Under the pieces are notes generated by a model that was not told the DNA's origin, ran no database searches, and was given only the letters and a program-made list of their open reading frames with translations. A DNA stretch of 64,000 nucleotides, taken from assembly GCA_029254005.1 (NCBI GenBank), contig JAQWYJ010000013.1, forward strand, positions 23,630 to 87,629, written 5' to 3'. Numbering within the stretch: position 1 is the first letter of the stretch; each line of letters opens with the position of its first letter. Both the position numbers and the translations under genes were made by a program. Shown piece by piece: positions 1 to 64,000 of the stretch. Source of the DNA: Porticoccaceae bacterium (GTDB lineage: Bacteria; Pseudomonadota; Gammaproteobacteria; Pseudomonadales; Porticoccaceae).

Positions 1-2
1 AT

Positions 3-1211
3 ACCTTTGCCGAGCTTGCGCAACACAAATTACGCACTTTACTAACCTTACTCGGCATGATTTTCGGGGTCGGCGCGGTAATTGCGATGCTAAATATTGG
101 TGAAGGAGCTGAACGTGAAGCCCTCAAAATGATAAACTCAATGGGGCTTCATAATCTTATTGTGGAAACAAAAATGTTCGATGATGAGGAACTCACAGAA
201 CAGCGCAAGCATTCAACTGGGTTAACTATTCGAGATGCACAAATCAGCGTTTTATCACTGCCGTTTATCGAAGCCTTCAGTGCACAAAAAATAATTGATA
301 CCTATGGTATTTTTAGCGCCTCAGGATACAGTGATGGCGAGGCTATTGGCGTCAGCCCAAGTTATTTTAAATTGTCAAAACTACAACTAGCGAATGGACG
401 ACTACTAACCGAAGCCGATGACGCAGATTTTTCTCAAGTAGCATTACTAGGTTCATCTACTGCCAAACAGTTGTTTCCATCGGGTGGAGCAATTGGTAAA
501 ACGGTCAAGATTAATCATCTTTGGTTCCAAGTTGTTGGTGTACTTCAACCGCAATTTTTAACCAAGGATGAATTTCAAGGTGTTAAATTAGGTGGTGAAC
601 AACGCTTAGTTTTCATTCCACTGAAAACTGCTATCCATCGATTTGAAAACAGTGCTTTATCCAGCGAAGTAAGTAGCATTAAACTACAGCTCTCTGAAGG
701 TATTGATGCTATTGAGGCGTCAAAAGCATTAGGCCATCTGTTAGGAAGACGACACAATGATGTAGATGACTATAAACTAATAATTCCAGCTGCCCTACTT
801 GCTCAACAAAAGAAAACTCAGAACATTTTTAACATAGTTATGTCCTGTGTGGCAGGTATATCTTTATTGGTTGGAGGCATAGGTATAATGAATATCATGT
901 TGGCCACTGTACTTGAACGAACCAAAGAAATAGGTTTATTACGGGCGGTTGGAGCCACTCAAAAAGACATTCAAATTCAATTTATTGCCGAGAGTTTTAC
1001 AATTTCAATTTTAGGGGGTATTTTAGGAATAGTATTCGGCATATTGCTGTCGGAAATTATTGCAGGTTATTCCGAGTGGGCAGTTTCTTGGTCTTTAGGA
1101 GCAATTATTTTGTCCTTTAGCATCTGTTCTTCAATAGGATTAATATTCGGTGTTTACCCCGCTATCAAAGCCTCACAATTAAATCCTATTGATGCCCTAC
1201 AGAGCGACTGA
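3..1211 (+). CDS. ABC transporter permease, MacB/FtsX family (5'-truncated by window edge)
   Basis: Frame is open from position 3 (TFAELAQHKLRTLLTLLGMIFGVGAVIAM). C-terminal FtsX motif GGIGIMNIMLATVLERTKEIGLLRAVGA and ending NPIDALQSD. Confidence 0.9.
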   Translation, partial: TFAELAQHKLRTLLTLLGMIFGVGAVIAMLNIGEGAEREALKMINSMGLHNLIVETKMFDDEELTEQRKHSTGLTIRDAQISVLSLPFIEAFSAQKIIDTYGIFSASGYSDGEAIGVSPSYFKLSKLQLANGRLLTEADDADFSQVALLGSSTAKQLFPSGGAIGKTVKINHLWFQVVGVLQPQFLTKDEFQGVKLGGEQRLVFIPLKTAIHRFENSALSSEVSSIKLQLSEGIDAIEASKALGHLLGRRHNDVDDYKLIIPAALLAQQKKTQNIFNIVMSCVAGISLLVGGIGIMNIMLATVLERTKEIGLLRAVGATQKDIQIQFIAESFTISILGGILGIVFGILLSEIIAGYSEWAVSWSLGAIILSFSICSSIGLIFGVYPAIKASQLNPIDALQSD

Positions 1212-1303
1212 CTGTGGCCTTAACAGCACATAAACCAAGACTAACCGAAACAGGAACTACGTTGCTGTATCGAGATATATTAGAGTAGGAAAAAAATCAT
1301 ACG

Positions 1304-1337
1304 AAAAAATGCGACAATAGGTACTGCCTATGTCGCA
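1304..1337 (-). terminator. Rho-independent terminator after rpmE
   Basis: Minus strand TGCGACATAGG-cagta-CCTATTGTCGCA (one bulge) followed by TTTTTT. Confidence 0.7.
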
Positions 1338-1366
1338 CTTTTACCAGCAAGCTTCACAAGGAGTGA

Positions 1367-1582
1367 TTAAGCACTCTTTTTAGCAGAACCAAAGCGCTTG
1401 TTAAAGCGATCAATTCGACCACCAGAATCAACAATCTTCTGCTTACCCGTGTAAAAGGGGTGGCAAGAAGAACAAACATCAAGGTAAATTGCTTCAGTCC
1501 GAGTTGAACCAACTTTTATAACATTACCACAACTGCAGGTTGCAACGAGTTCGTTATAGTTTGGGTGAATCTCATTTTTCAT
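1367..1582 (-). CDS. rpmE: 50S ribosomal protein L31, Zn-binding type A
   Basis: MKNEIHPNY...CSCG...[18 protein letters not shown] at 1582 with GGAG upstream; the ORF-track start at 1609 is too long. Confidence 0.97.
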
Positions 1583-1738
1583 CTTATACTCCAAGTTACG
1601 AACCGCCACCTCGTCTTTAAACTGGTACTATACCGCTATGCATGCGGTTCAGTTTTAGCAAGGCACGGTAGGCCATTTCAAAAGAGCGCGGATTTTAACA
1701 GAAAGTTATCTAGTTACAAAAGGAATTCTTATTTTTTT

Positions 1739-3958
1739 ATGGCTACTAATAAGCCTTTCATTATTCGGGTAGCGATACAATCGCCACTTCGGCAATTATA
1801 TGATTATGTAATTCCCAAGACTATTCTTGAAACTTCACCTAATCTGCAGCCTGTATCAGGCTGCAGAGTGCTTGTACCTTTTGGTCGGCGGCTTGTGGTT
1901 GGCTTAATTGTCACCTGTCCCGAAACTAGCAGTTATGATGAAACCAAACTTAAATCGATCGAAAGCCTATTGGATAAGAGCCCGCTGATACCTCAGGAAT
2001 TATTCGCTTTATTTGTTTGGGCGGCCCATTATTACCAACATCCTATCGGGGATGCACTGTTCAACATGCTTCCAATAAAACTTAGGAAAGCAAAACCATT
2101 GACTGAACCTAGTACAAAATATTGGCAACTAACAGTCAAGGGTAAAGGACTCGGTGAGAATTCTCTTAATCGTGCGCCAAGCCAGAAGGCATTGATTGGC
2201 CAATTATTGGAGCATGGTCGCCTGACAGATGATGACATAACAAAACTATTTCCACGTAATATCTTGCAAACGCTTGTAAAAAAAGACCTTATTAAAGATA
2301 GCGAAGATGTTAAAGCCAAGGCAGCAATTAAAACCTTACTCAGGCAAGTACCGCTGTCACTAAACACCGCGCAGAAAACAGTTTTCGCTAAAATTCGCTA
2401 TGATGATTTTCGTTGTTATCTACTTAATGGCGTAACTGGTAGCGGCAAAACCGAAATTTATCTTCGTGCCATTGAGGCCGTTTTACGTCAAGGCAAACAA
2501 GCACTGGTGTTGATACCAGAGATTAGCTTAACACCACAAACTGAAAAGCGTTTTAGTGATCGGTTTAACGTACCCATTGTCACCTTGCACTCTGGCCTTA
2601 GCGACAAAGCAAGACTTATTGCGTGGACTGATGCACGAGCTGGGCGAGCAAACATTGTATTGGGCACACGTTCGGCAATATTTACGCCAATGGAGCAACC
2701 AGGCTTAATTGTTGTAGATGAAGAACACGATCATTCCTATAAACAGCAAGAAGGATTTCGCTACTCTGCAAGAGATCTTGCGGTTATAAGAGCTCGAAAA
2801 GAAAATATTCCAATTATTTTGGGATCAGCTACACCCTCAATAGAGTCGCTTAACAACTGTGTCACTAAACGCTATGAACAACTAATACTACCTCAGCGTG
2901 CTGGTGAAGCTCTGCAACCTCAGTGGTCAATCATTGATCTTAAAACCGTTAATATTGAAGCAGGAATTGCATCGACAACACTTTCAGCGATATCAGAGAC
3001 TATTTCTAACGGTCAGCAGGTGCTCATCTTTCTAAATCGCCGGGGTTTTGCTCCTGCAATTATTTGTCATCAATGTGGTTGGGCAGCAAATTGCCGTAGT
3101 TGCGACACCAAACTCACTGTGCACCGCGCTCGAAATAGACTTATCTGTCACCACTGTGATTACCAACAAGCTATTCCTAAACACTGTCCAAACTGCAAGT
3201 CTTACGAACTTGTACCTATGGGTGAGGGCACTGAACAGAGTGAGGACTATTTAAAACGCTGTTTTCCAGATACCAACATTATGCGTGTTGATAGAGATAG
3301 CACGCGTAAAAAAGGTGCTATGCAAACGGTTTTTAATGAAGTTGAGCGTGGTGAGCCGTGTATATTAATCGGCACACAAATGTTGGCTAAGGGCCACCAC
3401 TTTTCAAATGTCACATTGGTCGCAGTGTTGGATGCAGATAGTGGATTGTTCAGTCCAGACTTTCGAAGTCAAGAGCGACTTGCCCAACTACTCACTCAGG
3501 TGGCAGGACGCAGTGGTCGTGGCCAATTACCTGGAAGAGTTTTTATCCAAACTCATCAACCTGAGCATCCGTTGCTGGAAAGCCTCATAAACAGCGGATA
3601 TAACACTCTAGCAATAGACTTAATGACTCAGAGACGCCAACATGAACTTCCACCATATCGGCACTTGGCGGTGATTAGAGCTGAATCACAATGGGCAAGA
3701 ACTGCTGAAACATTTTTACACCATGCTAGAGCTACAGCGCAAAAAATTTGTCCTGCCAGCGAGTCAATTACTTACCTTGGTCCATTACCAGCAATGTTGG
3801 AGAAACGCGCAGGGCGTTATAGGTTTGTCTTACAAATTAATGTGACTCAAAGATCAACACTACAAAATTTACTGACACAACTGAACCAACTGTTAGAGTC
3901 CTATAAAGGTTCCAGAAAAATTCGATGGTCGGTTGATGTGGATCCACAAGAAATATAA
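1739..3958 (+). CDS. priA: Primosomal protein N'
   Basis: GVTGSGKTE Walker A, DEEHD, four CxxC Zn motifs, QVAGRSGR, ending WSVDVDPQEI; divergent from rpmE. Start placed at ATG 1739 (MATNKPF). Confidence 0.96.
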   Translation: MATNKPFIIRVAIQSPLRQLYDYVIPKTILETSPNLQPVSGCRVLVPFGRRLVVGLIVTCPETSSYDETKLKSIESLLDKSPLIPQELFALFVWAAHYYQHPIGDALFNMLPIKLRKAKPLTEPSTKYWQLTVKGKGLGENSLNRAPSQKALIGQLLEHGRLTDDDITKLFPRNILQTLVKKDLIKDSEDVKAKAAIKTLLRQVPLSLNTAQKTVFAKIRYDDFRCYLLNGVTGSGKTEIYLRAIEAVLRQGKQALVLIPEISLTPQTEKRFSDRFNVPIVTLHSGLSDKARLIAWTDARAGRANIVLGTRSAIFTPMEQPGLIVVDEEHDHSYKQQEGFRYSARDLAVIRARKENIPIILGSATPSIESLNNCVTKRYEQLILPQRAGEALQPQWSIIDLKTVNIEAGIASTTLSAISETISNGQQVLIFLNRRGFAPAIICHQCGWAANCRSCDTKLTVHRARNRLICHHCDYQQAIPKHCPNCKSYELVPMGEGTEQSEDYLKRCFPDTNIMRVDRDSTRKKGAMQTVFNEVERGEPCILIGTQMLAKGHHFSNVTLVAVLDADSGLFSPDFRSQERLAQLLTQVAGRSGRGQLPGRVFIQTHQPEHPLLESLINSGYNTLAIDLMTQRRQHELPPYRHLAVIRAESQWARTAETFLHHARATAQKICPASESITYLGPLPAMLEKRAGRYRFVLQINVTQRSTLQNLLTQLNQLLESYKGSRKIRWSVDVDPQEI

Positions 3959-4056
3959 TCGGTGTAAAATTAAAATGGATTTTCAATCCTTACAATTTTT
4001 AGCCATATGCTGTTATTTCCCCTACAATGCCCTCTGGAGTCTGAATAAGAAATTGT

Positions 4057-4590
4057 ATGAGTCGTTCTACTAAAAAAAATGGTGCTGTTCGAAATAATAG
4101 GCCTTCCCCTGCCACGGAGAAATCTTCTCGGCCAGCGTTCCTAGCGGGATTAGTTATTGGTGCGTTGGTTATGTATATCATGCCTCCAATGCTAGCAACT
4201 GACCAAAAACCGAGCCAAGTAGTGGTTCAAGATATTGTAAAAAAAACAGATAATGAGACTCTGAAATTCGACTTTTATACCCTTCTCAAAGATAACGAAA
4301 TTTTAGTACCAGACAATCAGCAAACGAGTGAAGAAGCAAATCAAACAGATAGCTCTCACTACTTACTGCAGGTTGCTTCATTTAAAAATGCTCAAGATGC
4401 TGAAAATTTAAAAGTTGAGTTGTTATTACTTAATTTAACGGCAGATAGTGAGATTGTAACAAGCAAAAATGGTGATATTTGGCATCGAGTAGTTGTTGGA
4501 CCATTTGCCAATACTTCTAAAATGGCGTCAGCTAGGGCACGACTTGCGCAAAATGAAATGGATAGTCTTCTACTCAGGCGCAAGCTGTAG
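4057..4590 (+). CDS. SPOR-domain cell division protein (FtsN-like)
   Basis: Single N-terminal TM helix, FDFYTLL motif, C-terminal SPOR domain (YLLQVASFK...WHRVVVGPF). Confidence 0.88.
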   Translation: MSRSTKKNGAVRNNRPSPATEKSSRPAFLAGLVIGALVMYIMPPMLATDQKPSQVVVQDIVKKTDNETLKFDFYTLLKDNEILVPDNQQTSEEANQTDSSHYLLQVASFKNAQDAENLKVELLLLNLTADSEIVTSKNGDIWHRVVVGPFANTSKMASARARLAQNEMDSLLLRRKL

Positions 4591-4677
4591 AGTCATCCAA
4601 ATAGTATACCTATCCGAGTGATTTTTATTGACAAACTATAGTCTAATATCACCGTCTATCCCCAGTTCCATTTATAT

Positions 4678-4715
4678 TAAAAGCATACCTGCCCCAGAGT
4701 ACAGGTATGCTTTTA
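4678..4715. terminator. Bidirectional rho-independent terminator
   Basis: Perfect 14-bp inverted repeat TAAAAGCATACCTG-N10-CAGGTATGCTTTTA between convergent genes. Confidence 0.75.
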
Positions 4716-4959
4716 AATTTACCTCAGTATAGTAGTTTGGTGTGAGATTACTTTCTTGAGTTAAGTCTCTGCAAGTTGCCATGGATCGTTTCACAGACAA
4801 GGATGCGGCGGGCAATGTCACCGTAAGTGTCTATATGGACAAGAAATGACGCAGGGAGGCGTCGCTTTGTTAAGCGATGATCTTCTCTGCTGTCTTTTCT
4901 GATAGATCGAATCGAAGACACTGCTAATATCAACTAATACCGTAACGACTAAAGGGTTC

Positions 4960-5637
4960 TTAAAATACCCAACCATAACCAATACTGATGGCAAGAGGGT
5001 CTAAGTCTACGGAAGCGTCCACTAATTGCTCTAATCCTGCGTCAATGGAAACCTCTGTTGAAAGCGTATATTTTTTAATATCTATATTGAAATAATGACG
5101 TTCGCTAACAACGTAATCAAAGCCAGCATTTAACGCAAAACCAAAACCATCCTCATAACTAATATCTAATGCATCACCAGGATCATGGTCAAAGAAAAAC
5201 GTATAATTTATGCCAGCACCAACGTAAGGTGAGAAACCACGCCCAGAGTTAAAATGATACTGCAGTGAAAGTGTTGGTGGCAAAACTTTGGTTGAACCAA
5301 GATTTACGCCGCCATACTCAGTTTCTACCGCAGAAACCATATGTTTCGTATACCCAAGTATTGTCTCAAGGGCAATATTATCGGTTAAAAAATAACGTAT
5401 ATCCAACTCTGGAACTGTATCTGAACTGACCTTTGCCTCACCCCCAATAGAGGTTACTGAGCTCTCATTTGGCCCTAAAGTTAATACTTTTAAACCAACA
5501 AGCCAAGCACCCTTTTTCTTTATTAAATCATCATCAGCACTGACCTGAATTGCTGACAATAGTCCTGTAAAAGCACAGACTAACGATACTGATATATGCT
5601 TTGATATTGATTTCTTTCTCGAAAAATAATTATCCAT
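4960..5637 (-). CDS. OmpW/AlkL-family outer membrane beta-barrel protein
   Basis: Signal peptide, PELDIRYFLTDNIALETILG, LPPTLSLQYHF, PYVGAGINYTFFF, C-terminal IGYGWVF. Confidence 0.9.
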   Translation of the reverse strand: MDNYFSRKKSISKHISVSLVCAFTGLLSAIQVSADDDLIKKKGAWLVGLKVLTLGPNESSVTSIGGEAKVSSDTVPELDIRYFLTDNIALETILGYTKHMVSAVETEYGGVNLGSTKVLPPTLSLQYHFNSGRGFSPYVGAGINYTFFFDHDPGDALDISYEDGFGFALNAGFDYVVSERHYFNIDIKKYTLSTEVSIDAGLEQLVDASVDLDPLAISIGYGWVF

Positions 5638-5723
5638 AAGTTCCTTTGTTGTGCTTTTTAGTCAACCTAGGGCGCACGTTTTAATGTTAGTTACCCAGCC
5701 CAAAAAAGAGCTAATCTATATAT

Positions 5724-5939
5724 TTATAAGACCTCTGAGTTAAACCATTTGTAAGGTTTATCTCCAGCAACCCTGAAATAAAGCACCATGTTGACCATGT
5801 GAGTTAACAGTAAAGTAATACCTATGCCAATGGCCCATACAAGATCCTGATAGTTTTCATGCGCACCCACAGCATAGAGCGCCGAGGCTATAAGTAATGT
5901 CCAAATTGACATTATTAAAAGTGCTTTTAATGTATTCAT
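5724..5939 (-). CDS. Small hypothetical membrane protein (71 aa, two predicted TM helices)
   Basis: Two hydrophobic stretches; its ATG overlaps the ferredoxin stop (TAATG), indicating translational coupling. Confidence 0.7.
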   Translation of the reverse strand: MNTLKALLIMSIWTLLIASALYAVGAHENYQDLVWAIGIGITLLLTHMVNMVLYFRVAGDKPYKWFNSEVL

Positions 5940-6268
5940 TATTTTCTACTCACTTTGTTTTCATTTAAGTTGACGCTCACTGTGATGTCAGATTTCGGCA
6001 CTGACTGGCAAGCAAGTATGTAGCCTTCATTTATTTCAGAAATATCCAAAACATAACCAAAATCCAGTTGCGGTTTAATTTTTCCATCGACAAGTCGGCA
6101 TTTACATTTACCGCAACTACCGACCTTACATTTAAAGGGCCAGGGCACTCCAGCTCCTAAAGCTGAACTCAGCAGTGAGTCTCCACGCTTAACATTGAAG
6201 CTAATATCACTTTCTGTAAGATTAACCTCGAAATTTGCAGGTGAGCGCCTAAAAAAATTCAACATCAT
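5939..6268 (-). CDS. Plant-type 2Fe-2S ferredoxin, resembling the N-terminal domain of XylA/CymAb-type reductases
   Basis: CKVGSCGKC...GYILACQ (CX4CX2C...C); AGGAG upstream. Confidence 0.92.
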   Translation of the reverse strand: MMLNFFRRSPANFEVNLTESDISFNVKRGDSLLSSALGAGVPWPFKCKVGSCGKCKCRLVDGKIKPQLDFGYVLDISEINEGYILACQSVPKSDITVSVNLNENKVSRK

Positions 6269-6323
6269 ATAACTCCTTAATATTCACCATAGCGGTTGGC
6301 CTTAGCAATCAATTGCAAACCTG

Positions 6324-7445
6324 TTAATGTGAAAATTTCTGAGCGATCAATTTTTCTTCAGCTGATGCATATTTCTCGTCCCAATTGTCTAAATATTTTT
6401 GTACGTAGGCTCTAAATAGTGGTGGAATCAGTGTAATGACAAAGAGTGAGAAATAGCCAATTCCATAGTTTGGACCTTCTACATCATCTAACTCCCAAAA
6501 ATAGGTTTCACCCCTTACATGGTGGTCACATTGTCGACCAATTTCGATGAAAAACCAGCTGGTAAAAACTGAATCGTTGTCCCAAGAATGGCGATGTTCT
6601 ACGGGCCCGTCTTTACGAATGAGACCATAATGGCCCATAAAATTGAGTGCTTCTAAAAGAAAGTTAGCGATAACCCAAACAGAAAATAATGCAGCCACGC
6701 CTACGGCACCACCAGCCCAAACAAAGAGTACAATAGAGGGTAAGCTATATAAATAACCCAGGATCCAACGATTATCAATATTTAAGGCGGAAGATCCTCG
6801 TTTACTTAATCGCTGCTGCTCCAAAATATAGGAAAATCGAGATTGGCCCATATGCGAAAGCCATGCATGGGTATAAATATTTCGTCCTCTGGGCGCCGTA
6901 GCCGGATCATCCTCGTGACCGAGGTCTAAGTGGTGGTTATAAACATGAGCATAGGTAAAATGAGCAGCACCACTGAGCGCCATAATAAGCCTAGAAACTA
7001 AGAATCCCTCTTTTTTATTGTGCGACAATTCATGGCCATAGATAATACCTAGTCCTGCCCACAGACCGCTTGAAATTGTCGCGCCAATGAGATTAAAACC
7101 ACTAATTCCTGCTTGGTAACTAAACCCCAAAAAACTACTAATTACTATAGGCGCATCCGCATTGTATTGAAAAATACGGTAGGCTAAGACAACCTGTAGG
7201 GCTATAAAAACCGGTAACATAAAAAACATCACTGAGTACTGTAACTTTTTAATCCCATAGGATTCGCCGCTGTCATCAAAATCAGCTGGCAGGTGAATGT
7301 TTCTGGTAAGGGTATCAATAAGGGTATTGAGTGCGAATAATCCAACACCGACCCAAGTATAAGAGCCGCCAAAAAGAATGCCTAAAATAGCAATAAGAGA
7401 CATAAATGGGACGATCAAATATCGTACATTGACATAAAATTTCAT
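6324..7445 (-). CDS. Membrane non-heme di-iron monooxygenase, AlkB/XylM family (divergent)
   Basis: His boxes HELSH, HVYNHH, NFMGHYG, RQCDHH; DDPATAPRG motif; several TM helices; ITLIPPLF near the C-terminus. Confidence 0.88.
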   Translation of the reverse strand: MKFYVNVRYLIVPFMSLIAILGILFGGSYTWVGVGLFALNTLIDTLTRNIHLPADFDDSGESYGIKKLQYSVMFFMLPVFIALQVVLAYRIFQYNADAPIVISSFLGFSYQAGISGFNLIGATISSGLWAGLGIIYGHELSHNKKEGFLVSRLIMALSGAAHFTYAHVYNHHLDLGHEDDPATAPRGRNIYTHAWLSHMGQSRFSYILEQQRLSKRGSSALNIDNRWILGYLYSLPSIVLFVWAGGAVGVAALFSVWVIANFLLEALNFMGHYGLIRKDGPVEHRHSWDNDSVFTSWFFIEIGRQCDHHVRGETYFWELDDVEGPNYGIGYFSLFVITLIPPLFRAYVQKYLDNWDEKYASAEEKLIAQKFSH

Positions 7446-7626
7446 ACTTTCTCCTAAGATTTACAAATAGTGAATCCTAGGAACTTTACTTCCGTTTTAG
7501 CACTTTATTTTAAATCGCGGCAATAGGATCAAATGACGATGACGCGCAGTATATAGAATTTAAAAGAATATAAAATATATATTTTATATCTAAAATGAAT
7601 ATGCTAAAAACTTTTTGTCTCCACTT

Positions 7627-8973
7627 TTACAGATAAGCATCGTATTCTAAAAGTGTCACTCGACTATCAAATTCATGCTTCTCTTGTCGCTTGCAGCGGG
7701 CATAATTGACCTGTAATTCTGATCCGAGCATGGTCCTTACAAAGACGGAATCTTCGAAAGCATGCAATGCGTCATTCCAAAATTGTGGTAGGGATGGTAC
7801 TACATCACCGGCGTCACCAATGATGGCATTAGGCGCCTTCAAAGAGCGCTCAATACCCCACAAAGCTCCTGCCAAAATAGTAGCCACAGTCAAATATGGA
7901 TTTGCATCAGCGCCAGCAACACGATGTTCAATTCTCATGGCGCGATAATCACCTCCAGGAATACGAACTGCAGTGGTTCGATTTTCATAGCCCCAATTTG
8001 GAGACAAGGGAGCATAGCATCCAGGCACCATGCGTCGATAAGAATTAATATTTGGCGCAAAAATAGCCATGCTATCCGCCATTGTGCTCAGACAACCAGC
8101 TACAGCATTATTGAGTAATTCACTCCCTTCAGAGGTACCATTATCAAATACGTTTTTGCCATCTTGATCCAACAAGCTGAAGTGGATATGCATACCGTTA
8201 CCGACCTGATCAGCAAAGGGTTTAGCCATAAAAGTAGCCAACTTATCATGCTGGTGGGCAACACTTCGAATCGCTCGTTTGAGCATACTACCCTGATCAC
8301 AGGCGCGTAATGCACAATTTTGATGATAAAGGTTAATCTCAAATTGCGACGGCCCAAACTCTGTAATTAGCGTGTCTACGGGTAAATTTTGTGTCTTCGC
8401 AGCATCAATAATAGCATCCATTAAGCCAGCACTGTCACGCATAGTATCAATCCCATAGGTCTGCCCCCCAATGGACGGGCTTCCATCTATCGAGGTTTGC
8501 GTATGACGAGGAACTCCAAACTTATCAGGATCAATTTTTAATAAGTGGAACTCCATCTCACTTGCAACAACAGGCGTTAGCCCTAAAACCTTGAACCGGC
8601 TCAGTATGTTTTGAAGAACAGCTCGACAGTCTCCCAAATATGGTTCGCCACTACCTTCATCAGTCATCGAAACGATAACTTGGGCGGTGGGCTTATCACC
8701 CCAAGGTACTCTGACCAATGTACTGGCATCAGGTACACAAATACCATCAGTATCGCCTGTTGCTGAAATTAACTCTTCTTGATCTCGCCCCCAACAGTCC
8801 AGAGAGCAACTGCTTAAGGGCATTTTAAATCCACCCTCAAATAATTTATATATTTTATCTCTTGGTAACCATTTGCCTCTCTGGGCACCGTTTAGATCAT
8901 GCAAAAGAACCTCAAACATCTCAATATCCGGATTATTCGATAAAAATTGGTCAAGCTGCAAAATTGGCGACAT
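7627..8973 (-). CDS. Gamma-glutamyl-polyamine synthetase (PuuA/PauA-like, glutamine synthetase family)
   Basis: ASEMEFHL, EFGPSQFEINL, FMAKPF, GNGMHIHFSL, WGYENRTTAVRIP, RIEHRVAGADANPYL; near a puuD-like gene. Confidence 0.85.
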   Translation of the reverse strand: MSPILQLDQFLSNNPDIEMFEVLLHDLNGAQRGKWLPRDKIYKLFEGGFKMPLSSCSLDCWGRDQEELISATGDTDGICVPDASTLVRVPWGDKPTAQVIVSMTDEGSGEPYLGDCRAVLQNILSRFKVLGLTPVVASEMEFHLLKIDPDKFGVPRHTQTSIDGSPSIGGQTYGIDTMRDSAGLMDAIIDAAKTQNLPVDTLITEFGPSQFEINLYHQNCALRACDQGSMLKRAIRSVAHQHDKLATFMAKPFADQVGNGMHIHFSLLDQDGKNVFDNGTSEGSELLNNAVAGCLSTMADSMAIFAPNINSYRRMVPGCYAPLSPNWGYENRTTAVRIPGGDYRAMRIEHRVAGADANPYLTVATILAGALWGIERSLKAPNAIIGDAGDVVPSLPQFWNDALHAFEDSVFVRTMLGSELQVNYARCKRQEKHEFDSRVTLLEYDAYL

Positions 8974-9121
8974 AAATTAAGATCTCTAAATTGGGTTTCA
9001 AAGTGGGATTCTACAGTATCTGATAAGGCTACGTTGTTCAGCAAGCCAATAACTACCCTTTGAGGGTATGCAAACTATTGGCTTACAACGTAGTATAAAT
9101 GTTTGGCCATAGGAGCTACTT

Positions 9122-11137
9122 ATGCGTTTAAAAAAACCATCCGTCCTAGCTATTGCGTTAGTAACGCTAGCCCAAGGGTGCATCGAAGAGCAACTAACGC
9201 CAGTAGAAACACTGTTTGTGAATGGCATAATTTATACAGCTAACCAGCAACAACAATTGGTTAGCTCGCTGGGATTGAATAAGGATAAATTAACCTACAT
9301 TGGTGATGCTGAGGGCACCACTAATATTATCGATGAATATACTGAGATCATTGATCTTCAAGGCAAAATGATAATTCCTGGTTTACATGATGTTCACATC
9401 CATCTTCCAGGTATCGTGGAATCTAATAATTGTGATCTTGCTGGAAAAGCTTATTCACTGGCTGAGCTAGTTCCAAGACTCAAACAGTGTATCGCTCGAC
9501 TCAATCTCCCTAAAGGTTCTTGGCTAACCGTTGAACAATGGGGCTATGCTCAAGGCAATGAGCCGTCTGTGAACTTTCCGACCGCGCGTTCAGCACTTGA
9601 TGCTGTTTCACTGGAACATCCGATAATACTCTTGGGCGATGATGGCCATCACGGTGCTGTCAACAGTTACGCCATGAACCTAGCCACGGATAAAAATGGA
9701 GTTAAGGTAGGTCTTAACGCAGAGACACTAGCCAATGAATTCTCAGATCTGAAAAGCTTGATCGGTATTGACCGTCATGGTGAGCCCAATGGTGTACTGA
9801 ACGAAGACGCTCGAAAAATTGTTAACCTACCTAACTTATGGGGCTATCCAGAAGTAGACTTTGAAGTCTATCAAAAGATAGCGGTGCGTTTGGCCGCCTC
9901 AGGTATTACCTCAGCAATGGATGCTGCTTTGAGAATTCATGAAATCGATAATTTTGCAAAATGGGCTAAAAAACAACCATTGACTTATCGACTCACCGCT
10001 GCGTTTTATCCTGAATTTGAAGATTATCGATCAACAACAGATGCGCCAATAGAAATATCAGCGCTTATCGCTGATCTAAAGATTGCTCAAGAGCGACATA
10101 AGGAAATACATAACCTTAAAATTGATACTGCAAAGGTTTTTATCGATGGCGTTATAGAAGGCGACCCTTATGCCTATCCACCAATGTTGCCAAATGCTGC
10201 TGTGCTTCATCACTACCGGCAACCTATATTCACCATAACGGATGATGATTCTCTTGAGGTAGTGGACTATGTGGACACTAACTCAAGAGCCTGCGTGACA
10301 GTTCAAGAAAAAGGAATAGCCAATCTGTCCGGCATTTTTACCCAAAATTTCTATGCGGAAAATGGCTTTTTAGCTTCACAATGTATTAAAAGTAAAGGAG
10401 TTTTAGAAAAAGAATACAGTTTTATCAAAGGTTATACCAAAGCACTTTTTGGGGCAGGGATTAATGTGCATAGTCACGCTATTGGTGATCGGGCAGTGCG
10501 TCTTGCACTGGACACCTTTGATGCGGCAAAACGCGCAAGCCCAAACTCTGAGGCAAATGTCTCCATAGCCCATGCACAATTGATTCATCCTGATGATATT
10601 AGCCGCATTGCTCAGTTAGAGGTTTTTATGGCTTTCACCTATTCTTGGATCGAACCTTTTGATCAATATCAGATGATGGTTTCACCTTTTATTGACAAAG
10701 TATTCAACGAAAATGATCTCTTTGACTCCGACGGTTACGTTTATCAAAACACTTACCCCACCGCATCAGTTAAAAAGGCTGGCGGAATATTAGTTTCAGG
10801 CAGTGATGCGCCGGTTGAAACTCGTGACCCAAGGCCTTTTTTAAATATTGAAAAAGCGGTTACACGCAAGAATGATGTTACCGGCAGAGTATACAACCCG
10901 GACGAGCGCCTCTCTGTTGCTGATATCCTAGATGCCTACACCATAAACGGAGCCAAAATGCTAAATCAAGCAGAGATCACCGGATCACTTGAATTGGGGA
11001 AAAAAGCCGACTTTGTGATTCTAGATCAAAACTTATTAACGTTAGAGGCTGAGGGGAGAAGCGATGAAATATCAGACACTCAGATCCTATCAACCTGGTT
11101 TAATGGCAAAAAAATCTACTCTAAGCCTCAGTCCTGA
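9122..11137 (+). CDS. YtcJ/NfdA-like amidohydrolase (amidohydrolase_3) with lipoprotein signal
   Basis: Lipobox-like LAQGC; PGLHDVHIH, KVFIDG, HSHAIGDRAV, HAQL, GSDAP, GSLELGKKADFVIL. Confidence 0.85.
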   Translation: MRLKKPSVLAIALVTLAQGCIEEQLTPVETLFVNGIIYTANQQQQLVSSLGLNKDKLTYIGDAEGTTNIIDEYTEIIDLQGKMIIPGLHDVHIHLPGIVESNNCDLAGKAYSLAELVPRLKQCIARLNLPKGSWLTVEQWGYAQGNEPSVNFPTARSALDAVSLEHPIILLGDDGHHGAVNSYAMNLATDKNGVKVGLNAETLANEFSDLKSLIGIDRHGEPNGVLNEDARKIVNLPNLWGYPEVDFEVYQKIAVRLAASGITSAMDAALRIHEIDNFAKWAKKQPLTYRLTAAFYPEFEDYRSTTDAPIEISALIADLKIAQERHKEIHNLKIDTAKVFIDGVIEGDPYAYPPMLPNAAVLHHYRQPIFTITDDDSLEVVDYVDTNSRACVTVQEKGIANLSGIFTQNFYAENGFLASQCIKSKGVLEKEYSFIKGYTKALFGAGINVHSHAIGDRAVRLALDTFDAAKRASPNSEANVSIAHAQLIHPDDISRIAQLEVFMAFTYSWIEPFDQYQMMVSPFIDKVFNENDLFDSDGYVYQNTYPTASVKKAGGILVSGSDAPVETRDPRPFLNIEKAVTRKNDVTGRVYNPDERLSVADILDAYTINGAKMLNQAEITGSLELGKKADFVILDQNLLTLEAEGRSDEISDTQILSTWFNGKKIYSKPQS

Positions 11138-11200
11138 GAGCGGGTCAATTATGTAATAGTCAGTCACAGCATGACCAAAACGTTTAGAAAATGTGAATAA

Positions 11201-11995
11201 CTATGATTTTTGTTGATGGCAATATTGGACCTGATTACCAAATTCGGTAAAAATCGCTTTGGAAACAGAGTTAGATTCGAATAACCATTCTGGATGCCAT
11301 TGCAAGCCTAACATCCAGAGAGACGCTTGAGTGTCAGATTTCCACGACACCGCTTCGATTAATCCATCTTCAGCTATCGCCTCTATACAGAGTTGCTCTG
11401 ACAATACATCGATACCCTGACTATGCAGTGAATTAACACTACAACTAACCTGTCCAGTGAGTTCGTGCAACAACCCCCCACTCACAAAATTAACTAAATG
11501 TGCTGTTGCATACTGATCATCTCGAGCAACAGCCTTATCCTCTCTATGATCAATATAGCCCTCAATTTCATGCACTTTTGCATGAAGCGTTCCACCAAGC
11601 GCTACATTTAACTCTTGGAAACCGCGACATACCGCCAGAACAGGAACAGACTGTGCGACGCACTCTTTAATCAATTGAAGCGTAAGGCTATCCCTCTGTG
11701 GGTCTTCCAATGTTCCTGCTTCATGAGCAGGACCATCAAAATGATGGGGTTGGATATTGGAAGGGCTACCGGTCAAAAATAAGCCACTTAAACTAGAGAC
11801 TATATTTTGCACACTGTAAATTTTATTCAAATCGCGTATATCTTTACCATCGCCAAAAGCAGGCAATAGCATTGGCATAACCCCAGCGCCATGAGCCAAA
11901 GCATTAATATATTTTTCTCCAGCACCATGAAATTGATGTGGTCCATTGCTGATGACATCGCAGGCTATTCCAACGATAGGTAAGGTATTGAGCAT
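11201..11995 (-). CDS. puuD: Gamma-glutamyl-gamma-aminobutyrate hydrolase (peptidase C26)
   Basis: GAGEKYI, LTGSPSNIQP, AVCRGFQELNVALGGTLH, NSLHSQG, LGLQWHPEW. Confidence 0.88.
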   Translation of the reverse strand: MLNTLPIVGIACDVISNGPHQFHGAGEKYINALAHGAGVMPMLLPAFGDGKDIRDLNKIYSVQNIVSSLSGLFLTGSPSNIQPHHFDGPAHEAGTLEDPQRDSLTLQLIKECVAQSVPVLAVCRGFQELNVALGGTLHAKVHEIEGYIDHREDKAVARDDQYATAHLVNFVSGGLLHELTGQVSCSVNSLHSQGIDVLSEQLCIEAIAEDGLIEAVSWKSDTQASLWMLGLQWHPEWLFESNSVSKAIFTEFGNQVQYCHQQKS

Positions 11996-12182
11996 ACTCT
12001 ATTAGCCGTATTATTGAGTAACATTACGCCTAGTATTTAGATCTGAGGGTGAATAAGCAAGAGGTTTTTCCCACCCCTTTTGGGTGAATGACCTAAACCA
12101 TCATTTGTGTTCAAATGACGGAAAATTAGTTGGGTAACACCCTTACTCAACGTCTAACAGACCAGCAATAGCGAGAACAATC

Positions 12183-13547
12183 ATGGGTACTGCTAAAACC
12201 ACCACCGAATGGAAAGAACTAGATGCAAAACGACACTTGCATCCATTTACCGATTTTAATGATTACCAAAAAAATCATGGCAGGATTATTGAACGAGCCG
12301 AGCATATTTATATCTACGATACCGATGGCAAACAAATGCTAGATGCCATGTCCGGGCTTTGGTGTTGTAGCTTAGGTTACAGCCAACCAGAAATTGCAGA
12401 AGCAGTGAGTGCTCAGTTTAAGCAGTTACCCTACTACAATAATTTTTTCCAATGTAGCAACACTCCGGCTGTAGAACTTGCAGACAAACTGGTTGAGATG
12501 ACCCCAGAACAGTTTACCCACGTATTTTTTACTAATTCAGGATCTGAAGCTAACGATACCAACATACGATTAATTCGCCGTTACTGGGACATCAAAAAGC
12601 AACCTAAGAAACGCATTATCTTGGCTCGTACCAACGCTTATCACGGTAGTACGATCGCAGCTGCAAGCCTTGGTGGATTTGAATTTGTTCATAATCAATT
12701 TGAAACCCTCCCCTATGCACAACATATCGCTGATCCTAATTGGTACAACAATGGCGGTGACTTAAGCCCCGAGGAATTTGGCTTGCATGCAGCTCGGGAA
12801 CTGGAAAAACGTATTGATCAATTGGGAGAAGAAAATGTAGCGGCCTTTATTGCTGAACCTATTCAGGGAGCCGGTGGAGTCATCGTGCCGCCAGAAAGTT
12901 ACTGGCCTGAGGTTCGTCGCATACTAAATGAGCGTGACATTTTATTTGTTAGTGACGAGGTTATTTGTGGTTTTGGTCGCACAGGTAATATGTTTGGATG
13001 TGAAACCTATTCAATGGAACCTGATTTACTTACCTTCGCAAAAGCGGTGACCAATGGATTTCAACCTTTGGGTGGCGTCATGGTGAGTGAAAAAGTAGCT
13101 GATGTTATTACTGGTGATGGAGGTGAATTTGGCCATGGTTTTACTTATTCCGGTCACCCTATTGCCTGTGCAGCTGCCCTGGCCACCTTAAATATTATGC
13201 AACGGGATAAATTTGTTGACCATGTGGCTAATGACATTGGACCCTATTTACAAGCTAAATGGGCCGGTCTTGCCGATCATCCTATCGTGGGCCATGTCCG
13301 TGGCGTTGGCATGCTTGGCTCCATAGAATTAGTACGTGACAAAGAAAGTCGTGAGCGTCTTGAAACCGATCAAAAATCAGGCGGAGTTTGTCGCGAATTT
13401 TGCGTAGCCAACGGACTTATTATGCGTGCAGTGGGTGATTCCATGATAATCTCTCCGCCGTTTGTTACGTCACACCAAGAAATTGATTTGTTGATCGCAA
13501 GAGCAACCAAATCCTTAGACCAAACGGCTGACTATTACGCCCTCTAG
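12183..13547 (+). CDS. Class III PLP aminotransferase, SpuC-like (diamine/omega-amino acid:pyruvate)
   Basis: HLHPFTD, DAMSGLWCCSLGY, FTNSGSEAND, AFIAEPIQGAGG, DEVICGFGRTG, FAKAVTNG, HGFTYSGHP. Confidence 0.88.
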   Translation: MGTAKTTTEWKELDAKRHLHPFTDFNDYQKNHGRIIERAEHIYIYDTDGKQMLDAMSGLWCCSLGYSQPEIAEAVSAQFKQLPYYNNFFQCSNTPAVELADKLVEMTPEQFTHVFFTNSGSEANDTNIRLIRRYWDIKKQPKKRIILARTNAYHGSTIAAASLGGFEFVHNQFETLPYAQHIADPNWYNNGGDLSPEEFGLHAARELEKRIDQLGEENVAAFIAEPIQGAGGVIVPPESYWPEVRRILNERDILFVSDEVICGFGRTGNMFGCETYSMEPDLLTFAKAVTNGFQPLGGVMVSEKVADVITGDGGEFGHGFTYSGHPIACAAALATLNIMQRDKFVDHVANDIGPYLQAKWAGLADHPIVGHVRGVGMLGSIELVRDKESRERLETDQKSGGVCREFCVANGLIMRAVGDSMIISPPFVTSHQEIDLLIARATKSLDQTADYYAL

Positions 13548-13631
13548 GACATTAACAATTTAAGACAGGCACAAGATAGCGGGTGCAATTACCTGTAATC
13601 TAGTAACTATCGCACTATATAGGACACTAAC

Positions 13632-14813
13632 ATGGCAAGTGATTGGGGTAAATTCAACTGGGAAGACCCATTCAACCTAGATGATCAACTAAATGAAGAA
13701 GAGCGCTTAATAAGAGACTCAGCAGCAAGTTTTGCATCCGAAAAATTAGCGCCAAGGGTGAAAACAGCCTACAGAGAAGAGTATACCGACCGTGATATTT
13801 TTAATGAGATGGGTGAGCTTGGGCTGTTAGGTTCCACCATAGATGGTTACGGATGTCCTGGAGTAAGTTACGTTAGCTATGGTCTTATTGCGCGAGAAGT
13901 AGAGCGTGTAGACTCTGGTTATCGATCTATGATGAGTGTTCAGTCTAGTCTGGTTATGTACCCTATTTACACCTACGGTACTGAGCAGCAAAAAAATAAA
14001 TATTTACCCAAACTAGCTACTGGTGAGTGGGTCGGTTGCTTTGGTCTGACAGAGCCCGATGCAGGCTCTGACCCTGGCGGTATGAAAACCCGCGCCAAAA
14101 CAGTCGACGGCGGTTACCTCATCTCAGGTAGTAAAATGTGGATTAGTAACTCTCCAATTGCCGATGTCTTTATAGTGTGGGCAAAAACTGATGATGGCGT
14201 TATCCGTGGCTTTATATTAGAAAAAGGTATGAAAGGCCTGTCAGCCCCTAAAATTGAAGGTAAGCTAGCTCTTAGAGCATCCATAACCGGTGAAATCGTT
14301 ATGGATGAAGTATTTGTTAGTGAAGACCAATTAATGCCTAACGTCCATGGTCTTAAAGGGCCATTTGGTTGTTTAAATTCAGCACGCTATGGTATTAGCT
14401 GGGGTGTTCTGGGCGCTGCAGAAAACTGTTGGCATGCTGCTCGGCAGTACACACTGGATAGAATTCAATTTAATCGGCCCCTTGCAGCGAACCAATTGAT
14501 TCAGTTTAAGTTGGCGACCATGCAAACTGATATTAGTCTTGGATTACAGGGCTCTCTCCGTGCAGGGCGTATGAAAGAGCAGGGAAACCTAGCTCCAGAG
14601 TTGATTTCACTGTTAAAAAGAAATAACTGCACCAAAGCATTAGAAATAGCCCGGCTTGCAAGAGACATGCATGGTGGCAACGGTATTTCAGATGAATATC
14701 CAGTGATGCGACACATGCTCAATCTTGAAGTGGTTAACACCTACGAGGGAACAGCTGATGTTCACGCACTGATCCTGGGTCGAGCACAAACTGGTATTCA
14801 AGCATTTAGTTAA
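13632..14813 (+). CDS. gcdH: Glutaryl-CoA dehydrogenase
   Basis: [66 protein letters not shown]. Confidence 0.95.
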
Positions 14814-14835
14814 GGTACTCAGTATAGGAACTATT

Positions 14836-16068
14836 ATGGCAGGGCCACTCAAAGGTTATCGTGTGCTTGACATGAGTCGCATTTTGGCTGGTCCTTGGGC
14901 CGGGCAGCTACTTGCCGACCTGGGTGCTGATGTCATTAAAATAGAGCGCCCAGGCAAAGGGGATGATACGCGCCACTGGGGGCCACCCTATCTTAAAGAT
15001 ACCCAAGGTAATGATACCCAAGATGCGGCTTACTTTTTTTGCGCAAACCGAGGTAAAAAGTCAGTTTGCGTTGATATCACTAAGGCTGAAGGTCAAAAAA
15101 TAATTCGTCAACTGATTGAGCAAACTGATGTACTGATTGAAAACTACAAAGTCGGCGGTCTGGCTAAATATGGGCTGGATTATGCATGTCTAAGTCAAAT
15201 TAATCCTAAATTAGTCTATTGTTCCATCACCGGATTTGGTCAGACCGGACCCTATGCTCAGCGTCCGGGCTATGATTTTCTTATCCAAGGTATGGGTGGT
15301 TTGATGAGCGTTACTGGCGAACCTGACCATATGATAAACGGTAACACTGGCGGCCCCGTTAAGGTAGGAGTTGCGGTGACCGATATATTTACCGGCTTAT
15401 ATGCTGCCAATGCTATTCAAGCTGCTTTGCTTGAAAGACATCAGTCAGGGCAAGGACAATATATTGACCTTGCCCTACTCGACGTCCAAGCTGCAGTGTT
15501 AGCCAATCAAGCGAGCAACTATCTTATCGGCGGCCAAATTCCAGAACGTTTAGGCAATGCTCACCCTAACATTGTTCCCTATCAAGCCTTTGCGACCGAG
15601 GACAGTCACATTATTATAGCCGTTGGAAATGATGCCCAATTTCAGCGTTTTTGCGACGTGCTGCAGAAACCATTAATGGCAACAGACCCTCTTTATGAAA
15701 CCAATGCTCAACGGGTCAAAAATCGTCGTCTATTAGGCGACGCTATCAGTCTATGCCTTAAGCAAAAAGAAAGTGCCTACTGGCTGCAAGCGTTTGAACA
15801 AAGTGATGTACCTTGTGGACCTATCAACAGTATTGATCAAGTATTCGACAACCCTCAAATTATCGCTCGAAATATGCTCACAAAAGGGTATCAAGCACGG
15901 AGCGGTGAAATAACCATGGTGGCTAATCCGATTAACTTTAGCCGCTCCAGCACCACTAGTACTTCCATGCCTGAAGTTCTTGGAGAATCAACCAACAGCG
16001 TGCTTACCAGTTATTTAGAATATTCAGTGGCTGACTTAGACAAACTCAGAAAAACTGACATCATATAA
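14836..16068 (+). CDS. CaiB/BaiF family III CoA-transferase, probably a glutarate CoA-transferase
   Basis: RILAGPWAGQLLADLGADVIKIE, NRGKKS, GPVKVGVAVTDIFTG, GNAHPNIVPYQ; lies 22 bp after gcdH. Confidence 0.85.
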   Translation: MAGPLKGYRVLDMSRILAGPWAGQLLADLGADVIKIERPGKGDDTRHWGPPYLKDTQGNDTQDAAYFFCANRGKKSVCVDITKAEGQKIIRQLIEQTDVLIENYKVGGLAKYGLDYACLSQINPKLVYCSITGFGQTGPYAQRPGYDFLIQGMGGLMSVTGEPDHMINGNTGGPVKVGVAVTDIFTGLYAANAIQAALLERHQSGQGQYIDLALLDVQAAVLANQASNYLIGGQIPERLGNAHPNIVPYQAFATEDSHIIIAVGNDAQFQRFCDVLQKPLMATDPLYETNAQRVKNRRLLGDAISLCLKQKESAYWLQAFEQSDVPCGPINSIDQVFDNPQIIARNMLTKGYQARSGEITMVANPINFSRSSTTSTSMPEVLGESTNSVLTSYLEYSVADLDKLRKTDII

Positions 16069-16373
16069 GAGTTCAAAGCCACTAAAAATAAAGCATACAG
16101 GCCTTCTTTTTAACCTATTTTACCGCCAATAGTGTCACGACCAATGGGTACGTTCTGGCATGTAGCGATGGTGATGGACCAATATTGCGTGCATAAGTTC
16201 AAAATTAAGCTAATTTTTCACATTTTTTACGTCTTTCTGATTCATTTATGCATAATAAAGTGTACTATCAGCGTCTGGAAAAGTAAGTGTAAATCCGAAA
16301 TGCTGCCTGAGTAAAAATTCTTGTGTCTCAAAGCAGGTGCGCTAGGTTGGTCAGATTTGCTTTTTTAACAATT

Positions 16374-16396
16374 TTTTGATTTGGTTGAAATCAAAA
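16374..16396. promoter_or_regulatory. Candidate operator upstream of the TonB-dependent receptor
   Basis: TTTTGATTT-ggttg-AAATCAAAA perfect 9-bp inverted repeat, ~36 bp before the ATG. Confidence 0.3.
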
Positions 16397-16432
16397 GAGT
16401 ACTAACTAGGTAATATTTCTTGGGAGAAATAT

Positions 16433-19400
16433 ATGTTTAATAAAAAAATTTCTACAGCATTAAAAAGCGCTGTAGGTCTTAGTGTCTTGGCAGGATCCTT
16501 AAGTGTTGGATTTGTTCAAGCCCAAGACGAAGAAAGTAATTTAGAAGAAGTAGTAGTAACAGGATCAAGAATTACAAATCCAAATGTTGTAAGTTCTTCG
16601 CAAATAGTAAGTATTTCTGGAGCCGACATTTCGTCTAAAGGTATTACACGAGTGGAAGATTATCTTAATGATCTCCCGCAAGTTTCACCTGGACAATCGA
16701 TTACATCTTCAAATGGATCTAACGGTACTGCAACAGTTAACTTGCGTAATTTCGGCTGTGAAAGGACCTTGGTTCTACTAAACGGCAAGCGTATGGCACC
16801 CGGTGTTGCCAATGGCGGTAACTGTGCCGATGTAAACACAATTCCTTCTTTGCTACTTAAAAACGTTGATGTTTTGACAGGTGGCGCGTCGTCTCAGTAT
16901 GGTTCTGATGCGATAGCTGGTGTTGTAAACTTCGTATTGGATGATGAGTTTGAAGGCTTTGAAGCTCAGTACACTCACAGCTTCTACAGCCACGATAACG
17001 ACAATGGTACGTTGCGCAATCTTGTTGACTCCTATGGATACCAGACGGCACCTAAAAGTGTAACTACAGGCAAAACTAACAAGTTTGCTGTAGCTTTTGG
17101 CGGCAGCATCATGGACGGTCGAGGGCATGTTACAGCCTATGCTGAGAAAACATCAACTGACCCAATACTACAGGGTGATTATGATTACTCTGCCTGTGCT
17201 CTCTCCGGTGGTGTTGAACGTTGTGGTGGATCATCAACTATTCCAAACGGCCGATGGGCTGACTTTGGCGGCTATCGTGCACTTGGTTTCGTGAATGTTG
17301 ACCCAACAGTTACTGGCGTAGATTTTAAAGTGATTGGTGATGAGTTTGTTCCTCGCGCTGGTCAAACTTTTAACTACAACCCAACTAACTTTATTCAACG
17401 TCCTGATGAGCGTCTAAACACAGGTTTCTTTGGTAAGTTTGAAATCAATGATCACGCTGAAGCCTATGCCAGCGTTCGCTCTATGAAAGCTGAGTCAAAT
17501 GCTCAAATCGCCTTCTCTGGAACGTTCGGTAACATTGAATCTCTTCCCTGTTATAACGCTCTTCTCTCTACACAGCAATTCAATGCTGCCTGTGGTGACT
17601 GGATTGGCATGGGTGGTGATCATGCTCCTAACTTCGATACTGGAGCAGAAGCTCTTGCTTATATCTCAGGTCTGAACCTTGCAGTTGGCGATGGAAGCAT
17701 TCTTGGTTACGAAGCACCTCTTTACTCTTTGAAGCGTAACGTAGAAGGAACGCCTCGACAGGACATCTTGTCTAGAAGAACTGTTGTTGCTAACTTTGGT
17801 ATCCGTGGTGACATCAATGACCAATGGTCATACGATGTTTACTATCAGCAGAGCGATGTTACTAATTCAAGCGAATACCGAAATGATCTATCTGTTGTTG
17901 CTATCAACCGTGCTATGAACGTTATCAATGTAGATGGCGTACCTACTTGTGTGTCTGCAATTGACGGAACTGATCCTTCTTGTGTTCCTTACAATCTTTT
18001 CTCTGGCGGTTTAGAAGGTGACGGTGGTATCCAAGCTGTTATTGATGCTGGACAAGATCTGCAAAACTACGTAGCAAACGCTACCTACATCAATGGTGAT
18101 GGCAAGCAAACAATTCTTTCTGGTTACATTTCTGGTGAGACTGACTTTGCAATCCCTGGTGCTCCAAGTGGCGTATCTGTTGTTTTAGGTTTTGAGACAA
18201 CTGACACAACTGCTGAAGATCGTCCCGATCTTCCAACTCGTACTGGTGATCGATCAGGTTCAGGTGGCGCTCAGTTACCAATATCTGGCGGATATGATGT
18301 TGATGAATATTTCTTAGAACTTGGTATCCCAGTAACTGAAGGTTTAAGTGTTGACGCTGGCTACCGTAGCTCTTCTTACTCCACTGGCGCTGATACTGAT
18401 GCATACAAATTAGGTGCTTTCTGGACTATCAACGATTCGATCTCATTCAGAGCTGCAGCACAGAGCTCAACGCGTCACGCTAATATTAGTGAGCTATACA
18501 CCACGCCAGGCTTTGGTCTAGTAGACTTGGATAATGATCCTTGTGCATCACCTCAGCAAGACGGCTCTGCGGCTACTGCTACAGCTGCTCAGTGTGCTGC
18601 TACTGGCCTTGCATCAAACCTATATGGTACTGATCTAAACTCTCCAGCTGACCAGTACAACACTTTAGGCGGCGGTAACCCTAATGTTCAGCCTGAAGAG
18701 TCTACGTCATTCACCGCTGGTGTTATTATCACTCCAGAAGCAGTTGCTGGCTTGACAGTTACTCTTGATCTATTTGACATTACTGTTGAAGATGGCATCG
18801 ATAGTGTTTCTGCAAGCACTGCGTTAGACAAGTGTGTTGAAACAGGTCTAGCTTCATACTGTAATCTGATCAACCGTAACCCAACCAACGGATCACTTTG
18901 GCTCACTGGTGGCTACATCAGCACTGCATTGACTAACATCGGTGAAGAGCAAACTCGTGGACTGGACGTAATCTTTGACTACTCCATGGACACATCTGTT
19001 GGTGAGCTTAGCCTACAAGGCGTAACTACTTACCTTGATACGTTCCTGCGTACTGAGCTTCCGGGTGAAGCTGCAGTAGAATGTGCGGGTAACTGGGGTG
19101 GTAGCTGTGGCAAGAACCCATTACCTGAGCTAAGCGGTAACTACAAGGCAACTATCTCTACTGCCTATGACACTGACGTTTCTCTTGGCATGCGTTACCT
19201 TGGTAGCACTACTGATCTTAACTCCAACTCGATTGACTTCGGTTCAAGAACTTATTTTGATCTGACTGCAATCTACAGCTACGATGAAAACATCACAGCT
19301 ACCTTTGGTGTTAATAACCTAACTGACAAAGGCACTGGATACACTTCAGATGCCGGTACTGCGCCTGGTAACGGAAACACATTACCTGGCTACTTCGACT

Positions 19401-19444
19401 CTCTAGGTCGTTATGTATACATGTCAATTGGTGTTAAGTACTAA
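16433..19444 (+). CDS. TonB-dependent receptor (1003 aa)
   Basis: Signal peptide, TonB box EEVVVTGSRI, plug motifs (RTLVLLNGKR; GGASSQYGSDAIAGVVNFVL), barrel ending GRYVYMSIGVKY. Confidence 0.95.
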   Translation: MFNKKISTALKSAVGLSVLAGSLSVGFVQAQDEESNLEEVVVTGSRITNPNVVSSSQIVSISGADISSKGITRVEDYLNDLPQVSPGQSITSSNGSNGTATVNLRNFGCERTLVLLNGKRMAPGVANGGNCADVNTIPSLLLKNVDVLTGGASSQYGSDAIAGVVNFVLDDEFEGFEAQYTHSFYSHDNDNGTLRNLVDSYGYQTAPKSVTTGKTNKFAVAFGGSIMDGRGHVTAYAEKTSTDPILQGDYDYSACALSGGVERCGGSSTIPNGRWADFGGYRALGFVNVDPTVTGVDFKVIGDEFVPRAGQTFNYNPTNFIQRPDERLNTGFFGKFEINDHAEAYASVRSMKAESNAQIAFSGTFGNIESLPCYNALLSTQQFNAACGDWIGMGGDHAPNFDTGAEALAYISGLNLAVGDGSILGYEAPLYSLKRNVEGTPRQDILSRRTVVANFGIRGDINDQWSYDVYYQQSDVTNSSEYRNDLSVVAINRAMNVINVDGVPTCVSAIDGTDPSCVPYNLFSGGLEGDGGIQAVIDAGQDLQNYVANATYINGDGKQTILSGYISGETDFAIPGAPSGVSVVLGFETTDTTAEDRPDLPTRTGDRSGSGGAQLPISGGYDVDEYFLELGIPVTEGLSVDAGYRSSSYSTGADTDAYKLGAFWTINDSISFRAAAQSSTRHANISELYTTPGFGLVDLDNDPCASPQQDGSAATATAAQCAATGLASNLYGTDLNSPADQYNTLGGGNPNVQPEESTSFTAGVIITPEAVAGLTVTLDLFDITVEDGIDSVSASTALDKCVETGLASYCNLINRNPTNGSLWLTGGYISTALTNIGEEQTRGLDVIFDYSMDTSVGELSLQGVTTYLDTFLRTELPGEAAVECAGNWGGSCGKNPLPELSGNYKATISTAYDTDVSLGMRYLGSTTDLNSNSIDFGSRTYFDLTAIYSYDENITATFGVNNLTDKGTGYTSDAGTAPGNGNTLPGYFDSLGRYVYMSIGVKY

Positions 19445-19475
19445 GCCGAAAATACATGAATGTAATGTATTGATT

Positions 19476-19504
19476 AAGCCCCCCTTTATGGGGGGCTTTT
19501 TTTT
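19476..19504 (+). terminator. Rho-independent terminator after the TonB-dependent receptor
   Basis: AAGCCCCCC-tttat-GGGGGGCTT followed by a T run. Confidence 0.9.
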
Positions 19505-19968
19505 GATGTTTAAAAAGTACGGATCAACCTTATTTAGCTATATAGCGAGTATATAATGGCTTCCACCCATGGTCCTCGTCACGGACTTCCTTACCTTAGT
19601 GTCTATTTTTAAACATAATCGCGATGGTTAATCAAACAAACAATGGCCCTAAGGACAATTCACTAAAAAATCAGCAAACCAAAGACACCTGTCATATCGA
19701 TAAATTGGTCACGACTATCAAACAACTAATAATTATTCCAAGCGGTAGATCGCAGGCTCGCTGTAGTATTCCTACCTGAGCAGCTGTAGCATACAGATCA
19801 GATAAAGTGGATGTTACTGAGCCCAGAGTATTATCCTCAAGCTCATAAATAATGGTTAATTTAACTAGATAACAAATATTTGCGTTCACCACATGCAAAG
19901 ATACGGAACTTTATAAACACTCTGTACGCCCCAGAGCTATATGGATGGATCCATATGATATGTCCCAC

Positions 19969-19996
19969 AAAAAAGCCCCCTACTGGGAGCTTCTTT
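19969..19996 (-). terminator. Terminator after the DUF885 gene
   Basis: Minus strand AAGCTCCC-agta-GGGGGCTT followed by T run. Confidence 0.7.
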
Positions 19997-20021
19997 GAAC
20001 AACTTTACTCATAAATGGTAT

Positions 20022-21890
20022 CTACATAGGAGGTTTTTGCGTATCAATCCAAGACTTAACCGATTCCTCTAAAATTTCTAATGGCATAGCTCCATTGAGT
20101 AAAATCATTTCATGAAATTCTCGGATGTCAAAACCATCACCCAATGTCTCCTCCGCTAAGCTACGTAATCTTACAATGGAGAGCTGTCCAATTTTGTATG
20201 CAGTCGCCTGACCCGGCCATACTACATAGCGTTCTATTTCACGTACAACCTCAGCCTCAGTCATACCAGTCTTTGACAGCATATAATCAATGGCTCTCTC
20301 ACGACTCCAACCCTTTGCATGCATTCCAGTATCAACAACTAAACGTACAGCCCTGAACATCTCCGCCTGGATTCTTCCCAAATCCCCCAAGGGATCCTGT
20401 AAATATATTCCCATATCCTCAGCGGCAATCTTCTCAGAGTATAGTGCCCATCCTTCTGCAAATGCACTAAAAGGACTGAGCTTTCGTAAAAAAGGAACAC
20501 CTGTTATCAGTTGGCTTGCTGATAGTTGGAAATGATGTCCGGGAGAGCCTTCATGGATCATCAATGTGGGCAGTGTCCAGCGGGGGTTATCGTACGTATT
20601 TTTCTGGTTAATATAGAACTGTCCAGCCGACGAGCCATCAAGAGCGGGCGGCTGATAATAGCCTCCAGGGGCAGAGTCCTGTGAATACTCAGGTACCCTA
20701 ACTATTTCTAAAGGTTGAGGCGGAATAGTAATGAAATAGTCCTCTATATTTTCCATCACCTGCATGTTTACTTCATTTAAATAGGCGATTTGTTGAAGTC
20801 GACCCTCGTCAGTATTAGGAAAATTATGCTCTGGCATATCCATTAACTGACGGACTCTGGATACAATGCTACCCTCTGACATACCCTCGTTTAACAAAAT
20901 CGTTTGCATATCAATTTCTATACGAGCAACCTCATCTAAGCCAATTTGGTGAATTTTTTCTGCACTGAGCGTTGTAGAGTTGTTCGACCGTAACGCCATT
21001 TGATAGATTTTCTTACCCTGAGGAATTCGCCAGATCCCAGCATCATGATCGGTTACTGTTAACATTTCCTCAAAAAGTACAATCATCTGCTGATATTTTG
21101 GCAGCACACTTTGATCTACAAGAGTAACCGCTTTTTGAGTTAGTTCAGCTTTTCGCTGATCGGACATGTCATCTATCTTCTCAAGTTTGGATGGCAACGT
21201 TGTAATCAATGGGTTAGCTATAGCTCCTCCCTCGTAAAATTTTCGCATTCCCAATAGTGCTTTTTTAATAATAAAATCTGGTGGCATAACACCATTATCA
21301 CGATCATCCATGACGCGAACTTTAACTTCGGAGATAACTCTAGAAAATTCTTGCAATCGGCCTAGATAGCGCTCAAAACTTTTCTCATCTTTTATGCTGT
21401 GACGATCGGTGAGGAATTGCGGCAAATTGACCATCGGACCAGAAATTTGGTTAACCAGGTAGCTTCCATGCTCAAATTCACCTTGACGAATAAGATCATC
21501 AAAATACCAAGCAACTATTTTCCAGCTCAGAAGTTCTTGACCCTCTAAACCCTCGGGGCCATAGTCATTTAGCCCCTCGCGAATTTGCCGAAGAAAATTA
21601 AGCTCTTCGCGACTAGATGCCTTGTCATAGCGATCTAATTTCCCACTATGAAAATCCAATGGCGTGTTATCCACCAAGCCAAGTGAAGTGAGTAATTCTG
21701 GAGAACGCATCAGAAATTGAATAGATACTTTGTTTACATAATTATTGATTCCCACAGGAGTTGCCCAAAACCAAAAATACCCTGCGAGAAATGCAAGAAA
21801 TATCAAAGTCACCCCATATTTCATCAGTTGTTTGAATAATGCCACGTAATGCCTCCTGGAGTTATTTAATTTATTGACCTCAAGACGCAC
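20022..21890 (-). CDS. DUF885-family protein (putative metallopeptidase)
   Basis: HEGSPGHHFQ, AFAEGWALYSE, RAVRLVVDTGMH, EIERYVVWPGQATAYKIG. Exact start uncertain. Confidence 0.9.
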   Translation of the reverse strand: MRLEVNKLNNSRRHYVALFKQLMKYGVTLIFLAFLAGYFWFWATPVGINNYVNKVSIQFLMRSPELLTSLGLVDNTPLDFHSGKLDRYDKASSREELNFLRQIREGLNDYGPEGLEGQELLSWKIVAWYFDDLIRQGEFEHGSYLVNQISGPMVNLPQFLTDRHSIKDEKSFERYLGRLQEFSRVISEVKVRVMDDRDNGVMPPDFIIKKALLGMRKFYEGGAIANPLITTLPSKLEKIDDMSDQRKAELTQKAVTLVDQSVLPKYQQMIVLFEEMLTVTDHDAGIWRIPQGKKIYQMALRSNNSTTLSAEKIHQIGLDEVARIEIDMQTILLNEGMSEGSIVSRVRQLMDMPEHNFPNTDEGRLQQIAYLNEVNMQVMENIEDYFITIPPQPLEIVRVPEYSQDSAPGGYYQPPALDGSSAGQFYINQKNTYDNPRWTLPTLMIHEGSPGHHFQLSASQLITGVPFLRKLSPFSAFAEGWALYSEKIAAEDMGIYLQDPLGDLGRIQAEMFRAVRLVVDTGMHAKGWSRERAIDYMLSKTGMTEAEVVREIERYVVWPGQATAYKIGQLSIVRLRSLAEETLGDGFDIREFHEMILLNGAMPLEILEESVKSWIDTQKPPM

Positions 21891-21953
21891 ATAGTGCGCG
21901 TAACAGATTCACGAGTCATCTGTTTCTAGTCTAATAGATCTAGCGCTACTACC

Positions 21954-22313
21954 CTAATACAAAGCCAACTTAGTCTTTACTAGCGTAAAAAAATGATCGA
22001 CATTACCAGCGCAGGCTCGCAATTCTAGGTCATCAATCAACAGTAAGGCATTACCTTCACTGATTGCAATTACGCAGGGTGCCTGATCTTTAAATAGTGA
22101 AAGCTGCAAATTTAATTCATCTAAATGCAGTTTTATGAATGGTACTGGAAGTTGAGCACTTGCTGCCACAAAAGCAGATTTCTCTTTTAAAGGTCCGTGA
22201 CTGATGTCGCAAAGAGCACATTGGGCGGTGCCCTTGAGTTTACCAAATAGATAAGCCAGCTCACCTGCAAACGAGCCCTTAGCATTATAAATACCAATTA
22301 ACTGATCGATCAA
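21954..22313 (-). CDS. Conserved hypothetical protein with CxxC (CALC)
   Basis: GIYNAKGS...CALCDISHG pattern; fits between neighbours without overlap; TTG start. Confidence 0.7.
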   Translation of the reverse strand: MIDQLIGIYNAKGSFAGELAYLFGKLKGTAQCALCDISHGPLKEKSAFVAASAQLPVPFIKLHLDELNLQLSLFKDQAPCVIAISEGNALLLIDDLELRACAGNVDHFFTLVKTKLALY

Positions 22314-22364
22314 ACACCGCTTCCTTCGCTACTAAATTTCGCAGAGCCAACTGTAATCAATTTT

Positions 22365-23537
22365 TCAATCCACCATAATTATATTAGGTACTGGGAAACC
22401 ATTGAAATCACAAGCGCAGGTAGTGCAGTAAGCGCCCATATTGGGCATAAATATAACATCGTTCACCTCGATGTTACACGGTAATTCATGGTCGCCTAAA
22501 ACATCGATAGAGTCACAAGTTGGCCCGGCTAGAGCCCAAGTAGCTACTGCACCAGTGCGCTGACTAACAATGGTGGAAGGAAATTTCTCTGCTACTTCCA
22601 TTAACCCCCCATAGAAACCAGTATCTAGGAATAACCAGCGTTTCTGATCTCGTGTGGCCATACCTATAATTTGGGTCAGAAGGCATCCTCCCGCTCCTGC
22701 TAGAAAACGTCCAGGTTCGCCCATAACTTGAATTGATAAAGGTATAGTATCTAACTCTTGATTGATAATTTCACCAATTTCTTCGATTGAAGGATCGGTT
22801 TCAGAGAATTGGACAGGATAACCACCACCAATATTAAGTAATTCTGGTGTCCAACCATGGGCCTCCAAACGTTCAAATGCTTGCTTTGCGGCGCGAATAC
22901 CATCTACCCAATTGTTGACATTAATGCACTGAGATCCTACGTGAAAGGTGATACCATTAATTGGCATATTTAATTCCGCGGCCTTTTCAACAACAGCGGC
23001 AGCTCCCTTAGGGCTAGCACCAAATTTACCTGACAGGGGCCAGACCGAACCTTCATTACTGACATCAATACGCAGATATAATTTTGCATCTGGCTTAATA
23101 GATGCAATTTTTTCCACCTCTTCTGGAGTATCGACAACATACCAGATTATTCCCGCAGCAGCGGCATACTTTACCGAGGCCGGAGACTTAATTGGATTAG
23201 AGTAAAAAACGGTATCCATACTGACGTTTAATAACTTCATTGCATCTATCTCAGCAATAGAAGCTATCTCAAAGCAAGTGCCCTCTTCTTTAAAAATTCT
23301 TAACACCTCTGGATGAGGATTTGCTTTTACCGCGAAATGCGGTCTGACTCTGGGCATTGAGGCAATAAATCGACGGGCATTGTCACGCAGTCGCGCTTCA
23401 GACATCAAGAGCATAGGATCAACATAATCACAGGTATATGCAGAATAAGCTGCTACCTGATCTCGAATACTATCTTCTAACTTAACCCGCTTAATCTGAC
23501 TGACCGAAGAACTGCTTGGCGCTATAGCTAGACCCAT
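22365..23537 (-). CDS. Fold-type III PLP ornithine/lysine decarboxylase
   Basis: PHFAVKANP (PLP lysine), FEIASIAE, GKFGA, FHVGSQ, NIGGGYP, EPGRFL, GPTCDSIDV, GAYC. Confidence 0.9.
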   Translation of the reverse strand: MGLAIAPSSSSVSQIKRVKLEDSIRDQVAAYSAYTCDYVDPMLLMSEARLRDNARRFIASMPRVRPHFAVKANPHPEVLRIFKEEGTCFEIASIAEIDAMKLLNVSMDTVFYSNPIKSPASVKYAAAAGIIWYVVDTPEEVEKIASIKPDAKLYLRIDVSNEGSVWPLSGKFGASPKGAAAVVEKAAELNMPINGITFHVGSQCINVNNWVDGIRAAKQAFERLEAHGWTPELLNIGGGYPVQFSETDPSIEEIGEIINQELDTIPLSIQVMGEPGRFLAGAGGCLLTQIIGMATRDQKRWLFLDTGFYGGLMEVAEKFPSTIVSQRTGAVATWALAGPTCDSIDVLGDHELPCNIEVNDVIFMPNMGAYCTTCACDFNGFPVPNIIMVD

Positions 23538-23665
23538 TGATTGATCCTCATCGTAATTACCCGTAAGCCGCTATTTTAAGGAAAAAAACTGTCAATTTGT
23601 ATTGATAAACTTAACAAAATGATTATTATTACTTTATAAATTGATAATTTTTGAATCAAATTGAT

Positions 23666-24094
23666 ATGAAAAATCCTCAACCTTTAATACAGCTATTGCA
23701 AGAAAATAGCCGCCGTTCAGTCTCTGAACTTGCCAAACTATTAGGTCTTAGCAGAGCTACAATCCAGCAAGCAATGGAGAGGCTGGAGCGTACGGGAATC
23801 ATTCAAGGGTATACCATCAAATTGAATCCTAAGCATCAACAACAAAGAGTAAGCGCTTACGTTATGATCTCAGCGGTGTCACAAAAAACGCCGGACATTA
23901 TTCGAAAAATTCAAAAACTCAGACAACTAGATATGTTGTGTACTATTAGCGGGCAGTATGATTTGATGGCGATGGTAACTGAATCAACAACCGAGGCACT
24001 AGACCACGCCATCGATGCCATTGCCGCCTTAGATGGCGTGGAGAAAACACTTAGTCATATTGTATTGTCCAGAAAAAAGGACCGCGCTTTTTAA
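23666..24094 (+). CDS. Lrp/AsnC-family transcriptional regulator
   Basis: LQENSRRSVSELAKLLGLSR HTH, ISGQYDL RAM domain; divergent from the decarboxylase. ATG 23666 preferred over TTG 23651. Confidence 0.92.
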   Translation: MKNPQPLIQLLQENSRRSVSELAKLLGLSRATIQQAMERLERTGIIQGYTIKLNPKHQQQRVSAYVMISAVSQKTPDIIRKIQKLRQLDMLCTISGQYDLMAMVTESTTEALDHAIDAIAALDGVEKTLSHIVLSRKKDRAF

Positions 24095-24160
24095 CAACTG
24101 CTCATACTAAATATATGATATGAACACTAAACATAATCTAATCAACAAAGATCTAAACCT

Positions 24161-25648
24161 ATGACCGAAGTAAAAAAAATTCTCAAAAAACCCAGTCTCA
24201 TTGATGCACTGATTCCAGTGGTTGCGCTGATTAGTATGCTAGCAGGGACGGTTTATGTGTTTGGTTTAGATTCCTTTGGCCCCAATCAGGTAGCACTAAT
24301 ACTCGCAGCAGCAATTGCAGCTATGATCGGTATTAAAAATGGCCATAGCTGGAGAGAAATAGAGCAGGGTATGATCGAAACCATCAGTATGTCGCTACAA
24401 GCACTGCTTATACTCCTGATGGTGGGTTCGTTAATAGGCAGCTGGATTTTATCCGGTACTGTTCCCACCATGATTTATTATGGCGTAGCACTTATGTCAC
24501 CAGATTATTTTTACCTGACTGCCTGCCTGGTATGCGCACTGCTCGGCTTCAGTATTGGTAGCTCGTGGACTGTTGCCGGTACTCTTGGGGTAGGATTAAT
24601 GGGTATTGCCGTTGCACTAGATCTTTCACCAGCCATTAGTGCTGGTGCGATCATATCTGGCGCCTACTTTGGTGACAAATTATCGCCTTTATCAGAAACA
24701 ACTAATTTAGCCGCGGCCGTTACTAGCAATGATCTGTTTGATCATATTCAGCACATGCTTTGGACCACTGTTCCTGCAATATTAATTACATTAGTGATTT
24801 TTTTCTTTATGGGCGTGGGTAGCAGCTCTAATGTAGTTATCAGTGACATTGTTGCGCTTCAAACTGCCATGAACAATGCATTTACTATTAATCCGTTCAT
24901 GCTAATACCATTGATTTTGTTGTTGGTGATGGCGGTAAAGAAACAACCTGCTCTGTCTACACTAATCTGCGGCACTGTAACTGGATGCATTTTCGCTGCC
25001 GTCTTTCAATGGCATGCAGTTCTTGCACTGGCTGATGATACAAGTCTTTCGGCAACGGCGGCCGGTTTTAAAGGCTTGTTAAGTGCCATGTTTCTTGGAT
25101 ATAACTCAGTAAGCGGCAACGAATCTTTAGATGCTCTGCTTTCTAAAGGGGGCATGAGTAGTATGCTGACAACCGTCGGCCTAGTGATTAATGCTATGGC
25201 TTTTGGTGGTGCAATGGCCCGAACTGGCTTGTTAGCGCGACTGGTTGAGGCTGCACTGAGCAGGGTTAAATCTGCAGGTGGACTCATTGCTGCCACAGTT
25301 AGTACTTGCATAGGAACTAATATTTTAGCCGCTGATCAATATCTCTCAATCGTTCTTCCTGGGCAAATGTTTGTCGAACCTTATAAGGAGCGTAAGTTAA
25401 AGTCGATAAACTTGTCCAGGACTCTTGAAGATTCAGGAACACTTACGTCAGCACTGGTGCCGTGGAACACCTGCGGTGCTTATATGTCTGCTACCCTAGG
25501 CGTTAGTACGTTTTATTATGCGCCTTTTGCTTTCTTTAATTTACTCTGTCCAGTTATCGCCATTATTTATGGTTTCTCCCTTATCGCTGTGCCTGCAATT
25601 GAAACACCAGAAACCTCTGATGTCCTTGGCACTCCCGAGGATTCATAG
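24161..25648 (+). CDS. nhaC: NhaC-family Na+/H+ antiporter or amino acid transporter
   Basis: IGSSWTVAGTLG, SGAYFGDKLSPLSETTNLA, LSRTLEDSGTLTSALVPWNTCGAYM. Confidence 0.88.
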   Translation: MTEVKKILKKPSLIDALIPVVALISMLAGTVYVFGLDSFGPNQVALILAAAIAAMIGIKNGHSWREIEQGMIETISMSLQALLILLMVGSLIGSWILSGTVPTMIYYGVALMSPDYFYLTACLVCALLGFSIGSSWTVAGTLGVGLMGIAVALDLSPAISAGAIISGAYFGDKLSPLSETTNLAAAVTSNDLFDHIQHMLWTTVPAILITLVIFFFMGVGSSSNVVISDIVALQTAMNNAFTINPFMLIPLILLLVMAVKKQPALSTLICGTVTGCIFAAVFQWHAVLALADDTSLSATAAGFKGLLSAMFLGYNSVSGNESLDALLSKGGMSSMLTTVGLVINAMAFGGAMARTGLLARLVEAALSRVKSAGGLIAATVSTCIGTNILAADQYLSIVLPGQMFVEPYKERKLKSINLSRTLEDSGTLTSALVPWNTCGAYMSATLGVSTFYYAPFAFFNLLCPVIAIIYGFSLIAVPAIETPETSDVLGTPEDS

Positions 25649-25656
25649 GGGGACTT

Positions 25657-26553
25657 ATGCAACTAAAACCAGTTATTATTTGTGTCGTACTACTATTACT
25701 ATCAGTGAGTTCCGCAGCGGAATCCAAATCTCCCCTCTTTAATGGAGAAAATGCCCTGACGCATATCAAGACTCAGGTTGCATTTGGACCGCGCACCATA
25801 GATAACTCCGAGGGGAAACAAGCCACCTTAGATTTTATACACCAAACACTGGAACCTTTAAGCTCAAAAATCACGGTGCAGCCCTTCACAGTACAAGGCT
25901 TAAACGGCAAAAATATTTGGGCCACTTTTATGAATCCTAAGGCGATGGGCACTGCTAATCGCATCATGCTTGGGGCGCACTGGGATACACGCCCAATATC
26001 TGAACAGGACCCAGATCATAGTAAACAGACACTGCCCACGCCAGGAGCAAATGATGGCGGGTCAGGCGTAGCAGTCCTTCTAGAACTAGCACGGTTGTTT
26101 TCTATCAGAAAGCCTGAAGTTACGGTAGATTTGATTTTTTTTGATTTAGAAGATATGGGCAATATTAAAAATCTTCCCTTTGCATTAGGCGCTCAGGTAT
26201 TTGTAGATCAAAATCCATTCTATCGTCCCAGCAAAGGGGTTATCGTGGATATGGTATGTGATAAAAATCTTAGGATTCCTCAAGAGCGCTATTCTAAAAA
26301 GCAAGCTCCTTTGCTAATCAAAGAGATATGGTCTATTGCTGAGGCACAAAATGCCACGGGATTTTACAAGCAACAGGGCACTTATATTCAAGATGATCAT
26401 TTACCCTTTTTAAATGCCGGAATTCCCGTTATTGACCTAATCCATTATCCCTTCCCAGACTATTGGCATACATCAAGGGACACGATTGAGAACTGCGACG
26501 CTGAGAGTTTAGAACAGGTTGGAAATGTTCTGTCTGCATTTGTTTACAACTAA
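25657..26553 (+). CDS. Secreted M28-family enzyme, animal/Bacteroidetes-type glutaminyl cyclase-like
   Basis: Signal peptide; LGAHWDTRP, GANDGGSG, FFDLEDMG, VDMV, IQDDHLPF, WHTSRDT. Confidence 0.75.
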   Translation: MQLKPVIICVVLLLLSVSSAAESKSPLFNGENALTHIKTQVAFGPRTIDNSEGKQATLDFIHQTLEPLSSKITVQPFTVQGLNGKNIWATFMNPKAMGTANRIMLGAHWDTRPISEQDPDHSKQTLPTPGANDGGSGVAVLLELARLFSIRKPEVTVDLIFFDLEDMGNIKNLPFALGAQVFVDQNPFYRPSKGVIVDMVCDKNLRIPQERYSKKQAPLLIKEIWSIAEAQNATGFYKQQGTYIQDDHLPFLNAGIPVIDLIHYPFPDYWHTSRDTIENCDAESLEQVGNVLSAFVYN

Positions 26554-26616
26554 TAGTAATGTAAAGTAAAAGTTGAGACTGACAACTGGTATGATTTGCA
26601 CAGGAGCTATACAACT

Positions 26617-27966
26617 ATGAATAATTACAACAACTATAAAAATCTGCTACCTATGATAATGTTAGTGAGTCTAACAGTAAGTAGTTTTGTTCAAGCTAAA
26701 AGCGAATTGGCGGATGCTATTAACCTAGACTACCAAGATCGTCTGGGCGCTATGTTCAAAGATTTCCATGCTAATCCAGAGCTGAGTACTGCAGAGTTTA
26801 CAACTGCAAAGAAAATGGCTGAAGCATTGCGTACTCATGGCTTTGACGTCACCGAAAGTGTGGGTGGTACCGGTATTGTTGCTCTTTTAGAAAATGGTCC
26901 TGGACCGCTAGTAATGATGAGAGCAGATATGGATGGACTGCCAGTTAAAGAAATGTCTGGTCTGCCGTACGCCTCAAAGGCAACTCAACTTGACCCAATA
27001 ACTAATAAGACCTTCCCAGTGATGCACGCCTGTGGGCATGATGTGCACATTACCAGCCTTATAGGAACAGCAAAGCAAATGGTTGACCTCAAAGAGCATT
27101 GGTCTGGCACTTTAATGCTCATTGGTCAGCCTGCAGAAGAGCGTGTGATTGGTGCTAGAGCAATGATGGAAGATAATCTTTGGCAACGATTTGGCAAGCC
27201 TGACTATGCCTTGGCTTTTCATGTTTCATCTATTCTGCCCTCTGGAGTAATCAATGTTGTAGAGGGTGCGCCATTTGCAGGGGCAGATACCGTTGATATC
27301 TATGTTCGTGGCATAGGGGCTCATGGCGCTTCGCCACATGCAGGTAAGGATCCTATCGTCTTGGGTAGTCAAATTGTGATGGCATTACAAACATTAGTTT
27401 CACGAGAGTTATCCCCAAGACAACCAGGCGTGGTTACCGTAGGGGCTTTCCATAGTGGCACCAAACACAATATTATTTCTGAACTTGCTCATCTGCAGTT
27501 AACAGTGCGTAATACCAATCTAGATACGAGAGATACTCTGTTGAGGGGTATAAAGCGCATCGCTGAAAATTTAGGTCGTGCCGCTGGTTTACCAGAGGAT
27601 AAACTTCCTGAAGTTGTATATTCTGAGGAGTCAACGCCCCCCACAGTTAATAATGCTGCCATGGCTCGACGTTTAAAACAGGTCTGGGAAAACGGCATGG
27701 GCGAGGACAGAGTGACGGCAATCGAAGCAGAGGGAATGGGCGCAGAAGACTTTCCGTTTTTTACTACCGATCCTGAAATTACCAGCGTTTATTTTTCCGT
27801 TGGTGGTACGGATGCTGATTATATTGCCGCAGCAAGAAATGGAACCGGGCCCGCAGTGCCCTCTCATCACAGCCCCATATTTAAAATTGAACCAAAACCT
27901 GCGGTCACAGCGGGCATTGAAGCCACTGTTTTAGCGCTAATGGATCTACTTCCAGCCGCGAATTAA
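26617..27966 (+). CDS. Secreted M20D amidohydrolase/carboxypeptidase
   Basis: RADMDGLPV, MHACGHDVH, QPAEE, GAEDF, HHSP; signal peptide; AGGAG before ATG 26617. Confidence 0.88.
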   Translation: MNNYNNYKNLLPMIMLVSLTVSSFVQAKSELADAINLDYQDRLGAMFKDFHANPELSTAEFTTAKKMAEALRTHGFDVTESVGGTGIVALLENGPGPLVMMRADMDGLPVKEMSGLPYASKATQLDPITNKTFPVMHACGHDVHITSLIGTAKQMVDLKEHWSGTLMLIGQPAEERVIGARAMMEDNLWQRFGKPDYALAFHVSSILPSGVINVVEGAPFAGADTVDIYVRGIGAHGASPHAGKDPIVLGSQIVMALQTLVSRELSPRQPGVVTVGAFHSGTKHNIISELAHLQLTVRNTNLDTRDTLLRGIKRIAENLGRAAGLPEDKLPEVVYSEESTPPTVNNAAMARRLKQVWENGMGEDRVTAIEAEGMGAEDFPFFTTDPEITSVYFSVGGTDADYIAAARNGTGPAVPSHHSPIFKIEPKPAVTAGIEATVLALMDLLPAAN

Positions 27967-29081
27967 CCCAAAACGCTTCGCAGAGAATGTAAGCAATAAT
28001 CTACATTTTTCTGCGAACTTGCATGACCCATTAGACCAATACGCCAAACATTTCCCGCTAGGGCGCCCAGACCGGCGCCTATTTCCAAATCATACTCCTT
28101 CAGCAGCCGATTACGGACATCAGCGTCGTTAACACCCTCAGGTATAGTTACCGCATTCAATTGCGGCAGCCTATCCTGTGCAGCAACAATAAAATTAATG
28201 CCCATTTCCTCTAAACCATTCCGTAACAATACATGATTAGTATGGTGTCTGGACCAAGCATTCTCTAGTCCCTCTTCTTGAACGATTACCAAGGCCTCAT
28301 GAAGGCCATAAAGACAATTAACTGGTGCAGTGTGGTGATAGGCTCGCTTACCATCACCCGCCCAATAACCCATAACAAGGTTTAAATCTAAAAACCAACT
28401 TTGTACCTTGGTTGTTCGCGCTTTAATTTTATCTGCAGCTCGCTGGCTAAAACTTACTGGTGACAAGCCTGGCGATGATGAAAGACATTTCTGTGACCCA
28501 GAATAAATTGCATCGATGCCCCATTCATCAACTAATAACGGCGTTCCAACCAAGCTAGTAACAGCATCGACTATTACTAAGCAATCATACTGATGACCCA
28601 AATTTACTAACGTTTTAGCATCTGATTGTGCACCCGTGGATGTCTCCGCATGCACAAACGCCACAATACAGACATCTGGATTAGCCTTCAAAGCGTCCTC
28701 AAGTTTTGACGGGTCCACGGCCTTACCCCATTCATCTTGAACCATGACTGCGACACCGCCACAACGCTCTACATTTTCTTTCATACGCCCGCCAAATACG
28801 CCATTTTGACAGACAATGACCTTATCGCCAGGTTCAACTAGATTAGTAAAACAGCATTCCATTCCCGCAGAGCCTGGGGCTGATACGGCAAATGTTAATT
28901 CATTTTTTGTTTGAAATACATATTGTAAAAGTTGCTTAGTCTCATCCATCATACCGATAAAGCTAGGATCTAAATGGCCTACCGTCGGTCGAGACATTGC
29001 TTGAAGTACACGATCGCTAACATCGGAGGGACCAGGCCCCATAAGAGTCCGTTGGGGTGGGTGAAATGAAGATATAGTCAT
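27963..29081 (-). CDS. Alanine-glyoxylate/serine-pyruvate aminotransferase (class V)
   Basis: LMGPGPS, VHAETSTG, VDAVTSL, YSGSQKCLS, YHHTAP, WRIGLMG. ATG 29081 preferred (29114 possible). Confidence 0.9.
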   Translation of the reverse strand: MTISSFHPPQRTLMGPGPSDVSDRVLQAMSRPTVGHLDPSFIGMMDETKQLLQYVFQTKNELTFAVSAPGSAGMECCFTNLVEPGDKVIVCQNGVFGGRMKENVERCGGVAVMVQDEWGKAVDPSKLEDALKANPDVCIVAFVHAETSTGAQSDAKTLVNLGHQYDCLVIVDAVTSLVGTPLLVDEWGIDAIYSGSQKCLSSSPGLSPVSFSQRAADKIKARTTKVQSWFLDLNLVMGYWAGDGKRAYHHTAPVNCLYGLHEALVIVQEEGLENAWSRHHTNHVLLRNGLEEMGINFIVAAQDRLPQLNAVTIPEGVNDADVRNRLLKEYDLEIGAGLGALAGNVWRIGLMGHASSQKNVDYCLHSLRSVLG

Positions 29082-29124
29082 AGATTTTTCCTGGCTGGAT
29101 TGGCGTTTAGTCATCTCAAAAGTG

Positions 29125-30333
29125 TCATACAGTATCGGTTACAACGCCGCTTGTCTTTAGCTGCTCAATAGTCGCTGTATCAATGCCAATACTACTGAGA
29201 ATTTCGTCGGTATGAGATCCAATCTCTGGACCGGGCCACGCAGTGCTGCCGGGCGTTGCAGCCAACTTTGGCATCAAAGCGGGAATTGTAAGGGATTCAC
29301 CATTAATTTCTACTGTTTCAAATAATTCTCGGTATTGAAAATGCTTATCATCCAGCATATCCGCCGCATTATATACAGGTCCACAGGGTATTCGGTGAGC
29401 CTCTAGAATGGACATTACACTATCTAGCGGTGTTTGTAGGCACCAATTGGATAGTAAATCATCGATCTCACGTTCATAGATAACGCGATCTGCATTAGTG
29501 CGATACTTGGCGAGTGTGGCAAGATCTGGGCGCCCTATAGCCACCATTAGTCGCTTAAAAATAGAGTCTCCATTGCCACCGATCACAATATATTTTTCAT
29601 CGGCGCACTGATAAGTATTAGTAGGGACTATTCCTGTCACCGTTGTACCAGAAGGTTGCCTGACTACACCCGCACCCTGGTACTCTGGGATCACCGCCTC
29701 TAAAAGATTAAACATCGATTCATACAGGGCAATATCAACCACCTGCCCACCTGCCTCTCCCTTGTCATTCTTTTGATCCTTGACTCTTAGTGACATCAAA
29801 ATACCAATAACCGCATGTAACCCTGACACTGTGTCACCCAAACTCAAGTTAGGACGCACTGGGGTTTGTCCTGGATAACCATTAACATAACGAAACCCAC
29901 TAATTGCCTCACAAGCAGAGGCAAATCCAGGCTTGTTCGCATAAGGGCCTGTCTGACCATAACCTGAAATCCGAGCATAAATAAGGTCTGGGTTATCCTT
30001 TTGTAAGCTTTTCGGGTCAAGGCCCCACTCCTCTAGAACACCGGGACGAAAATTCTCAATCACAATGTCAGCAGTCTTCATCATTTGACGAACAATATTG
30101 CGGCCCTCAAGCGTTTTTAAATCAATTGAAATACATTTTTTATTTCGACCCAAACTACGCCACCATAGAGAAGTTCCATCTTTGACTTCACGCCAATTCC
30201 GAATAGGATCACCACCTGGAGGTTCGATCTTAATTACCTCCGCACCAAAATATCCCAACATGCAACCTGCGAATGGCCCAGCAAGTAGCTGACCCAATTC
30301 AATTACCCGTAGTCCTTCTAGTGGTTTATTCAT
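29125..30333 (-). CDS. CaiB/BaiF family III CoA-transferase (second copy)
   Basis: QLLAGPFAGCMLGYFGAEVIKIEPPGGDPIRNW, ENFRPG, PNLSLGDTVSG. Confidence 0.88.
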   Translation of the reverse strand: MNKPLEGLRVIELGQLLAGPFAGCMLGYFGAEVIKIEPPGGDPIRNWREVKDGTSLWWRSLGRNKKCISIDLKTLEGRNIVRQMMKTADIVIENFRPGVLEEWGLDPKSLQKDNPDLIYARISGYGQTGPYANKPGFASACEAISGFRYVNGYPGQTPVRPNLSLGDTVSGLHAVIGILMSLRVKDQKNDKGEAGGQVVDIALYESMFNLLEAVIPEYQGAGVVRQPSGTTVTGIVPTNTYQCADEKYIVIGGNGDSIFKRLMVAIGRPDLATLAKYRTNADRVIYEREIDDLLSNWCLQTPLDSVMSILEAHRIPCGPVYNAADMLDDKHFQYRELFETVEINGESLTIPALMPKLAATPGSTAWPGPEIGSHTDEILSSIGIDTATIEQLKTSGVVTDTV

Positions 30334-30456
30334 AAGGTGGAAACCTATAGCACGTCAATGGAATCCTTAGCAGCGCTGCTAACAGCTGCCGGCTGCAAAA
30401 TGCCGACCACGTAATGCCAAAAGGATAGTCAAGTTCAATTTTAATCTGTTACAGTT

Positions 30457-31026
30457 ATGTGTCATGAAACAGACAAGGTTTCAAGTATGTGTCCACAACA
30501 AAACTACAGTCGCCTAAACAGTATATCAGTATATTCAATAATACTAATGTTAGCCTTGAGTGGCCGTTGCTATGCAGATTTATCAGAGCACCTTATTGGC
30601 GAGGTTAAACTCGATGAGCTTAAACAATCCCCTTTTGTTGAGTGGTATGATAAATACCAATCTTCCTACCAAATGAATTTAGATGTTATTTCTGATCTTA
30701 AGCCTTTGATGTCTGATGTTTCTATTGTTGCCTTTATGGGCACCTGGTGTCATGACAGTCAGAGAGAGGTACCATCGCTAGTAAAGATTCTTGAAAAAAT
30801 CGATTTTGATAAGAGTAAATTTCGTCTCATAGCGCTGTCCTATAATAAAGATACGCCATCAAAAATAGAGGCTAATCTTGATGTATTTCGTACCCCAACA
30901 TTTATCTTCTACAGACAAGGTGTTGAGATAGGGCGCTACGTGGAACATTCTAAAAAGACTCTCGAAGAGGACATGCTAGCAATAGCCGCTGGAGAGAATT
31001 ATCAACATGCCTATGTCAAATTATAA
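30457..31026 (+). CDS. Exported thioredoxin-fold protein with CxxS motif
   Basis: FMGTWCHDSQREVP, TPTFIFYRQGVEIGRYVE. Start uncertain. Confidence 0.75.
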   Translation: MCHETDKVSSMCPQQNYSRLNSISVYSIILMLALSGRCYADLSEHLIGEVKLDELKQSPFVEWYDKYQSSYQMNLDVISDLKPLMSDVSIVAFMGTWCHDSQREVPSLVKILEKIDFDKSKFRLIALSYNKDTPSKIEANLDVFRTPTFIFYRQGVEIGRYVEHSKKTLEEDMLAIAAGENYQHAYVKL

Positions 31027-31372
31027 GGAGTGGCTTTCTAAGAACTTCAGCTCGGTAATAGTACCAAAATCCTTAAACGTCTTCTTGATACTATCATAAT
31101 GAAATCAACAGTGGCTTTAAACACTATATATCACAAGAAAAATATCGCTTATAAAAGCTAGAGGTCGAACAAAAATAAACCCAGATAGCAACCGAACACC
31201 CACTCATTACCCTAATGACGCGAATAATAGGAAGGATTCATTAACCTTCATGTAACAGAGTAACCGCAACCCTCGGGACACAAGACTCGAGTTATTACCA
31301 ACAAGATTAGAGGAATCCTCGATCATTTAGTCTACTATTTTAGATAGCATTGAACAGCCGATCAATTGCAAA

Positions 31373-31630
31373 CTACCAGCAGTAATAACCACGACACCAG
31401 CGCATATCGCGACGTGTAAATCGCAAAGCGTCAGTATTTTTTTCCTGTGCACGGATCGACTTCAGAGTTAATCGACAGCCACCATAAGCCTCTGTAGCAT
31501 TGGAAAAGCCGTAGGAAATACATTCCTCATGGTCTGCGGTTTCCTGAGCAGCAATCCGTTCATCTATCATTCTGGTAGACGCACAAGAGGAAAGGCATAT
31601 CGCTAACAACCCTATTGAAATAATTTTCAT
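31373..31630 (-). CDS. Small hypothetical lipoprotein
   Basis: Lipobox LSSC after a hydrophobic signal; C-x2-YGF-x9-C pattern. Confidence 0.7.
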   Translation of the reverse strand: MKIISIGLLAICLSSCASTRMIDERIAAQETADHEECISYGFSNATEAYGGCRLTLKSIRAQEKNTDALRFTRRDMRWCRGYYCW

Positions 31631-31971
31631 AATGGAACCTTTAATGAGACAAAGTCAAAACAATACCACGCTATACCGCGTTAATCGAGGTCACCATAGA
31701 CTGAACAGACATAACATCTATCAAGATGGTAACAAAAGATAGTATACCGAAATCCTAGGTTTGATATTTACTCTGTTATGTAAGACACTTCTCGTAAACG
31801 TTGCCACGTTTATTAAACAGGGACCAAGGTGCATTGGCTCTGGCTAAAAATGTTTATTTTTAAACGCTCAAAAAAAGAACAAAATGTAAGCTCTTAGTAA
31901 AGTAATGTTGTAGCTCATATACTGTTGGGATAAAAGACTTCTTCTGTAACAGTTAAAAAGAGGTAGCGTGT

Positions 31972-32733
31972 ATGTTACATCGTAAAGTAGTCATCTTAAT
32001 TATTGCTCTAGTGTCTCTTGGTGTACTCGGTTTATCAGTATTTTGGCTGAGTAATAATGACGATGCTGAAGAAGATGCTATTTACAACAATGTACCCTTG
32101 AGTATCAATACTGAAGATTTGCAACAAAAAGTCAGAGACAAGCTAAGTCAACAAATTGATAAACAAATTCAAAAAGACAGTAAGGTTCCTGTCGATGATA
32201 CTCTTTCCACCATGAGGACCAAGCTCACTGCGCTTATTAAGTCCTTAGGTAACCGACAACCCTCAGAGGAAGAATTAGTAAATTTTTTTGAAAAACGTAA
32301 GGTGTATTACGGCGGTGGCGCTAAAGTTGAGTTTTTGTATCGGCCTTTTTTAAGCGCAAGGCACGGAGGGCAGGCATTTGATGTAGCCGAAAAAGCCCTT
32401 CAAGAAATGGTAGCATATGGAGTTCCGCTGCTAAAAGACCACAGGCTACCCGATGACGGATATTTCTTTGGACTGTACAAACCAGGAGAGGACGAAACTA
32501 TTGAGAGTAGGCGGCTAGGCCAGGCTTTTGGGCCAGATTTTAAATCAAAATTAATCGATTTGATTACGGAAGACCAAAATCAATTGCCATGTTGGGGAGG
32601 GCCTATTACTGGAATCCATGGTGCGTATTTAGTATGTGTTAAGGCACACGAAGTGCTTCCTTTTGCCAATCTGGAGGATATTCGGGAGGAAGTTATTAAT
32701 GACTGGCGCTTATCGACAGTGAGAAAGAATTAG
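31972..32733 (+). CDS. Membrane-anchored parvulin/PpiC-like (Rotamase_2) protein, divergent
   Basis: N-terminal TM; PSEEELVNFF; LGQAFGPDF...WGGPITGIHGAYLV...LEDIREEVINDWR. Confidence 0.6.
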   Translation: MLHRKVVILIIALVSLGVLGLSVFWLSNNDDAEEDAIYNNVPLSINTEDLQQKVRDKLSQQIDKQIQKDSKVPVDDTLSTMRTKLTALIKSLGNRQPSEEELVNFFEKRKVYYGGGAKVEFLYRPFLSARHGGQAFDVAEKALQEMVAYGVPLLKDHRLPDDGYFFGLYKPGEDETIESRRLGQAFGPDFKSKLIDLITEDQNQLPCWGGPITGIHGAYLVCVKAHEVLPFANLEDIREEVINDWRLSTVRKN

Positions 32734-32743
32734 AATCAGACCA

Positions 32744-33511
32744 TTAGGACATCAACTCGCTAAAAAAGGCTCTCAGGCCTTCCGGGCCAGCAGACTCCCA
32801 AGTTTTCAATGCGGCAGTACCAACAATCGCTAAGTCGGCTGAACCGCGCAAAAATTCTAAATCTTCTTTTTTGCTGATACCAAATCCAACGCCAATAGGA
32901 ACTTGAGTATGTTTTTTACATCGTGCGATAAGACCAAGCACATCCTCATCCATGCTTGTTTTAGAGCCAGTAACGCCTTTTCTAGCAACGGCATAGACCA
33001 TACCACGACTTGCCTTACCCAAAACAGCTAGTCGCTTATCGCTAGAAGTAGGTGTCATTAGTATGATCGGCTCAATACCCGCCTTTTCTGATAGTGCATG
33101 CAAATTAGTAGATTCCTCTACTGGAAGATCCGGTAATATGTACCCAACGCCACCTGCGTCTTTAATCCGCTGTACAAAAATCGCTTCACCCATACGAAAT
33201 GCGGTGTTGTAATATCCCATCATCAAAATTTTAAACGGAAATTTCTCGCTGGCAAGCTTCATAAAGTCAAAACATTGATCCACAGTCGTTCCGGACTTTA
33301 ATGACTCCTCATTAGCCTTGACAAATAGAGGACCATCAGCGCTGGGCTCTGAAAAAGGAAACTGGAGCTCAACCAGATCAACACCAGCATCCGCCATGAT
33401 AGTTAATTCTTGCAAGTTATCCTCAAAACTTGGATATCCACACACCACATGCGCCATAACCAGCAAGTCTTTTTCTTTTTTGCGTTCTTCAATATATGCC
33501 TGCAAGCGCAT
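32744..33511 (-). CDS. trpA: Tryptophan synthase alpha subunit (divergent)
   Basis: VELQFPFSEPSADGP, LMGYYN, YILPDLPVEE, ARKGVTG, PIGVGFGI; coupled to trpB. Confidence 0.9.
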   Translation of the reverse strand: MRLQAYIEERKKEKDLLVMAHVVCGYPSFEDNLQELTIMADAGVDLVELQFPFSEPSADGPLFVKANEESLKSGTTVDQCFDFMKLASEKFPFKILMMGYYNTAFRMGEAIFVQRIKDAGGVGYILPDLPVEESTNLHALSEKAGIEPIILMTPTSSDKRLAVLGKASRGMVYAVARKGVTGSKTSMDEDVLGLIARCKKHTQVPIGVGFGISKKEDLEFLRGSADLAIVGTAALKTWESAGPEGLRAFFSELMS

Positions 33512-34767
33512 TAGTTTTTCTCCGCTCGATACTGATCAGCCTTACCATCAATAAAAGACTTCCACTTGGCATCATCTAGAGCATCTGCGATGGTGAAAAT
33601 ATCCTTATCACCACGACCTGATTGATTGATCAAAATAATTTCTTCCTTACCCATAGTTGGCGCTTCTTTAATCGCCGTGACAAATGCATGAGTACTCTCT
33701 AAGGCAGGAATAAGCCCTTCAGTCCGCATGGTTAGCTTCAACGCCTCTTTGACTTCTACATCAGTAGCAGCTTCAAAACGAACCTTTCCCTGCTCCCAAA
33801 GATAAGAAAAGATGGGGTTAATACCAATATAATCTAAACCCGCAGCTACCGAATGAGTCTCATTCATATTGCCTTGATCGTTTTGTAAAAAATAGGTCTT
33901 GTAACCTTGAGCAACACCTACTGAGGCATCATCATAGGCCAAGCGAGCAGAGTGCATATAAGAGCCGACCCCATGACCTCCAGCCTCACAGCCAACAAGC
34001 TCAACATTATCATCGAAAAAACCTTGAAATATGCCCATGGCATTGGAGCCCCCACCCACACAAGCATAAACACGATCGGGTAATCGGCCAGCTTGCTTCA
34101 ACATCTGCTCTCGAGCTTCCATTCCTATAATAGATTGGAACCAGCTGACCATCTCAGGAAAGGGATGAGGACCACACGCCGTACCCAAAATGTAGTGGGT
34201 ATCAGCCATATTTGTTACCCAATCGCGCATACAGGCATTCACCGCATCTTTCAAAGTTTTTTGACCATCTGTCACAGCAATAACTTCTGCACCAAGATTT
34301 TCCATCCAAAAAACATTAGGGCGCTGTCGAGCCACATCCACCGCACCCATGTAAATTTTACAGTCATAACCAAACTTTGCGGCCATGGTCGCAGTAGCAA
34401 AGCCATGTTGACCTGCACCCGTCTCAGCAATAACTCGTCCTTTTCCCAAACGCTGGCACAAGAGACCCTGACCCATGACATTATTAACCTTATGGGACCC
34501 TGTATGATTTAAATCATCACGCTTGACATAAATTTGAGCACCGCCAAGCTGTCTTGAAAGGTTCTCCAAATGTGTTACGGGTGTTGGACGACCAGAATAA
34601 TTTTGGAGTAAACTTACATATTCCTGCCAAAATTTAGGGTCTGCCTTACACTCTCTAAAGCAAACTAAGAGCTCTTCGATTGTCGCATGTAGAATTTCCG
34701 GAAGAAAAACGCCACCAAACTCCCCGTAGTAGCCCTCACGACCGTCGGAGAAATCGAAAATGTCCAT
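33511..34767 (-). CDS. trpB: Tryptophan synthase beta subunit (divergent)
   Basis: KRDDLNHTGSHKVNN, AETGAGQHG, ACVGGGSNAMG, AGLDY, PALESTHA, SGRGDKD. Confidence 0.93.
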   Translation of the reverse strand: MDIFDFSDGREGYYGEFGGVFLPEILHATIEELLVCFRECKADPKFWQEYVSLLQNYSGRPTPVTHLENLSRQLGGAQIYVKRDDLNHTGSHKVNNVMGQGLLCQRLGKGRVIAETGAGQHGFATATMAAKFGYDCKIYMGAVDVARQRPNVFWMENLGAEVIAVTDGQKTLKDAVNACMRDWVTNMADTHYILGTACGPHPFPEMVSWFQSIIGMEAREQMLKQAGRLPDRVYACVGGGSNAMGIFQGFFDDNVELVGCEAGGHGVGSYMHSARLAYDDASVGVAQGYKTYFLQNDQGNMNETHSVAAGLDYIGINPIFSYLWEQGKVRFEAATDVEVKEALKLTMRTEGLIPALESTHAFVTAIKEAPTMGKEEIILINQSGRGDKDIFTIADALDDAKWKSFIDGKADQYRAEKN

Positions 34768-34986
34768 GTTAAATACCTCGATAGGTGCAGTTAGCGTATT
34801 CGTTGGGCGCCCTAGAAAAAATGGATGTAGGCGTTTATGCCTAGTTTAGACAAGTCCCCATCAAGGCACAACGTCACTGCATAAATAGGTACGCCTTAAC
34901 GCACTATACGGCCAAAACTAGTGACCGGTTTTGCGCAAACAGTCAACAACTTGCAAAGTACCAGTAACCATCAGCCCTGACAGGGT

Positions 34987-34995
34987 TTATCCACA
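34987..34995 (+). promoter_or_regulatory. DnaA box upstream of nrdJ
   Basis: Perfect TTATCCACA about 220 bp upstream of the RNR start; a single 9-mer can occur by chance. Confidence 0.5.
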
Positions 34996-35043
34996 ACTTT
35001 TCCATACTTTATTAGTAAAAAATTAAATAATAAATACATAAAA

Positions 35044-35090
35044 ACACTACATGTAGTAGATTAATGCTTGCAAGACACAAAATGTAGGAT
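35044..35090 (+). promoter_or_regulatory. Tandem NrdR boxes
   Basis: ACACTACATGTAGTAG (35044-35059) and ACACAAAATGTAGGAT (35075-35090) match acaCwAtATaTwGwg and are 31 bp apart, directly upstream of a ribonucleotide reductase. Confidence 0.85.
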
Positions 35091-35214
35091 AAACTTCTAA
35101 CCTGAGTGTAGGGACAGTTAAGTCCTCCCAGATTGAAAAGTTCACACCATTAGGGTGGTTATTCACCTTAAAGGTAACCGAAAAAGATAGTTAGTTATAT
35201 ATAAAGGGCAACCC

Positions 35215-37365
35215 ATGAGCGCACCGAAACTTAAAACAATAAAACCTGTTCGCAAGGTAGAAGACATCAAGATGCAAGATGCATCACTGGATATTTGGGA
35301 CAAAAAGTACCGCTTGAAAGACAAAGAATCCAATCCTGTTGATCAAGATATCAATGCGACCTACATGCGTGTTGCAAAAGCCCTGTCAGACGTTGAAGAA
35401 GAGTCTAAAAGGGAAGTATGGCAAGAGCGCTTTATTTGGGCACTCAAACACGGGGCTATTCCCGCTGGTAGGATTATATCTAACGCTGGTGCACAGGCAT
35501 ACAAACCCGCAACGTCGACGATCAACTGTACGGTTTCAGGAATTGTGCCCGATTCAATGCTTGGAATTTTAGAGCGAAACCTCGAAGCCGGACTAACGTT
35601 GAAAGCAGGTTGTGGTATTGGTTATGAGTTTTCAACCTTACGTCCGAAGGGAGCCTATGTCTCTGGCGCTGGTGCCTACACCTCTGGTCCGCTGTCGTTC
35701 ATGGATATCTATGACAAAATGTGTTTCACCGTTTCTTCAGCGGGAGGTCGTCGTGGAGCCCAAATGGCCACTTTTGATGTCAGTCACCCAGATGTTTTTG
35801 ATTTTGTGAAAGCTAAGCGAGAAGATGGCCGCTTACGGCAATTTAATTTGTCATTACTTATTACCGAAGAATTCATTGAGGCTGTTCGCTCTGATGGTAA
35901 TTGGGATCTTACATTTCCTATCAGCTCTAAGGAAATAGAAAGTGGCTTGGACTTAAATGGTGATAATGTCGTTTGGAAACCCTTCCCCACCACCGTGGGT
36001 TACACATCCAACAAAGATGGTCTAGTGGCTTGCCGAATCTATGAAACCATCAGGGCTCAAAAGCTGTGGAATGCCATTATGTCTTCCACTTATGACTATG
36101 CAGAGCCGGGATTTATTCTGATCGATCAGGTTAACAAGAATAATAACAATTGGTTCTGCGAGGACATTCGCGCCACTAACCCTTGCGGAGAACAACCTCT
36201 CCCTCCTTATGGTAGCTGCTTACTTGGTTCTGTCAACTTAACTAAATTTGTTCGTAATCCATTTACTGAAGACGCTTTTTTTGATTGGAACGAATACGCC
36301 GAAGTAGTTGGTGTATTTACCCGAATGTTAGACAATGTTGTTGAAATCAACGGACTTCCTCTGGAAGGGCAACGTAAAGAAATCGAATATAAGCGTCGTC
36401 ATGGCATGGGGTTCTTAGGATTGGGTTCAGCAATCACAATGCTCCGAATGAAATATGGTGACGAACAGTCTCTAGAATTCACCGACCGAATCGCAAGAGA
36501 CATGGCTATAGCAGGACTAACCGCCGGATTAGAATTGGCACGGGAAAAAGGTCCTGCGCCAATCATGGAGGACGAATTTGATGTTACTGCTGCGCTACTG
36601 TTTAAACAGCCAGATTTAGCTAAAGATGGCATAAAGGTTGGTAGCAAAATAAAAGGTAAGGTATTACTTGGCAAATACAGCCGTTACATGCAAGAAATTG
36701 CCAACGTAGCTCCCGAATTAGTTGACTCAATTATTAACGAAGGATGCCGATTTAGTCACCACTCATCTATTGCCCCAACAGGAACTATATCGCTCTCACT
36801 AGCAAATAACGTGAGTAATGGTATTGAGCCAAGTTTTGCCCATCACTATTCACGCAATGTTATCCGTGAGGGGAAGAAGTCAAAAGAGAAAGTGGATGTA
36901 TTCTCCTATGAGTTACTGTCCTATAGAACGTTAGTTAACCCCCAAGCCATGCCGTTTAGTACAGATCCTTCGGAGCAGTTACCCGATTACTTTGTTAGTT
37001 CTGAGAATATCATGCCAAAAGCCCACGTTGATATTCAGGCTGCAGCCCAAAAATGGGTGGACTCGTCAATATCCAAGACAATTAATGTTCCAACTGACTG
37101 CGAGTATGAAGACTTTAAGGATATTTATCTCTATGCCGCAGAGAAAGGACTAAAGGGATGTACTACTTTCCGCTTCAATCCAGAGGCATTTCAAGGGGTT
37201 TTAGTTAAAGAGAGTGATCTTGAAAACACTACATACAGCTTCACCTTAGAAGATGGCTCTACTGTTGAATTTAAAGGTAATGAAAAAGTTGAATATGACG
37301 GTGAAACACATACCGCTGCAAATTTGTTTGATGCCTTAAAAGAAGGTTATTACGGAAAATTCTAA
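35215..37365 (+). CDS. nrdJa: Class II (adenosylcobalamin-dependent) ribonucleotide reductase, large part NrdJa
   Basis: PAGRIISNAG, STINCTV, SAGGRRGAQM, NPCGEQPLPPYGSCLLGS, IAPTGTISL, KGCTTFR; no ATP cone or intein apparent. Confidence 0.92.
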   Translation: MSAPKLKTIKPVRKVEDIKMQDASLDIWDKKYRLKDKESNPVDQDINATYMRVAKALSDVEEESKREVWQERFIWALKHGAIPAGRIISNAGAQAYKPATSTINCTVSGIVPDSMLGILERNLEAGLTLKAGCGIGYEFSTLRPKGAYVSGAGAYTSGPLSFMDIYDKMCFTVSSAGGRRGAQMATFDVSHPDVFDFVKAKREDGRLRQFNLSLLITEEFIEAVRSDGNWDLTFPISSKEIESGLDLNGDNVVWKPFPTTVGYTSNKDGLVACRIYETIRAQKLWNAIMSSTYDYAEPGFILIDQVNKNNNNWFCEDIRATNPCGEQPLPPYGSCLLGSVNLTKFVRNPFTEDAFFDWNEYAEVVGVFTRMLDNVVEINGLPLEGQRKEIEYKRRHGMGFLGLGSAITMLRMKYGDEQSLEFTDRIARDMAIAGLTAGLELAREKGPAPIMEDEFDVTAALLFKQPDLAKDGIKVGSKIKGKVLLGKYSRYMQEIANVAPELVDSIINEGCRFSHHSSIAPTGTISLSLANNVSNGIEPSFAHHYSRNVIREGKKSKEKVDVFSYELLSYRTLVNPQAMPFSTDPSEQLPDYFVSSENIMPKAHVDIQAAAQKWVDSSISKTINVPTDCEYEDFKDIYLYAAEKGLKGCTTFRFNPEAFQGVLVKESDLENTTYSFTLEDGSTVEFKGNEKVEYDGETHTAANLFDALKEGYYGKF

Positions 37366-37405
37366 TCATAAGTAATTAAAACCGCAGACCACTGCGAGGG
37401 AAAAA

Positions 37406-38086
37406 ATGAACAAAAAAATTGACCAAAAAATTGTTGGCTACAAAGTCGTAAACGAAGAGCAGAAGGCAGCAGAAATAAGCCAAGAAGCTGAGAGCAACAT
37501 TATTCAGATGCATGAGAAAGTGTCACGACCTGAAGCTCTAGCCGGCAGTACCTATAAGATCAAAACGCCGATGTCAGACCATGCAATGTATCTGACCATA
37601 AATGATATCGTTTTAAATGAGGGTACTGATCACGAGTTACGCCGTCCGTTTGAAATATTTCTTAATTCTAAAAACATGGATCAATACCAGTGGATTTCTG
37701 CACTAACGCGAGTCATTTCTGCAGTTTTTCGCAAAGGCGGCGATTGCACTTTCTTAGTGGAAGAGCTTAAAGCTATTTTTGATCCTCAGGGTGGATATTT
37801 CAAGTCAGGGGGCCGTTTTATGCCTTCACTAGTAGCTGAAATAGGCTGGGCTATTGAAGATCATTTGCAGAAAATAGGCATGATGCAGAAACCTGAAATC
37901 TCAGAGCATCAGCAAAAAATCATGAATGAAAAACGTGCCGACTTCGAACAGGCTACCGCTGCTCCTCAGGAGGCAGGTGACTTTCCGCCAACCGCAGAGG
38001 TTTGTAGAAAATGTAGCGTTAAAGCCGTTATTTTGATGGATGGCTGTATGACTTGCCTTAATTGCGGCGACTCAAAATGTGGCTAG
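37406..38086 (+). CDS. nrdJb: Class II ribonucleotide reductase small part NrdJb (TSCPD domain plus Cys-rich tail)
   Basis: RPEALAGSTYKIKTP, RPFEIFLNSK, ALTRVISAVFRKGGD, C-terminal CRKC...GCMTCLNCGDSKCG. Confidence 0.9.
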   Translation: MNKKIDQKIVGYKVVNEEQKAAEISQEAESNIIQMHEKVSRPEALAGSTYKIKTPMSDHAMYLTINDIVLNEGTDHELRRPFEIFLNSKNMDQYQWISALTRVISAVFRKGGDCTFLVEELKAIFDPQGGYFKSGGRFMPSLVAEIGWAIEDHLQKIGMMQKPEISEHQQKIMNEKRADFEQATAAPQEAGDFPPTAEVCRKCSVKAVILMDGCMTCLNCGDSKCG

Positions 38087-38101
38087 AATAAAAGCCTCGA
38101 C

Positions 38102-38140
38102 TACAAAAGCGGCCCTAAACAACGTCCGGCCGCTTTTGTA
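38102..38140. terminator. Bidirectional terminator between nrdJb and the NRAMP gene
   Basis: Perfect 13-bp inverted repeat TACAAAAGCGGCC-N13-GGCCGCTTTTGTA. Confidence 0.8.
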
Positions 38141-38155
38141 ATGTCTATTAAAAGG

Positions 38156-39367
38156 CTACGTAAGAAATACAGTGGCTAACTTAAACAATCCAAGTGCTGT
38201 TACAGTAACCACTACCAAGGTAGCTATTGCGTTCGCCACCAATGAATTGCGATATTGCTTTAAAAGATCACTGCGGTTCATCACTATTAGCAAGAAAATC
38301 GCTACAACTGGTAGTAATAATCCGTTAGCTGCTTGAGCAAAAAGTATAGCTGTAATAGGTTTAGTGCCAACGGCTGCCACAAGGGTACCGATGACTAGCA
38401 CCATTAGCCAAACACCCCGAAAGCGTCGGTCAGAAGAATCTACAGGCCAACCCAAAGCGCCGCTAACAGCATAGGCTGCTGCCAATGGCGCAGTAACTGC
38501 ACTGGTCAAGCCTGCTGCAATTAAGCCAATTGCAAAGAAAAGAGTAGCCGAAGATCCTAAAATAGGCTCTAACTGGGCGGCCATTGAGGATGAAGAAAAC
38601 TGTTTTCCAGTATCAAAAAACGCTACCGCCGCAGTGCTCATTACTGCCAAGGTAATCAACCCCCCTAAACCGATAGACACAAGGGTATCGTTGCGAGACT
38701 CTGCTAGGGCAGTAGTTAGATCCACCCCATGCCATTTTTCTTGAACAAGGTTTGCATGCAAAAATAAATTATAGGGGACCACCGTGGTACCAATTAAGGC
38801 AATCACTGTGAGTATAGAACCAGCTGGCAATGATGGTATTAGCAGCCCGCTAAACAGTGCAGTAAAATCAACCCCCACAACAAACATGGTTACTACAAAT
38901 ACCGTACTCATTATTAGTACCAGAATAATTAATACTGGCTCTAATAACTTATAACTACTGCCGCTGAGCAATAAAGCAGCGACAACACCCACTGCAATTG
39001 AGCAGGTCGCTGCTGAAAAATCAGTAATGGACTGTAATCCTAATGCGGCACCAGATATATTCCCCGCCTCATAGGCGGCGTTACCAACACCAATAGCAGC
39101 TACCACCAAAGCAATAGCGCCACGATTAATGATAGGACTTTGGAACGTAGTACGAAGAGCTTCGGCAAGCCCTGCGTTTGAAACCAGTCCTAAACGCGCA
39201 GCCATCTCTTGTAATACCAAGGTGGCGACAAGCGAAAATAGTAAAGCCCACAACAATACAAAACCAAAGTTAGCGCCAGCAACACTCGCCGTAGCAATGC
39301 TACCTGGGCCAATAAAGGCTGCTGTTACCAATAAACCAGGTCCAAAACGTCGCATAGGCCTCTCCAA
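38156..39367 (-). CDS. NRAMP/YcsG-family membrane transporter
   Basis: GPGLLVTAAFIGPGS, LQEMAARLG, GNAAYEAGNISGA, IGTTVVPYNLFLH. Confidence 0.85.
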   Translation of the reverse strand: MERPMRRFGPGLLVTAAFIGPGSIATASVAGANFGFVLLWALLFSLVATLVLQEMAARLGLVSNAGLAEALRTTFQSPIINRGAIALVVAAIGVGNAAYEAGNISGAALGLQSITDFSAATCSIAVGVVAALLLSGSSYKLLEPVLIILVLIMSTVFVVTMFVVGVDFTALFSGLLIPSLPAGSILTVIALIGTTVVPYNLFLHANLVQEKWHGVDLTTALAESRNDTLVSIGLGGLITLAVMSTAAVAFFDTGKQFSSSSMAAQLEPILGSSATLFFAIGLIAAGLTSAVTAPLAAAYAVSGALGWPVDSSDRRFRGVWLMVLVIGTLVAAVGTKPITAILFAQAANGLLLPVVAIFLLIVMNRSDLLKQYRNSLVANAIATLVVVTVTALGLFKLATVFLT

Positions 39368-39469
39368 GGATTTACCGATTAGCTAACAGGAGGCAGCACC
39401 CCGGCATGCACACCAGAAATAAAAGCGCAGTTATTTATATGATCTGGCACTAAAAGACGCCTTTAAATC

Positions 39470-39940
39470 AATGTAATACCTGCGCTGTAGCACTCTCTGT
39501 AAGATCTGAGAATGTGTACCACTTAGTAGATTTTCCCATACCTGATCTGGACTCTTTGTTTTCAGTCGTAGCTAGAACAGGATTAACCCAAATACCCTTC
39601 TATAATAACGCTGTTTCAGAATAATCAGGTAGCAATTGACCAAATTTTTTGTCCGTAACTGAACGAATACCAGACCCTACGTGATGGCCCGCACACCACA
39701 CTGTAGTACCAAGGAGCTTATGAAAAATAACAAGTTGGTGAATCACATCATAAATCGCCTATTTGACTGAATATCCCAAACAGCCTGGCTAAAGGTTTTG
39801 TGGCGGTAGGAACTAACATCAGTAATCGATGCTAAGCTGACATCAAGATGATCATCTAATGTATATTTTTATATCTTATCTGGTCCTTGTTTCTTGCCGT
39901 ATTTGTGCCTTGCTCTTGCCCAGCTGCACCAAACATAATA
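39470..39940 (-). pseudogene. Unidentified degraded coding remnant
   Basis: Protein-like minus-strand segments (YVWCSWARARHKYGKKQGPDKI*KYTLDDHLDV...; DVIHQLVIFHKLLGTTVWCAGHHVG...ALL*KGIWVNPVL) broken by stops and a frameshift. Confidence 0.35.
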
Positions 39941-39943
39941 CAA

Positions 39944-40930
39944 CTAAGTTTTTTTGTACGTCTCGATAATCTGCTGAGCAGCTACTGTAGCTGGTAAATG
40001 TCCGGCAACTACTGCAGCTTCGAGACCAGACATCATGGCATTAACGGACTCATTAGCCTTTAAATCAGTAACCAGCGCTTCTTGCATCTCGCTCCACATC
40101 CATGCTTTGGACTGTTGGGCACGCAACTGCAACTGCCTACCGTTATCAGAAGTCATCTCATTAAATCGATTCACCTCAGCCCAAATGTCAGCAATACCTT
40201 GACTATAAATAGATGAACAAGACATTACAGGTGGTTGCCAGTCATCATATTTAGTCGTCAAGAAGTGTACAGCTGAACGATAATCTGCCATTGTTTGATT
40301 AGCTAGCGCTATCTGATCGCCATCTGTCTTGTTGACCACGATTAGATCAGCGAGCTCCATAATACCTCGCTTAATACCCTGAAGCTCGTCACCACCGGCG
40401 GGTAATAACAGTAACAAAAACATATCAGTCATGTCCGCTACTGCAGTCTCTGACTGACCTACGCCCACTGTCTCAACAAGAATAATATCAAATCCAGCGG
40501 CTTCACAAAGTAAAATAGACTCTCTAGATCTGCGCGTCACACCTCCTAAGGTACGACCAGCAGGGGATGGTCTAACGAAGGCTTTCTCAGAAAAAGCCAG
40601 AGTTTCCATACGAGTCTTATCTCCCAATATAGATCCACCAGTGATCGCTGAAGAAGGATCAACCGCTAGTACCGCCACAGAATGACCTAGGTTAATAAGA
40701 TAGGTCCCCAAAGCCTCAATAAAAGTAGACTTACCGACGCCGGGTGCACCAGAAATACCTAAACGAATAGACCTTCCAGACTGAGGCATCAACATCTCTA
40801 ATAAGGTTGAGGTCTGCTGATGATGCTCTGGTCGAGTTGACTCAACTAAAGTAATCGCCTTGGCCAAGGCACGTCGGTCACCACTAAGGATATTGTCTGC
40901 TAAAGCCTTAATCTGCTCCGCCGTTAACAT
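39944..40930 (-). CDS. meaB: Methylmalonyl-CoA mutase-associated GTPase
   Basis: GISGAPGVGKST, LAVDPSS, GGSILGDKTRM, VETVGVGQSE, QGIKRGIME. Confidence 0.95.
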   Translation of the reverse strand: MLTAEQIKALADNILSGDRRALAKAITLVESTRPEHHQQTSTLLEMLMPQSGRSIRLGISGAPGVGKSTFIEALGTYLINLGHSVAVLAVDPSSAITGGSILGDKTRMETLAFSEKAFVRPSPAGRTLGGVTRRSRESILLCEAAGFDIILVETVGVGQSETAVADMTDMFLLLLLPAGGDELQGIKRGIMELADLIVVNKTDGDQIALANQTMADYRSAVHFLTTKYDDWQPPVMSCSSIYSQGIADIWAEVNRFNEMTSDNGRQLQLRAQQSKAWMWSEMQEALVTDLKANESVNAMMSGLEAAVVAGHLPATVAAQQIIETYKKT

Positions 40931-40936
40931 ATATCT

Positions 40937-42919
40937 TTACTCGAACTCTACAATAATTTGATCTACTACCAAACTATCACCTTGGGCAGCACTGATCTTA
41001 GCGACAATACCATCTTGCACAGCACGCAAGCTATTTTCCATTTTCATAGCCTCCACAACAGCCAGCTCCTCGCCCTCTTTAACCTCTTGACCTGTAGTTA
41101 CTGACAGCTTAACTAACAGACCAGGCATTGGAGATAAAAGGAACTTAGACATGTCTGTAGGTTCCTTGTAGAGCATATGCGACATCAATGCCGCTGCAGA
41201 GGGCTTTATTACCTGTGCACAAATTTCAGCTCCTCGATAAATAAGCCGATATCCATTAGCCACGCTCTCAACTTGCAAGGCAATCATGTCACCATTAATC
41301 GTCGCTTCAAACAGAGGTTCACCAATGCTCCAGTCACTAATGATCTCATAATCATTCTCAGAGTAGTCTACCCAGTAACCTCGTTCAGTTAAATCCACTG
41401 ACACTACGTGTTGTTGATTATTAATACTAACCACCCACTGGTTAGGTGCCGGCATCGCATAGCCAGCCATTTGATCAGATAACAAACTGGTTCGTTCAGA
41501 ATGCAATTGGTGTACTGCCGCGGCCACTATGACAATAATCTCCGGGTCTTGCTGAACAACCAAATCAGTATTAAAACCATCGGGAAATTCGTCCGCGATA
41601 AAGTTAGTAGTTAAGGTACCTTTTAAAAACCGGGGATGCACCATAAGTGCATTTAAAAAGCTGATATTGTGATTAACACCTCGAATGTAGTAGCGATCTA
41701 GCGCACTTACCATTCGGTCAATAGCGTGGCGACGATCTTTACCATAAGTAATCAACTTGGCAATCATAGGATCATAAAACATTGACACTTCACCGCCTTC
41801 ATAGACACCTGTGTCCACACGAATTCCTTCGCCTTTAGGTGGAGAGTACTTTACCAAGCGACCAGTAGAAGGTAAAAAATTACGAAATGGATCCTCAGCA
41901 TAAATCCGTGACTCCATAGCCCAGCCTGTCAATCTAATATCCTCTTGACGTAGCGATAATTTTTCTCCTGCGGCAATCCTAATCATAAGTTCAACTAAAT
42001 CTTGCCCTGTGACTAATTCCGTCACTGGATGTTCCACCTGCAAACGCGTATTCATCTCTAAGAAATAGAAGTTCATATCAGCATCCGCGATAAATTCAAC
42101 GGTTCCTGCTGACTGGTAATCAACAGCTATTGCCAAAGCACAACTCTGTTCACCCATTTTTTGACGAGTAGTTTCATCCAGAAAAGGCGATGGCGCCTCT
42201 TCAATAACTTTCTGATGTCGGCGCTGAATTGAACACTCTCGCTCGCCTAAATAGAGCACAGTACCATGGCCATCTGCGATTATCTGTATTTCGATATGTC
42301 GCGGTTGTTGGATATATTTTTCAAGAAAGATACGGGTATCACCGAAGCTAGAACGCGCCTCATTGGTGGCTTTTTCAAAACCATCCCGGCATTCGGTTTC
42401 ATTCCAAGCAACCCGCATCCCTTTACCACCGCCCCCAGCTGAGGCTTTTAGCATTACTGGATAACCTATACCTGCGCTAATCTTAAGCGCATGTTGCGCA
42501 TCACGAACTACATCGGTGTAGCCTGGGATGGTGCTCACCCCAGCTTTCTCAGCAATTAATTTTGAGGTGATTTTATCGCCCATAGATTGAATAGCATGCT
42601 TGCCAGGACCTATAAAAATAATACCTGCCCTATCAAGCGCATCACGAAAATCGCTATTCTCTGATAAAAAGCCATAACCGGGGTGCACCGCATCTGCACC
42701 TGTATCTAAACAAGCTTGAACAATGTTTTCGATAACCAAATAACTTTGAGCAGATACTGAAGGGCCTATATACACCGCCTCATCTGCCATTTGTACGTGC
42801 AGTGCGTCTTGATCGGCATCCGAGTATACAGCGACCGTTGCGATACCCATTTTTTTTGCCGTAGTAAATACACGGCAGGCAATTTCGCCACGATTAGCCA
42901 CTAGAATTTTTGTTAACAT
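40937..42919 (-). CDS. pccA: Propionyl-CoA carboxylase alpha (biotin carboxylase plus biotin carrier)
   Basis: ANRGEIACR, HPGYGFLSEN, RECSIQRRHQK, EMNTRLQVEHPVTE, biotinyl motif EAMKMEN. Confidence 0.93.
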   Translation of the reverse strand: MLTKILVANRGEIACRVFTTAKKMGIATVAVYSDADQDALHVQMADEAVYIGPSVSAQSYLVIENIVQACLDTGADAVHPGYGFLSENSDFRDALDRAGIIFIGPGKHAIQSMGDKITSKLIAEKAGVSTIPGYTDVVRDAQHALKISAGIGYPVMLKASAGGGGKGMRVAWNETECRDGFEKATNEARSSFGDTRIFLEKYIQQPRHIEIQIIADGHGTVLYLGERECSIQRRHQKVIEEAPSPFLDETTRQKMGEQSCALAIAVDYQSAGTVEFIADADMNFYFLEMNTRLQVEHPVTELVTGQDLVELMIRIAAGEKLSLRQEDIRLTGWAMESRIYAEDPFRNFLPSTGRLVKYSPPKGEGIRVDTGVYEGGEVSMFYDPMIAKLITYGKDRRHAIDRMVSALDRYYIRGVNHNISFLNALMVHPRFLKGTLTTNFIADEFPDGFNTDLVVQQDPEIIVIVAAAVHQLHSERTSLLSDQMAGYAMPAPNQWVVSINNQQHVVSVDLTERGYWVDYSENDYEIISDWSIGEPLFEATINGDMIALQVESVANGYRLIYRGAEICAQVIKPSAAALMSHMLYKEPTDMSKFLLSPMPGLLVKLSVTTGQEVKEGEELAVVEAMKMENSLRAVQDGIVAKISAAQGDSLVVDQIIVEFE

Positions 42920-42946
42920 AATTTTTACTATCTACCGTTAATCACT

Positions 42947-44479
42947 TTAAAGGGGAATATTGCCGTGTTTTCGCCATGGATTCTCCACTGACTTATTACG
43001 TAACATAGCCAAGGATCTAGCAACCCGCTTGCGAGTGCTATGGGGCATGATCACATCATCAATGTATCCGCGTTTACCAGCAATAAAAGGATTAGCAAAT
43101 TTCTGTCTGTATTCCTCAGTGCGGGCTGCAATTTTCTTTTCATCACCAATATCTTTTCGGAAAATAATTTCAACTGCACCTTTGGGTCCCATCACCGCAA
43201 TTTCAGCGGTGGGCCACGCCAAATTGACATCGCCTCGCAAATGTTTAGATGCCATTACATCGTACGCACCACCATAGGCTTTGCGGGTAATAACGGTCAC
43301 TTTAGGCACAGTACATTCAGCATAGGCATAGAGTAATTTAGCACCGTGTTTAATGATCCCACCATACTCCTGACTAGTACCTGGCATAAAGCCTGGCACA
43401 TCGACAAAGGTCAGGATAGAAATATTAAAGGCATCACAAAATCGAATAAATCGCGCAGCTTTTTTTGACGCATCTATGTCTAGACAACCAGCCAAAACCA
43501 TCGGTTGATTAGCAACTACTCCAACGGTTGATCCCTCTATACGAATAAACCCAGTTATAATATTTTTAGCATAATTCACTTGAGTTTCGAAAAAAGCACC
43601 TTCATCGGCAACTTTTAGAATAGCTTCTTTCATATCATAAGGCTTGTTAGGATCAGCAGGCACAAGCGTGTCTAAGGACATTTCAATACGATCAGCAGAA
43701 TCCTCTGTTGGCCACACTGGTGGCTTTTCTTGATTATTAGCCGGCAGATAATTAAAAAATTGCCTTACTTTCTCAAGCGCTTCAATATCGTTAGCAAATG
43801 CTAAGTCTGCTACCCCTGATTTAGAAGAATGAGTAACTGCACCCCCTAACTCTTCAGCCGAAACCGTTTCATGAGTGACCGTTTTTACTACACCAGGACC
43901 GGTAACAAACATGTAGGAACTATCTTCCACCATGAAGATAAAATCGGTAATGGCAGGCGAATACACAGCACCACCTGCACATGGACCCATTACCATAGAG
44001 ATTTGGGGTATAACTCCTGAAGCCATGACATTGCGCTGAAAAACTTCTGCGTAACCCCCTAGAGAGGCGACACCTTCTTGTATTCGTGCTCCGCCAGAAT
44101 CATTTAGACCAATAATAGGCGCACCCACTTTCATCGCTTGATCCATCACTTTACAGATTTTCTCTGCATGAGCTTCAGATAAAGCACCACCAAAAACCGT
44201 AAAATCTTGACTAAAGACAAACACTAATCGTCCATTAATTGTGCCATAACCAGTCACTACTCCATCGCCAGGAATGTGCTGTTTGTCCATATCAAAATCG
44301 CTACAACGATGTTCAACAAACATATCCCACTCGTCAAAACTATTGTCATCGAGTAGCAACTCAACTCTTTCACGAGCAGTTAACTTACCTTTGGCGTGCT
44401 GTGCATCGATTCTCTTTTGTCCACCGCCCAGGTGAGCTAAATGTCTCTTTTTATTTAATTGTTCAATAATTTCTTTCAT
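42947..44479 (-). CDS. pccB: Propionyl-CoA carboxylase beta (carboxyltransferase)
   Basis: [43 protein letters not shown], ending KHGNIPL. Confidence 0.95.
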
Positions 44480-44503
44480 TCACTCGTCTCCTAGAAACCC
44501 TTT

Positions 44504-46639
44504 CTATTGGATAAGATCTAAGACATGTGCCGCAGCATCAGGAATGTTAGTTCCAGGTCCAAAAATTGCGGCTACACCCTGTGCAGTCAACTCATCGTAA
44601 TCTTTTGGCGGAATGACGCCACCGCAAATCACTAGAATTTCACTAGCTCCCTGCTCTTTAAGACACTCTATCATTTTTGGCACCAAAGTTTTATGCCCGG
44701 CTGCCTGAGAAGATACACCCACAACATGCACGTCATTCTCAATAGCCTGACGAGCGGCCTCTGCCGGAGTTTGGAACATCGGTCCGACATCTACGTCAAA
44801 ACCCAGATCAGCAAACGCAGTGGCAATTACTTTAGCGCCCCGATCATGCCCATCTTGACCCATTTTTACTACCAACATTCGAGGCCGCCGTCCCTGTTGT
44901 TTAGCAAATTGTTCCACTTTTGATTTAATTTTCATGAATTCCTCATCATCTTCATAGGCAGACCCATAAACACCACTAATAGATCGGGATTGTGCACGAT
45001 GACGTCCCCATACTTCCTCTAATGCATCACTTATCTCACCCACAGTAGCACGTGCACGGGCTGCACTCACGGCCAACTCCAACAAGTTACCTTCACCTGT
45101 TTGCGCTGCATCTTTTAATCTATCAATAGATTGCTGCCAAAGATCTGTATCTCTTGAGTCACGAAGGATATTTAGTCGCTGAATTTGGGCGTCTCTAACC
45201 AGAGTATTATCAATGTCTAAGACATCAACATCAGGTTCTTCAGCCAACTGATATTTATTGACCCCAACAATAACATCCTTACCCAAATCTACTGCAGCTT
45301 GTCGTAATGCCGCTGCTTCTTCAATCCTGAGTTTAGGTAGTCCTGACTCAACTGCCTTAGTCATACCACCCAAGGCTTCAACTTCATCAATCAGCACCAT
45401 TGCTGAATCAACCAAGTCACTGGTCAGGCTTTCCACATAATAGGAACCTGCTAATGGATCAACTACATTAGTAATACCAGTTTCTTCCTGAATAACCAAC
45501 TGAGTGTTACGCGCTATTCTGGCAGAGAATTCTGTCGGTAACCCCAAGGCTTCATCAAAGGAGTTGGTATGCAGCGACTGGGTACCACCTAAGACCGCAG
45601 AAAGACCCTCAATCGTAGTTCGCATAATATTGTTATAAGGATCCTTACTAGTAAGACTAACGCCTGAAGTCTGGGTATGGGTGCGCAACATTAAAGAGCG
45701 TTTATCTTTTGGCGAGAACTTTTTTTCCATCAGAGTTGCCCACAGTATTCGGGCCGCCCTTAGTTTTGAAATTTCCATAAAGAAATTCATACCAATGGCG
45801 AAGAAGAATGACAAACGAGGTGCAAATTGGTCAACATCCATACCGCTGGCAATGGCCGTACGAACATATTCAATGCCATCAGCAATGGTATAAGCAAGTT
45901 CTTGAACATTAGTGGCGCCCGCTTCTTGCATATGGTAGCCAGAAATCGAAATAGAATTAAACTTAGGCATACGCGCCGTTGTGTAGGCGATAATGTCTGA
46001 GACAATCCTCATCGAGGGTGCTGGTGGATATATATAGGTGTTGCGCACCATAAACTCTTTAAGAATATCATTTTGCAAAGTGCCCGCAAGCTGCTCAGGT
46101 ACAACACCCTGCTCTTCGGCAGCAACAATAAAACTAGCCATAACGGGCAATACAGCACCATTCATGGTCATTGATACCGACACTTTTTCTAGGGGAATCT
46201 TATCAAAAAGAATTTTCATATCTTCAACAGAGTCAATTGCCACGCCAGCTTTGCCGACATCGCCTTCAACTCGCTCATGATCTGAATCATAGCCTCGGTG
46301 TGTAGCTAAATCAAAAGCCACAGAAAGGCCCTGCTGACCTGCAGCTAGATTTTTCCTGTAAAACGCATTGGATTTTTCAGCTGTAGAAAATCCCGCATAC
46401 TGGCGAACAGTCCACGGTCTACCAGCATACATGGAAGCCTTGGGGCCACGCTTAAATGGTGCGAAACCTGGTAAATTATCCATGTGCTTAAGGTCTTTGA
46501 TATCCTCAGCTGTGTATAACGGCTTGATGGCTATACCCTCTGGCGTTTGCCATACCAACTCCTCTACCGAGCGACCTTTAGTCTCTTTTTCGACCAATGT
46601 TTGCCACTCTTTGATAGCAGGCTCTTTTTTATCAGTCAT
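44504..46639 (-). CDS. scpA: Methylmalonyl-CoA mutase (B12-dependent)
   Basis: [42 protein letters not shown]12 motif [13 protein letters not shown] 46639 preferred. Confidence 0.96.
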
Positions 46640-46750
46640 CACACTTCCACCTTTTGGCATCCTATTGACTAACGTATCTTAGCCATTTTTTGAGAATACA
46701 CTATGCCGTACTCACCACCCTAATAGTAGGTCCATTTACAACAATAAAAA

Positions 46751-46796
46751 GCACATTTATTGACATATAAAGTGTAAAATAGCGTCAATAAAGTGC
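46751..46796. promoter_or_regulatory. Candidate operator between the mutase operon and the AraC regulator
   Basis: GCACATTTATTGAC-N19-GTCAATAAAGTGC near-perfect inverted repeat in the divergent promoter region. Confidence 0.5.
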
Positions 46797-46839
46797 ATTA
46801 ACTCACCATTATTATAATTCTACTGACTGGAAAGAGCCT

Positions 46840-47844
46840 ATGGCGACTATTTGCCAACATCATGTTATTGCCTGCCTGCATGGTATACGTTTGCGAAATC
46901 TATCTCAAAAACCCATTCTAGAGCGTGCAGGTATCAATCCTAACCGTTTAAATAAACAAGATCAGCGCGAACATACCGACCAAGTTGCTCGACTATTTAA
47001 AGGCGTACAAACCACACTAAATGACGAGTTCATGGGGTTTACGAAAAACCCCTGCAAGGTAGGCCTGTTTGCAACTATGAGTGAACTGGTTAGTCGTTGC
47101 TCCACCCTTGGAGAGCTTTTACAAAAAGCGGTAAATTTTTACAATCTTGTGAGTAACGATATCCCCATGAGTTTTGAGATAAAACAAGACAGAGCAATTA
47201 TCCAATTCACAATGGCTAGCCCAGCGCATGACCCAGAAAACTTTATGGCTGAGTTTTGGCTAGTCATATGGCATCGCTTTCCTAGCTGGTATATCGGTGA
47301 ACCGATTCGATTAGAAGCCACATATTTTACCTTTATCGAACCTAAGCATATAGCCGAACTAGAGATAATGTTTCCCTGCCAATTGCATTTTAGCAGTCCG
47401 ACCAACAGCCTTGTTTTTCACACTCAGTATTTGGATAAACCCTTGGTTAGATCTGATCAGGAATTATCGAGATATCTAGAAAATGCACCAGCGGATGTGA
47501 TGACTATTCCTGGTTCAAACACCCTATTAGAGGCGCAAATAGAGCGTATAATTTCGCAAAGGGATGCCAACAGATTAATCTTTGGTTCCATTCATGAACT
47601 TGCTTCGGAGCTTGGCATGAGTTCCCAAACTCTACATCGTCGACTCAAGGAAAGTGCGACGAGTTACCAGAAAATAAAAGATAATCTGAGACGTAAACTT
47701 GCCATCACAAAGCTCATAAATGAAAAGTTGTCCGTGGAACAGGTCTCAGATGCCGTAGGCTTTAGTGAGCCACGATCATTCACTCGAGCTTTTAAACACT
47801 GGACCGGATTAACACCACGAGAATATTGCAAACAGACTATTTAG
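46840..47844 (+). CDS. AraC-family transcriptional regulator
   Basis: C-terminal double HTH (LASELGMSSQTLHRRLKE; VGFSEPRSFTRAFKHWTGLTPREY). Confidence 0.92.
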   Translation: MATICQHHVIACLHGIRLRNLSQKPILERAGINPNRLNKQDQREHTDQVARLFKGVQTTLNDEFMGFTKNPCKVGLFATMSELVSRCSTLGELLQKAVNFYNLVSNDIPMSFEIKQDRAIIQFTMASPAHDPENFMAEFWLVIWHRFPSWYIGEPIRLEATYFTFIEPKHIAELEIMFPCQLHFSSPTNSLVFHTQYLDKPLVRSDQELSRYLENAPADVMTIPGSNTLLEAQIERIISQRDANRLIFGSIHELASELGMSSQTLHRRLKESATSYQKIKDNLRRKLAITKLINEKLSVEQVSDAVGFSEPRSFTRAFKHWTGLTPREYCKQTI

Positions 47845-48349
47845 TAAGCCACATCACAAAAATATATGGCAGTTTTAGCTGAGACTGAAAATTTAAAATT
47901 ATACGCTTCACCATTTGTACCCACAGCGGCCCTTAACGTCTACTATTTTGGCACTTGGACTTTAACACCTCAGTAATTAGGTGTATGGGGCACACCAGCA
48001 CGGAGTTAAAATTTCAAGATATTGATCGAATACACATTTATGGTGATGGTGGCAGTAAAACTGAAAAACAGTATCAAGTAGCTTGGGCGGTTTGGCGTAT
48101 CAAAACCCTCGAATTCTGGGCTACAGATTGAAGTTCCCCGATACTGCAAAACTTATCAATTTCAAGCTACTTAGCACTATTTGAAAATAAAGCGATTCAA
48201 AATACAGCGGTAATATTTAAGATAGGTCCTTGCGACTGCGTAAATTATATTGAGCATCTAAAAATTCAAGAGACACATGGAGTCCCTTTAGATCACAAAA
48301 TTTACAGTCTTTATATTTTAAAGACCCTTATGTAATCTCTATGAGACAA

Positions 48350-48655
48350 TTACCTATGAATACAAAGTATTTGCCAACCATTCTTGGCAAGATAACTAAT
48401 GGCCGATGAAATAAAGAATGCAGGACCAACAAAAGATCAATCACTTGTTTGTATATTATGATCTCTTTGTATGGAGCAAACCAAAATATTTACTATTTGA
48501 GACGAAACCACACCGTATATCTTTCTTACTAAGGCCGCTATTAAAAGGGATCCTGCGTATACCTTTGTAGCGCCAATAAAGTATATAACCATAAACAAAT
48601 AGGCTTGCTGGTCTACCCAAAGTGTGGTGGGTAGACCGTCGATATTGCTAGCCAT
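48350..48655 (-). pseudogene. Probable remnant of a small membrane protein, possibly DoxX-like
   Basis: Hydrophobic frame continues through a TGA at 48437-48439 (..QTSD*SFVGPAFFISSAISYLAKNGW..); the family resemblance is weak. Confidence 0.3.
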
Positions 48656-50030
48656 TTAGTTCGCTTTTTTTCGGCGAAAAAACATTGATACCACATAAAG
48701 CAACGATAACAATAATACCAACAAGCAAACCCAACCAAGGCTCAAAAACACTAAAAGCCATTGCAGTTATAACCATTGCTCCTCGCTCTGTCGCATCATG
48801 GACTAGCGACAGAGCCAATGTGGCGCATGCGAATGCTGTCAGTACCAGAGTAACAGCCAGCGCCAACGGAAGTAATGGTTCTAATAGCGTCACAAAAGGC
48901 AGAATTACAAACAATAGAGGCAATCCAAATGCGTAAAAACTGCCGATACTGTCAAAGATTGAATCAACTTTGTCTCGACCCTCTGACCATCCTTTCAATA
49001 ACACAACTTGAATACCCGTCCACAATACACCCTGTGTAGCAAAGAATGGAGCGACAATGCTCATCAACACGTTCCTAATACCAGTAGCCATATGAGCTCG
49101 AGAACTATCTAACTCGAGCGTCTCATCGACACGTGATGGCTGAACCTGCTCGATCATCTCATTACCAGTAACCAAATCTCCAAAAAATAAAATATAAGTA
49201 ATAAGCGCTAAGGGAAATGAGGACACAAAGGTTTCTACGGGCGGCCAACCAATAGCAAAAGGTGACGCTTTTGCCCATAAAGACGCCGTAGCTGAACCTA
49301 CATCTAAAATTTCCCAACGAATATTGTATTGAAATTCCCCGGTAAAATAGCCAACGGTACCGGCTACCAAAAAACCCGGGAGCAAGCCCAAGCCTAGAAG
49401 CTTGAGCAACCACACCTTGTCAGCAGCATAAGCCTGTAAGGGCTTAGAAAAAGCAAAAACTAAACAAATCAAAACCCCTAGGGTACCTGCAATTGGCGCA
49501 GATTGAAAAACATTGGCTGCATCGCCGTCTTTAGTAACACGCAAAAAGGCGGCCACAGCAGCGCCCAGTATAATCCCACCCTTAAAAACATTAGGAACTA
49601 TATTGATTAGCTTTGCACCAAGCCCTGTGATCCCTAAAAAAATAAGAATAAAGGCGAAATTAAGTGACAAAGCGGTCATGGCTTGGAATTGAGCTATATG
49701 ATCACCCAGGTAAGCAGGCGTGGTAATAAAGGCAACTACAAAAGGAATCGCAGGTGTTAACCAACCGGGCGCATAGGGATCGCCGAAAAACATCCAAGAG
49801 AAAGAAATAAGCGTGCTATGGAACATAGCCATGGTAACAGCCTCTTCAAAGGTCAGTCCCAGTAGTGCAATAAAATAAGGCACTAGTGCCATACCTGTTG
49901 CACCCGCTACAGCAAAACCTTGCAGCATATTAGATAGTGAAAAGCGTAAATGAATAAGGGGTATCCGCATTATGAATGGACCCCATTTAAAACCCGGCTG
50001 AACATCTCCATCGATTCTTGTCTTTAGCAT
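48648..50030 (-). CDS. Polytopic membrane permease, NCS2/xanthine-uracil-vitamin C-like
   Basis: About 12 hydrophobic segments; WGPFIMRIP, PGWLTPAIP, YILFFGDLVTG motifs. Substrate unknown. Confidence 0.65.
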   Translation of the reverse strand: MLKTRIDGDVQPGFKWGPFIMRIPLIHLRFSLSNMLQGFAVAGATGMALVPYFIALLGLTFEEAVTMAMFHSTLISFSWMFFGDPYAPGWLTPAIPFVVAFITTPAYLGDHIAQFQAMTALSLNFAFILIFLGITGLGAKLINIVPNVFKGGIILGAAVAAFLRVTKDGDAANVFQSAPIAGTLGVLICLVFAFSKPLQAYAADKVWLLKLLGLGLLPGFLVAGTVGYFTGEFQYNIRWEILDVGSATASLWAKASPFAIGWPPVETFVSSFPLALITYILFFGDLVTGNEMIEQVQPSRVDETLELDSSRAHMATGIRNVLMSIVAPFFATQGVLWTGIQVVLLKGWSEGRDKVDSIFDSIGSFYAFGLPLLFVILPFVTLLEPLLPLALAVTLVLTAFACATLALSLVHDATERGAMVITAMAFSVFEPWLGLLVGIIVIVALCGINVFSPKKSELNG

Positions 50031-50372
50031 ATTTTATTCTCAGTATTTTGGCTAAATTTAAGGACATGCTCCTTCGCATGCTTTGGGTTGATCGCAGACT
50101 TAGCTGCAACCTTCTGTAGACATTCCTTGTTACTACAATAATATTTAAAGTATTTCGAAATATCTCAAGACTTAACTGGCCCTATTTGGATATTACCCTG
50201 ACCGCTGAAACCTAATAACTATATTAAGCAGTGTACCTTATATACAGTACTAACTTAAAACCAAATAACTTTTATACAGCGAGGTTAACGTTAAACTAAT
50301 CCCTTGCGATGGGTGATTAGGATGCAACTATTGACTAACATTGACTCCATCAGCGCAATGCGGATATGGACC

Positions 50373-51134
50373 ATGAAAATTCTAATAATGCTGCTGTTAC
50401 TGCTATGTAGTGCGACATCAAATGCCACCTATGTAATCCTCTAGCATAGTTTAACAAGAACCTCTAGCTCAATGAAAAATATTGAAGAAGCGCTCTTAAA
50501 CGAGGGTTTTTATCTAGTCAACAAGGGGTATCCATCACGCAAACACACTATTGAGCTACTAGCTGAGTTAGCCATTGGTCCAGCTCTTGGGTAATGCCCT
50601 CAAAACATGTCCGTCAACATCGTTACTCACTCTCTGAGAGGAATAATAGTTCGGCAATCGATAAGGAGTAAAAATATCGTAAATTTGAATCGAGTAGTTA
50701 TGCTAGCCCCACCAAATAAGGGCAGTGAGATTGTCGACAAACTTAAAGATATACTTGGCGACGGTTTTATCAATGGCGATGCTGGTTTGATTCGCGGCAC
50801 AACAGAATAAAGTACCCCAAAAATACTTTGTAAGGCTAATTTTGACCTTGGCATTATTGCCAGCACTAAAAGTAATAACTGGGCCCTGTCATTGCTTATA
50901 CCGTGCTCTGATGACGGCAAGGGATCAGTAAAAAATACTAAACTTGTGGAAATGAGTCAATACATTGAAATGCCTGTTAACCTCACGCTTGTAATGCAAA
51001 ACGAATATGTAATTGATCAAATTATTCACTACTTAAAGTATGGTAGTTTTAATACTAACCAAACTCTTAGACCGCTACTAAAACCAAAATCAAATACAGC
51101 ACATTGGGTTTATGCAATTACTCAAGATAAATAG
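50373..51134 (+). pseudogene. Alpha/beta-hydrolase (esterase/lipase) pseudogene
   Basis: One frame with signal peptide, VIL*HSL, YPSRKH, VTHSLRG, VMLAPPNKGSEIVD, DDGKGSV; in-frame stops at 50442-50444, 50592-50594 and 50808-50810. Confidence 0.88.
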
Positions 51135-51230
51135 TTTAAAGGGCGTTTGACTAAACTATAGTGACCTAATTGATGACCTTGTACAACAAACCAAGTAACC
51201 TATGCTCTTACTCTTCATTAAGATTGTGTA

Positions 51231-52277
51231 ATGACTACAGAAATTAGACTAACTCAATTTAGCCATGGCGCTGGTTGTGGCTGCAAAATTGCCCCAACTG
51301 TGTTGGAGCAATTCTTAAAAACTGACTTTATTGCCCCACAGGATGACAACTTGCTGGTCGGCAATAACACTAGAGATGACGCAGCAGTTTATAATTTGGG
51401 AGATGGCTCAGGCATTATTAGCACCACGGATTTCTTTATGCCGATTGTGGATGATGCGTTCGAGTTTGGCCGAGTAGCTGCGGCTAATGCAATAAGTGAT
51501 ATCTATGCCATGGGTGGATCACCTATGATGGCAATTGCAATACTTGGCTGGCCCATTGCCAAATTAGGCCCCGAGATAGCGCAGCAAGTATTAGAAGGGG
51601 GCCGCCATGCCTGCAGAGATGCAGGTATTCATCTTGCGGGCGGACACTCTATTGATACTCAAGAACCTATCTTTGGCTTAGCTGTGACTGGAAAAGTTGA
51701 TTTGTGCAATCTCAAAAAAAATAGTACTGCACAAAGTGGAGATCATTTATTTTTAACAAAACCCATTGGTGTTGGTGTGTTAACAACTGCTGAAAAACAA
51801 GGCAAACTAAAGCCGCAACATAGTCGCTTAGCCGTAGAAAATATGATGTCTTTAAATTCTGTGGGTGAAGTTTTAGGCACTATTTCAGGAGTTAGCGCGA
51901 TGACCGATGTCACCGGATTTGGGTTACTAGGTCATCTAATTGAAATGTGTCAAAGCAGTCACCTCAGCGCTACTGTTGATCTCTTCAAAATACCTATATT
52001 GGATACTTCCGTGACAGATTATATTGCAGCAGGCTGTGTGCCCGGTGGTAGTCAACGCAACTGGCAAAGTGTAGCCCAAGATATTGGTTCTCTTGATGAT
52101 AAACACCAAGCTCTTCTTTGTGACCCACAGACTAGTGGCGGGCTGCTTATTGCAGTCAACCCCACAGCGGTAGAGGAAGTTGTTAAACTATTACGCAGAG
52201 CCAACTGTTATTATGAGTCGATTGGTGAGCTGAAAAATTATGCAGCCAACCAACCCACTGTCGAGGTACTGGCTTGA
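51231..52277 (+). CDS. selD: Selenide, water dikinase (Cys form)
   Basis: [60 protein letters not shown]. Confidence 0.96.
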
Positions 52278-53371
52278 GCAAAATTGCGCTACCAGCAACT
52301 AATGATTATTTGAATCTACTACTTAATGGTTCACCACTCATTGATGTGCGCGCCCCTATCGAGTACCAATATGGGGCGCTTCCCTTTGCTATTAATCTGC
52401 CTTTAATGACTAATGATGAACGCCACGAGATAGGTATTTGCTACAGAGAGCACGGACAAAACGCGGCTTTAGCACTGGGTCATAAGCGTGTCTGTGGTGC
52501 TAAAAAGGAGGCCCGAGTTAATGCTTGGCAAGTTTTCTTCAAAGCCAATCCGTCCGCGGTATTATATTGTGCTCGAGGGGGGTTACGCTCGCGTATTAGC
52601 CAACAATGGTTGGCTGATGCTGGCATTCAATGTCCTCGTGTAGAAGGTGGTTACAAAAAATTGCGCAGCTTTTTGATTGAACAAATCAATGAAATTTGTA
52701 AGACCACAAAATTAGTATTGCTATCCGGTATGACTGGTACCGGAAAAACTCAACTGATTAAAACATTACCCCGGACTATTGATCTTGAGGGCGCAGCTAA
52801 TCATAAAGGCTCCAGTTTTGGACGCCCTCTAGATGAACAGCCCGCGCAGATTGATTTTGAAAATAAGGTCGCCTTAGAGCTCATGGCTGTCCGCCATAGG
52901 CACCCTGAGTGCAGTATCATTGTCGAAGATGAAAGTCGTAATATTGGTGGTCGCCATTTACCTATTCCACTTAGTGATGCTATGGCGGTGAGTTCTATGG
53001 TGGTAATTGAATTGCCTTTTGAACAACGCATTGAAAAATTGTGGCAGGAATATGTCATTGAACGTTACCGTCACACTCTATCTTATCATGGCAATAATGC
53101 TGAACAGGCATTTGCCGACTACCTAAAAGATAGTTTACTACGAGTCAAAAAACGCCTTGGTGGTCAAAAAACAAAAGATATTTTTACCCTCATGAATAGC
53201 GCACTTGAGCTTCAGCATAATGATGCTTTTGCTAGCCACAAGAACTGGCTACGCGCTATAACGTCGGACTACTACGATCCAATGTATTTGTATCAGTTAG
53301 AAAAACGCAGTGATCGCGTTGTGTTTAAAGGAAATCACCAAGAGGTTTCTCAGTGGCTGGCATCAGCCTAA
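52274..53371 (+). CDS. selU: tRNA 2-selenouridine synthase
   Basis: IDVRAPIEY, rhodanese [39 protein letters not shown]; TTG start overlapping selD. Confidence 0.94.
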
Positions 53372-53375
53372 TATG

Positions 53376-53861
53376 TCAATCTAAAAACTTATGCATAACC
53401 AACGCATCCACCTTACCCTGTAAAGAGTGATTAAAGGCTTTGGGTAATACACCGACCGTTTTAAATCCAAATTTCTTCCACAGACTTACCGCAATCTCGT
53501 TGGTTACAGCTACAAAATTGAACTGCATAGCCTCATAACCAAGCTTTATGGCTACTTTCTGCGAATGCTCACACATAATTGAAGCAAATCCACGGCCGCG
53601 AGCGTTTTTTGCCACCATATACCCACAATTGCACACATGGGAGCCCGGGCCAGCCTGATTGGGTTTAATGTAATATGTACCTAAGATCTGTCCATTTTTT
53701 TCGACTACAAAGGTTTTTTCTGGTAATTCCATCCACAGTTTGTAGGCCTCTTGCTCGCTAACATCTGTGGCATACCCATAGCTATCGCCTGCCACTGCGA
53801 TTTCGTGAAAAATTGGCCAAATAGCAGTGAAATCTGCAAATGTCGCCTGCCGAATTTCCAC
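53376..53861 (-). CDS. GNAT-family N-acetyltransferase
   Basis: YYIKPNQAGPGSHVCNCGYMV, ARGRGFA, MQFNFV...N..AVSLWKKFGF. Confidence 0.88.
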   Translation of the reverse strand: MEIRQATFADFTAIWPIFHEIAVAGDSYGYATDVSEQEAYKLWMELPEKTFVVEKNGQILGTYYIKPNQAGPGSHVCNCGYMVAKNARGRGFASIMCEHSQKVAIKLGYEAMQFNFVAVTNEIAVSLWKKFGFKTVGVLPKAFNHSLQGKVDALVMHKFLD

Positions 53862-54634
53862 TAGCGTGGCTGCATACGCACGCCGCCATCTAACCGGATA
53901 GTCTCGCCATTGAGGTAACTGTTTTCGGTGATATGTACCACCAATTGGCCAAACTCCGAGGGTGCACCCAGTCTTTGAGGGAAGGGGATATTTGCCACTA
54001 TGCCATCTTGAACATTCTGAGGTGCAGCCAGCATCAGGGGCGTTGCCATCACGCCGGGCGCAATGGTATTGACGCGAATACCCTGTTTTGCTAAATCACG
54101 CGCCATGGGTAGAGTCATTCCGACAATTGCTCCCTTGGTTGCGGAATAAGCCACCTGTCCCATTTGACCATCAAAAGCAGCAATAGAAGCCGTATTAACG
54201 ATAACCCCACGCTCAGTTTTTTCATCCGGCTCATTCTTGGCCATAGCGGCGGCGGCACAACGGGAAACGTTAAAAGTACCAATTAAATTAACTTCGATAA
54301 CCTTACGATAGAGATCAAGATTATGGGGCATCCCTTCACGATCTATAGTCTTTACGGCAATGCCAATACCCGCACAGTTTACGCAGATATCAACACGACC
54401 AAGATCTACAAGAATTTTTGCAAAAGCCGCTTCAACATCGGGACCGCTAGAGACATCCAACTGCATAAAATAACAAGCATTAGCACCCAATTCTGCTACT
54501 GCCTGTTCACCAGCACTACTATTCATATCAAAGATAACTACGGTTGCACCGGCATTAATAAGTAATTCTGCAGCTGCACGACCCAGTCCTGAGGCGCCGC
54601 CGGTTACTACTGCAACTTTTTTACTAATATTCAT
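53861..54634 (-). CDS. SDR-family 3-hydroxyacyl-CoA dehydrogenase type II-like
   Basis: [52 protein letters not shown]. Confidence 0.9.
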
Positions 54635-54652
54635 CTACGTTTTAACCCCTTG

Positions 54653-54964
54653 TTATTTTACCTCTTGAACCAGTACAAAAGGAGGAATTACAACAGCCCA
54701 ATGCTCTGCTCTGTTGGTGTACCACTTTAGTGCCCGGCTGTCATCAACCTCAAATAGGGTGCCCTTGCCTAACCACTCCTCTACTTGAGTTCGATCATCA
54801 AAATGAAATGCTACTGCTACTTGAATAAGATCTGCCTCGTCACGAACTCCCATAACACTGCCAGCAGCGTAATGCTTTTGCAACTCATGCCAACTAATCT
54901 TAGCAGTCTCACGGTTGAGTCGATCACGTAACTCAGAGGTGCTATCAGAATTCTGATATCGCAT
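54653..54964 (-). CDS. DUF2288-family protein
   Basis: LRDRLNRETAKISWHELQKHYAAG...WAVVIPPFVLVQE; start at ATG 54964, not 55138. Confidence 0.8.
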   Translation of the reverse strand: MRYQNSDSTSELRDRLNRETAKISWHELQKHYAAGSVMGVRDEADLIQVAVAFHFDDRTQVEEWLGKGTLFEVDDSRALKWYTNRAEHWAVVIPPFVLVQEVK

Positions 54965-55058
54965 ACAATACTCTTTTTGCAGGAATAAATTATTATGACT
55001 AAGCGTAACGCTAAGGGTAGTGTGCGAATACTTATTTATCAACCCTTTATCTGGCCGT

Positions 55059-55709
55059 TTAAACCGTCCAGCGAGTAAAATTACGAAGTAACTGCAAGCC
55101 TTTGTCAGCACTCTTTTCTGGGTGAAACTGCACCGCAAAAAGATTACGATGGCTTAGCGCTGCAGCGAAGGTAACGCCATACTGGCAATACGCCGCAACA
55201 TAAGGATTATGCTCGATGGCAGCATAGAAGCTGTGTACAAAATAAAATAGGCTATTTTGCTCAATACCATACCAGAGTGGATGATCTATACTCTGTTCAA
55301 CATTATTCCAGCCCATGTGTGGCACTTTGAATTGCTCATTTTCAGAATCTGGCATAGTTGATTCAAACAACTTGACCTTACCTGGCAAAATACCCAGGCA
55401 ATCAACACCGTTGCTTTCTTCACTGTGCTGCAACAGCGCTTGCATACCCACGCAGATACCCAGCACCGGCTTGTCAATAATCGCTTGATTGAGTACTTCA
55501 TCAATTTTCAGGCGCTGGATCTCTGTCATACAGTCACCAATGGCACCAACACCTGGAAACACTACTCGATCAGCGTCAGCCACAACAGTAGGATCAGACG
55601 TAATAGATACCTGTGCATGAGCACAAACATGCTCAAGCGCTTTGGATACCGAATGCAGGTTGCCCATGCCATAATCGATAACTGCAATGTGGCTCTTAGA
55701 CCCAGACAT
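55059..55709 (-). CDS. hisH: Imidazole glycerol phosphate synthase, glutamine amidotransferase subunit
   Basis: [47 protein letters not shown]. Confidence 0.96.
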
Positions 55710-55715
55710 AGAGGG

Positions 55716-56309
55716 TTACAAGTGACCCTTCGTAGAGGGCAATACACCAGCCATACGCTGATCACCACTGGACGCCATACGTAACGCACGGCCAAATGCT
55801 TTGAAGATTGTCTCTATCTGATGATGAGCGTTGGCCCCTCGAAGGTTATCAATATGCAGTGTCACAAAAGCATGATTGACAAAGCCTTGAAAAAATTCAC
55901 GACTCAAGTCAACATCAAAGGTCCCCACATGACCACGCACAAAGTCGGCATACATAAACAGACCGGGGCGACCAGAAAAATCTAAAACGACTCGAGATAA
56001 TGACTCATCCAAAGGTACATAGGCATGACCATAGCGAGTTAAGCCCTTTTTATCACCGATTGCTTGGGCAATAGCCATACCGAATGTAATACCAATATCT
56101 TCAACGGTATGATGATCATCAATATGGGTGTCACCTGTAGCCTGAATGTCGATATCGATTAGCCCATGCCGGGCAATTTGATCCAGCATATGATTTAAAA
56201 AAGGCACCGGCGTATTTAAATTTGAAGAACCTGTACCATCTAAATTCACAGTTATGGTAATTTGCGATTCTAATGTATTACGAGTGACAGTAGCTGCGCG
56301 CTCGATCAT
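55716..56309 (-). CDS. hisB: Imidazoleglycerol-phosphate dehydratase
   Basis: [53 protein letters not shown]. Confidence 0.96.
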
Positions 56310-56487
56310 ATGATACTCCAAAAGTTATTGCTTCCAATTATACCTGAAGTTTACACCACATTTCTTGCTCAATACGCTTTACATAATGATATAAATAATA
56401 CTTGCATCAAGGACAGGATTATCAAGTTACGGTACCATGGTCCTCAGATCGTATTAAGGTGTTGGATGAACTAAAGGGAGAAACTTT

Positions 56488-58311
56488 GTGACAAAAATAG
56501 CTCGGTGGATTACGGTCTTTGGCATATCAGTGCTGGCCCTCACTCTCATTGCGAGCATAATATTAAAAGCGTTAATTAATCCCGATGATTATCTACCTGA
56601 AATTGAAGCAATAGCCAAAAATAACGGCCTGGACATCACTATAGGAGGACCGATTAGCCTGAGTATTTTTCCTCAGTTAGGCGTCACTGTTAATGACGTA
56701 GAATTTTCTCATGAAGAGATAAAAAACGGTTTTATCGAGAAGCTAGGTTTTAGCTTTAGTTGGCTTTCATTACTAAATACCGGCGCTGAAGTTACTAATT
56801 TACCCCTAGATGTCATACACATTGAAAGGGGGCGTTTTCGTTTTGATGATCCAACGCTACTGCCTATTCAAGTGGACAATGTCTCAGCACAATTAAGCAG
56901 CTTTTCTCTAAAGGGTGAGGTAATGACATTAAATGTGTCTGCTGATGTTCTAAACGGTCTAAATGTCTCTTTGCGTAGTAACCTTACAGCGCGGCTTATG
57001 AACAGCAAATTAAGTCAATTAAAAGTGTACAACCTTCAAATTCAAGCAGACCAAGTCTCACTAAATGGTGCCTTTAGCGCCGATCTTGCTATCCCGGAGA
57101 TTACTGGTAATGTCTGGGGATCATCGATTAATCTGAGACGTCAATTGCAGGTCATACAGCAACGGCTGCCCATATTCTCAATGCCAGATATGGCCAGTAA
57201 TAAAGCGCTGACAGATGTGAGTATTGACAGCGAATTCAATGCCAACCCCTGGGGCTACTCCTATTATAATCACAAATTATCAGTTGATAATCAATTTTTT
57301 GAAATAGCCGTTGAGGCAGATCAAACGTCAGGAAAGATGACTACTAACATCACAGGCGATTTGGTTAATCTCCATCATTATCTCCCTGAGCAAATGACTC
57401 AAGTCTCACCAACGCTGTTTGCACCCTTGGCTCTGCCGTTTATATTTTGGCAAGGTCATAGCACTGTAACCCTTGCCATTAATGAAATTCTGCTACCAAC
57501 ATTTGATATTACTAATTTATACAGCCAATTTTCAGGCTCTAACAAGGTACTGCAACTGTCCTCATTAAATGCTGACCTGTTTAATGGCCAAATTAATGCC
57601 AGTGCAGTTTTTGATCTGCAAAAACAGAGTCCTGTATTTAGCCTACAAGGTTCCGTATATGCCATAGATCTTAGCCAAATGTTTCCCTCCTCGACTGATA
57701 TTGAGGGCCAATTCAGGGGAGACTTTAAACTTCAAGGAACAGGACGTGACCTCAATGAAATCCAACAATCACTTGTTGGTCAGGGGCAATTTTCAGTGCA
57801 AAACCCTTTCTATGGTGCAATCAGTTTGGAACAAAGCGTTTGTCAGGCCAATGCACTGTTTAGCGGCAATTCCTATGCACCAGCAAAACCGCGTCAAGGA
57901 ACCTATTTAGATTCTTTATTTGGCACACTACAGTTTAAAAATGGCGAGGTAATTTTTAAATCTATCAACACTGGTACTGGTAATATTAAACTACAAGGAA
58001 ATGGTCGTTTAAATATGTTGCAGCAAGACTACCAAATAGATGTGAATGCTTCCGTTGAGGGGCCCAACAGTAGTAGTGATGGCTGTGCCATTGACCAACA
58101 ATGGCAGAACAGGCCTATTCCCTTTTCCTGCGCGGGAAACTATTCTACAAGGACACCACAAAATCTAGACTGCCGGCCTAATGTGAACATTATTAACACA
58201 ACTACGCAGCGCAATATGAAAAAAAATGGCACTAATAGTTACTTGCACAAATTACAAAATAGCATTACGCAAGTTGACAAGACTGACGTTCTAACTGAAA
58301 AAAATAATTAA
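56488..58311 (+). CDS. asmA: AsmA-family protein
   Basis: N-terminal TM then INPDDYLPEI, GPISLSIFPQLG; LNADLFNGQI; position upstream of mutY. Confidence 0.8.
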   Translation: MTKIARWITVFGISVLALTLIASIILKALINPDDYLPEIEAIAKNNGLDITIGGPISLSIFPQLGVTVNDVEFSHEEIKNGFIEKLGFSFSWLSLLNTGAEVTNLPLDVIHIERGRFRFDDPTLLPIQVDNVSAQLSSFSLKGEVMTLNVSADVLNGLNVSLRSNLTARLMNSKLSQLKVYNLQIQADQVSLNGAFSADLAIPEITGNVWGSSINLRRQLQVIQQRLPIFSMPDMASNKALTDVSIDSEFNANPWGYSYYNHKLSVDNQFFEIAVEADQTSGKMTTNITGDLVNLHHYLPEQMTQVSPTLFAPLALPFIFWQGHSTVTLAINEILLPTFDITNLYSQFSGSNKVLQLSSLNADLFNGQINASAVFDLQKQSPVFSLQGSVYAIDLSQMFPSSTDIEGQFRGDFKLQGTGRDLNEIQQSLVGQGQFSVQNPFYGAISLEQSVCQANALFSGNSYAPAKPRQGTYLDSLFGTLQFKNGEVIFKSINTGTGNIKLQGNGRLNMLQQDYQIDVNASVEGPNSSSDGCAIDQQWQNRPIPFSCAGNYSTRTPQNLDCRPNVNIINTTTQRNMKKNGTNSYLHKLQNSITQVDKTDVLTEKNN

Positions 58312-59372
58312 TGCAGCCTGAAAAGTTTCAACAATCAGTACTTAGTTGGTTCGATCAATATGGTCGAACACACTTGCCTTGGCAGCAGAACGTGTCAGCT
58401 TATCCAGTTTGGATATCAGAAATTATGCTACAGCAAACTCAAGTAACAACAGTAATACCTTATTTCAACCGCTTTATAACCAGCTTTCCAACGGTGCATG
58501 CGTTAGCTTCCGCAACAACTGATGAGGTATTGCATCACTGGACAGGTTTAGGCTACTACGCTCGAGCACGTAATCTTCACAAAACTGCTCAATATGTGAG
58601 CCAAGAATTGGGCGGAAAATTCCCTACTGACGTCGAGGCGCTGTGCAAATTACCAGGTATTGGCCGCTCTACTGCAGGCGCTATTAGTGCGATTGCATTT
58701 AATCAAAAAGCCACTATCTTAGATGGCAATGTAAAAAGAGTTCTGGCAAGATTCTCCGCGATCGATGGATGGCCTGGAAAAGCGGATGTAGTAGGTAAGC
58801 TCTGGACAATCGCTGAAATTTATACCCCTAAAGAAAGGGTGGCTAACTACACTCAAGCAATGATGGACCTGGGTGCAACGCTGTGCACTAGGACTATGCC
58901 AGAATGTACTCGCTGCCCACTCGTCAACGACTGTAAAGCCTATCATCAAGGTAACATATTGCAGTACCCAGGCAAGAAACCTAAAAAAGTGTTACCAACA
59001 AAACAAACATATTTTTTAATGATTAAAAATCCCCAAGGAGAACTACTTTTAGAGCAAAATCCGCCTACCGGTCTTTGGGGTGGTCTATGGGTTTTTCCAC
59101 GATGTAGTCAGTTAGATGAAATATGCACTATTTGTAAATCGCTGGGAGTCACAATTCAGCATCAATCTGTATTGCCAAGAAAACGTCACACCTTTAGTCA
59201 TTTCCATCTAGACTATCAAGTGGTTGAAATTAATACTAGTTTTGGTGCTGACCAAGTTAGTTGTGATGAGGAAAGGCAAAATCAATTGTGGTATAACCTA
59301 CAGAATCCTCTATCATTGGGAATGCCCGCGCCAATCAAAGCATTGATTGAGCGCGCCTTAACCCTAACGTAA
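58311..59372 (+). CDS. mutY: A/G-specific adenine glycosylase
   Basis: VWISEIMLQQTQV, GLGYYARARNLH, LPGIGRSTAGAI, LDGNVKRV, Fe-S motif CTRTMPECTRCPLVNDC. Confidence 0.96.
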   Translation: MQPEKFQQSVLSWFDQYGRTHLPWQQNVSAYPVWISEIMLQQTQVTTVIPYFNRFITSFPTVHALASATTDEVLHHWTGLGYYARARNLHKTAQYVSQELGGKFPTDVEALCKLPGIGRSTAGAISAIAFNQKATILDGNVKRVLARFSAIDGWPGKADVVGKLWTIAEIYTPKERVANYTQAMMDLGATLCTRTMPECTRCPLVNDCKAYHQGNILQYPGKKPKKVLPTKQTYFLMIKNPQGELLLEQNPPTGLWGGLWVFPRCSQLDEICTICKSLGVTIQHQSVLPRKRHTFSHFHLDYQVVEINTSFGADQVSCDEERQNQLWYNLQNPLSLGMPAPIKALIERALTLT

Positions 59373-59394
59373 TTAATCATTAAAGAGGTTAATC

Positions 59395-59667
59395 ATGGCT
59401 CGTACTGTCATGTGTCGTAAATTACAACAAGAACTTCCCGGCTTAGATATGCCTCCTTTTCCTGGACCCAAAGGTGAAGAGATATTCAATCATATTTCCA
59501 AGAATGCGTGGTCAGAATGGATGACACATCAAACAACCCTGATCAATGAATTACGATTAAATATGATGGATATTTCTGCCAGAAACTATCTAGCGGAACA
59601 GCGCGAAAAGTTCTTTAATGGCGACGAAGTGGATCAAGCGGAGGGATACGTGCCACCAACTGAATAA
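59395..59667 (+). CDS. yggX: Fe(II)-trafficking/oxidative damage protection protein
   Basis: [10 protein letters not shown]...PFPGPKG...[21 protein letters not shown]...EGYVPP. Confidence 0.95.
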
Positions 59668-59671
59668 TTCC

Positions 59672-59700
59672 TTGACGAGACGCATCTCAACCGCTTTAAT
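59672..59700 (+). promoter_or_regulatory. Sigma70 promoter of tRNA-Phe
   Basis: TTGACG-17 bp-TTTAAT followed by GC-rich discriminator ACGCGCC. Confidence 0.75.
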
Positions 59701-59733
59701 ACGCGCCTTGGTAATTCTCAACGTAACAATAAA

Positions 59734-59809
59734 GCCCAGATAGCTCAGTTGGTAGAGCAAAGGATTGAAAATCCTTGTGTCCCTGGTTCGATTCCAGGTC
59801 TGGGCACCA
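59734..59809 (+). tRNA. tRNA-Phe (GAA)
   Basis: 76-nt cloverleaf GCCCAGA...TCTGGGC-ACCA; D arm TAGCTCAGTTGGTAGAGC; anticodon loop TTGAAAA; T loop GGTTCGATTCC. Confidence 0.98.
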
Positions 59810-59912
59810 TCTTCTTGCGCGAACATCCTTAATGCACTTTAGACTCCTAACTTCAAAAAGTTGATAATTAAAATCCGTACCCTATACTCCTAACATTAAT
59901 ATTTAGGAAAAT

Positions 59913-60695
59913 ATGATTAATCGGCAGACAACATTTATGGAGACCACGAGCGGACCCTCTCTTTTGCTGGAAGGGTTAGGGAGGTTAAAAGATCCAGATA
60001 TTCGTTGGTTAGTCATTGTGCCTTTGTTGGTAAATATTTTCTTATTCACTCTGGTCACTAGCGTTCTGGCCCAATGGATAGAGAATTGGATAACTGGTTT
60101 TATCTCTGATATTCCTCAATGGCTGGCGTGGTTAACATGGCTTATCTGGGCCTTGTTTATAGTATTGGCCTTTGCTGTCTATGCGTTTACCTTTACTCTT
60201 TTAGCCAATCTGATTGGCTCTCCCTTTTACGGTGTGATCGCACAGCGTGTAATTGCGTCAGAAATCAATACTAGCGAGGGTGATACGCTAAACATACACA
60301 CTGCAACGTCCAAGGGGTTTTTTGCCACAGCAGGAAAAAGCGTTTTACGAGAATTACAACTGATAGGCTACTTCATACCCAGAACAGTTGGCATCGGCAT
60401 TTTAACATTGGTACTGAGTTTTGCACCGGTAGTCAATCTACTTGCACCGATCATTGCCGCCTGTTGGACTGCTTGGTGCCTAGGATTACAATATTTGGAT
60501 TATGCAGCAGACAGCGAAGAGATAACCTTTGCTGCTCTGCGTTTGAAACTAAAGAAAAGACGCACAAACACGCTAGGATTCGGCTTTGCCACCATGCTAG
60601 TGTCAGCTATACCAGTAGTCAATTTAGTGATGCTGCCAGCATCGGTTGTCGCCGGCAGTCTCTTATGGTGCCGACAACATCGTTCCATTGATTAA
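59913..60695 (+). CDS. cysZ: CysZ/EI24-family membrane protein
   Basis: IVPLLVNIFLF, LANLIGSPFYGVIAQRV, LGLQYLDYAAD, PVVNLVMLPASVVAG. Confidence 0.85.
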   Translation: MINRQTTFMETTSGPSLLLEGLGRLKDPDIRWLVIVPLLVNIFLFTLVTSVLAQWIENWITGFISDIPQWLAWLTWLIWALFIVLAFAVYAFTFTLLANLIGSPFYGVIAQRVIASEINTSEGDTLNIHTATSKGFFATAGKSVLRELQLIGYFIPRTVGIGILTLVLSFAPVVNLLAPIIAACWTAWCLGLQYLDYAADSEEITFAALRLKLKKRRTNTLGFGFATMLVSAIPVVNLVMLPASVVAGSLLWCRQHRSID

Positions 60696-60714
60696 AACCA
60701 TACCTGTTTTAAGG

Positions 60715-62205
60715 CTATAACTCAGAATTTTCTGCTTTAGGCGGTTCTGCTTTAGGCGGTTCTGCTTTAGACGGTTCTGCTTTAGACGGTTCTGCTTTAG
60801 ACGGTTCTGCTTTAGACGGTTCTGCTTTGGGAGGCTCTTTCGTTTTTGAGCTCTGCACAGCTGCATTCTTGTGCAAATCCTTGCTGTCCAACACGGGTTG
60901 TATCAGCCGATCTTCGGGCATAGCACAGGGCAACTTCATATCTAAAAGTTTTTCGATAGGCTCTAAAAGGAAAGCATCATCTTCGCAGGCAAAACTAATA
61001 GAAATCCCTGTCTTCCCGGCCCTACCGGTACGGCCAATCCGATGAACATAGTCTTCGGGTTCCTCTGGCAAAGTATAGTTGACCACATGACTAACACCGT
61101 CAACATGAATTCCTCGCCCGGCGACATCAGTTGCTACCATTATCTTTAATGCACCTGATTTAAATGCATCCAAAGTCTTCATTCTACGTGACTGAGGAAC
61201 ATCTCCTGATAACATACCCACTTTAAATCCTTGCTTTTTAAGTTTTTCATTCAGAGTGCGGCAAATGTCACGGCGGTTGGCAAATACCATGACACTATCA
61301 ACGTCATCACTCAACAAAATATTATTCAGAAGCGTGAATTTTTCACTAGCGGTGGTAATCAATATTTTTTGCTCCACGGTATCTGTAGCAACTCGTTCAG
61401 CACCAATTTCAACGGTGGCTGGCTTATCCGTCCAAGTTTCAGACAATCGCAACACCTCAGGTGTGAATGTAGCCGAAAACAACAGTGTTTGCCTATCTTC
61501 TCGCTTCGGTGTCAAATTAACCAGTCGGCGTACTTGAGGGATAAAGCCCATATCCAACATACGATCAGCTTCATCAATTACCAGCACTTCGACCTGATCG
61601 AGATAAATATCTCGGTTGTTAGCAAAATCCAAAAGTCTACCGGGAGTGCCAACTAGAATGTCGCAGTGCTGCTTCTGCAATCCTTGTAATTGCTTACCAT
61701 AATCCATACCTCCCACCAAGGTATGAACTTTTAATTTTGTATGTTTTAAAAGCGCAGTTGCATCAGCACCAATTTGTATAGCAAGTTCACGAGTTGGGGC
61801 TAAAATAAGGCTCCTGGCTTCACCCAAAAAGCGCTCGCCGTCCACAGAATGGTTAATTAAATCAGTGATAATGTTAATTAAGAAAGCCGCGGTTTTACCT
61901 GTGCCAGTTTGCGCCTTACCAACAATATCATGACCGTTGAGAGTGTAAGGTAGTGACGCCGCCTGAATAGGCGTACAGTATTTGAATCCTGCATCCTGAA
62001 TGCCGCGCATGAGCACAGGCGGCAAAGTGAAGTCATGGAATCTAAACTTCCCCTCTTGAGGCTCAACCTTGAATTTTTCAATAGTCCAAGGATTATTATT
62101 GCGGCGCCTACGCCCAGCAGCTGGCCTGTTTCGCCTATCATTGGGTACAACTGCACTATTATTTTTTAATGATGTATCTGTGGTTTTTTCAGTCAATGTG
62201 ATCAC
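60715..62205 (-). CDS. rhlB: DEAD-box RNA helicase, RhlB-like
   Basis: Q motif [52 protein letters not shown]; N-terminal W..E.F.VEPQEGK.RFHDF. Confidence 0.88.
60730..60834. repeat. Coding tandem repeat, 7 x 15 bp (TTCTGCTTTAG[A/G]CGG) encoding (EP[S/P]KA)n
   Basis: Units start at 60730, 60745, 60760, 60775, 60790, 60805 and 60820; four central units are identical. Confidence 0.97.
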
Positions 62206-62383
62206 ATAAGTTGGTTAATAAAAAAGGGACTGCTATTGCTAAATTGCAGCTCCAGCCCTGTTTCTAAGCGACTATAGCAGAATTGCTGATCTTATGCTTA
62301 AAAGAATATATATGGCAATCTAAACATAAAATAGTCTTTTTATACGCAGTTCAGCGCTCAAATTAACCCTATCTTTAATTGAA

Positions 62384-63850
62384 TTGTTCGTGGAAAATAC
62401 CTTCTCTAGCTGCGGACACTTACCTATGCCGTTTATACCAAGATCAGTGCCGACTTTAAAGTCAGTAAAAAGCTCAAATTTCTTTCACGATGCTCGTGCC
62501 ATCATGCGTCTGGCCGGGCCACTTATCATTGGGCAGATCGCAGTTGTGGGAATGACCGTAACTGATATCTATGTTGCTGGGCAGGTAAATGCAGATACCC
62601 TTGCTGCACTGCAATTAGGCGGTAGTATTTGGTCAATGATAAATCTTATAGTGATTGGTGTTATGATCGCCAATAGTCCAATTATTGGAAATCACTGGGG
62701 TGCTCAAGCGCTTGTTAAGGTACGTTTTCAATTTCAACAAATAATATGGTTAGCCTTACCTATCGGCATAATGACCGTCGGTGCGGTTCTGGGAGGTATT
62801 AGGGCACTAGCTTATTTGGAGGTAACTGAAAATGTCTACCAAATAGCCAAAAACTATCTCTATCCATTTGTGATAACGGGCTTTATGTTTCCAGCTTTTT
62901 TTGCCTTTCGCACAACGTTCGAGGGAATGGGAGACACACGCCCGGTATTAATATTTAACAGCGTCGCATTTTTTCTCAACGGACTATTAGATTATGCCTT
63001 GGTTTTTGGTCACTTTGGACTACCCGCCATGGGTGGTAAAGGGGCTGCCTGGGCGACTGTAATAGTAATGGGCTTTTTACTGAGCTGCATGGCAATTTAT
63101 GCTCAGCGTTCGAAAACACTGAAAACTATTGGTTTGTACAAAGATTTTTCAGGCCCGCATCTAGCAAACCTTGTTGAAATACTGCGACTAGGAATTCCCA
63201 TCGCACTCAATATAACTGCGGAATTTAGTTTTTTTGCCATTATTCCTTTTATGATTGCTCATCTTGGGGCAGAGATCGTTGGTGCTCATGCTATTGCTAT
63301 TAACATTGATTCGCTTGCATTTATGGTACCTCTTGGTATTGCTCAAGCCTTGACCATTAAAGTTGCTCACTCTCAAGGTAGTGGCAACCCTCTGGCGGCT
63401 CGAAAGTTATGCTTAGTCGGTTTTAAGCTGGTCTTTTTATTAGCATTAGTAATGGGTGCCGCTAAAATTATATTTCGACATGACATAGCACACTTATTTA
63501 GTAGCAATGCGACAGTACAGTTACTGGCGGCCAACTTATTTCTATTTGCTGCTGCCTTGGGAGCCGTTGATTGCCTACAAATGGCCTGTAGCGGAGCCCT
63601 CAGAGGTTATAAAGATACAAGAATACCTTTGATTATTCAGGTCATTGCTTTTTGGGTAGTGGCGTTTCCTATAGCTTACACTTTAGCGCTCACCACTATT
63701 TGGGGTGAGCCTTTGGGCGTGTATGGTTTTTGGATTGGCACTATCATTGCAGCATTTATTGCAGCAGTCTGCCTAATAATACGCTGGAATGTGGTTTCAA
63801 AAACGCACATACAACTAGAAAGTCATCCTAAGGTAAACACCCCAGAGTAA
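62384..63850 (+). CDS. MATE-family efflux transporter (NorM-like)
   Basis: LAGPLIIGQIA, EGMGDTRP, GLPAMGGKGAAWAT, RLGIPIAL, FMVPLGIAQA, GALRGYKDT. True start may be 62426 or later. Confidence 0.92.
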   Translation: MFVENTFSSCGHLPMPFIPRSVPTLKSVKSSNFFHDARAIMRLAGPLIIGQIAVVGMTVTDIYVAGQVNADTLAALQLGGSIWSMINLIVIGVMIANSPIIGNHWGAQALVKVRFQFQQIIWLALPIGIMTVGAVLGGIRALAYLEVTENVYQIAKNYLYPFVITGFMFPAFFAFRTTFEGMGDTRPVLIFNSVAFFLNGLLDYALVFGHFGLPAMGGKGAAWATVIVMGFLLSCMAIYAQRSKTLKTIGLYKDFSGPHLANLVEILRLGIPIALNITAEFSFFAIIPFMIAHLGAEIVGAHAIAINIDSLAFMVPLGIAQALTIKVAHSQGSGNPLAARKLCLVGFKLVFLLALVMGAAKIIFRHDIAHLFSSNATVQLLAANLFLFAAALGAVDCLQMACSGALRGYKDTRIPLIIQVIAFWVVAFPIAYTLALTTIWGEPLGVYGFWIGTIIAAFIAAVCLIIRWNVVSKTHIQLESHPKVNTPE

Positions 63851-64000
63851 CTCTATCAAGGAAATTTAAATCTACTTCTGTTTGCACACTTGTAAAGCCA
63901 GCTGCTGAAAACAGATCGCGCACATCTGCAGCTTGCTGGTAGCCATGCTCAACTAGAAGCCAACCGGTAGGTTCCAAATAGTCTGTAGCGCAGCGAATGA
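63828..64000 (-). CDS. prmC: Release factor glutamine methyltransferase, C-terminal end (runs off window)
   Basis: IRCATDYLEPTGWLLVEHGYQQAADVRDLFSAAGFTSVQTEVDLNFLDRVTLGCLP*; missing from the ORF track. Confidence 0.88.
   Translation of the reverse strand, partial: IRCATDYLEPTGWLLVEHGYQQAADVRDLFSAAGFTSVQTEVDLNFLDRVTLGCLP

What the first reader, a model, noticed from the sequence alone, without database searches (positions are those of the whole stretch)
4960..7445. Self-contained four-gene membrane monooxygenase cassette of unknown substrate (best novel-system candidate)
Seen: co-oriented AlkB/XylM-type hydroxylase, then ferredoxin, 71-aa membrane protein and OmpW/AlkL-like porin, with short gaps and one TAATG overlap. 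Known: AlkB uses rubredoxin, XylM/CymAa use a fused ferredoxin-reductase, and AlkL imports hydrophobic substrates. This cassette matches neither architecture and carries no regulator, reductase or alcohol/aldehyde dehydrogenase. Inference: an uptake-plus-oxidation module for a hydrophobic marine compound (terpenoid, alkyl-aromatic, algal alkane or lipid).
Basis: partly seen in the sequence, partly recalled or inferred. Interest (0 to 1): 0.72.

Follow-up and report, generated by a model that had tools for sequence, protein, structure and literature searches.

The report
SAM-switched AlkB-like oxygenase cassette
The four genes are real and form one insertable block. A methionine-status (SAM) riboswitch controls it, so it is probably not a hydrocarbon-eating module but a membrane iron oxygenase that frees sulfur, perhaps from the climate gas dimethylsulfide, for making methionine.

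Summary
On the minus strand lie an AlkB/XylM-type membrane hydroxylase (7445..6324), a 2Fe-2S ferredoxin (6268..5939), a 71-aa two-helix membrane protein (5939..5724) and an OmpW porin (5637..4960). Six same-genus genomes have an empty site, so window 4591-7626 is one 3-kb indel block.

Only hydroxylase, ferredoxin and small protein are conserved widely, in about 63 of 82 loci across Gamma- and Alphaproteobacteria and Acidimicrobiia. OmpW is a Porticoccaceae addition. The hydroxylase belongs to a deep, uncharacterised clade beside XylM. In it one iron-binding histidine is always glutamine (RQxDHH).

A SAM-II-like riboswitch sits in the hydroxylase leader (7476-7550). Orthologous operons elsewhere carry SAM-I/IV hits above Rfam's threshold and SAM-V elements just below it.

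In Methylophaga the sister cluster occurs only in the 3 of 37 genomes that also have methanethiol oxidase. Genes annotated like its components were induced 29- to 136-fold on DMS in a published transcriptome.

Best reading: a SAM-repressed oxygenase that releases methanethiol from DMS or a related methyl-sulfur compound for MetY. The substrate is inferred, not shown.

The parts
4591..7626 (.). 3.04-kb indel block that holds the whole cassette, lying between the stop of the FtsN-like SPOR gene (4590) and the stop of the PuuA-like gene (7627)
   Evidence: In same-genus genomes G043, G015 and G077 the two stops are 0-90 bp apart. The PriA-to-PuuA-like spacing in G054, G063 and G071 implies the same. 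All six lack the hydroxylase and the OmpW orthologue. Block GC is 0.389, against 0.412 and 0.436 in the flanks.
7567..7594 (-). Promoter-like site (TTTAGA, 16 nt, TATATT) just upstream of the riboswitch-like element
   Evidence: Consensus scan, 9 of 12 matches. This is a prediction only.
7476..7550 (-). SAM-II-like riboswitch aptamer in the hydroxylase leader
   Evidence: RF00521 at 23.8 bits (gathering score 36). It is the best hit in the whole genome; the next scores 15.4. The same element lies at the same place in L005, L006, L007, L009 and L010 at 24-31.5 bits. Almost all subclade A leaders across phyla share its core. The P1 helix shows compensatory changes: pair 17/43 AU to GC in 4 sequences, and pair 16/44 AU, UA or CG. 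The proposed pseudoknot pair 29/66 changes UA to CG in 3 sequences.
7446..7475 (-). Expression platform: a GGAA...UUCC hairpin and a hairpin that covers the AGGAG ribosome-binding site
   Evidence: The minimum-energy fold pairs UCCUAGGAUUC with AAUCUUAGGA over the ribosome-binding site. The z-score is not significant, so the switching model is inference.
6324..7445 (-). Gln-box AlkB/XylM-type membrane di-iron hydroxylase, 373 aa
   Evidence: PF00487. Sequence match to the solved AlkB 8sbb, E 1e-28. AF2 model pTM 0.84, and the only structural matches are AlkB 8f6t and 8sbb, TM 0.62-0.70. Motifs are HELSH, HVYNHH, NFMGHYG and RQCDHH. The clade is monophyletic with support 99 and sits next to XylM.
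5939..6268 (-). Plant-type 2Fe-2S ferredoxin, 109 aa
   Evidence: PF00111. It is 50% identical to the N-terminal Fer2 domain of the fused Fer2-FNR reductase of the Methylophaga-type cluster. It follows the hydroxylase in 53 loci as a free protein and in 14 as the fusion.
5724..5939 (-). Conserved 71-aa membrane protein with two predicted helices, probably a subunit of the oxygenase
   Evidence: No Pfam or NCBIfam family. Present in 63 of 82 loci in all three cellular subclades. Conserved motif: WT...LY...AH..Y...WA....LL.tH..NM.iYF..aG..PY.WF.
5638..5723 (-). Leader of ompW: a diverged relic of a SAM-V-like element
   Evidence: The homologous spacer in L006 and L007 hits RF01826 SAM_V at 38.2-38.4 bits (gathering score 41). 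The alignment shows that the window and L005 keep the GUGCGCC...GCAC stem but have lost AUUUGAUUU and CUAAAGAG. The window gave no Rfam hit here.
4960..5637 (-). OmpW-family outer-membrane channel, 225 aa, with a signal peptide
   Evidence: PF03922 at 141.7 bits. It is 34-42% identical to assorted OmpW proteins and not specifically AlkL-like. It is present only with the cassette within the genus. A metatranscriptome contig from a relative about 90% identical spans 5507-5772, that is ompW, the spacer and the end of the small gene.
4848..4863 (-). Terminator-like hairpin after ompW
   Evidence: Pattern scan. No such site lies between the small gene and ompW.

Best explanation
Window 4591-7626 is a horizontally acquired operon switched by SAM. 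It encodes a membrane di-iron monooxygenase of a distinct 'Gln-box' branch of the AlkB/XylM superfamily, its dedicated 2Fe-2S ferredoxin, a conserved two-helix membrane subunit and, in this lineage, an OmpW channel.

Proposed mechanism:
- When SAM is low, the leader RNA lets the operon be translated.
- OmpW lets a small hydrophobic methyl-sulfur compound, most likely dimethylsulfide, cross the outer membrane.
- NAD(P)H electrons pass through a housekeeping ferredoxin-NADP reductase (an Fpr-like gene is on contig C113) to the ferredoxin, and from there to the di-iron site.
- The enzyme hydroxylates an S-methyl group. The hemithioacetal falls apart into methanethiol and formaldehyde.
- The genome's MetY-like O-acetylhomoserine sulfhydrylase turns methanethiol directly into methionine.

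Shown here: the genes, the indel block, the clade, the altered metal ligands, the conserved leader element, and the SAM-I/IV riboswitches above threshold in orthologous operons. Also shown is the co-occurrence and linkage of the sister cluster with methanethiol oxidase in Methylophaga.

Inferred: SAM binding by the window's variant aptamer, the electron route, the role of the small protein, and above all the substrate.
For: Regulation:
- An RF00521-like element lies in the leader. It is the top hit genome-wide and is conserved across phyla.
- SAM-I/IV scores 50.5-58.1 bits (gathering score 41.1) before the operon in L019, L033, L037, L052 and L053. It is followed in tandem by a SAM-V element (Rfam hit 40.6 bits in L053; recognised by sequence in L052-L055).
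- SAM-V-like hits precede ompW in L006 and L007.
- In SAR11 such switches control metY, bhmT and mmuM and respond to sulfur limitation (PMC5069961).

Genomic context:
- A MetY-like gene lies next to the hydroxylase in Acidimicrobiia and Kangiella.
- The window's own genome has a MetY-like gene and no MtoX.

DMS link:
- The sister cluster is hydroxylase, globin, GST, Fer2-FNR, small protein and FadL.
- It is found in exactly the 3 of 37 Methylophaga genomes that have SBP56/MtoX, 8-24 kb from mtoX (Fisher p 1.3e-4).
- One of these hydroxylases is 99% identical to that of M. sulfidovorans.
- In M. thiooxydans a 'fatty acid desaturase domain protein', a FadL-type protein, an NAD-binding oxidoreductase and glbN rose 136-, 82-, 52- and 29-fold on DMS.
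- No known DMS enzyme exists in that genus (PMC6548844).

Against alkane use: a canonical AlkB locus lies elsewhere in the genome.

Expression in the sea: transcript contigs from relatives.
Against: - No enzyme assay exists for any member of the clade.
- The window's aptamer scores below Rfam's gathering threshold (23.8 against 36). It could bind another ligand or be a decayed switch, and the ompW leader here looks decayed.
- The DMS evidence comes from the switchless sister branch, which is about 55% identical. It rests on annotation matches to M. thiooxydans genes whose orthology I could not verify by sequence.
- The window's subclade has Gly where that branch and AlkB have the Fe2-side Glu, so its chemistry may differ.
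- This genome has cysJ, the flavoprotein subunit of assimilatory sulfite reductase, so it is probably not a sulfur auxotroph; the rest of that pathway was not checked.
- DMS is small and may not need a porin.
- Six of seven other genus members sampled do well without the cassette.
Confidence: 0.45

Rival explanations
1. It is an alkane hydroxylase for medium- or long-chain alkanes such as cyanobacterial pentadecane, as marine surveys assume when they count these genes as alkB. The ferredoxin simply replaces rubredoxin, and OmpW plays the part of AlkL.
For: Homology to AlkB in sequence and fold. Sources name relatives 'alkane 1-monooxygenase'. Ferredoxin-linked AlkB fusions are active on alkanes (PMC8918992). 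OmpW and FadL channels fit hydrophobic substrates. The clade is abundant in surface-ocean bacteria.
Against: SAM riboswitches have no logic for carbon catabolism. No alcohol or aldehyde dehydrogenase is linked in any subclade A locus. Two Fe2-side ligands of AlkB are changed. The genome has a canonical AlkB with an AraC regulator. In Methylophaga the cluster follows methanethiol oxidase and DMS induction.
Confidence: 0.12
2. It oxidatively demethylates, or otherwise oxidises, a different metabolite tied to the methionine/SAM cycle. Candidates are methylthio-ethanol, ethyl methyl sulfide, 3-methylmercaptopropionate and methylthioadenosine-derived thioethers. The product would be a thiol or a C1 unit. 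DMS would be only a side substrate.
For: The same regulatory evidence applies. The anaerobic analogue, methylthio-alkane reductase, accepts several methylthio-alkanes for methionine synthesis (PMC13753814). The window's subclade differs from the DMS-linked branch at the Glu/Gly ligand position.
Against: The only physiological data point to DMS. A membrane-embedded active site and hydrophobic-solute channels fit charged substrates poorly.
Confidence: 0.2
3. It is a lipid-modifying desaturase or hydroxylase that remodels membrane lipids. This is how Kroeber and Schaefer read the Methylophaga gene. The ferredoxin would serve as donor, as in cyanobacterial acyl-lipid desaturases.
For: The Pfam family is FA_desaturase. 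Phage-borne copies lack partners, like phage lipid desaturases.
Against: The AlkB/XylM-specific N(Y/F)xxHYG box, the AlkB fold and the position beside XylM. Outer-membrane uptake channels sit in two subclades. SAM control and MtoX co-occurrence have no link to lipid repair.
Confidence: 0.08
4. It is a catabolic uptake-plus-oxidation module for a hydrophobic carbon source such as a terpenoid or an alkyl-aromatic.
For: Full-length 26-28% identity to XylM, which hydroxylates methyl groups on aromatics, and a sister position in the tree. XylM-like logic of hydroxylase, Fer2(-FNR) and outer-membrane channel.
Against: As for the alkane rival: SAM control, no downstream dehydrogenases, and a free-standing three-gene unit in streamlined genomes with unrelated flanks.
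Confidence: 0.07

Closest known systems
Xylene monooxygenase XylM/XylA with the XylN channel (TOL plasmid pWW0), and CymAa/CymAb
   Same: Similar length (369-373 aa) and alignable from end to end at 26-28% identity. Nearest reference branch in the tree. Methyl-group hydroxylase. The electron partner has a plant-type 2Fe-2S domain. In the sister subclade it is the same Fer2-FNR fusion, followed by a FadL/TodX channel.
   Different: The third His box is RQxDHH instead of NHINHH. In the window the ferredoxin is free and no reductase is encoded. There is an extra conserved 2-TM protein. No benzyl-alcohol or benzaldehyde dehydrogenase genes are present. Regulation is by a SAM riboswitch instead of XylR/XylS.
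Alkane 1-monooxygenase AlkB with rubredoxin AlkG and the AlkL channel (P. putida GPo1; FtAlkB structures 8F6T and 8SBB)
   Same: Same fold (TM 0.62-0.70). Eight of the nine iron-binding histidines are kept. The HYG box is present. AlkL also belongs to the OmpW family.
   Different: About 27% identity over the core only. The position of His311 is Gln and that of Glu271 is Gly. The partner is a ferredoxin, not a rubredoxin. It forms a separate clade. A true AlkB exists elsewhere in this genome.
Ferredoxin-ferredoxin reductase-AlkB fusion proteins (Limnobacter, Leptospira, Polaromonas; Nie 2014, Williams 2021)
   Same: An AlkB-type hydroxylase served by a 2Fe-2S ferredoxin rather than rubredoxin.
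   Different: Those are single-chain fusions, and the one that was expressed was shown to be active. Here the proteins are separate. I did not test whether the fusions belong to the Gln-box clade.
DMS monooxygenase DmoA/DmoB (Hyphomicrobium) and methylthio-alkane reductase MAR (Rhodospirillum)
   Same: The proposed net reaction (DMS to methanethiol) and, for MAR, the proposed purpose: methanethiol for methionine synthesis (PMC6548844; PMC13753814).
   Different: Neither is homologous. DmoA is a soluble flavin-dependent enzyme, and MAR is a nitrogenase-like anaerobic reductase. This would be a membrane di-iron, oxygen-dependent route.
SAM-II, SAM-V and SAM-I/IV riboswitch regulons of marine bacteria (SAR11 metY, bhmT, mmuM)
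   Same: The same aptamer classes, tandem SAM-I/IV plus SAM-V arrangements, and marine oligotroph hosts.
   Different: I found no record in the papers searched of these switches controlling an AlkB-like oxygenase operon or an OmpW gene.

Membership tests
AlkB alkane 1-monooxygenase (rubredoxin-dependent) | AlkB fold with six transmembrane helices | tested here: met
   AF2 model pTM 0.84. Foldseek finds only 8f6t and 8sbb, TM 0.62-0.70.
AlkB alkane 1-monooxygenase (rubredoxin-dependent) | Nine conserved iron-binding histidines plus Glu271 (FtAlkB numbering) | tested here: not met
   Eight His are kept. The His311 position is Gln in all 82 cellular and 57 viral clade members. The Glu271 position is Gly in the window's subclade.
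AlkB alkane 1-monooxygenase (rubredoxin-dependent) | Rubredoxin as electron partner | tested here: not met
   There is no rubredoxin in the cassette. A 2Fe-2S ferredoxin follows the hydroxylase in 67 of 82 loci.
AlkB alkane 1-monooxygenase (rubredoxin-dependent) | Groups with characterised AlkBs in a tree | tested here: not met
   It forms a separate clade with support 99. The AlkB references group apart, together with the genome's other type of AlkB.
AlkB alkane 1-monooxygenase (rubredoxin-dependent) | Terminal hydroxylation of n-alkanes | not testable with these tools
   This needs an enzyme assay.
XylM/XylA-type xylene monooxygenase | Groups within the XylM clade | tested here: inconclusive
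   It is sister to XylM with support 86-87, but on a long stem. Identity is only 26-28%.
XylM/XylA-type xylene monooxygenase | Fused Fer2-FNR reductase (XylA) encoded beside the hydroxylase | tested here: not met
   The window has only the Fer2 part. The fusion is present in the sister subclade.
XylM/XylA-type xylene monooxygenase | HxxHH third His box and linked alcohol and aldehyde dehydrogenases | tested here: not met
   The box reads RQCDHH against NHINHH, and no dehydrogenases are present.
SAM-II riboswitch (RF00521) | Score at or above Rfam's gathering threshold | tested here: not met
   23.8 bits against 36 in the window, and 24-31.5 in relatives.
SAM-II riboswitch (RF00521) | Conserved core, a P1 helix with compensatory changes, and a place in the 5' leader next to the ribosome-binding site | tested here: met
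   The AUUUGA, UUGC and GCUAAAA blocks are invariant or nearly so in 38 leaders. P1 pairs 16/44 and 17/43 change on both sides. It is the best hit genome-wide.
SAM-II riboswitch (RF00521) | Binds SAM and represses expression | not testable with these tools
   Support is indirect only: SAM-I/IV hits above threshold before orthologous operons.
OmpW family (PF03922) | Profile match over the curated cut-off, and a signal peptide | tested here: met
   141.7 bits against a cut-off of 24. The N-terminal signal sequence is visible in the translation.
Plant-type 2Fe-2S ferredoxin (PF00111) | Profile match and the C-x4-C-x2-C...C cluster ligands | tested here: met
   55.1 bits. Cys47, Cys52, Cys55 and Cys87 are read from the translation.
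DMS monooxygenase (as a function, not a homology family) | Converts DMS to methanethiol and formaldehyde | not testable with these tools
   Circumstantial evidence only: MtoX co-occurrence in 3 of 37 genomes, and a published DMS-induced transcriptome.

The most novel reading that the evidence does not exclude
The Gln-box AlkB/XylM clade, with its ferredoxin and 2-TM subunit, is a membrane-bound, oxygen-dependent DMS (methylthio) monooxygenase. It would be the long-missing first enzyme of DMS degradation in Methylophaga. In its SAM-riboswitch-controlled form, in SAR86, SAR92/Porticoccaceae, OCS116, marine Acidimicrobiia and others, it would be a widespread route by which surface-ocean bacteria take sulfur from DMS for methionine. 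If so, a large share of the marine 'alkB' genes counted in hydrocarbon-cycle surveys, including phage-borne copies, belong to the sulfur cycle instead.
Probability: 0.35. Interest if true: 0.92.

Novelty: new variant of a known kind. Interest (0 to 1): 0.8.

Why it matters
DMS is the main biogenic sulfur gas leaving the ocean. The enzymes that consume it in most marine bacteria are poorly known, and in Methylophaga the first step has been unidentified since 2010 (PMC6548844).

This cassette gives a concrete, testable candidate: three small genes that can be expressed, plus an RNA whose ligand can be measured. It also gives a cultured carrier (Kangiella sp. HZ709) and two cultured DMS degraders that carry or probably carry the sister cluster.

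The finding also questions the practice of counting every AlkB-profile hit in seawater as alkane degradation. More than 1,100 protein clusters and 185 stretches on viral contigs fall in this clade.

For enzymology it offers a natural di-iron site in which one histidine ligand, and in one branch also the neighbouring glutamate, is replaced.

Tried and rejected
- **Functional link to the neighbouring gamma-glutamyl-polyamine genes (PuuA-like, PuuD-like).** Rejected, because the cassette is an insertion beside them.
- **Mobile-element borders.** No flanking direct or inverted repeats of note. There is only a 15-bp perfect hairpin at 4677-4716.
- **A dedicated reductase in the genome.** The only Fer2-FNR protein is NqrF-like. 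An Fpr-like gene (C113) and cysJ (C94) are the other NAD_binding_1 proteins.
- **AlkL-like identity of OmpW.** It is a generic OmpW.
- **Wider search for the small protein with a single sequence.** Only 7 hits, limited by the word index.
- **RNA-seq of the same sample (X21).** Nothing could be laid on the stretch.
- **Sequence of MDMS009_226.** The supplement that holds the sequences was cut when stored, so orthology with the M. thiooxydans gene stays unverified.
- **Poiata et al. 2009 (SAM-V paper).** Not held.
- **First pseudoknot string for the count of structure pairs.** It nested two helices wrongly. Only the P1 figures are used, and the pseudoknot pair counts come.
- **MFE fold of the leader.** No significant z-score.
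Full report
**1. Observation**

- a 373-aa protein at 7445..6324
- a 109-aa protein at 6268..5939
- a 71-aa protein at 5939..5724, whose start overlaps the ferredoxin stop in TAATG
- a 225-aa protein at 5637..4960

Pfam assigns them to FA_desaturase (82.7 bits), Fer2 (55.1 bits), no family, and OmpW (141.7 bits). NCBIfam has no model for the first or the third. The block encodes no reductase, protein regulator or dehydrogenase. The neighbours are PriA and an FtsN-like SPOR protein on one side. On the other side are a PuuA-like glutamine-synthetase-family gene, an amidohydrolase and a PuuD-like gene.

**2. The cassette is a discrete unit**

The closest relatives are Porticoccaceae (SAR92/HTCC2207-type) genomes. 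I scanned 81 genomes of the family.
- The seven other same-genus genomes sampled have no clade hydroxylase. They carry only a distant AlkB at 28-30% identity. They also have no orthologue of this OmpW.
- In six of the seven, PriA, the FtsN-like gene and the PuuA-like gene are adjacent.
- In the three I read, the two convergent stops are 0-90 bp apart, against 3.04 kb in the window.

Window 4591-7626 is therefore one presence/absence block that holds exactly the four genes. Its GC (0.389) is slightly below that of the flanks. No transposon-like borders were found.

**3. What is conserved elsewhere**

- The hydroxylase has more than 1,100 relatives in the 90%-clustered protein collection. Sources name them 'fatty acid desaturase' or 'alkane 1-monooxygenase'.
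- It has 316 relatives in species-representative genomes.
- Among the 80 best loci plus four metagenome loci, tblastn and ORF clustering give 53 loci with the free ferredoxin and 14 with a Fer2-FNR fusion. The small membrane protein is in 63 of 82 loci.
- OmpW is present only in the window and four Porticoccaceae loci that share the whole neighbourhood.

The widely conserved unit is thus three genes, and OmpW is a lineage-specific addition.

Flanks of the three-gene unit differ from lineage to lineage and are housekeeping genes. The exception is a MetY-type PLP enzyme. It lies directly upstream in marine Acidimicrobiia and divergently in Kangiella.

The small protein has two predicted helices and a well-conserved motif with His and Asn in the second helix. 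I read it as a subunit. That is inference.

**4. Place in the superfamily**

- *Sequence.* The protein matches solved AlkB structures at E 1e-28 over the core. It aligns end to end with XylM at 26-28% identity.
- *Fold.* An AF2 model (pLDDT 77.9, pTM 0.84) has only AlkB as a structural match, TM 0.62-0.70.
- *Tree.* With XylM, XylM-like, rubredoxin-type AlkB and Fer2-FNR-linked AlkB-like references, the 82 sequences form one clade. Its support is 99 and its stem is long. It is sister to XylM (support 86-87) and apart from AlkB.
- *Iron site.* In every member the third His box reads RQxDHH. The glutamine replaces FtAlkB His311, an Fe2 ligand. In the window's subclade the glutamate next to the HYG histidine (FtAlkB Glu271, close to the substrate methyl) is glycine. 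XylM has Gln there and AlkB has Glu.

Three cellular subclades appear:
- **A**, which includes the window: free ferredoxin and NFMGHYG.
- **C**, Rhodobiaceae and some Porticoccaceae: a truncated globin between hydroxylase and ferredoxin.
- **B**, Methylophaga and allies: a long cluster (see section 6).

**5.

- Rfam finds a SAM-II (RF00521) match in the hydroxylase leader at 7476-7550 (minus strand). It scores 23.8 bits, below the gathering score of 36.
- It is the best hit in the whole genome; the next scores 15.4.
- The same element sits at the same place in five relatives at 24-31.5 bits.
- Reading the 140 nt upstream of every hydroxylase showed that almost all subclade A leaders share one core. 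This holds in SAR86, Alphaproteobacteria, Kangiella, Woeseiaceae, Porticoccaceae and, in a variant form, Acidimicrobiia. The core is AUCGUGAUUUGAUCCUAUUGCCGCGAUUUAAAAGAAGGUGCUAAAACGGAA.
- P1 shows compensatory changes: AU to GC at pair 17/43, and AU, UA or CG at pair 16/44. A proposed pseudoknot pair changes UA to CG in Acidimicrobiia.

The decisive result comes from operons without this element. They carry other SAM classes:
- SAM-I/IV scores 50.5-58.1 bits (gathering score 41.1) before the operon in L019, L033 and L037, and in L052 and L053.
- In L052 and L053 it stands in tandem with a SAM-V element at the ribosome-binding site. L053 gave an Rfam hit of 40.6 bits (gathering score 41). L052-L055 were recognised by sequence.
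- In the HTCC2207-type genomes ompW has its own SAM-V-like leader at 38 bits.
- In the window and its closest relative that spacer is homologous but has lost the U-rich strand, so it looks decayed.

Three aptamer classes before orthologous operons make SAM control of this operon family well supported. SAM binding by the window's own variant remains inferred. A hairpin that covers the AGGAG site is predicted, but the switching model is inference.

**6. What the enzyme may do**

In SAR11, SAM-V and SAM-II switches control metY, bhmT and mmuM. They respond to sulfur limitation by directing sulfur to methionine, and MetY uses methanethiol (PMC5069961).

The subclade B cluster reads as follows:
- divergent NorQ/CbbQ-type AAA+ protein and VWA protein
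- hydroxylase
- truncated globin
- small 4Fe-4S ferredoxin
- GST
- Fer2-FNR
- small membrane protein
- FadL/TodX channel
- a second globin
- in one genome also a LysR regulator and mtoX, 8 kb away

One such locus has a hydroxylase 99% identical to that of Methylophaga sulfidovorans, a DMS degrader.

Among the 37 genomes held for that genus, the hydroxylase is in exactly three, and SBP56/methanethiol oxidase is in exactly the same three. The two genes lie 8-24 kb apart (Fisher p 1.3e-4).

Kroeber and Schaefer's transcriptome of M. thiooxydans compared growth on DMS with growth on methanol (PMC6548844, Table S6):

| Annotated gene | Expression on DMS | Expression on methanol |
|---|---|---|
| FadL-type 'aromatic hydrocarbon degradation' membrane protein | 1469 | 18 |
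| NAD-binding oxidoreductase | 618 | 12 |
| glbN | 601 | 21 |

The authors found no known DMS enzyme in the genus. They read the desaturase as lipid repair. The annotations match the cluster's composition, but I could not verify orthology by sequence.

Chemically, hydroxylating an S-methyl group gives a hemithioacetal that decomposes to methanethiol and formaldehyde. This is the same net reaction as the unrelated flavoenzyme DmoA. The nitrogenase-like methylthio-alkane reductase does the anaerobic counterpart for methionine synthesis (PMC13753814).

The window's genome has:
- a MetY-like gene and no MtoX, which fits assimilation rather than catabolism
- an Fpr-like ferredoxin-NADP reductase that could feed the ferredoxin
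- a canonical AlkB, 52% identical to Marinobacter AlkB, with an AraC-type regulator and a TonB-dependent receptor beside it, so alkane oxidation is already covered

**7. Expression**

Seawater metatranscriptome contigs from relatives about 90% identical cover parts of the hydroxylase, the ferredoxin/small-gene junction and ompW. One 266-nt contig runs from ompW across the spacer into the small gene. This fits co-transcription. DNA carry-over cannot be excluded.

**8. Verdict**

- Supported: a new branch of AlkB/XylM oxygenases with an unusual partner set, probably acting on an imported hydrophobic compound.
- Not supported: the absence of a regulator, and a role in hydrocarbon or terpenoid catabolism.

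My best explanation is a SAM-repressed oxygenase that liberates methanethiol from DMS or a related methylthio compound. I hold it at about 0.45, and the specific DMS claim at about 0.35.

The papers searched do not describe this. An earlier agent of this scan reached the same reading on a SAR86 genome. I saw that note only after my own analysis, and it is not independent evidence.

- the empty-site proof of a four-gene block
- the SAM-V-led ompW
- the 3-of-37 MtoX co-occurrence with physical linkage
- the genome's own MetY, Fpr and canonical AlkB context

Noticed in passing
L099-L178 (IMG/VR viral contigs): 185 stretches on predicted viral contigs encode clade members at 51-59% identity that keep RQxDHH. 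None of the 80 examined has the ferredoxin or small protein nearby. Flanks include T4-like neck proteins, ribonucleotide reductase and PRPP synthase. Two large purely viral groups nest inside subclade B. A preprint counts such genes as viral alkB.
   Followed up: partly
G000 contig C116, locus L097:4203-5387 (-): The same genome has a canonical nine-histidine AlkB, 52% identical to Marinobacter AlkB. An AraC/CypR-like regulator and a TonB-dependent receptor flank it. All genus members sampled but one have this type.
   Followed up: yes
L060:2797-12095, L191:360-12068: The Methylophaga-type cluster pairs the hydroxylase with a NorQ/CbbQ-type AAA+ protein and a VWA protein, which may act as a metal-insertion chaperone pair. 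It also has two truncated globins, a 59-aa 4Fe-4S ferredoxin, a GST and an SCO4226-like protein. Their roles are unexplained.
   Followed up: partly
L052:5768-5994, L053:5775-5991: A tandem SAM-I/IV plus SAM-V arrangement lies before one operon in Rhodobiaceae-type genomes. It resembles the SAM-II/SAM-V tandem known from SAR11 bhmT.
   Followed up: partly
window 4677-4716: A perfect 15-bp inverted repeat with a 10-nt loop (TTAAAAGCATACCTG / CAGGTATGCTTTTAA) lies in the 369-bp non-coding stretch between the FtsN-like stop and the ompW stop. It may be a bidirectional terminator or a scar of the insertion.
   Followed up: no
window 7627-13547: PuuA-like, amidohydrolase, PuuD-like and aminotransferase genes lie next to the cassette. 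The empty-site comparison shows that the cassette was inserted beside them, so no functional link is implied.
   Followed up: partly
G000 contig C102, locus L098:2619-3449 (-): A third FA_desaturase-family gene (276 aa, CrtR/CrtW-like) lies next to a TetR-type regulator.
   Followed up: no

Follow-up and report, generated by a model that had tools for sequence, protein, structure and literature searches.

The window analysed here, a stretch of 64,000 nucleotides from a SAR92-clade Porticoccaceae MAG, carries a locus that we interpret as probably encoding a lysine/cadaverine (C5 diamine) catabolic route to crotonyl-CoA, its substrate specificity being inferred from gene content and arrangement. 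The original prediction was that PuuA-like, PuuD and SpuC-like genes neighbour gcdH and a CoA-transferase gene, and that the cluster is tuned to cadaverine, 5-aminovalerate or lysine-derived carbon. These open reading frames are real and lie where that prediction placed them, and the proposed tuning is supported by conservation of the operon across the genus, by a decarboxylase-AsnC-NhaC unit that adjoins the CoA-transferase gene in relatives, by a palindrome common to the GS-like gene and the puuD/spuC promoter region, and by a related gene association in four Halieaceae-type loci, together with the failure to find CsiD.

The first gene of the putative operon (12183..13547, + strand) encodes a SpuC-like diamine:pyruvate omega-transaminase and is followed by gcdH (13632..14813, +), encoding the decarboxylating glutaryl-CoA dehydrogenase GcdH, and by a family-III CoA-transferase gene (14836..16068, +), the product of which is a candidate succinyl-CoA:glutarate CoA-transferase (GcoT/SUGCT-like). 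GcdH is full length and scored 632-640 bits against bacterial and 568 bits against human glutaryl-CoA dehydrogenase structures. The CoA-transferase matched CoA_transf_3 with 419 bits; its best family is NF052585 (succinate-glutarate CoA-transferase) at 510 bits, below the cutoff of 750, and it scored 341 bits against chains named succinate--hydroxymethylglutarate CoA-transferase (9br6). As predicted, spuC and gcdH share an orientation and are 84 bp apart (spacer 13548-13631). Neither a terminator-like nor a promoter-like site was found in this spacer and its fold is not significant (z -0.7); we discarded the idea of a structured RNA or terminator there, the spacer sequence not being conserved. 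The CoA-transferase gene starts 22 bp past gcdH with no terminator in the intervening spacer, and this pair is syntenic.

The adjacency of spuC and gcdH is more than chance: at least 31 genus genomes retain it (gap 16-170 bp, and 16-40 bp in many relatives), and the spuC orthologue and gcdH have identical presence and absence across the genus, each being found in 41 of 61 genomes and always in the same ones. Presence/absence correlations, here and below, are confounded by common descent and by the reduced genomes of part of the genus. Judged from sequence, spuC, gcdH and the CoA-transferase gene appear to behave as a single operon across the genus. Outside it, spuC (58-62% identity) stands beside gcdH in all four of the Halieaceae-type loci; a GS-like gene (51-53%) and a CoA-transferase gene were each found in two of the four, the layout is unlike that of SAR92, and in a Halioglobus locus gcdH is preceded by a fused arginase-family gene. 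In a sister subclade, gcdH lies elsewhere and spuC remains with the GS-like gene and a decarboxylase gene; the unlinked gcdH of this subclade has a LysR gene beside it in one genome (G020) and no SUGCT-like transferase gene adjacent to it. The gamma-glutamylation and glutarate modules are joined as a derived trait of a single SAR92 clade.

Alternatively, two unrelated neighbours, a general putrescine/spermidine set and a housekeeping glutarate/lysine end-pathway, might have come to lie side by side through genome streamlining at a site prone to rearrangement. This interval is indeed a hot spot, where an amidohydrolase gene, puuD, a TonB receptor gene with a sulfotransferase gene and an AlkB-like cassette come and go, and the separate gcdH of the sister subclade, with its neighbouring LysR gene in one genome, is also consistent with two independent modules. 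Nevertheless, the spacers of 16-40 bp without promoter or terminator, the retained adjacency and identical distribution described above, and the related association with a different layout in Halieaceae make such coincidental packing quite improbable.

The SpuC-like transaminase scored 687 bits against PRK07480 (cutoff 510) and 553-568 bits against the solved transaminases 5ti8, 6hx9, 6gwi and 9j4z, its best solved relatives including 6gwi ('Putrescine aminotransferase') and 9j4z ('Polyamine:pyruvate transaminase'). By these scores, a SpuC-type diamine:pyruvate class-III transaminase is predicted to be present. Its position directly before gcdH and the CoA-transferase gene would also suit the step nearest glutarate, and the enzyme might instead be a 5-aminovalerate:pyruvate transaminase (a functional DavT), in which case the operon would turn 5-aminovalerate, imported or made elsewhere, into crotonyl-CoA and the GS-like and C26 enzymes would serve another amine. 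Pyruvate-dependent 4-aminobutyrate transaminases do occur lower in the list of PDB matches to the SpuC-like enzyme, and a canonical GabT/DavT was not found in the genome, the best TIGR00700 match being an ArgD-type enzyme (261 bits, cutoff 507); on the window's contig there is no second class-III transaminase, in agreement with the predicted absence of DavT/GabT. We nonetheless consider a DavT function for this enzyme unlikely, given that putrescine and polyamine transaminases are among its closest solved relatives, that a candidate operator is common to the GS-like gene and spuC, that spuC in the sister subclade stays with the GS-like and decarboxylase genes when gcdH is elsewhere, and that a separate omega-transaminase gene directly behind a gabD-like gene has the classic DavD/DavT layout.

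This gabD-like gene, which is cut by a contig end, scored 644.6 against a TIGR01780 cutoff of 646.35. A 41-nt contig overlap joins it to the PRK06105-type omega-transaminase gene, and the two are conserved together in the genus. For a lysine/cadaverine route, which is the reading we prefer, the operon formed by this pair elsewhere in the genome is a candidate for the missing middle steps.

Further steps are unlinked to the locus or were not detected. Aldehyde dehydrogenase and ABC importer genes had been predicted to be missing, and indeed the window's contig has no match to PF00171, and so no PuuC/PauC-type aldehyde dehydrogenase, and no SBP_bac_8-type binding protein. The genome's aldehyde dehydrogenases scored 238-374 bits against the PuuC model (cutoff 850), and a linked PotF/SpuD-type importer is lacking, SBP_bac_8 matches being confined to contigs C47 and C7. 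A DAO-domain (PuuB/PauB-type) oxidase is absent among the 25 window ORFs scanned between positions 57 and 31026; a DAO-family gene was seen on contig C47, within a different amine cluster. ETF is present in the genome. CsiD was not found in the genome, which leaves the CoA route as the sole glutarate route seen.

The ligase gene at the other end of the locus (7627..8973, - strand) encodes a GS-like protein with a full-length Gln-synt_C domain (307 bits in a profile search), a candidate gamma-glutamyl-diamine synthetase. Against the PuuA equivalog model NF045547 it scored 223 bits, about the same as against the type III and type I GS models; with a cutoff of 650 it falls far short and, by this measure, is not a PuuA equivalog. 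It is 33-42% identical to the ligases of retrieved spu-like clusters. Orthologues (67-79% identity) occupy the same site in 14 of 15 gcdH-bearing genomes and in none of nine gcdH-lacking ones (G001-G024). A second GS-like gene, on contig C47, was rejected as a pathway member; it sits in a different amine cluster.

The predicted partner of the ligase is a Peptidase C26 gamma-glutamyl-amide hydrolase (PuuD/PauD/SpuA-like; 11201..11995, -), which matched Peptidase_C26 over the full profile with 210 bits and the PuuD equivalog NF008471 with 178 bits, below the cutoff of 266. The best solved relatives of this protein are the 'probable glutamine amidotransferase' chains 7d4r, 7d50 and 7d53, followed by E. 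coli PuuD (6vtv). A puuD-like gene was found in 29 of the 41 gcdH-bearing genomes, as an orthologue adjoining spuC in about 16 and as a paralogue (45-50% identical) elsewhere in 13; no C26 hydrolase was found in the other 12, several of which are 96-98% complete.

Two palindromes of the form ACCC-N4/5-GGGT lie in the divergent promoter regions of the locus and are candidate operators by sequence: ACCCTTTGAGGGT (9055..9067), between the GS-like and amidohydrolase genes, and ACCCCTTTTGGGT (12073..12085), between puuD and spuC. The window has three matches (0.48 expected), and the whole 2.55-Mb assembly has six intergenic copies, two of them at this locus. Upstream of spuC the palindrome occurs in 14 of 14 relatives, frequently with a second, weaker copy, and 10 of 13 have a match some 85-125 bp ahead of the GS-like start. 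Being conserved and nearly unique in the genome, it ties the ligase gene to the spuC-gcdH-CoA-transferase operon. Absence of a LysR (GcdR) gene, also part of the original prediction, was confirmed: no regulator gene is found in 7627-16433, the closest one being of AsnC type and located at 23651. Another intergenic copy of the palindrome lies upstream of a BCCT transporter gene (C13:104197). The gene for an APA-family basic amino acid/polyamine permease (C40) also has a copy nearby, and we dropped it from the regulon because that copy is not conserved in 13 relatives. The SAR92 palindrome is absent from the Halieaceae loci, in which the region upstream of spuC carries another shared string, AGTGTCGCA-like, and the sister subclade likewise lacks the palindrome at its unlinked gcdH.

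Between the GS-like gene and puuD lies a gene that the original prediction had not mentioned (9122..11137, +). The encoded Amidohydro_3 metallohydrolase (188 bits) has 671 aa, an HxH motif and an N-terminus, MRLKKPSVLAIALVTLAQGC, with a lipoprotein-like signal, and is predicted to be exported. This accessory gene is variable: it is present in some relatives only, with a TonB receptor gene and a TPR-sulfotransferase gene in its place in others, and a search of 301 genomes from the order recovered it in 15, with GS-like linkage outside the genus in one only. Its solved relatives are uncharacterised hydrolases, and a protein atlas returned unnamed amidohydrolase-family clusters only. Because the protein is exported, varies within the genus, is rare across the order and has a GS-like gene linked to it in hardly any case, we rejected it as a core pathway enzyme.

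The amidohydrolase nevertheless raises the possibility that the true substrate is a conjugated or other C5 amine (an N-acylated diamine, a guanidino-amine or piperidine) freed outside the cytoplasm by this enzyme, with the GS-like/C26 pair processing what is released, as happens in other gamma-glutamyl amine pathways. The exported enzyme and the GS-like gene have a common promoter region and operator and are also paired in one unrelated genome, and the arginase-family gene fused upstream of gcdH in Halioglobus would also suit this reading. However, the amidohydrolase is missing from the majority of relatives in which the GS-like, spuC, gcdH and decarboxylase genes are retained, no P450 or oxidase is present, and the relatives of the amidohydrolase are without any known function, so that we regard such a substrate as highly improbable.

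The decarboxylase is encoded 6 kb downstream in a unit that the original prediction had also left out. A fold-type-III lysine/ornithine decarboxylase gene (22365..23537, -) is divergent from a gene for an AsnC/Lrp-type regulator (23651..24094, +; HTH_24 and AsnC_trans_reg domains), which is followed by a gene for an NhaC-family transporter (24161..25648, +), a candidate carrier of basic amino acids (or of amino acid and diamine). Solved matches of the decarboxylase are 2plj, the Lys/Orn decarboxylase of V. vulnificus (221 bits), and 5gjm, the L/ODC of Selenomonas (182 bits). It is present in 37 of 41 gcdH-bearing and 1 of 20 gcdH-lacking genus genomes, and in five relatives (L014, L015, L016, L022 and L050) its gene is convergent with the CoA-transferase gene at a gap of about 15 bp or less. 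The best NCBIfam match of the AsnC-type protein is the lysine-responsive LysM (93.5 bits, below the cutoff of 180). The transporter scored 432 against TIGR00931 (cutoff 370), its second-best match being the arginine/ornithine antiporter ArcD (371 bits, cutoff 650), and its gene is syntenic with the decarboxylase and AsnC genes in relatives. Ornithine could be the preferred substrate of the decarboxylase, and together with the ArcD-like antiporter the enzyme could have a role in export or pH homeostasis instead of catabolism.

In the lysine/cadaverine route that we propose, lysine would be imported, perhaps through the NhaC/ArcD-like carrier, or freed by the adjacent M28/M20 hydrolases, and would be converted to cadaverine by the fold-type-III decarboxylase; alternatively, cadaverine itself might be taken up. 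The GS-like ligase would use ATP to gamma-glutamylate one amino group, and the SpuC-like enzyme would transfer the free amino group to pyruvate, with free cadaverine equally possible as its substrate. An unlinked aldehyde dehydrogenase would then yield (gamma-glutamyl-)5-aminovalerate, from which the C26 hydrolase would remove glutamate, and the unlinked omega-transaminase and GabD-like dehydrogenase would produce glutarate. The CoA-transferase would use succinyl-CoA to form glutaryl-CoA, and GcdH would convert this to crotonyl-CoA and CO2, passing electrons to ETF. In this particular SAR92 clade, gcdH and the CoA-transferase gene would have been recruited into the spuC transcription unit, with the result that one putative regulator acting at ACCC-N4/5-GGGT would turn on the ligase and the diamine step together with the final, C5-specific reactions.

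We put forward only tentatively, and with considerable doubt, a more specific version in which gamma-glutamylation proceeds without an oxidase: the SpuC-type transaminase would take the place of a PuuB/PauB flavoprotein in deaminating gamma-glutamyl-cadaverine, and a single ACCC-N4/5-GGGT regulator would switch on the ligase, the transaminase and the C5-specific glutaryl-CoA end. A LuxR-type protein encoded inside the equivalent Halieaceae loci is a candidate for this regulator. If true, this would be a distinct, O2-independent and cadaverine-tuned form of polyamine catabolism in an abundant clade of coastal bacterioplankton.

The labile fraction of marine dissolved organic nitrogen includes polyamines and amines derived from lysine, and the SAR92 clade, whose genomes are small, is abundant in coastal waters; we found nothing specific in the literature on SAR92 and polyamines. 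Compact, conserved and apparently co-regulated, the locus suggests that cadaverine and lysine are compounds that SAR92 cells are adapted to use, and the fused spuC-gcdH operon might provide marker genes for reading metatranscriptomes. The locus may also be a natural example of an operon fusion from which one can read that a polyamine module, otherwise promiscuous, has a C5 and not a C4 compound as its physiological substrate.

Among known systems, the polyamine catabolic genes of P. aeruginosa and P. putida (spuI-spuABC(DEFGH), pauA-D and the P. putida spu2 cluster) share with the SAR92 locus the trio of a GS-like ligase, a C26 hydrolase and a SpuC-type pyruvate transaminase, which there handles both cadaverine and putrescine (PMC10606097). 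In P. putida, cadaverine is the only inducer of the spu2 cluster (two gamma-glutamylation genes and spuC2), and growth of P. aeruginosa on cadaverine is restored by SpuC or PauB1 (PMC10606097). The SAR92 locus differs in having one ligase gene, in contrast to two to seven in Pseudomonas, in lacking a spuDEFGH ABC importer and a linked PauB oxidase or PauC dehydrogenase, in having spuC in one operon with gcdH and the CoA-transferase gene, and in having a different operator and no regulator gene in its span. Spu-like GS-puuD-GS-spuC clusters do occur in other genomes of the order (L023/L024).

GcdH followed by a family-III CoA-transferase, which in SAR92 would form glutaryl-CoA from free glutarate, is common to SAR92 and to gcdR-gcdH-gcoT of Pseudomonas, but in SAR92 the pair lacks the LysR regulator and is transcribed behind spuC, and the parallel CsiD/LhgO route was not found. 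The pair accompanied by a divergent LysR gene was seen in a Cellvibrionaceae MAG (L052) and in an uncultured gammaproteobacterial MAG (L065). The LdcA route of P. aeruginosa and the LdcC/CadA-PatA-PatD-GabT-GabD route of E. coli lead from lysine through cadaverine and 5-aminovalerate to glutarate, the same overall logic as in the route proposed for SAR92. However, the SAR92 decarboxylase is of the alanine-racemase-fold Lys/Orn type and not the large AAT-fold LdcA/CadA type, the pathway would end in GcdH and not CsiD, and the predicted middle enzymes are pyruvate-type omega-transaminases and not GabT. The chemistry is already known from Pseudomonas and the pathway is not new; what is novel in SAR92 is the architecture of the operon.

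The host, placed by its GcdH relatives, is a SAR92-clade member of the Porticoccaceae ('gamma proteobacterium HTCC2207' MAGs) with an assembly of 2.55 Mb that is 94% complete. The ORF map agrees exactly with the gene positions of the original prediction, and all genes named there stood, but its list omitted an Amidohydro_3 gene (9122-11137, + strand, 671 aa) whose product carries a signal peptide of lipoprotein-like type and has its HxH motif intact. The ligase of glutamine-synthetase fold (7627-8973, − strand; Gln-synt_C, 307 bits; hereafter GS-like) scored nearly equally against PuuA, type-III GS and GlnA models in profile comparison; against PuuA it reaches 223, well short of the cutoff of 650. 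Among solved structures, the peptidase-C26 gamma-glutamyl hydrolase (puuD; 11201-11995, − strand) is closest to the 7d4r group and to E. coli PuuD. The class-III omega-transaminase encoded by spuC (12183-13547, + strand) exceeds the PRK07480 cutoff, and its closest solved chains include ones named putrescine aminotransferase and polyamine:pyruvate transaminase. The identity of the glutaryl-CoA dehydrogenase gene gcdH (13632-14813, + strand) is unambiguous, and the top family of the family-III CoA-transferase behind it (14836-16068, + strand) is succinate-glutarate CoA-transferase, with a further match to a solved succinate--hydroxymethylglutarate CoA-transferase. Neither the 84-bp spuC-gcdH spacer nor the 22-bp gcdH-transferase spacer contains a terminator-like site, a promoter-like site or an unusual fold.

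Past the CoA-transferase, the gene order is TonB receptor, DUF885, decarboxylase, AsnC, NhaC, M28 and M20. The decarboxylase (22365-23537, − strand) is a lysine/ornithine enzyme of fold-type-III closest to V. vulnificus 2plj. Divergent from it is the AsnC regulator, whose best family, under cutoff, is the lysine-responsive LysM; for the NhaC-family carrier preceding the two hydrolases, the ArcD arginine/ornithine antiporter ranks second among families. The decarboxylase directly adjoins the CoA-transferase in many relatives, so the ancestral block is GS-like ... spuC-gcdH-transferase / decarboxylase / asnC-nhaC-M28-M20. At 27963-30333 (− strand) the window also holds a gene pair in which a second family-III CoA-transferase (244 bits against the succinate-glutarate model) stands immediately upstream of a co-directional class-V aminotransferase (BhcA/PhnW-like).

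We read the locus best as the known lysine-decarboxylase/cadaverine route to glutaryl-CoA. That the cluster serves cadaverine or lysine-derived carbon, as originally predicted, is supported and extended by genus distribution, a shared candidate operator and recurrence in Halieaceae-type loci; through these three independent lines (distribution, regulation and recurrence) the joining of spuC and gcdH appears meaningful. Orthologs of gcdH and spuC occur in the same 41 of 61 genus genomes, and neither was found in the other 20; in at least 31 genomes the two genes are neighbors, separated by 16-170 bp. The decarboxylase is found in 37/41 gcdH-bearing versus 1/20 other genomes, and the GS-like ortholog was present in 14/15 versus 0/9 genomes of a first sample. 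Such counts overstate independence, because these genomes share ancestry and some of the genus has undergone genome reduction.

The interval between the GS-like gene and spuC varies. Some genomes carry the amidohydrolase and/or puuD there, the window both, and in many SAR92 genomes the slot is filled by a TonB-dependent receptor and a TPR-sulfotransferase (relatives' loci L014:4778-9197, L019:4944-9493 and others). Our search turned up no characterized relative of the exported amidohydrolase, which elsewhere is rare and mostly unlinked; we treat it as an accessory gene and assign it no substrate. To the left of the GS-like gene, an OmpW-ferredoxin-AlkB-like desaturase cassette (4960-7445) separates it from a SPOR gene only in the window's own assembly, G007 and two MAGs; in the remaining relatives the SPOR gene adjoins the GS-like gene, consistent with the cassette being an insertable block.

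In 14/14 relatives spuC is preceded by a palindrome, ACCC-N4/5-GGGT, often in two copies; in 10/13 a version reading TACCC-N5-GGGTA precedes the GS-like gene. The window sites, at 12073-12085 (spuC side) and 9055-9067 (GS-like side), are two of six intergenic copies in the whole assembly. Since both upstream regions share this candidate operator, the ligase and puuD/spuC-gcdH-transferase promoters appear to be under one regulator. Another of the six, close to an APA-family permease, lacks conservation in relatives and was set aside. Outside the window, an ACCC-N4-GGGT copy (C13:104197) precedes a BCCT-family transporter gene by 109 bp, and a thiolase gene comes after the transporter. Elsewhere in the genome (C106:37123-37950; L153:7124-7951), a LuxR/GerE-type protein whose N-terminal domain of 190 aa is unassigned shares 46% identity with the regulator in Halieaceae spuC/gcdH loci. 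It tracks gcdH and spuC in the genus (37/41 gcdH-bearing versus 2/20 other genomes) and is a candidate regulator of the locus, nothing more.

Beyond SAR92, spuC (58-62% identical) stands beside gcdH in three Halieaceae loci (Congregibacter, Halioglobus and Pseudohaliea) and one uncultured gammaproteobacterial MAG. The layout of these four loci differs, as a regulator of LuxR type or LysR type stands between the genes; two add a GS-like gene (51-53% identical) and two a CoA-transferase after gcdH. At the Halioglobus MAG locus (L063:6437-10170), 8 bp separate the end of an arginase-family gene from gcdH, and the spuC homolog lies divergently upstream, a hint that guanidino-amines or guanidino-acids may feed into this C5 route. 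In a sister subclade of the genus, the GS-like gene, spuC and decarboxylase are together and gcdH (72% identity) is elsewhere, with a LysR gene in one genome and no operator at it. It follows that the main clade's arrangement, with gcdH and the transferase fused behind spuC, is the derived one. Neither GcdH nor a glutarate CoA-transferase is of any use on C4 compounds, so this arrangement speaks for a flow of C5 carbon through SpuC. Judged from sequence, candidate SpuC substrates are free cadaverine, gamma-glutamylated cadaverine or 5-aminovalerate, the last of which would make the enzyme a 5-aminovalerate:pyruvate transaminase, that is, a functional DavT.

For the remaining steps of the cadaverine route, the absence of an aldehyde dehydrogenase, GabT/DavT and an SBP-type ABC importer from the window, as originally stated, was confirmed for its whole contig, and no protein of the genome reaches the GabT model cutoff. 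The end of contig C142, which carries a GabD-like dehydrogenase, overlaps the end of contig C29 by 41 nt, and across this junction a PRK06105-type omega-transaminase follows the dehydrogenase; the pair is kept in the genus and is the obvious candidate for converting 5-aminovalerate to glutarate. ETF is present in the genome; CsiD was sought there and not found. The locus has no linked gene for a dedicated aminoaldehyde dehydrogenase or a PuuB-type oxidase. A C26 hydrolase was not found in 12/41 gcdH-bearing genomes, so the gamma-glutamyl branch is either non-essential, completed by a different enzyme or a side route with a protective role. A DAO-family gene is located in a second, distinct GS-like amine cluster (C47:1-13725; L126), whose GS-like gene is 41% identical to that of the window. 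With its DAO oxidoreductase, Rieske oxygenase, ADP-forming CoA ligase, GcvT-like protein, two flavin amine oxidases, BetI-type TetR regulator and SBP_bac_8 binding protein, this cluster has the appearance of a catabolic system in its own right, perhaps for methylated amines.

The upper part of the SAR92 route resembles the Pseudomonas spu/pau system (see also the review PMC9397018): cadaverine is the sole inducer of the P. putida spu2 cluster (two gamma-glutamylation genes and spuC2), and growth of P. aeruginosa on cadaverine was restored by SpuC or PauB1 (PMC10606097). The lower part is similar to the gcdH/CoA-transferase unit of Pseudomonas. What distinguishes the SAR92 locus is its architecture: the transaminase and the C5 end-pathway share one operon, the decarboxylase is of fold-type-III, the locus lacks an oxidase, an ABC importer and GcdR, and the candidate operator is new. 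The pathway is already known, and what is new here is its operon arrangement in an ecologically important clade.
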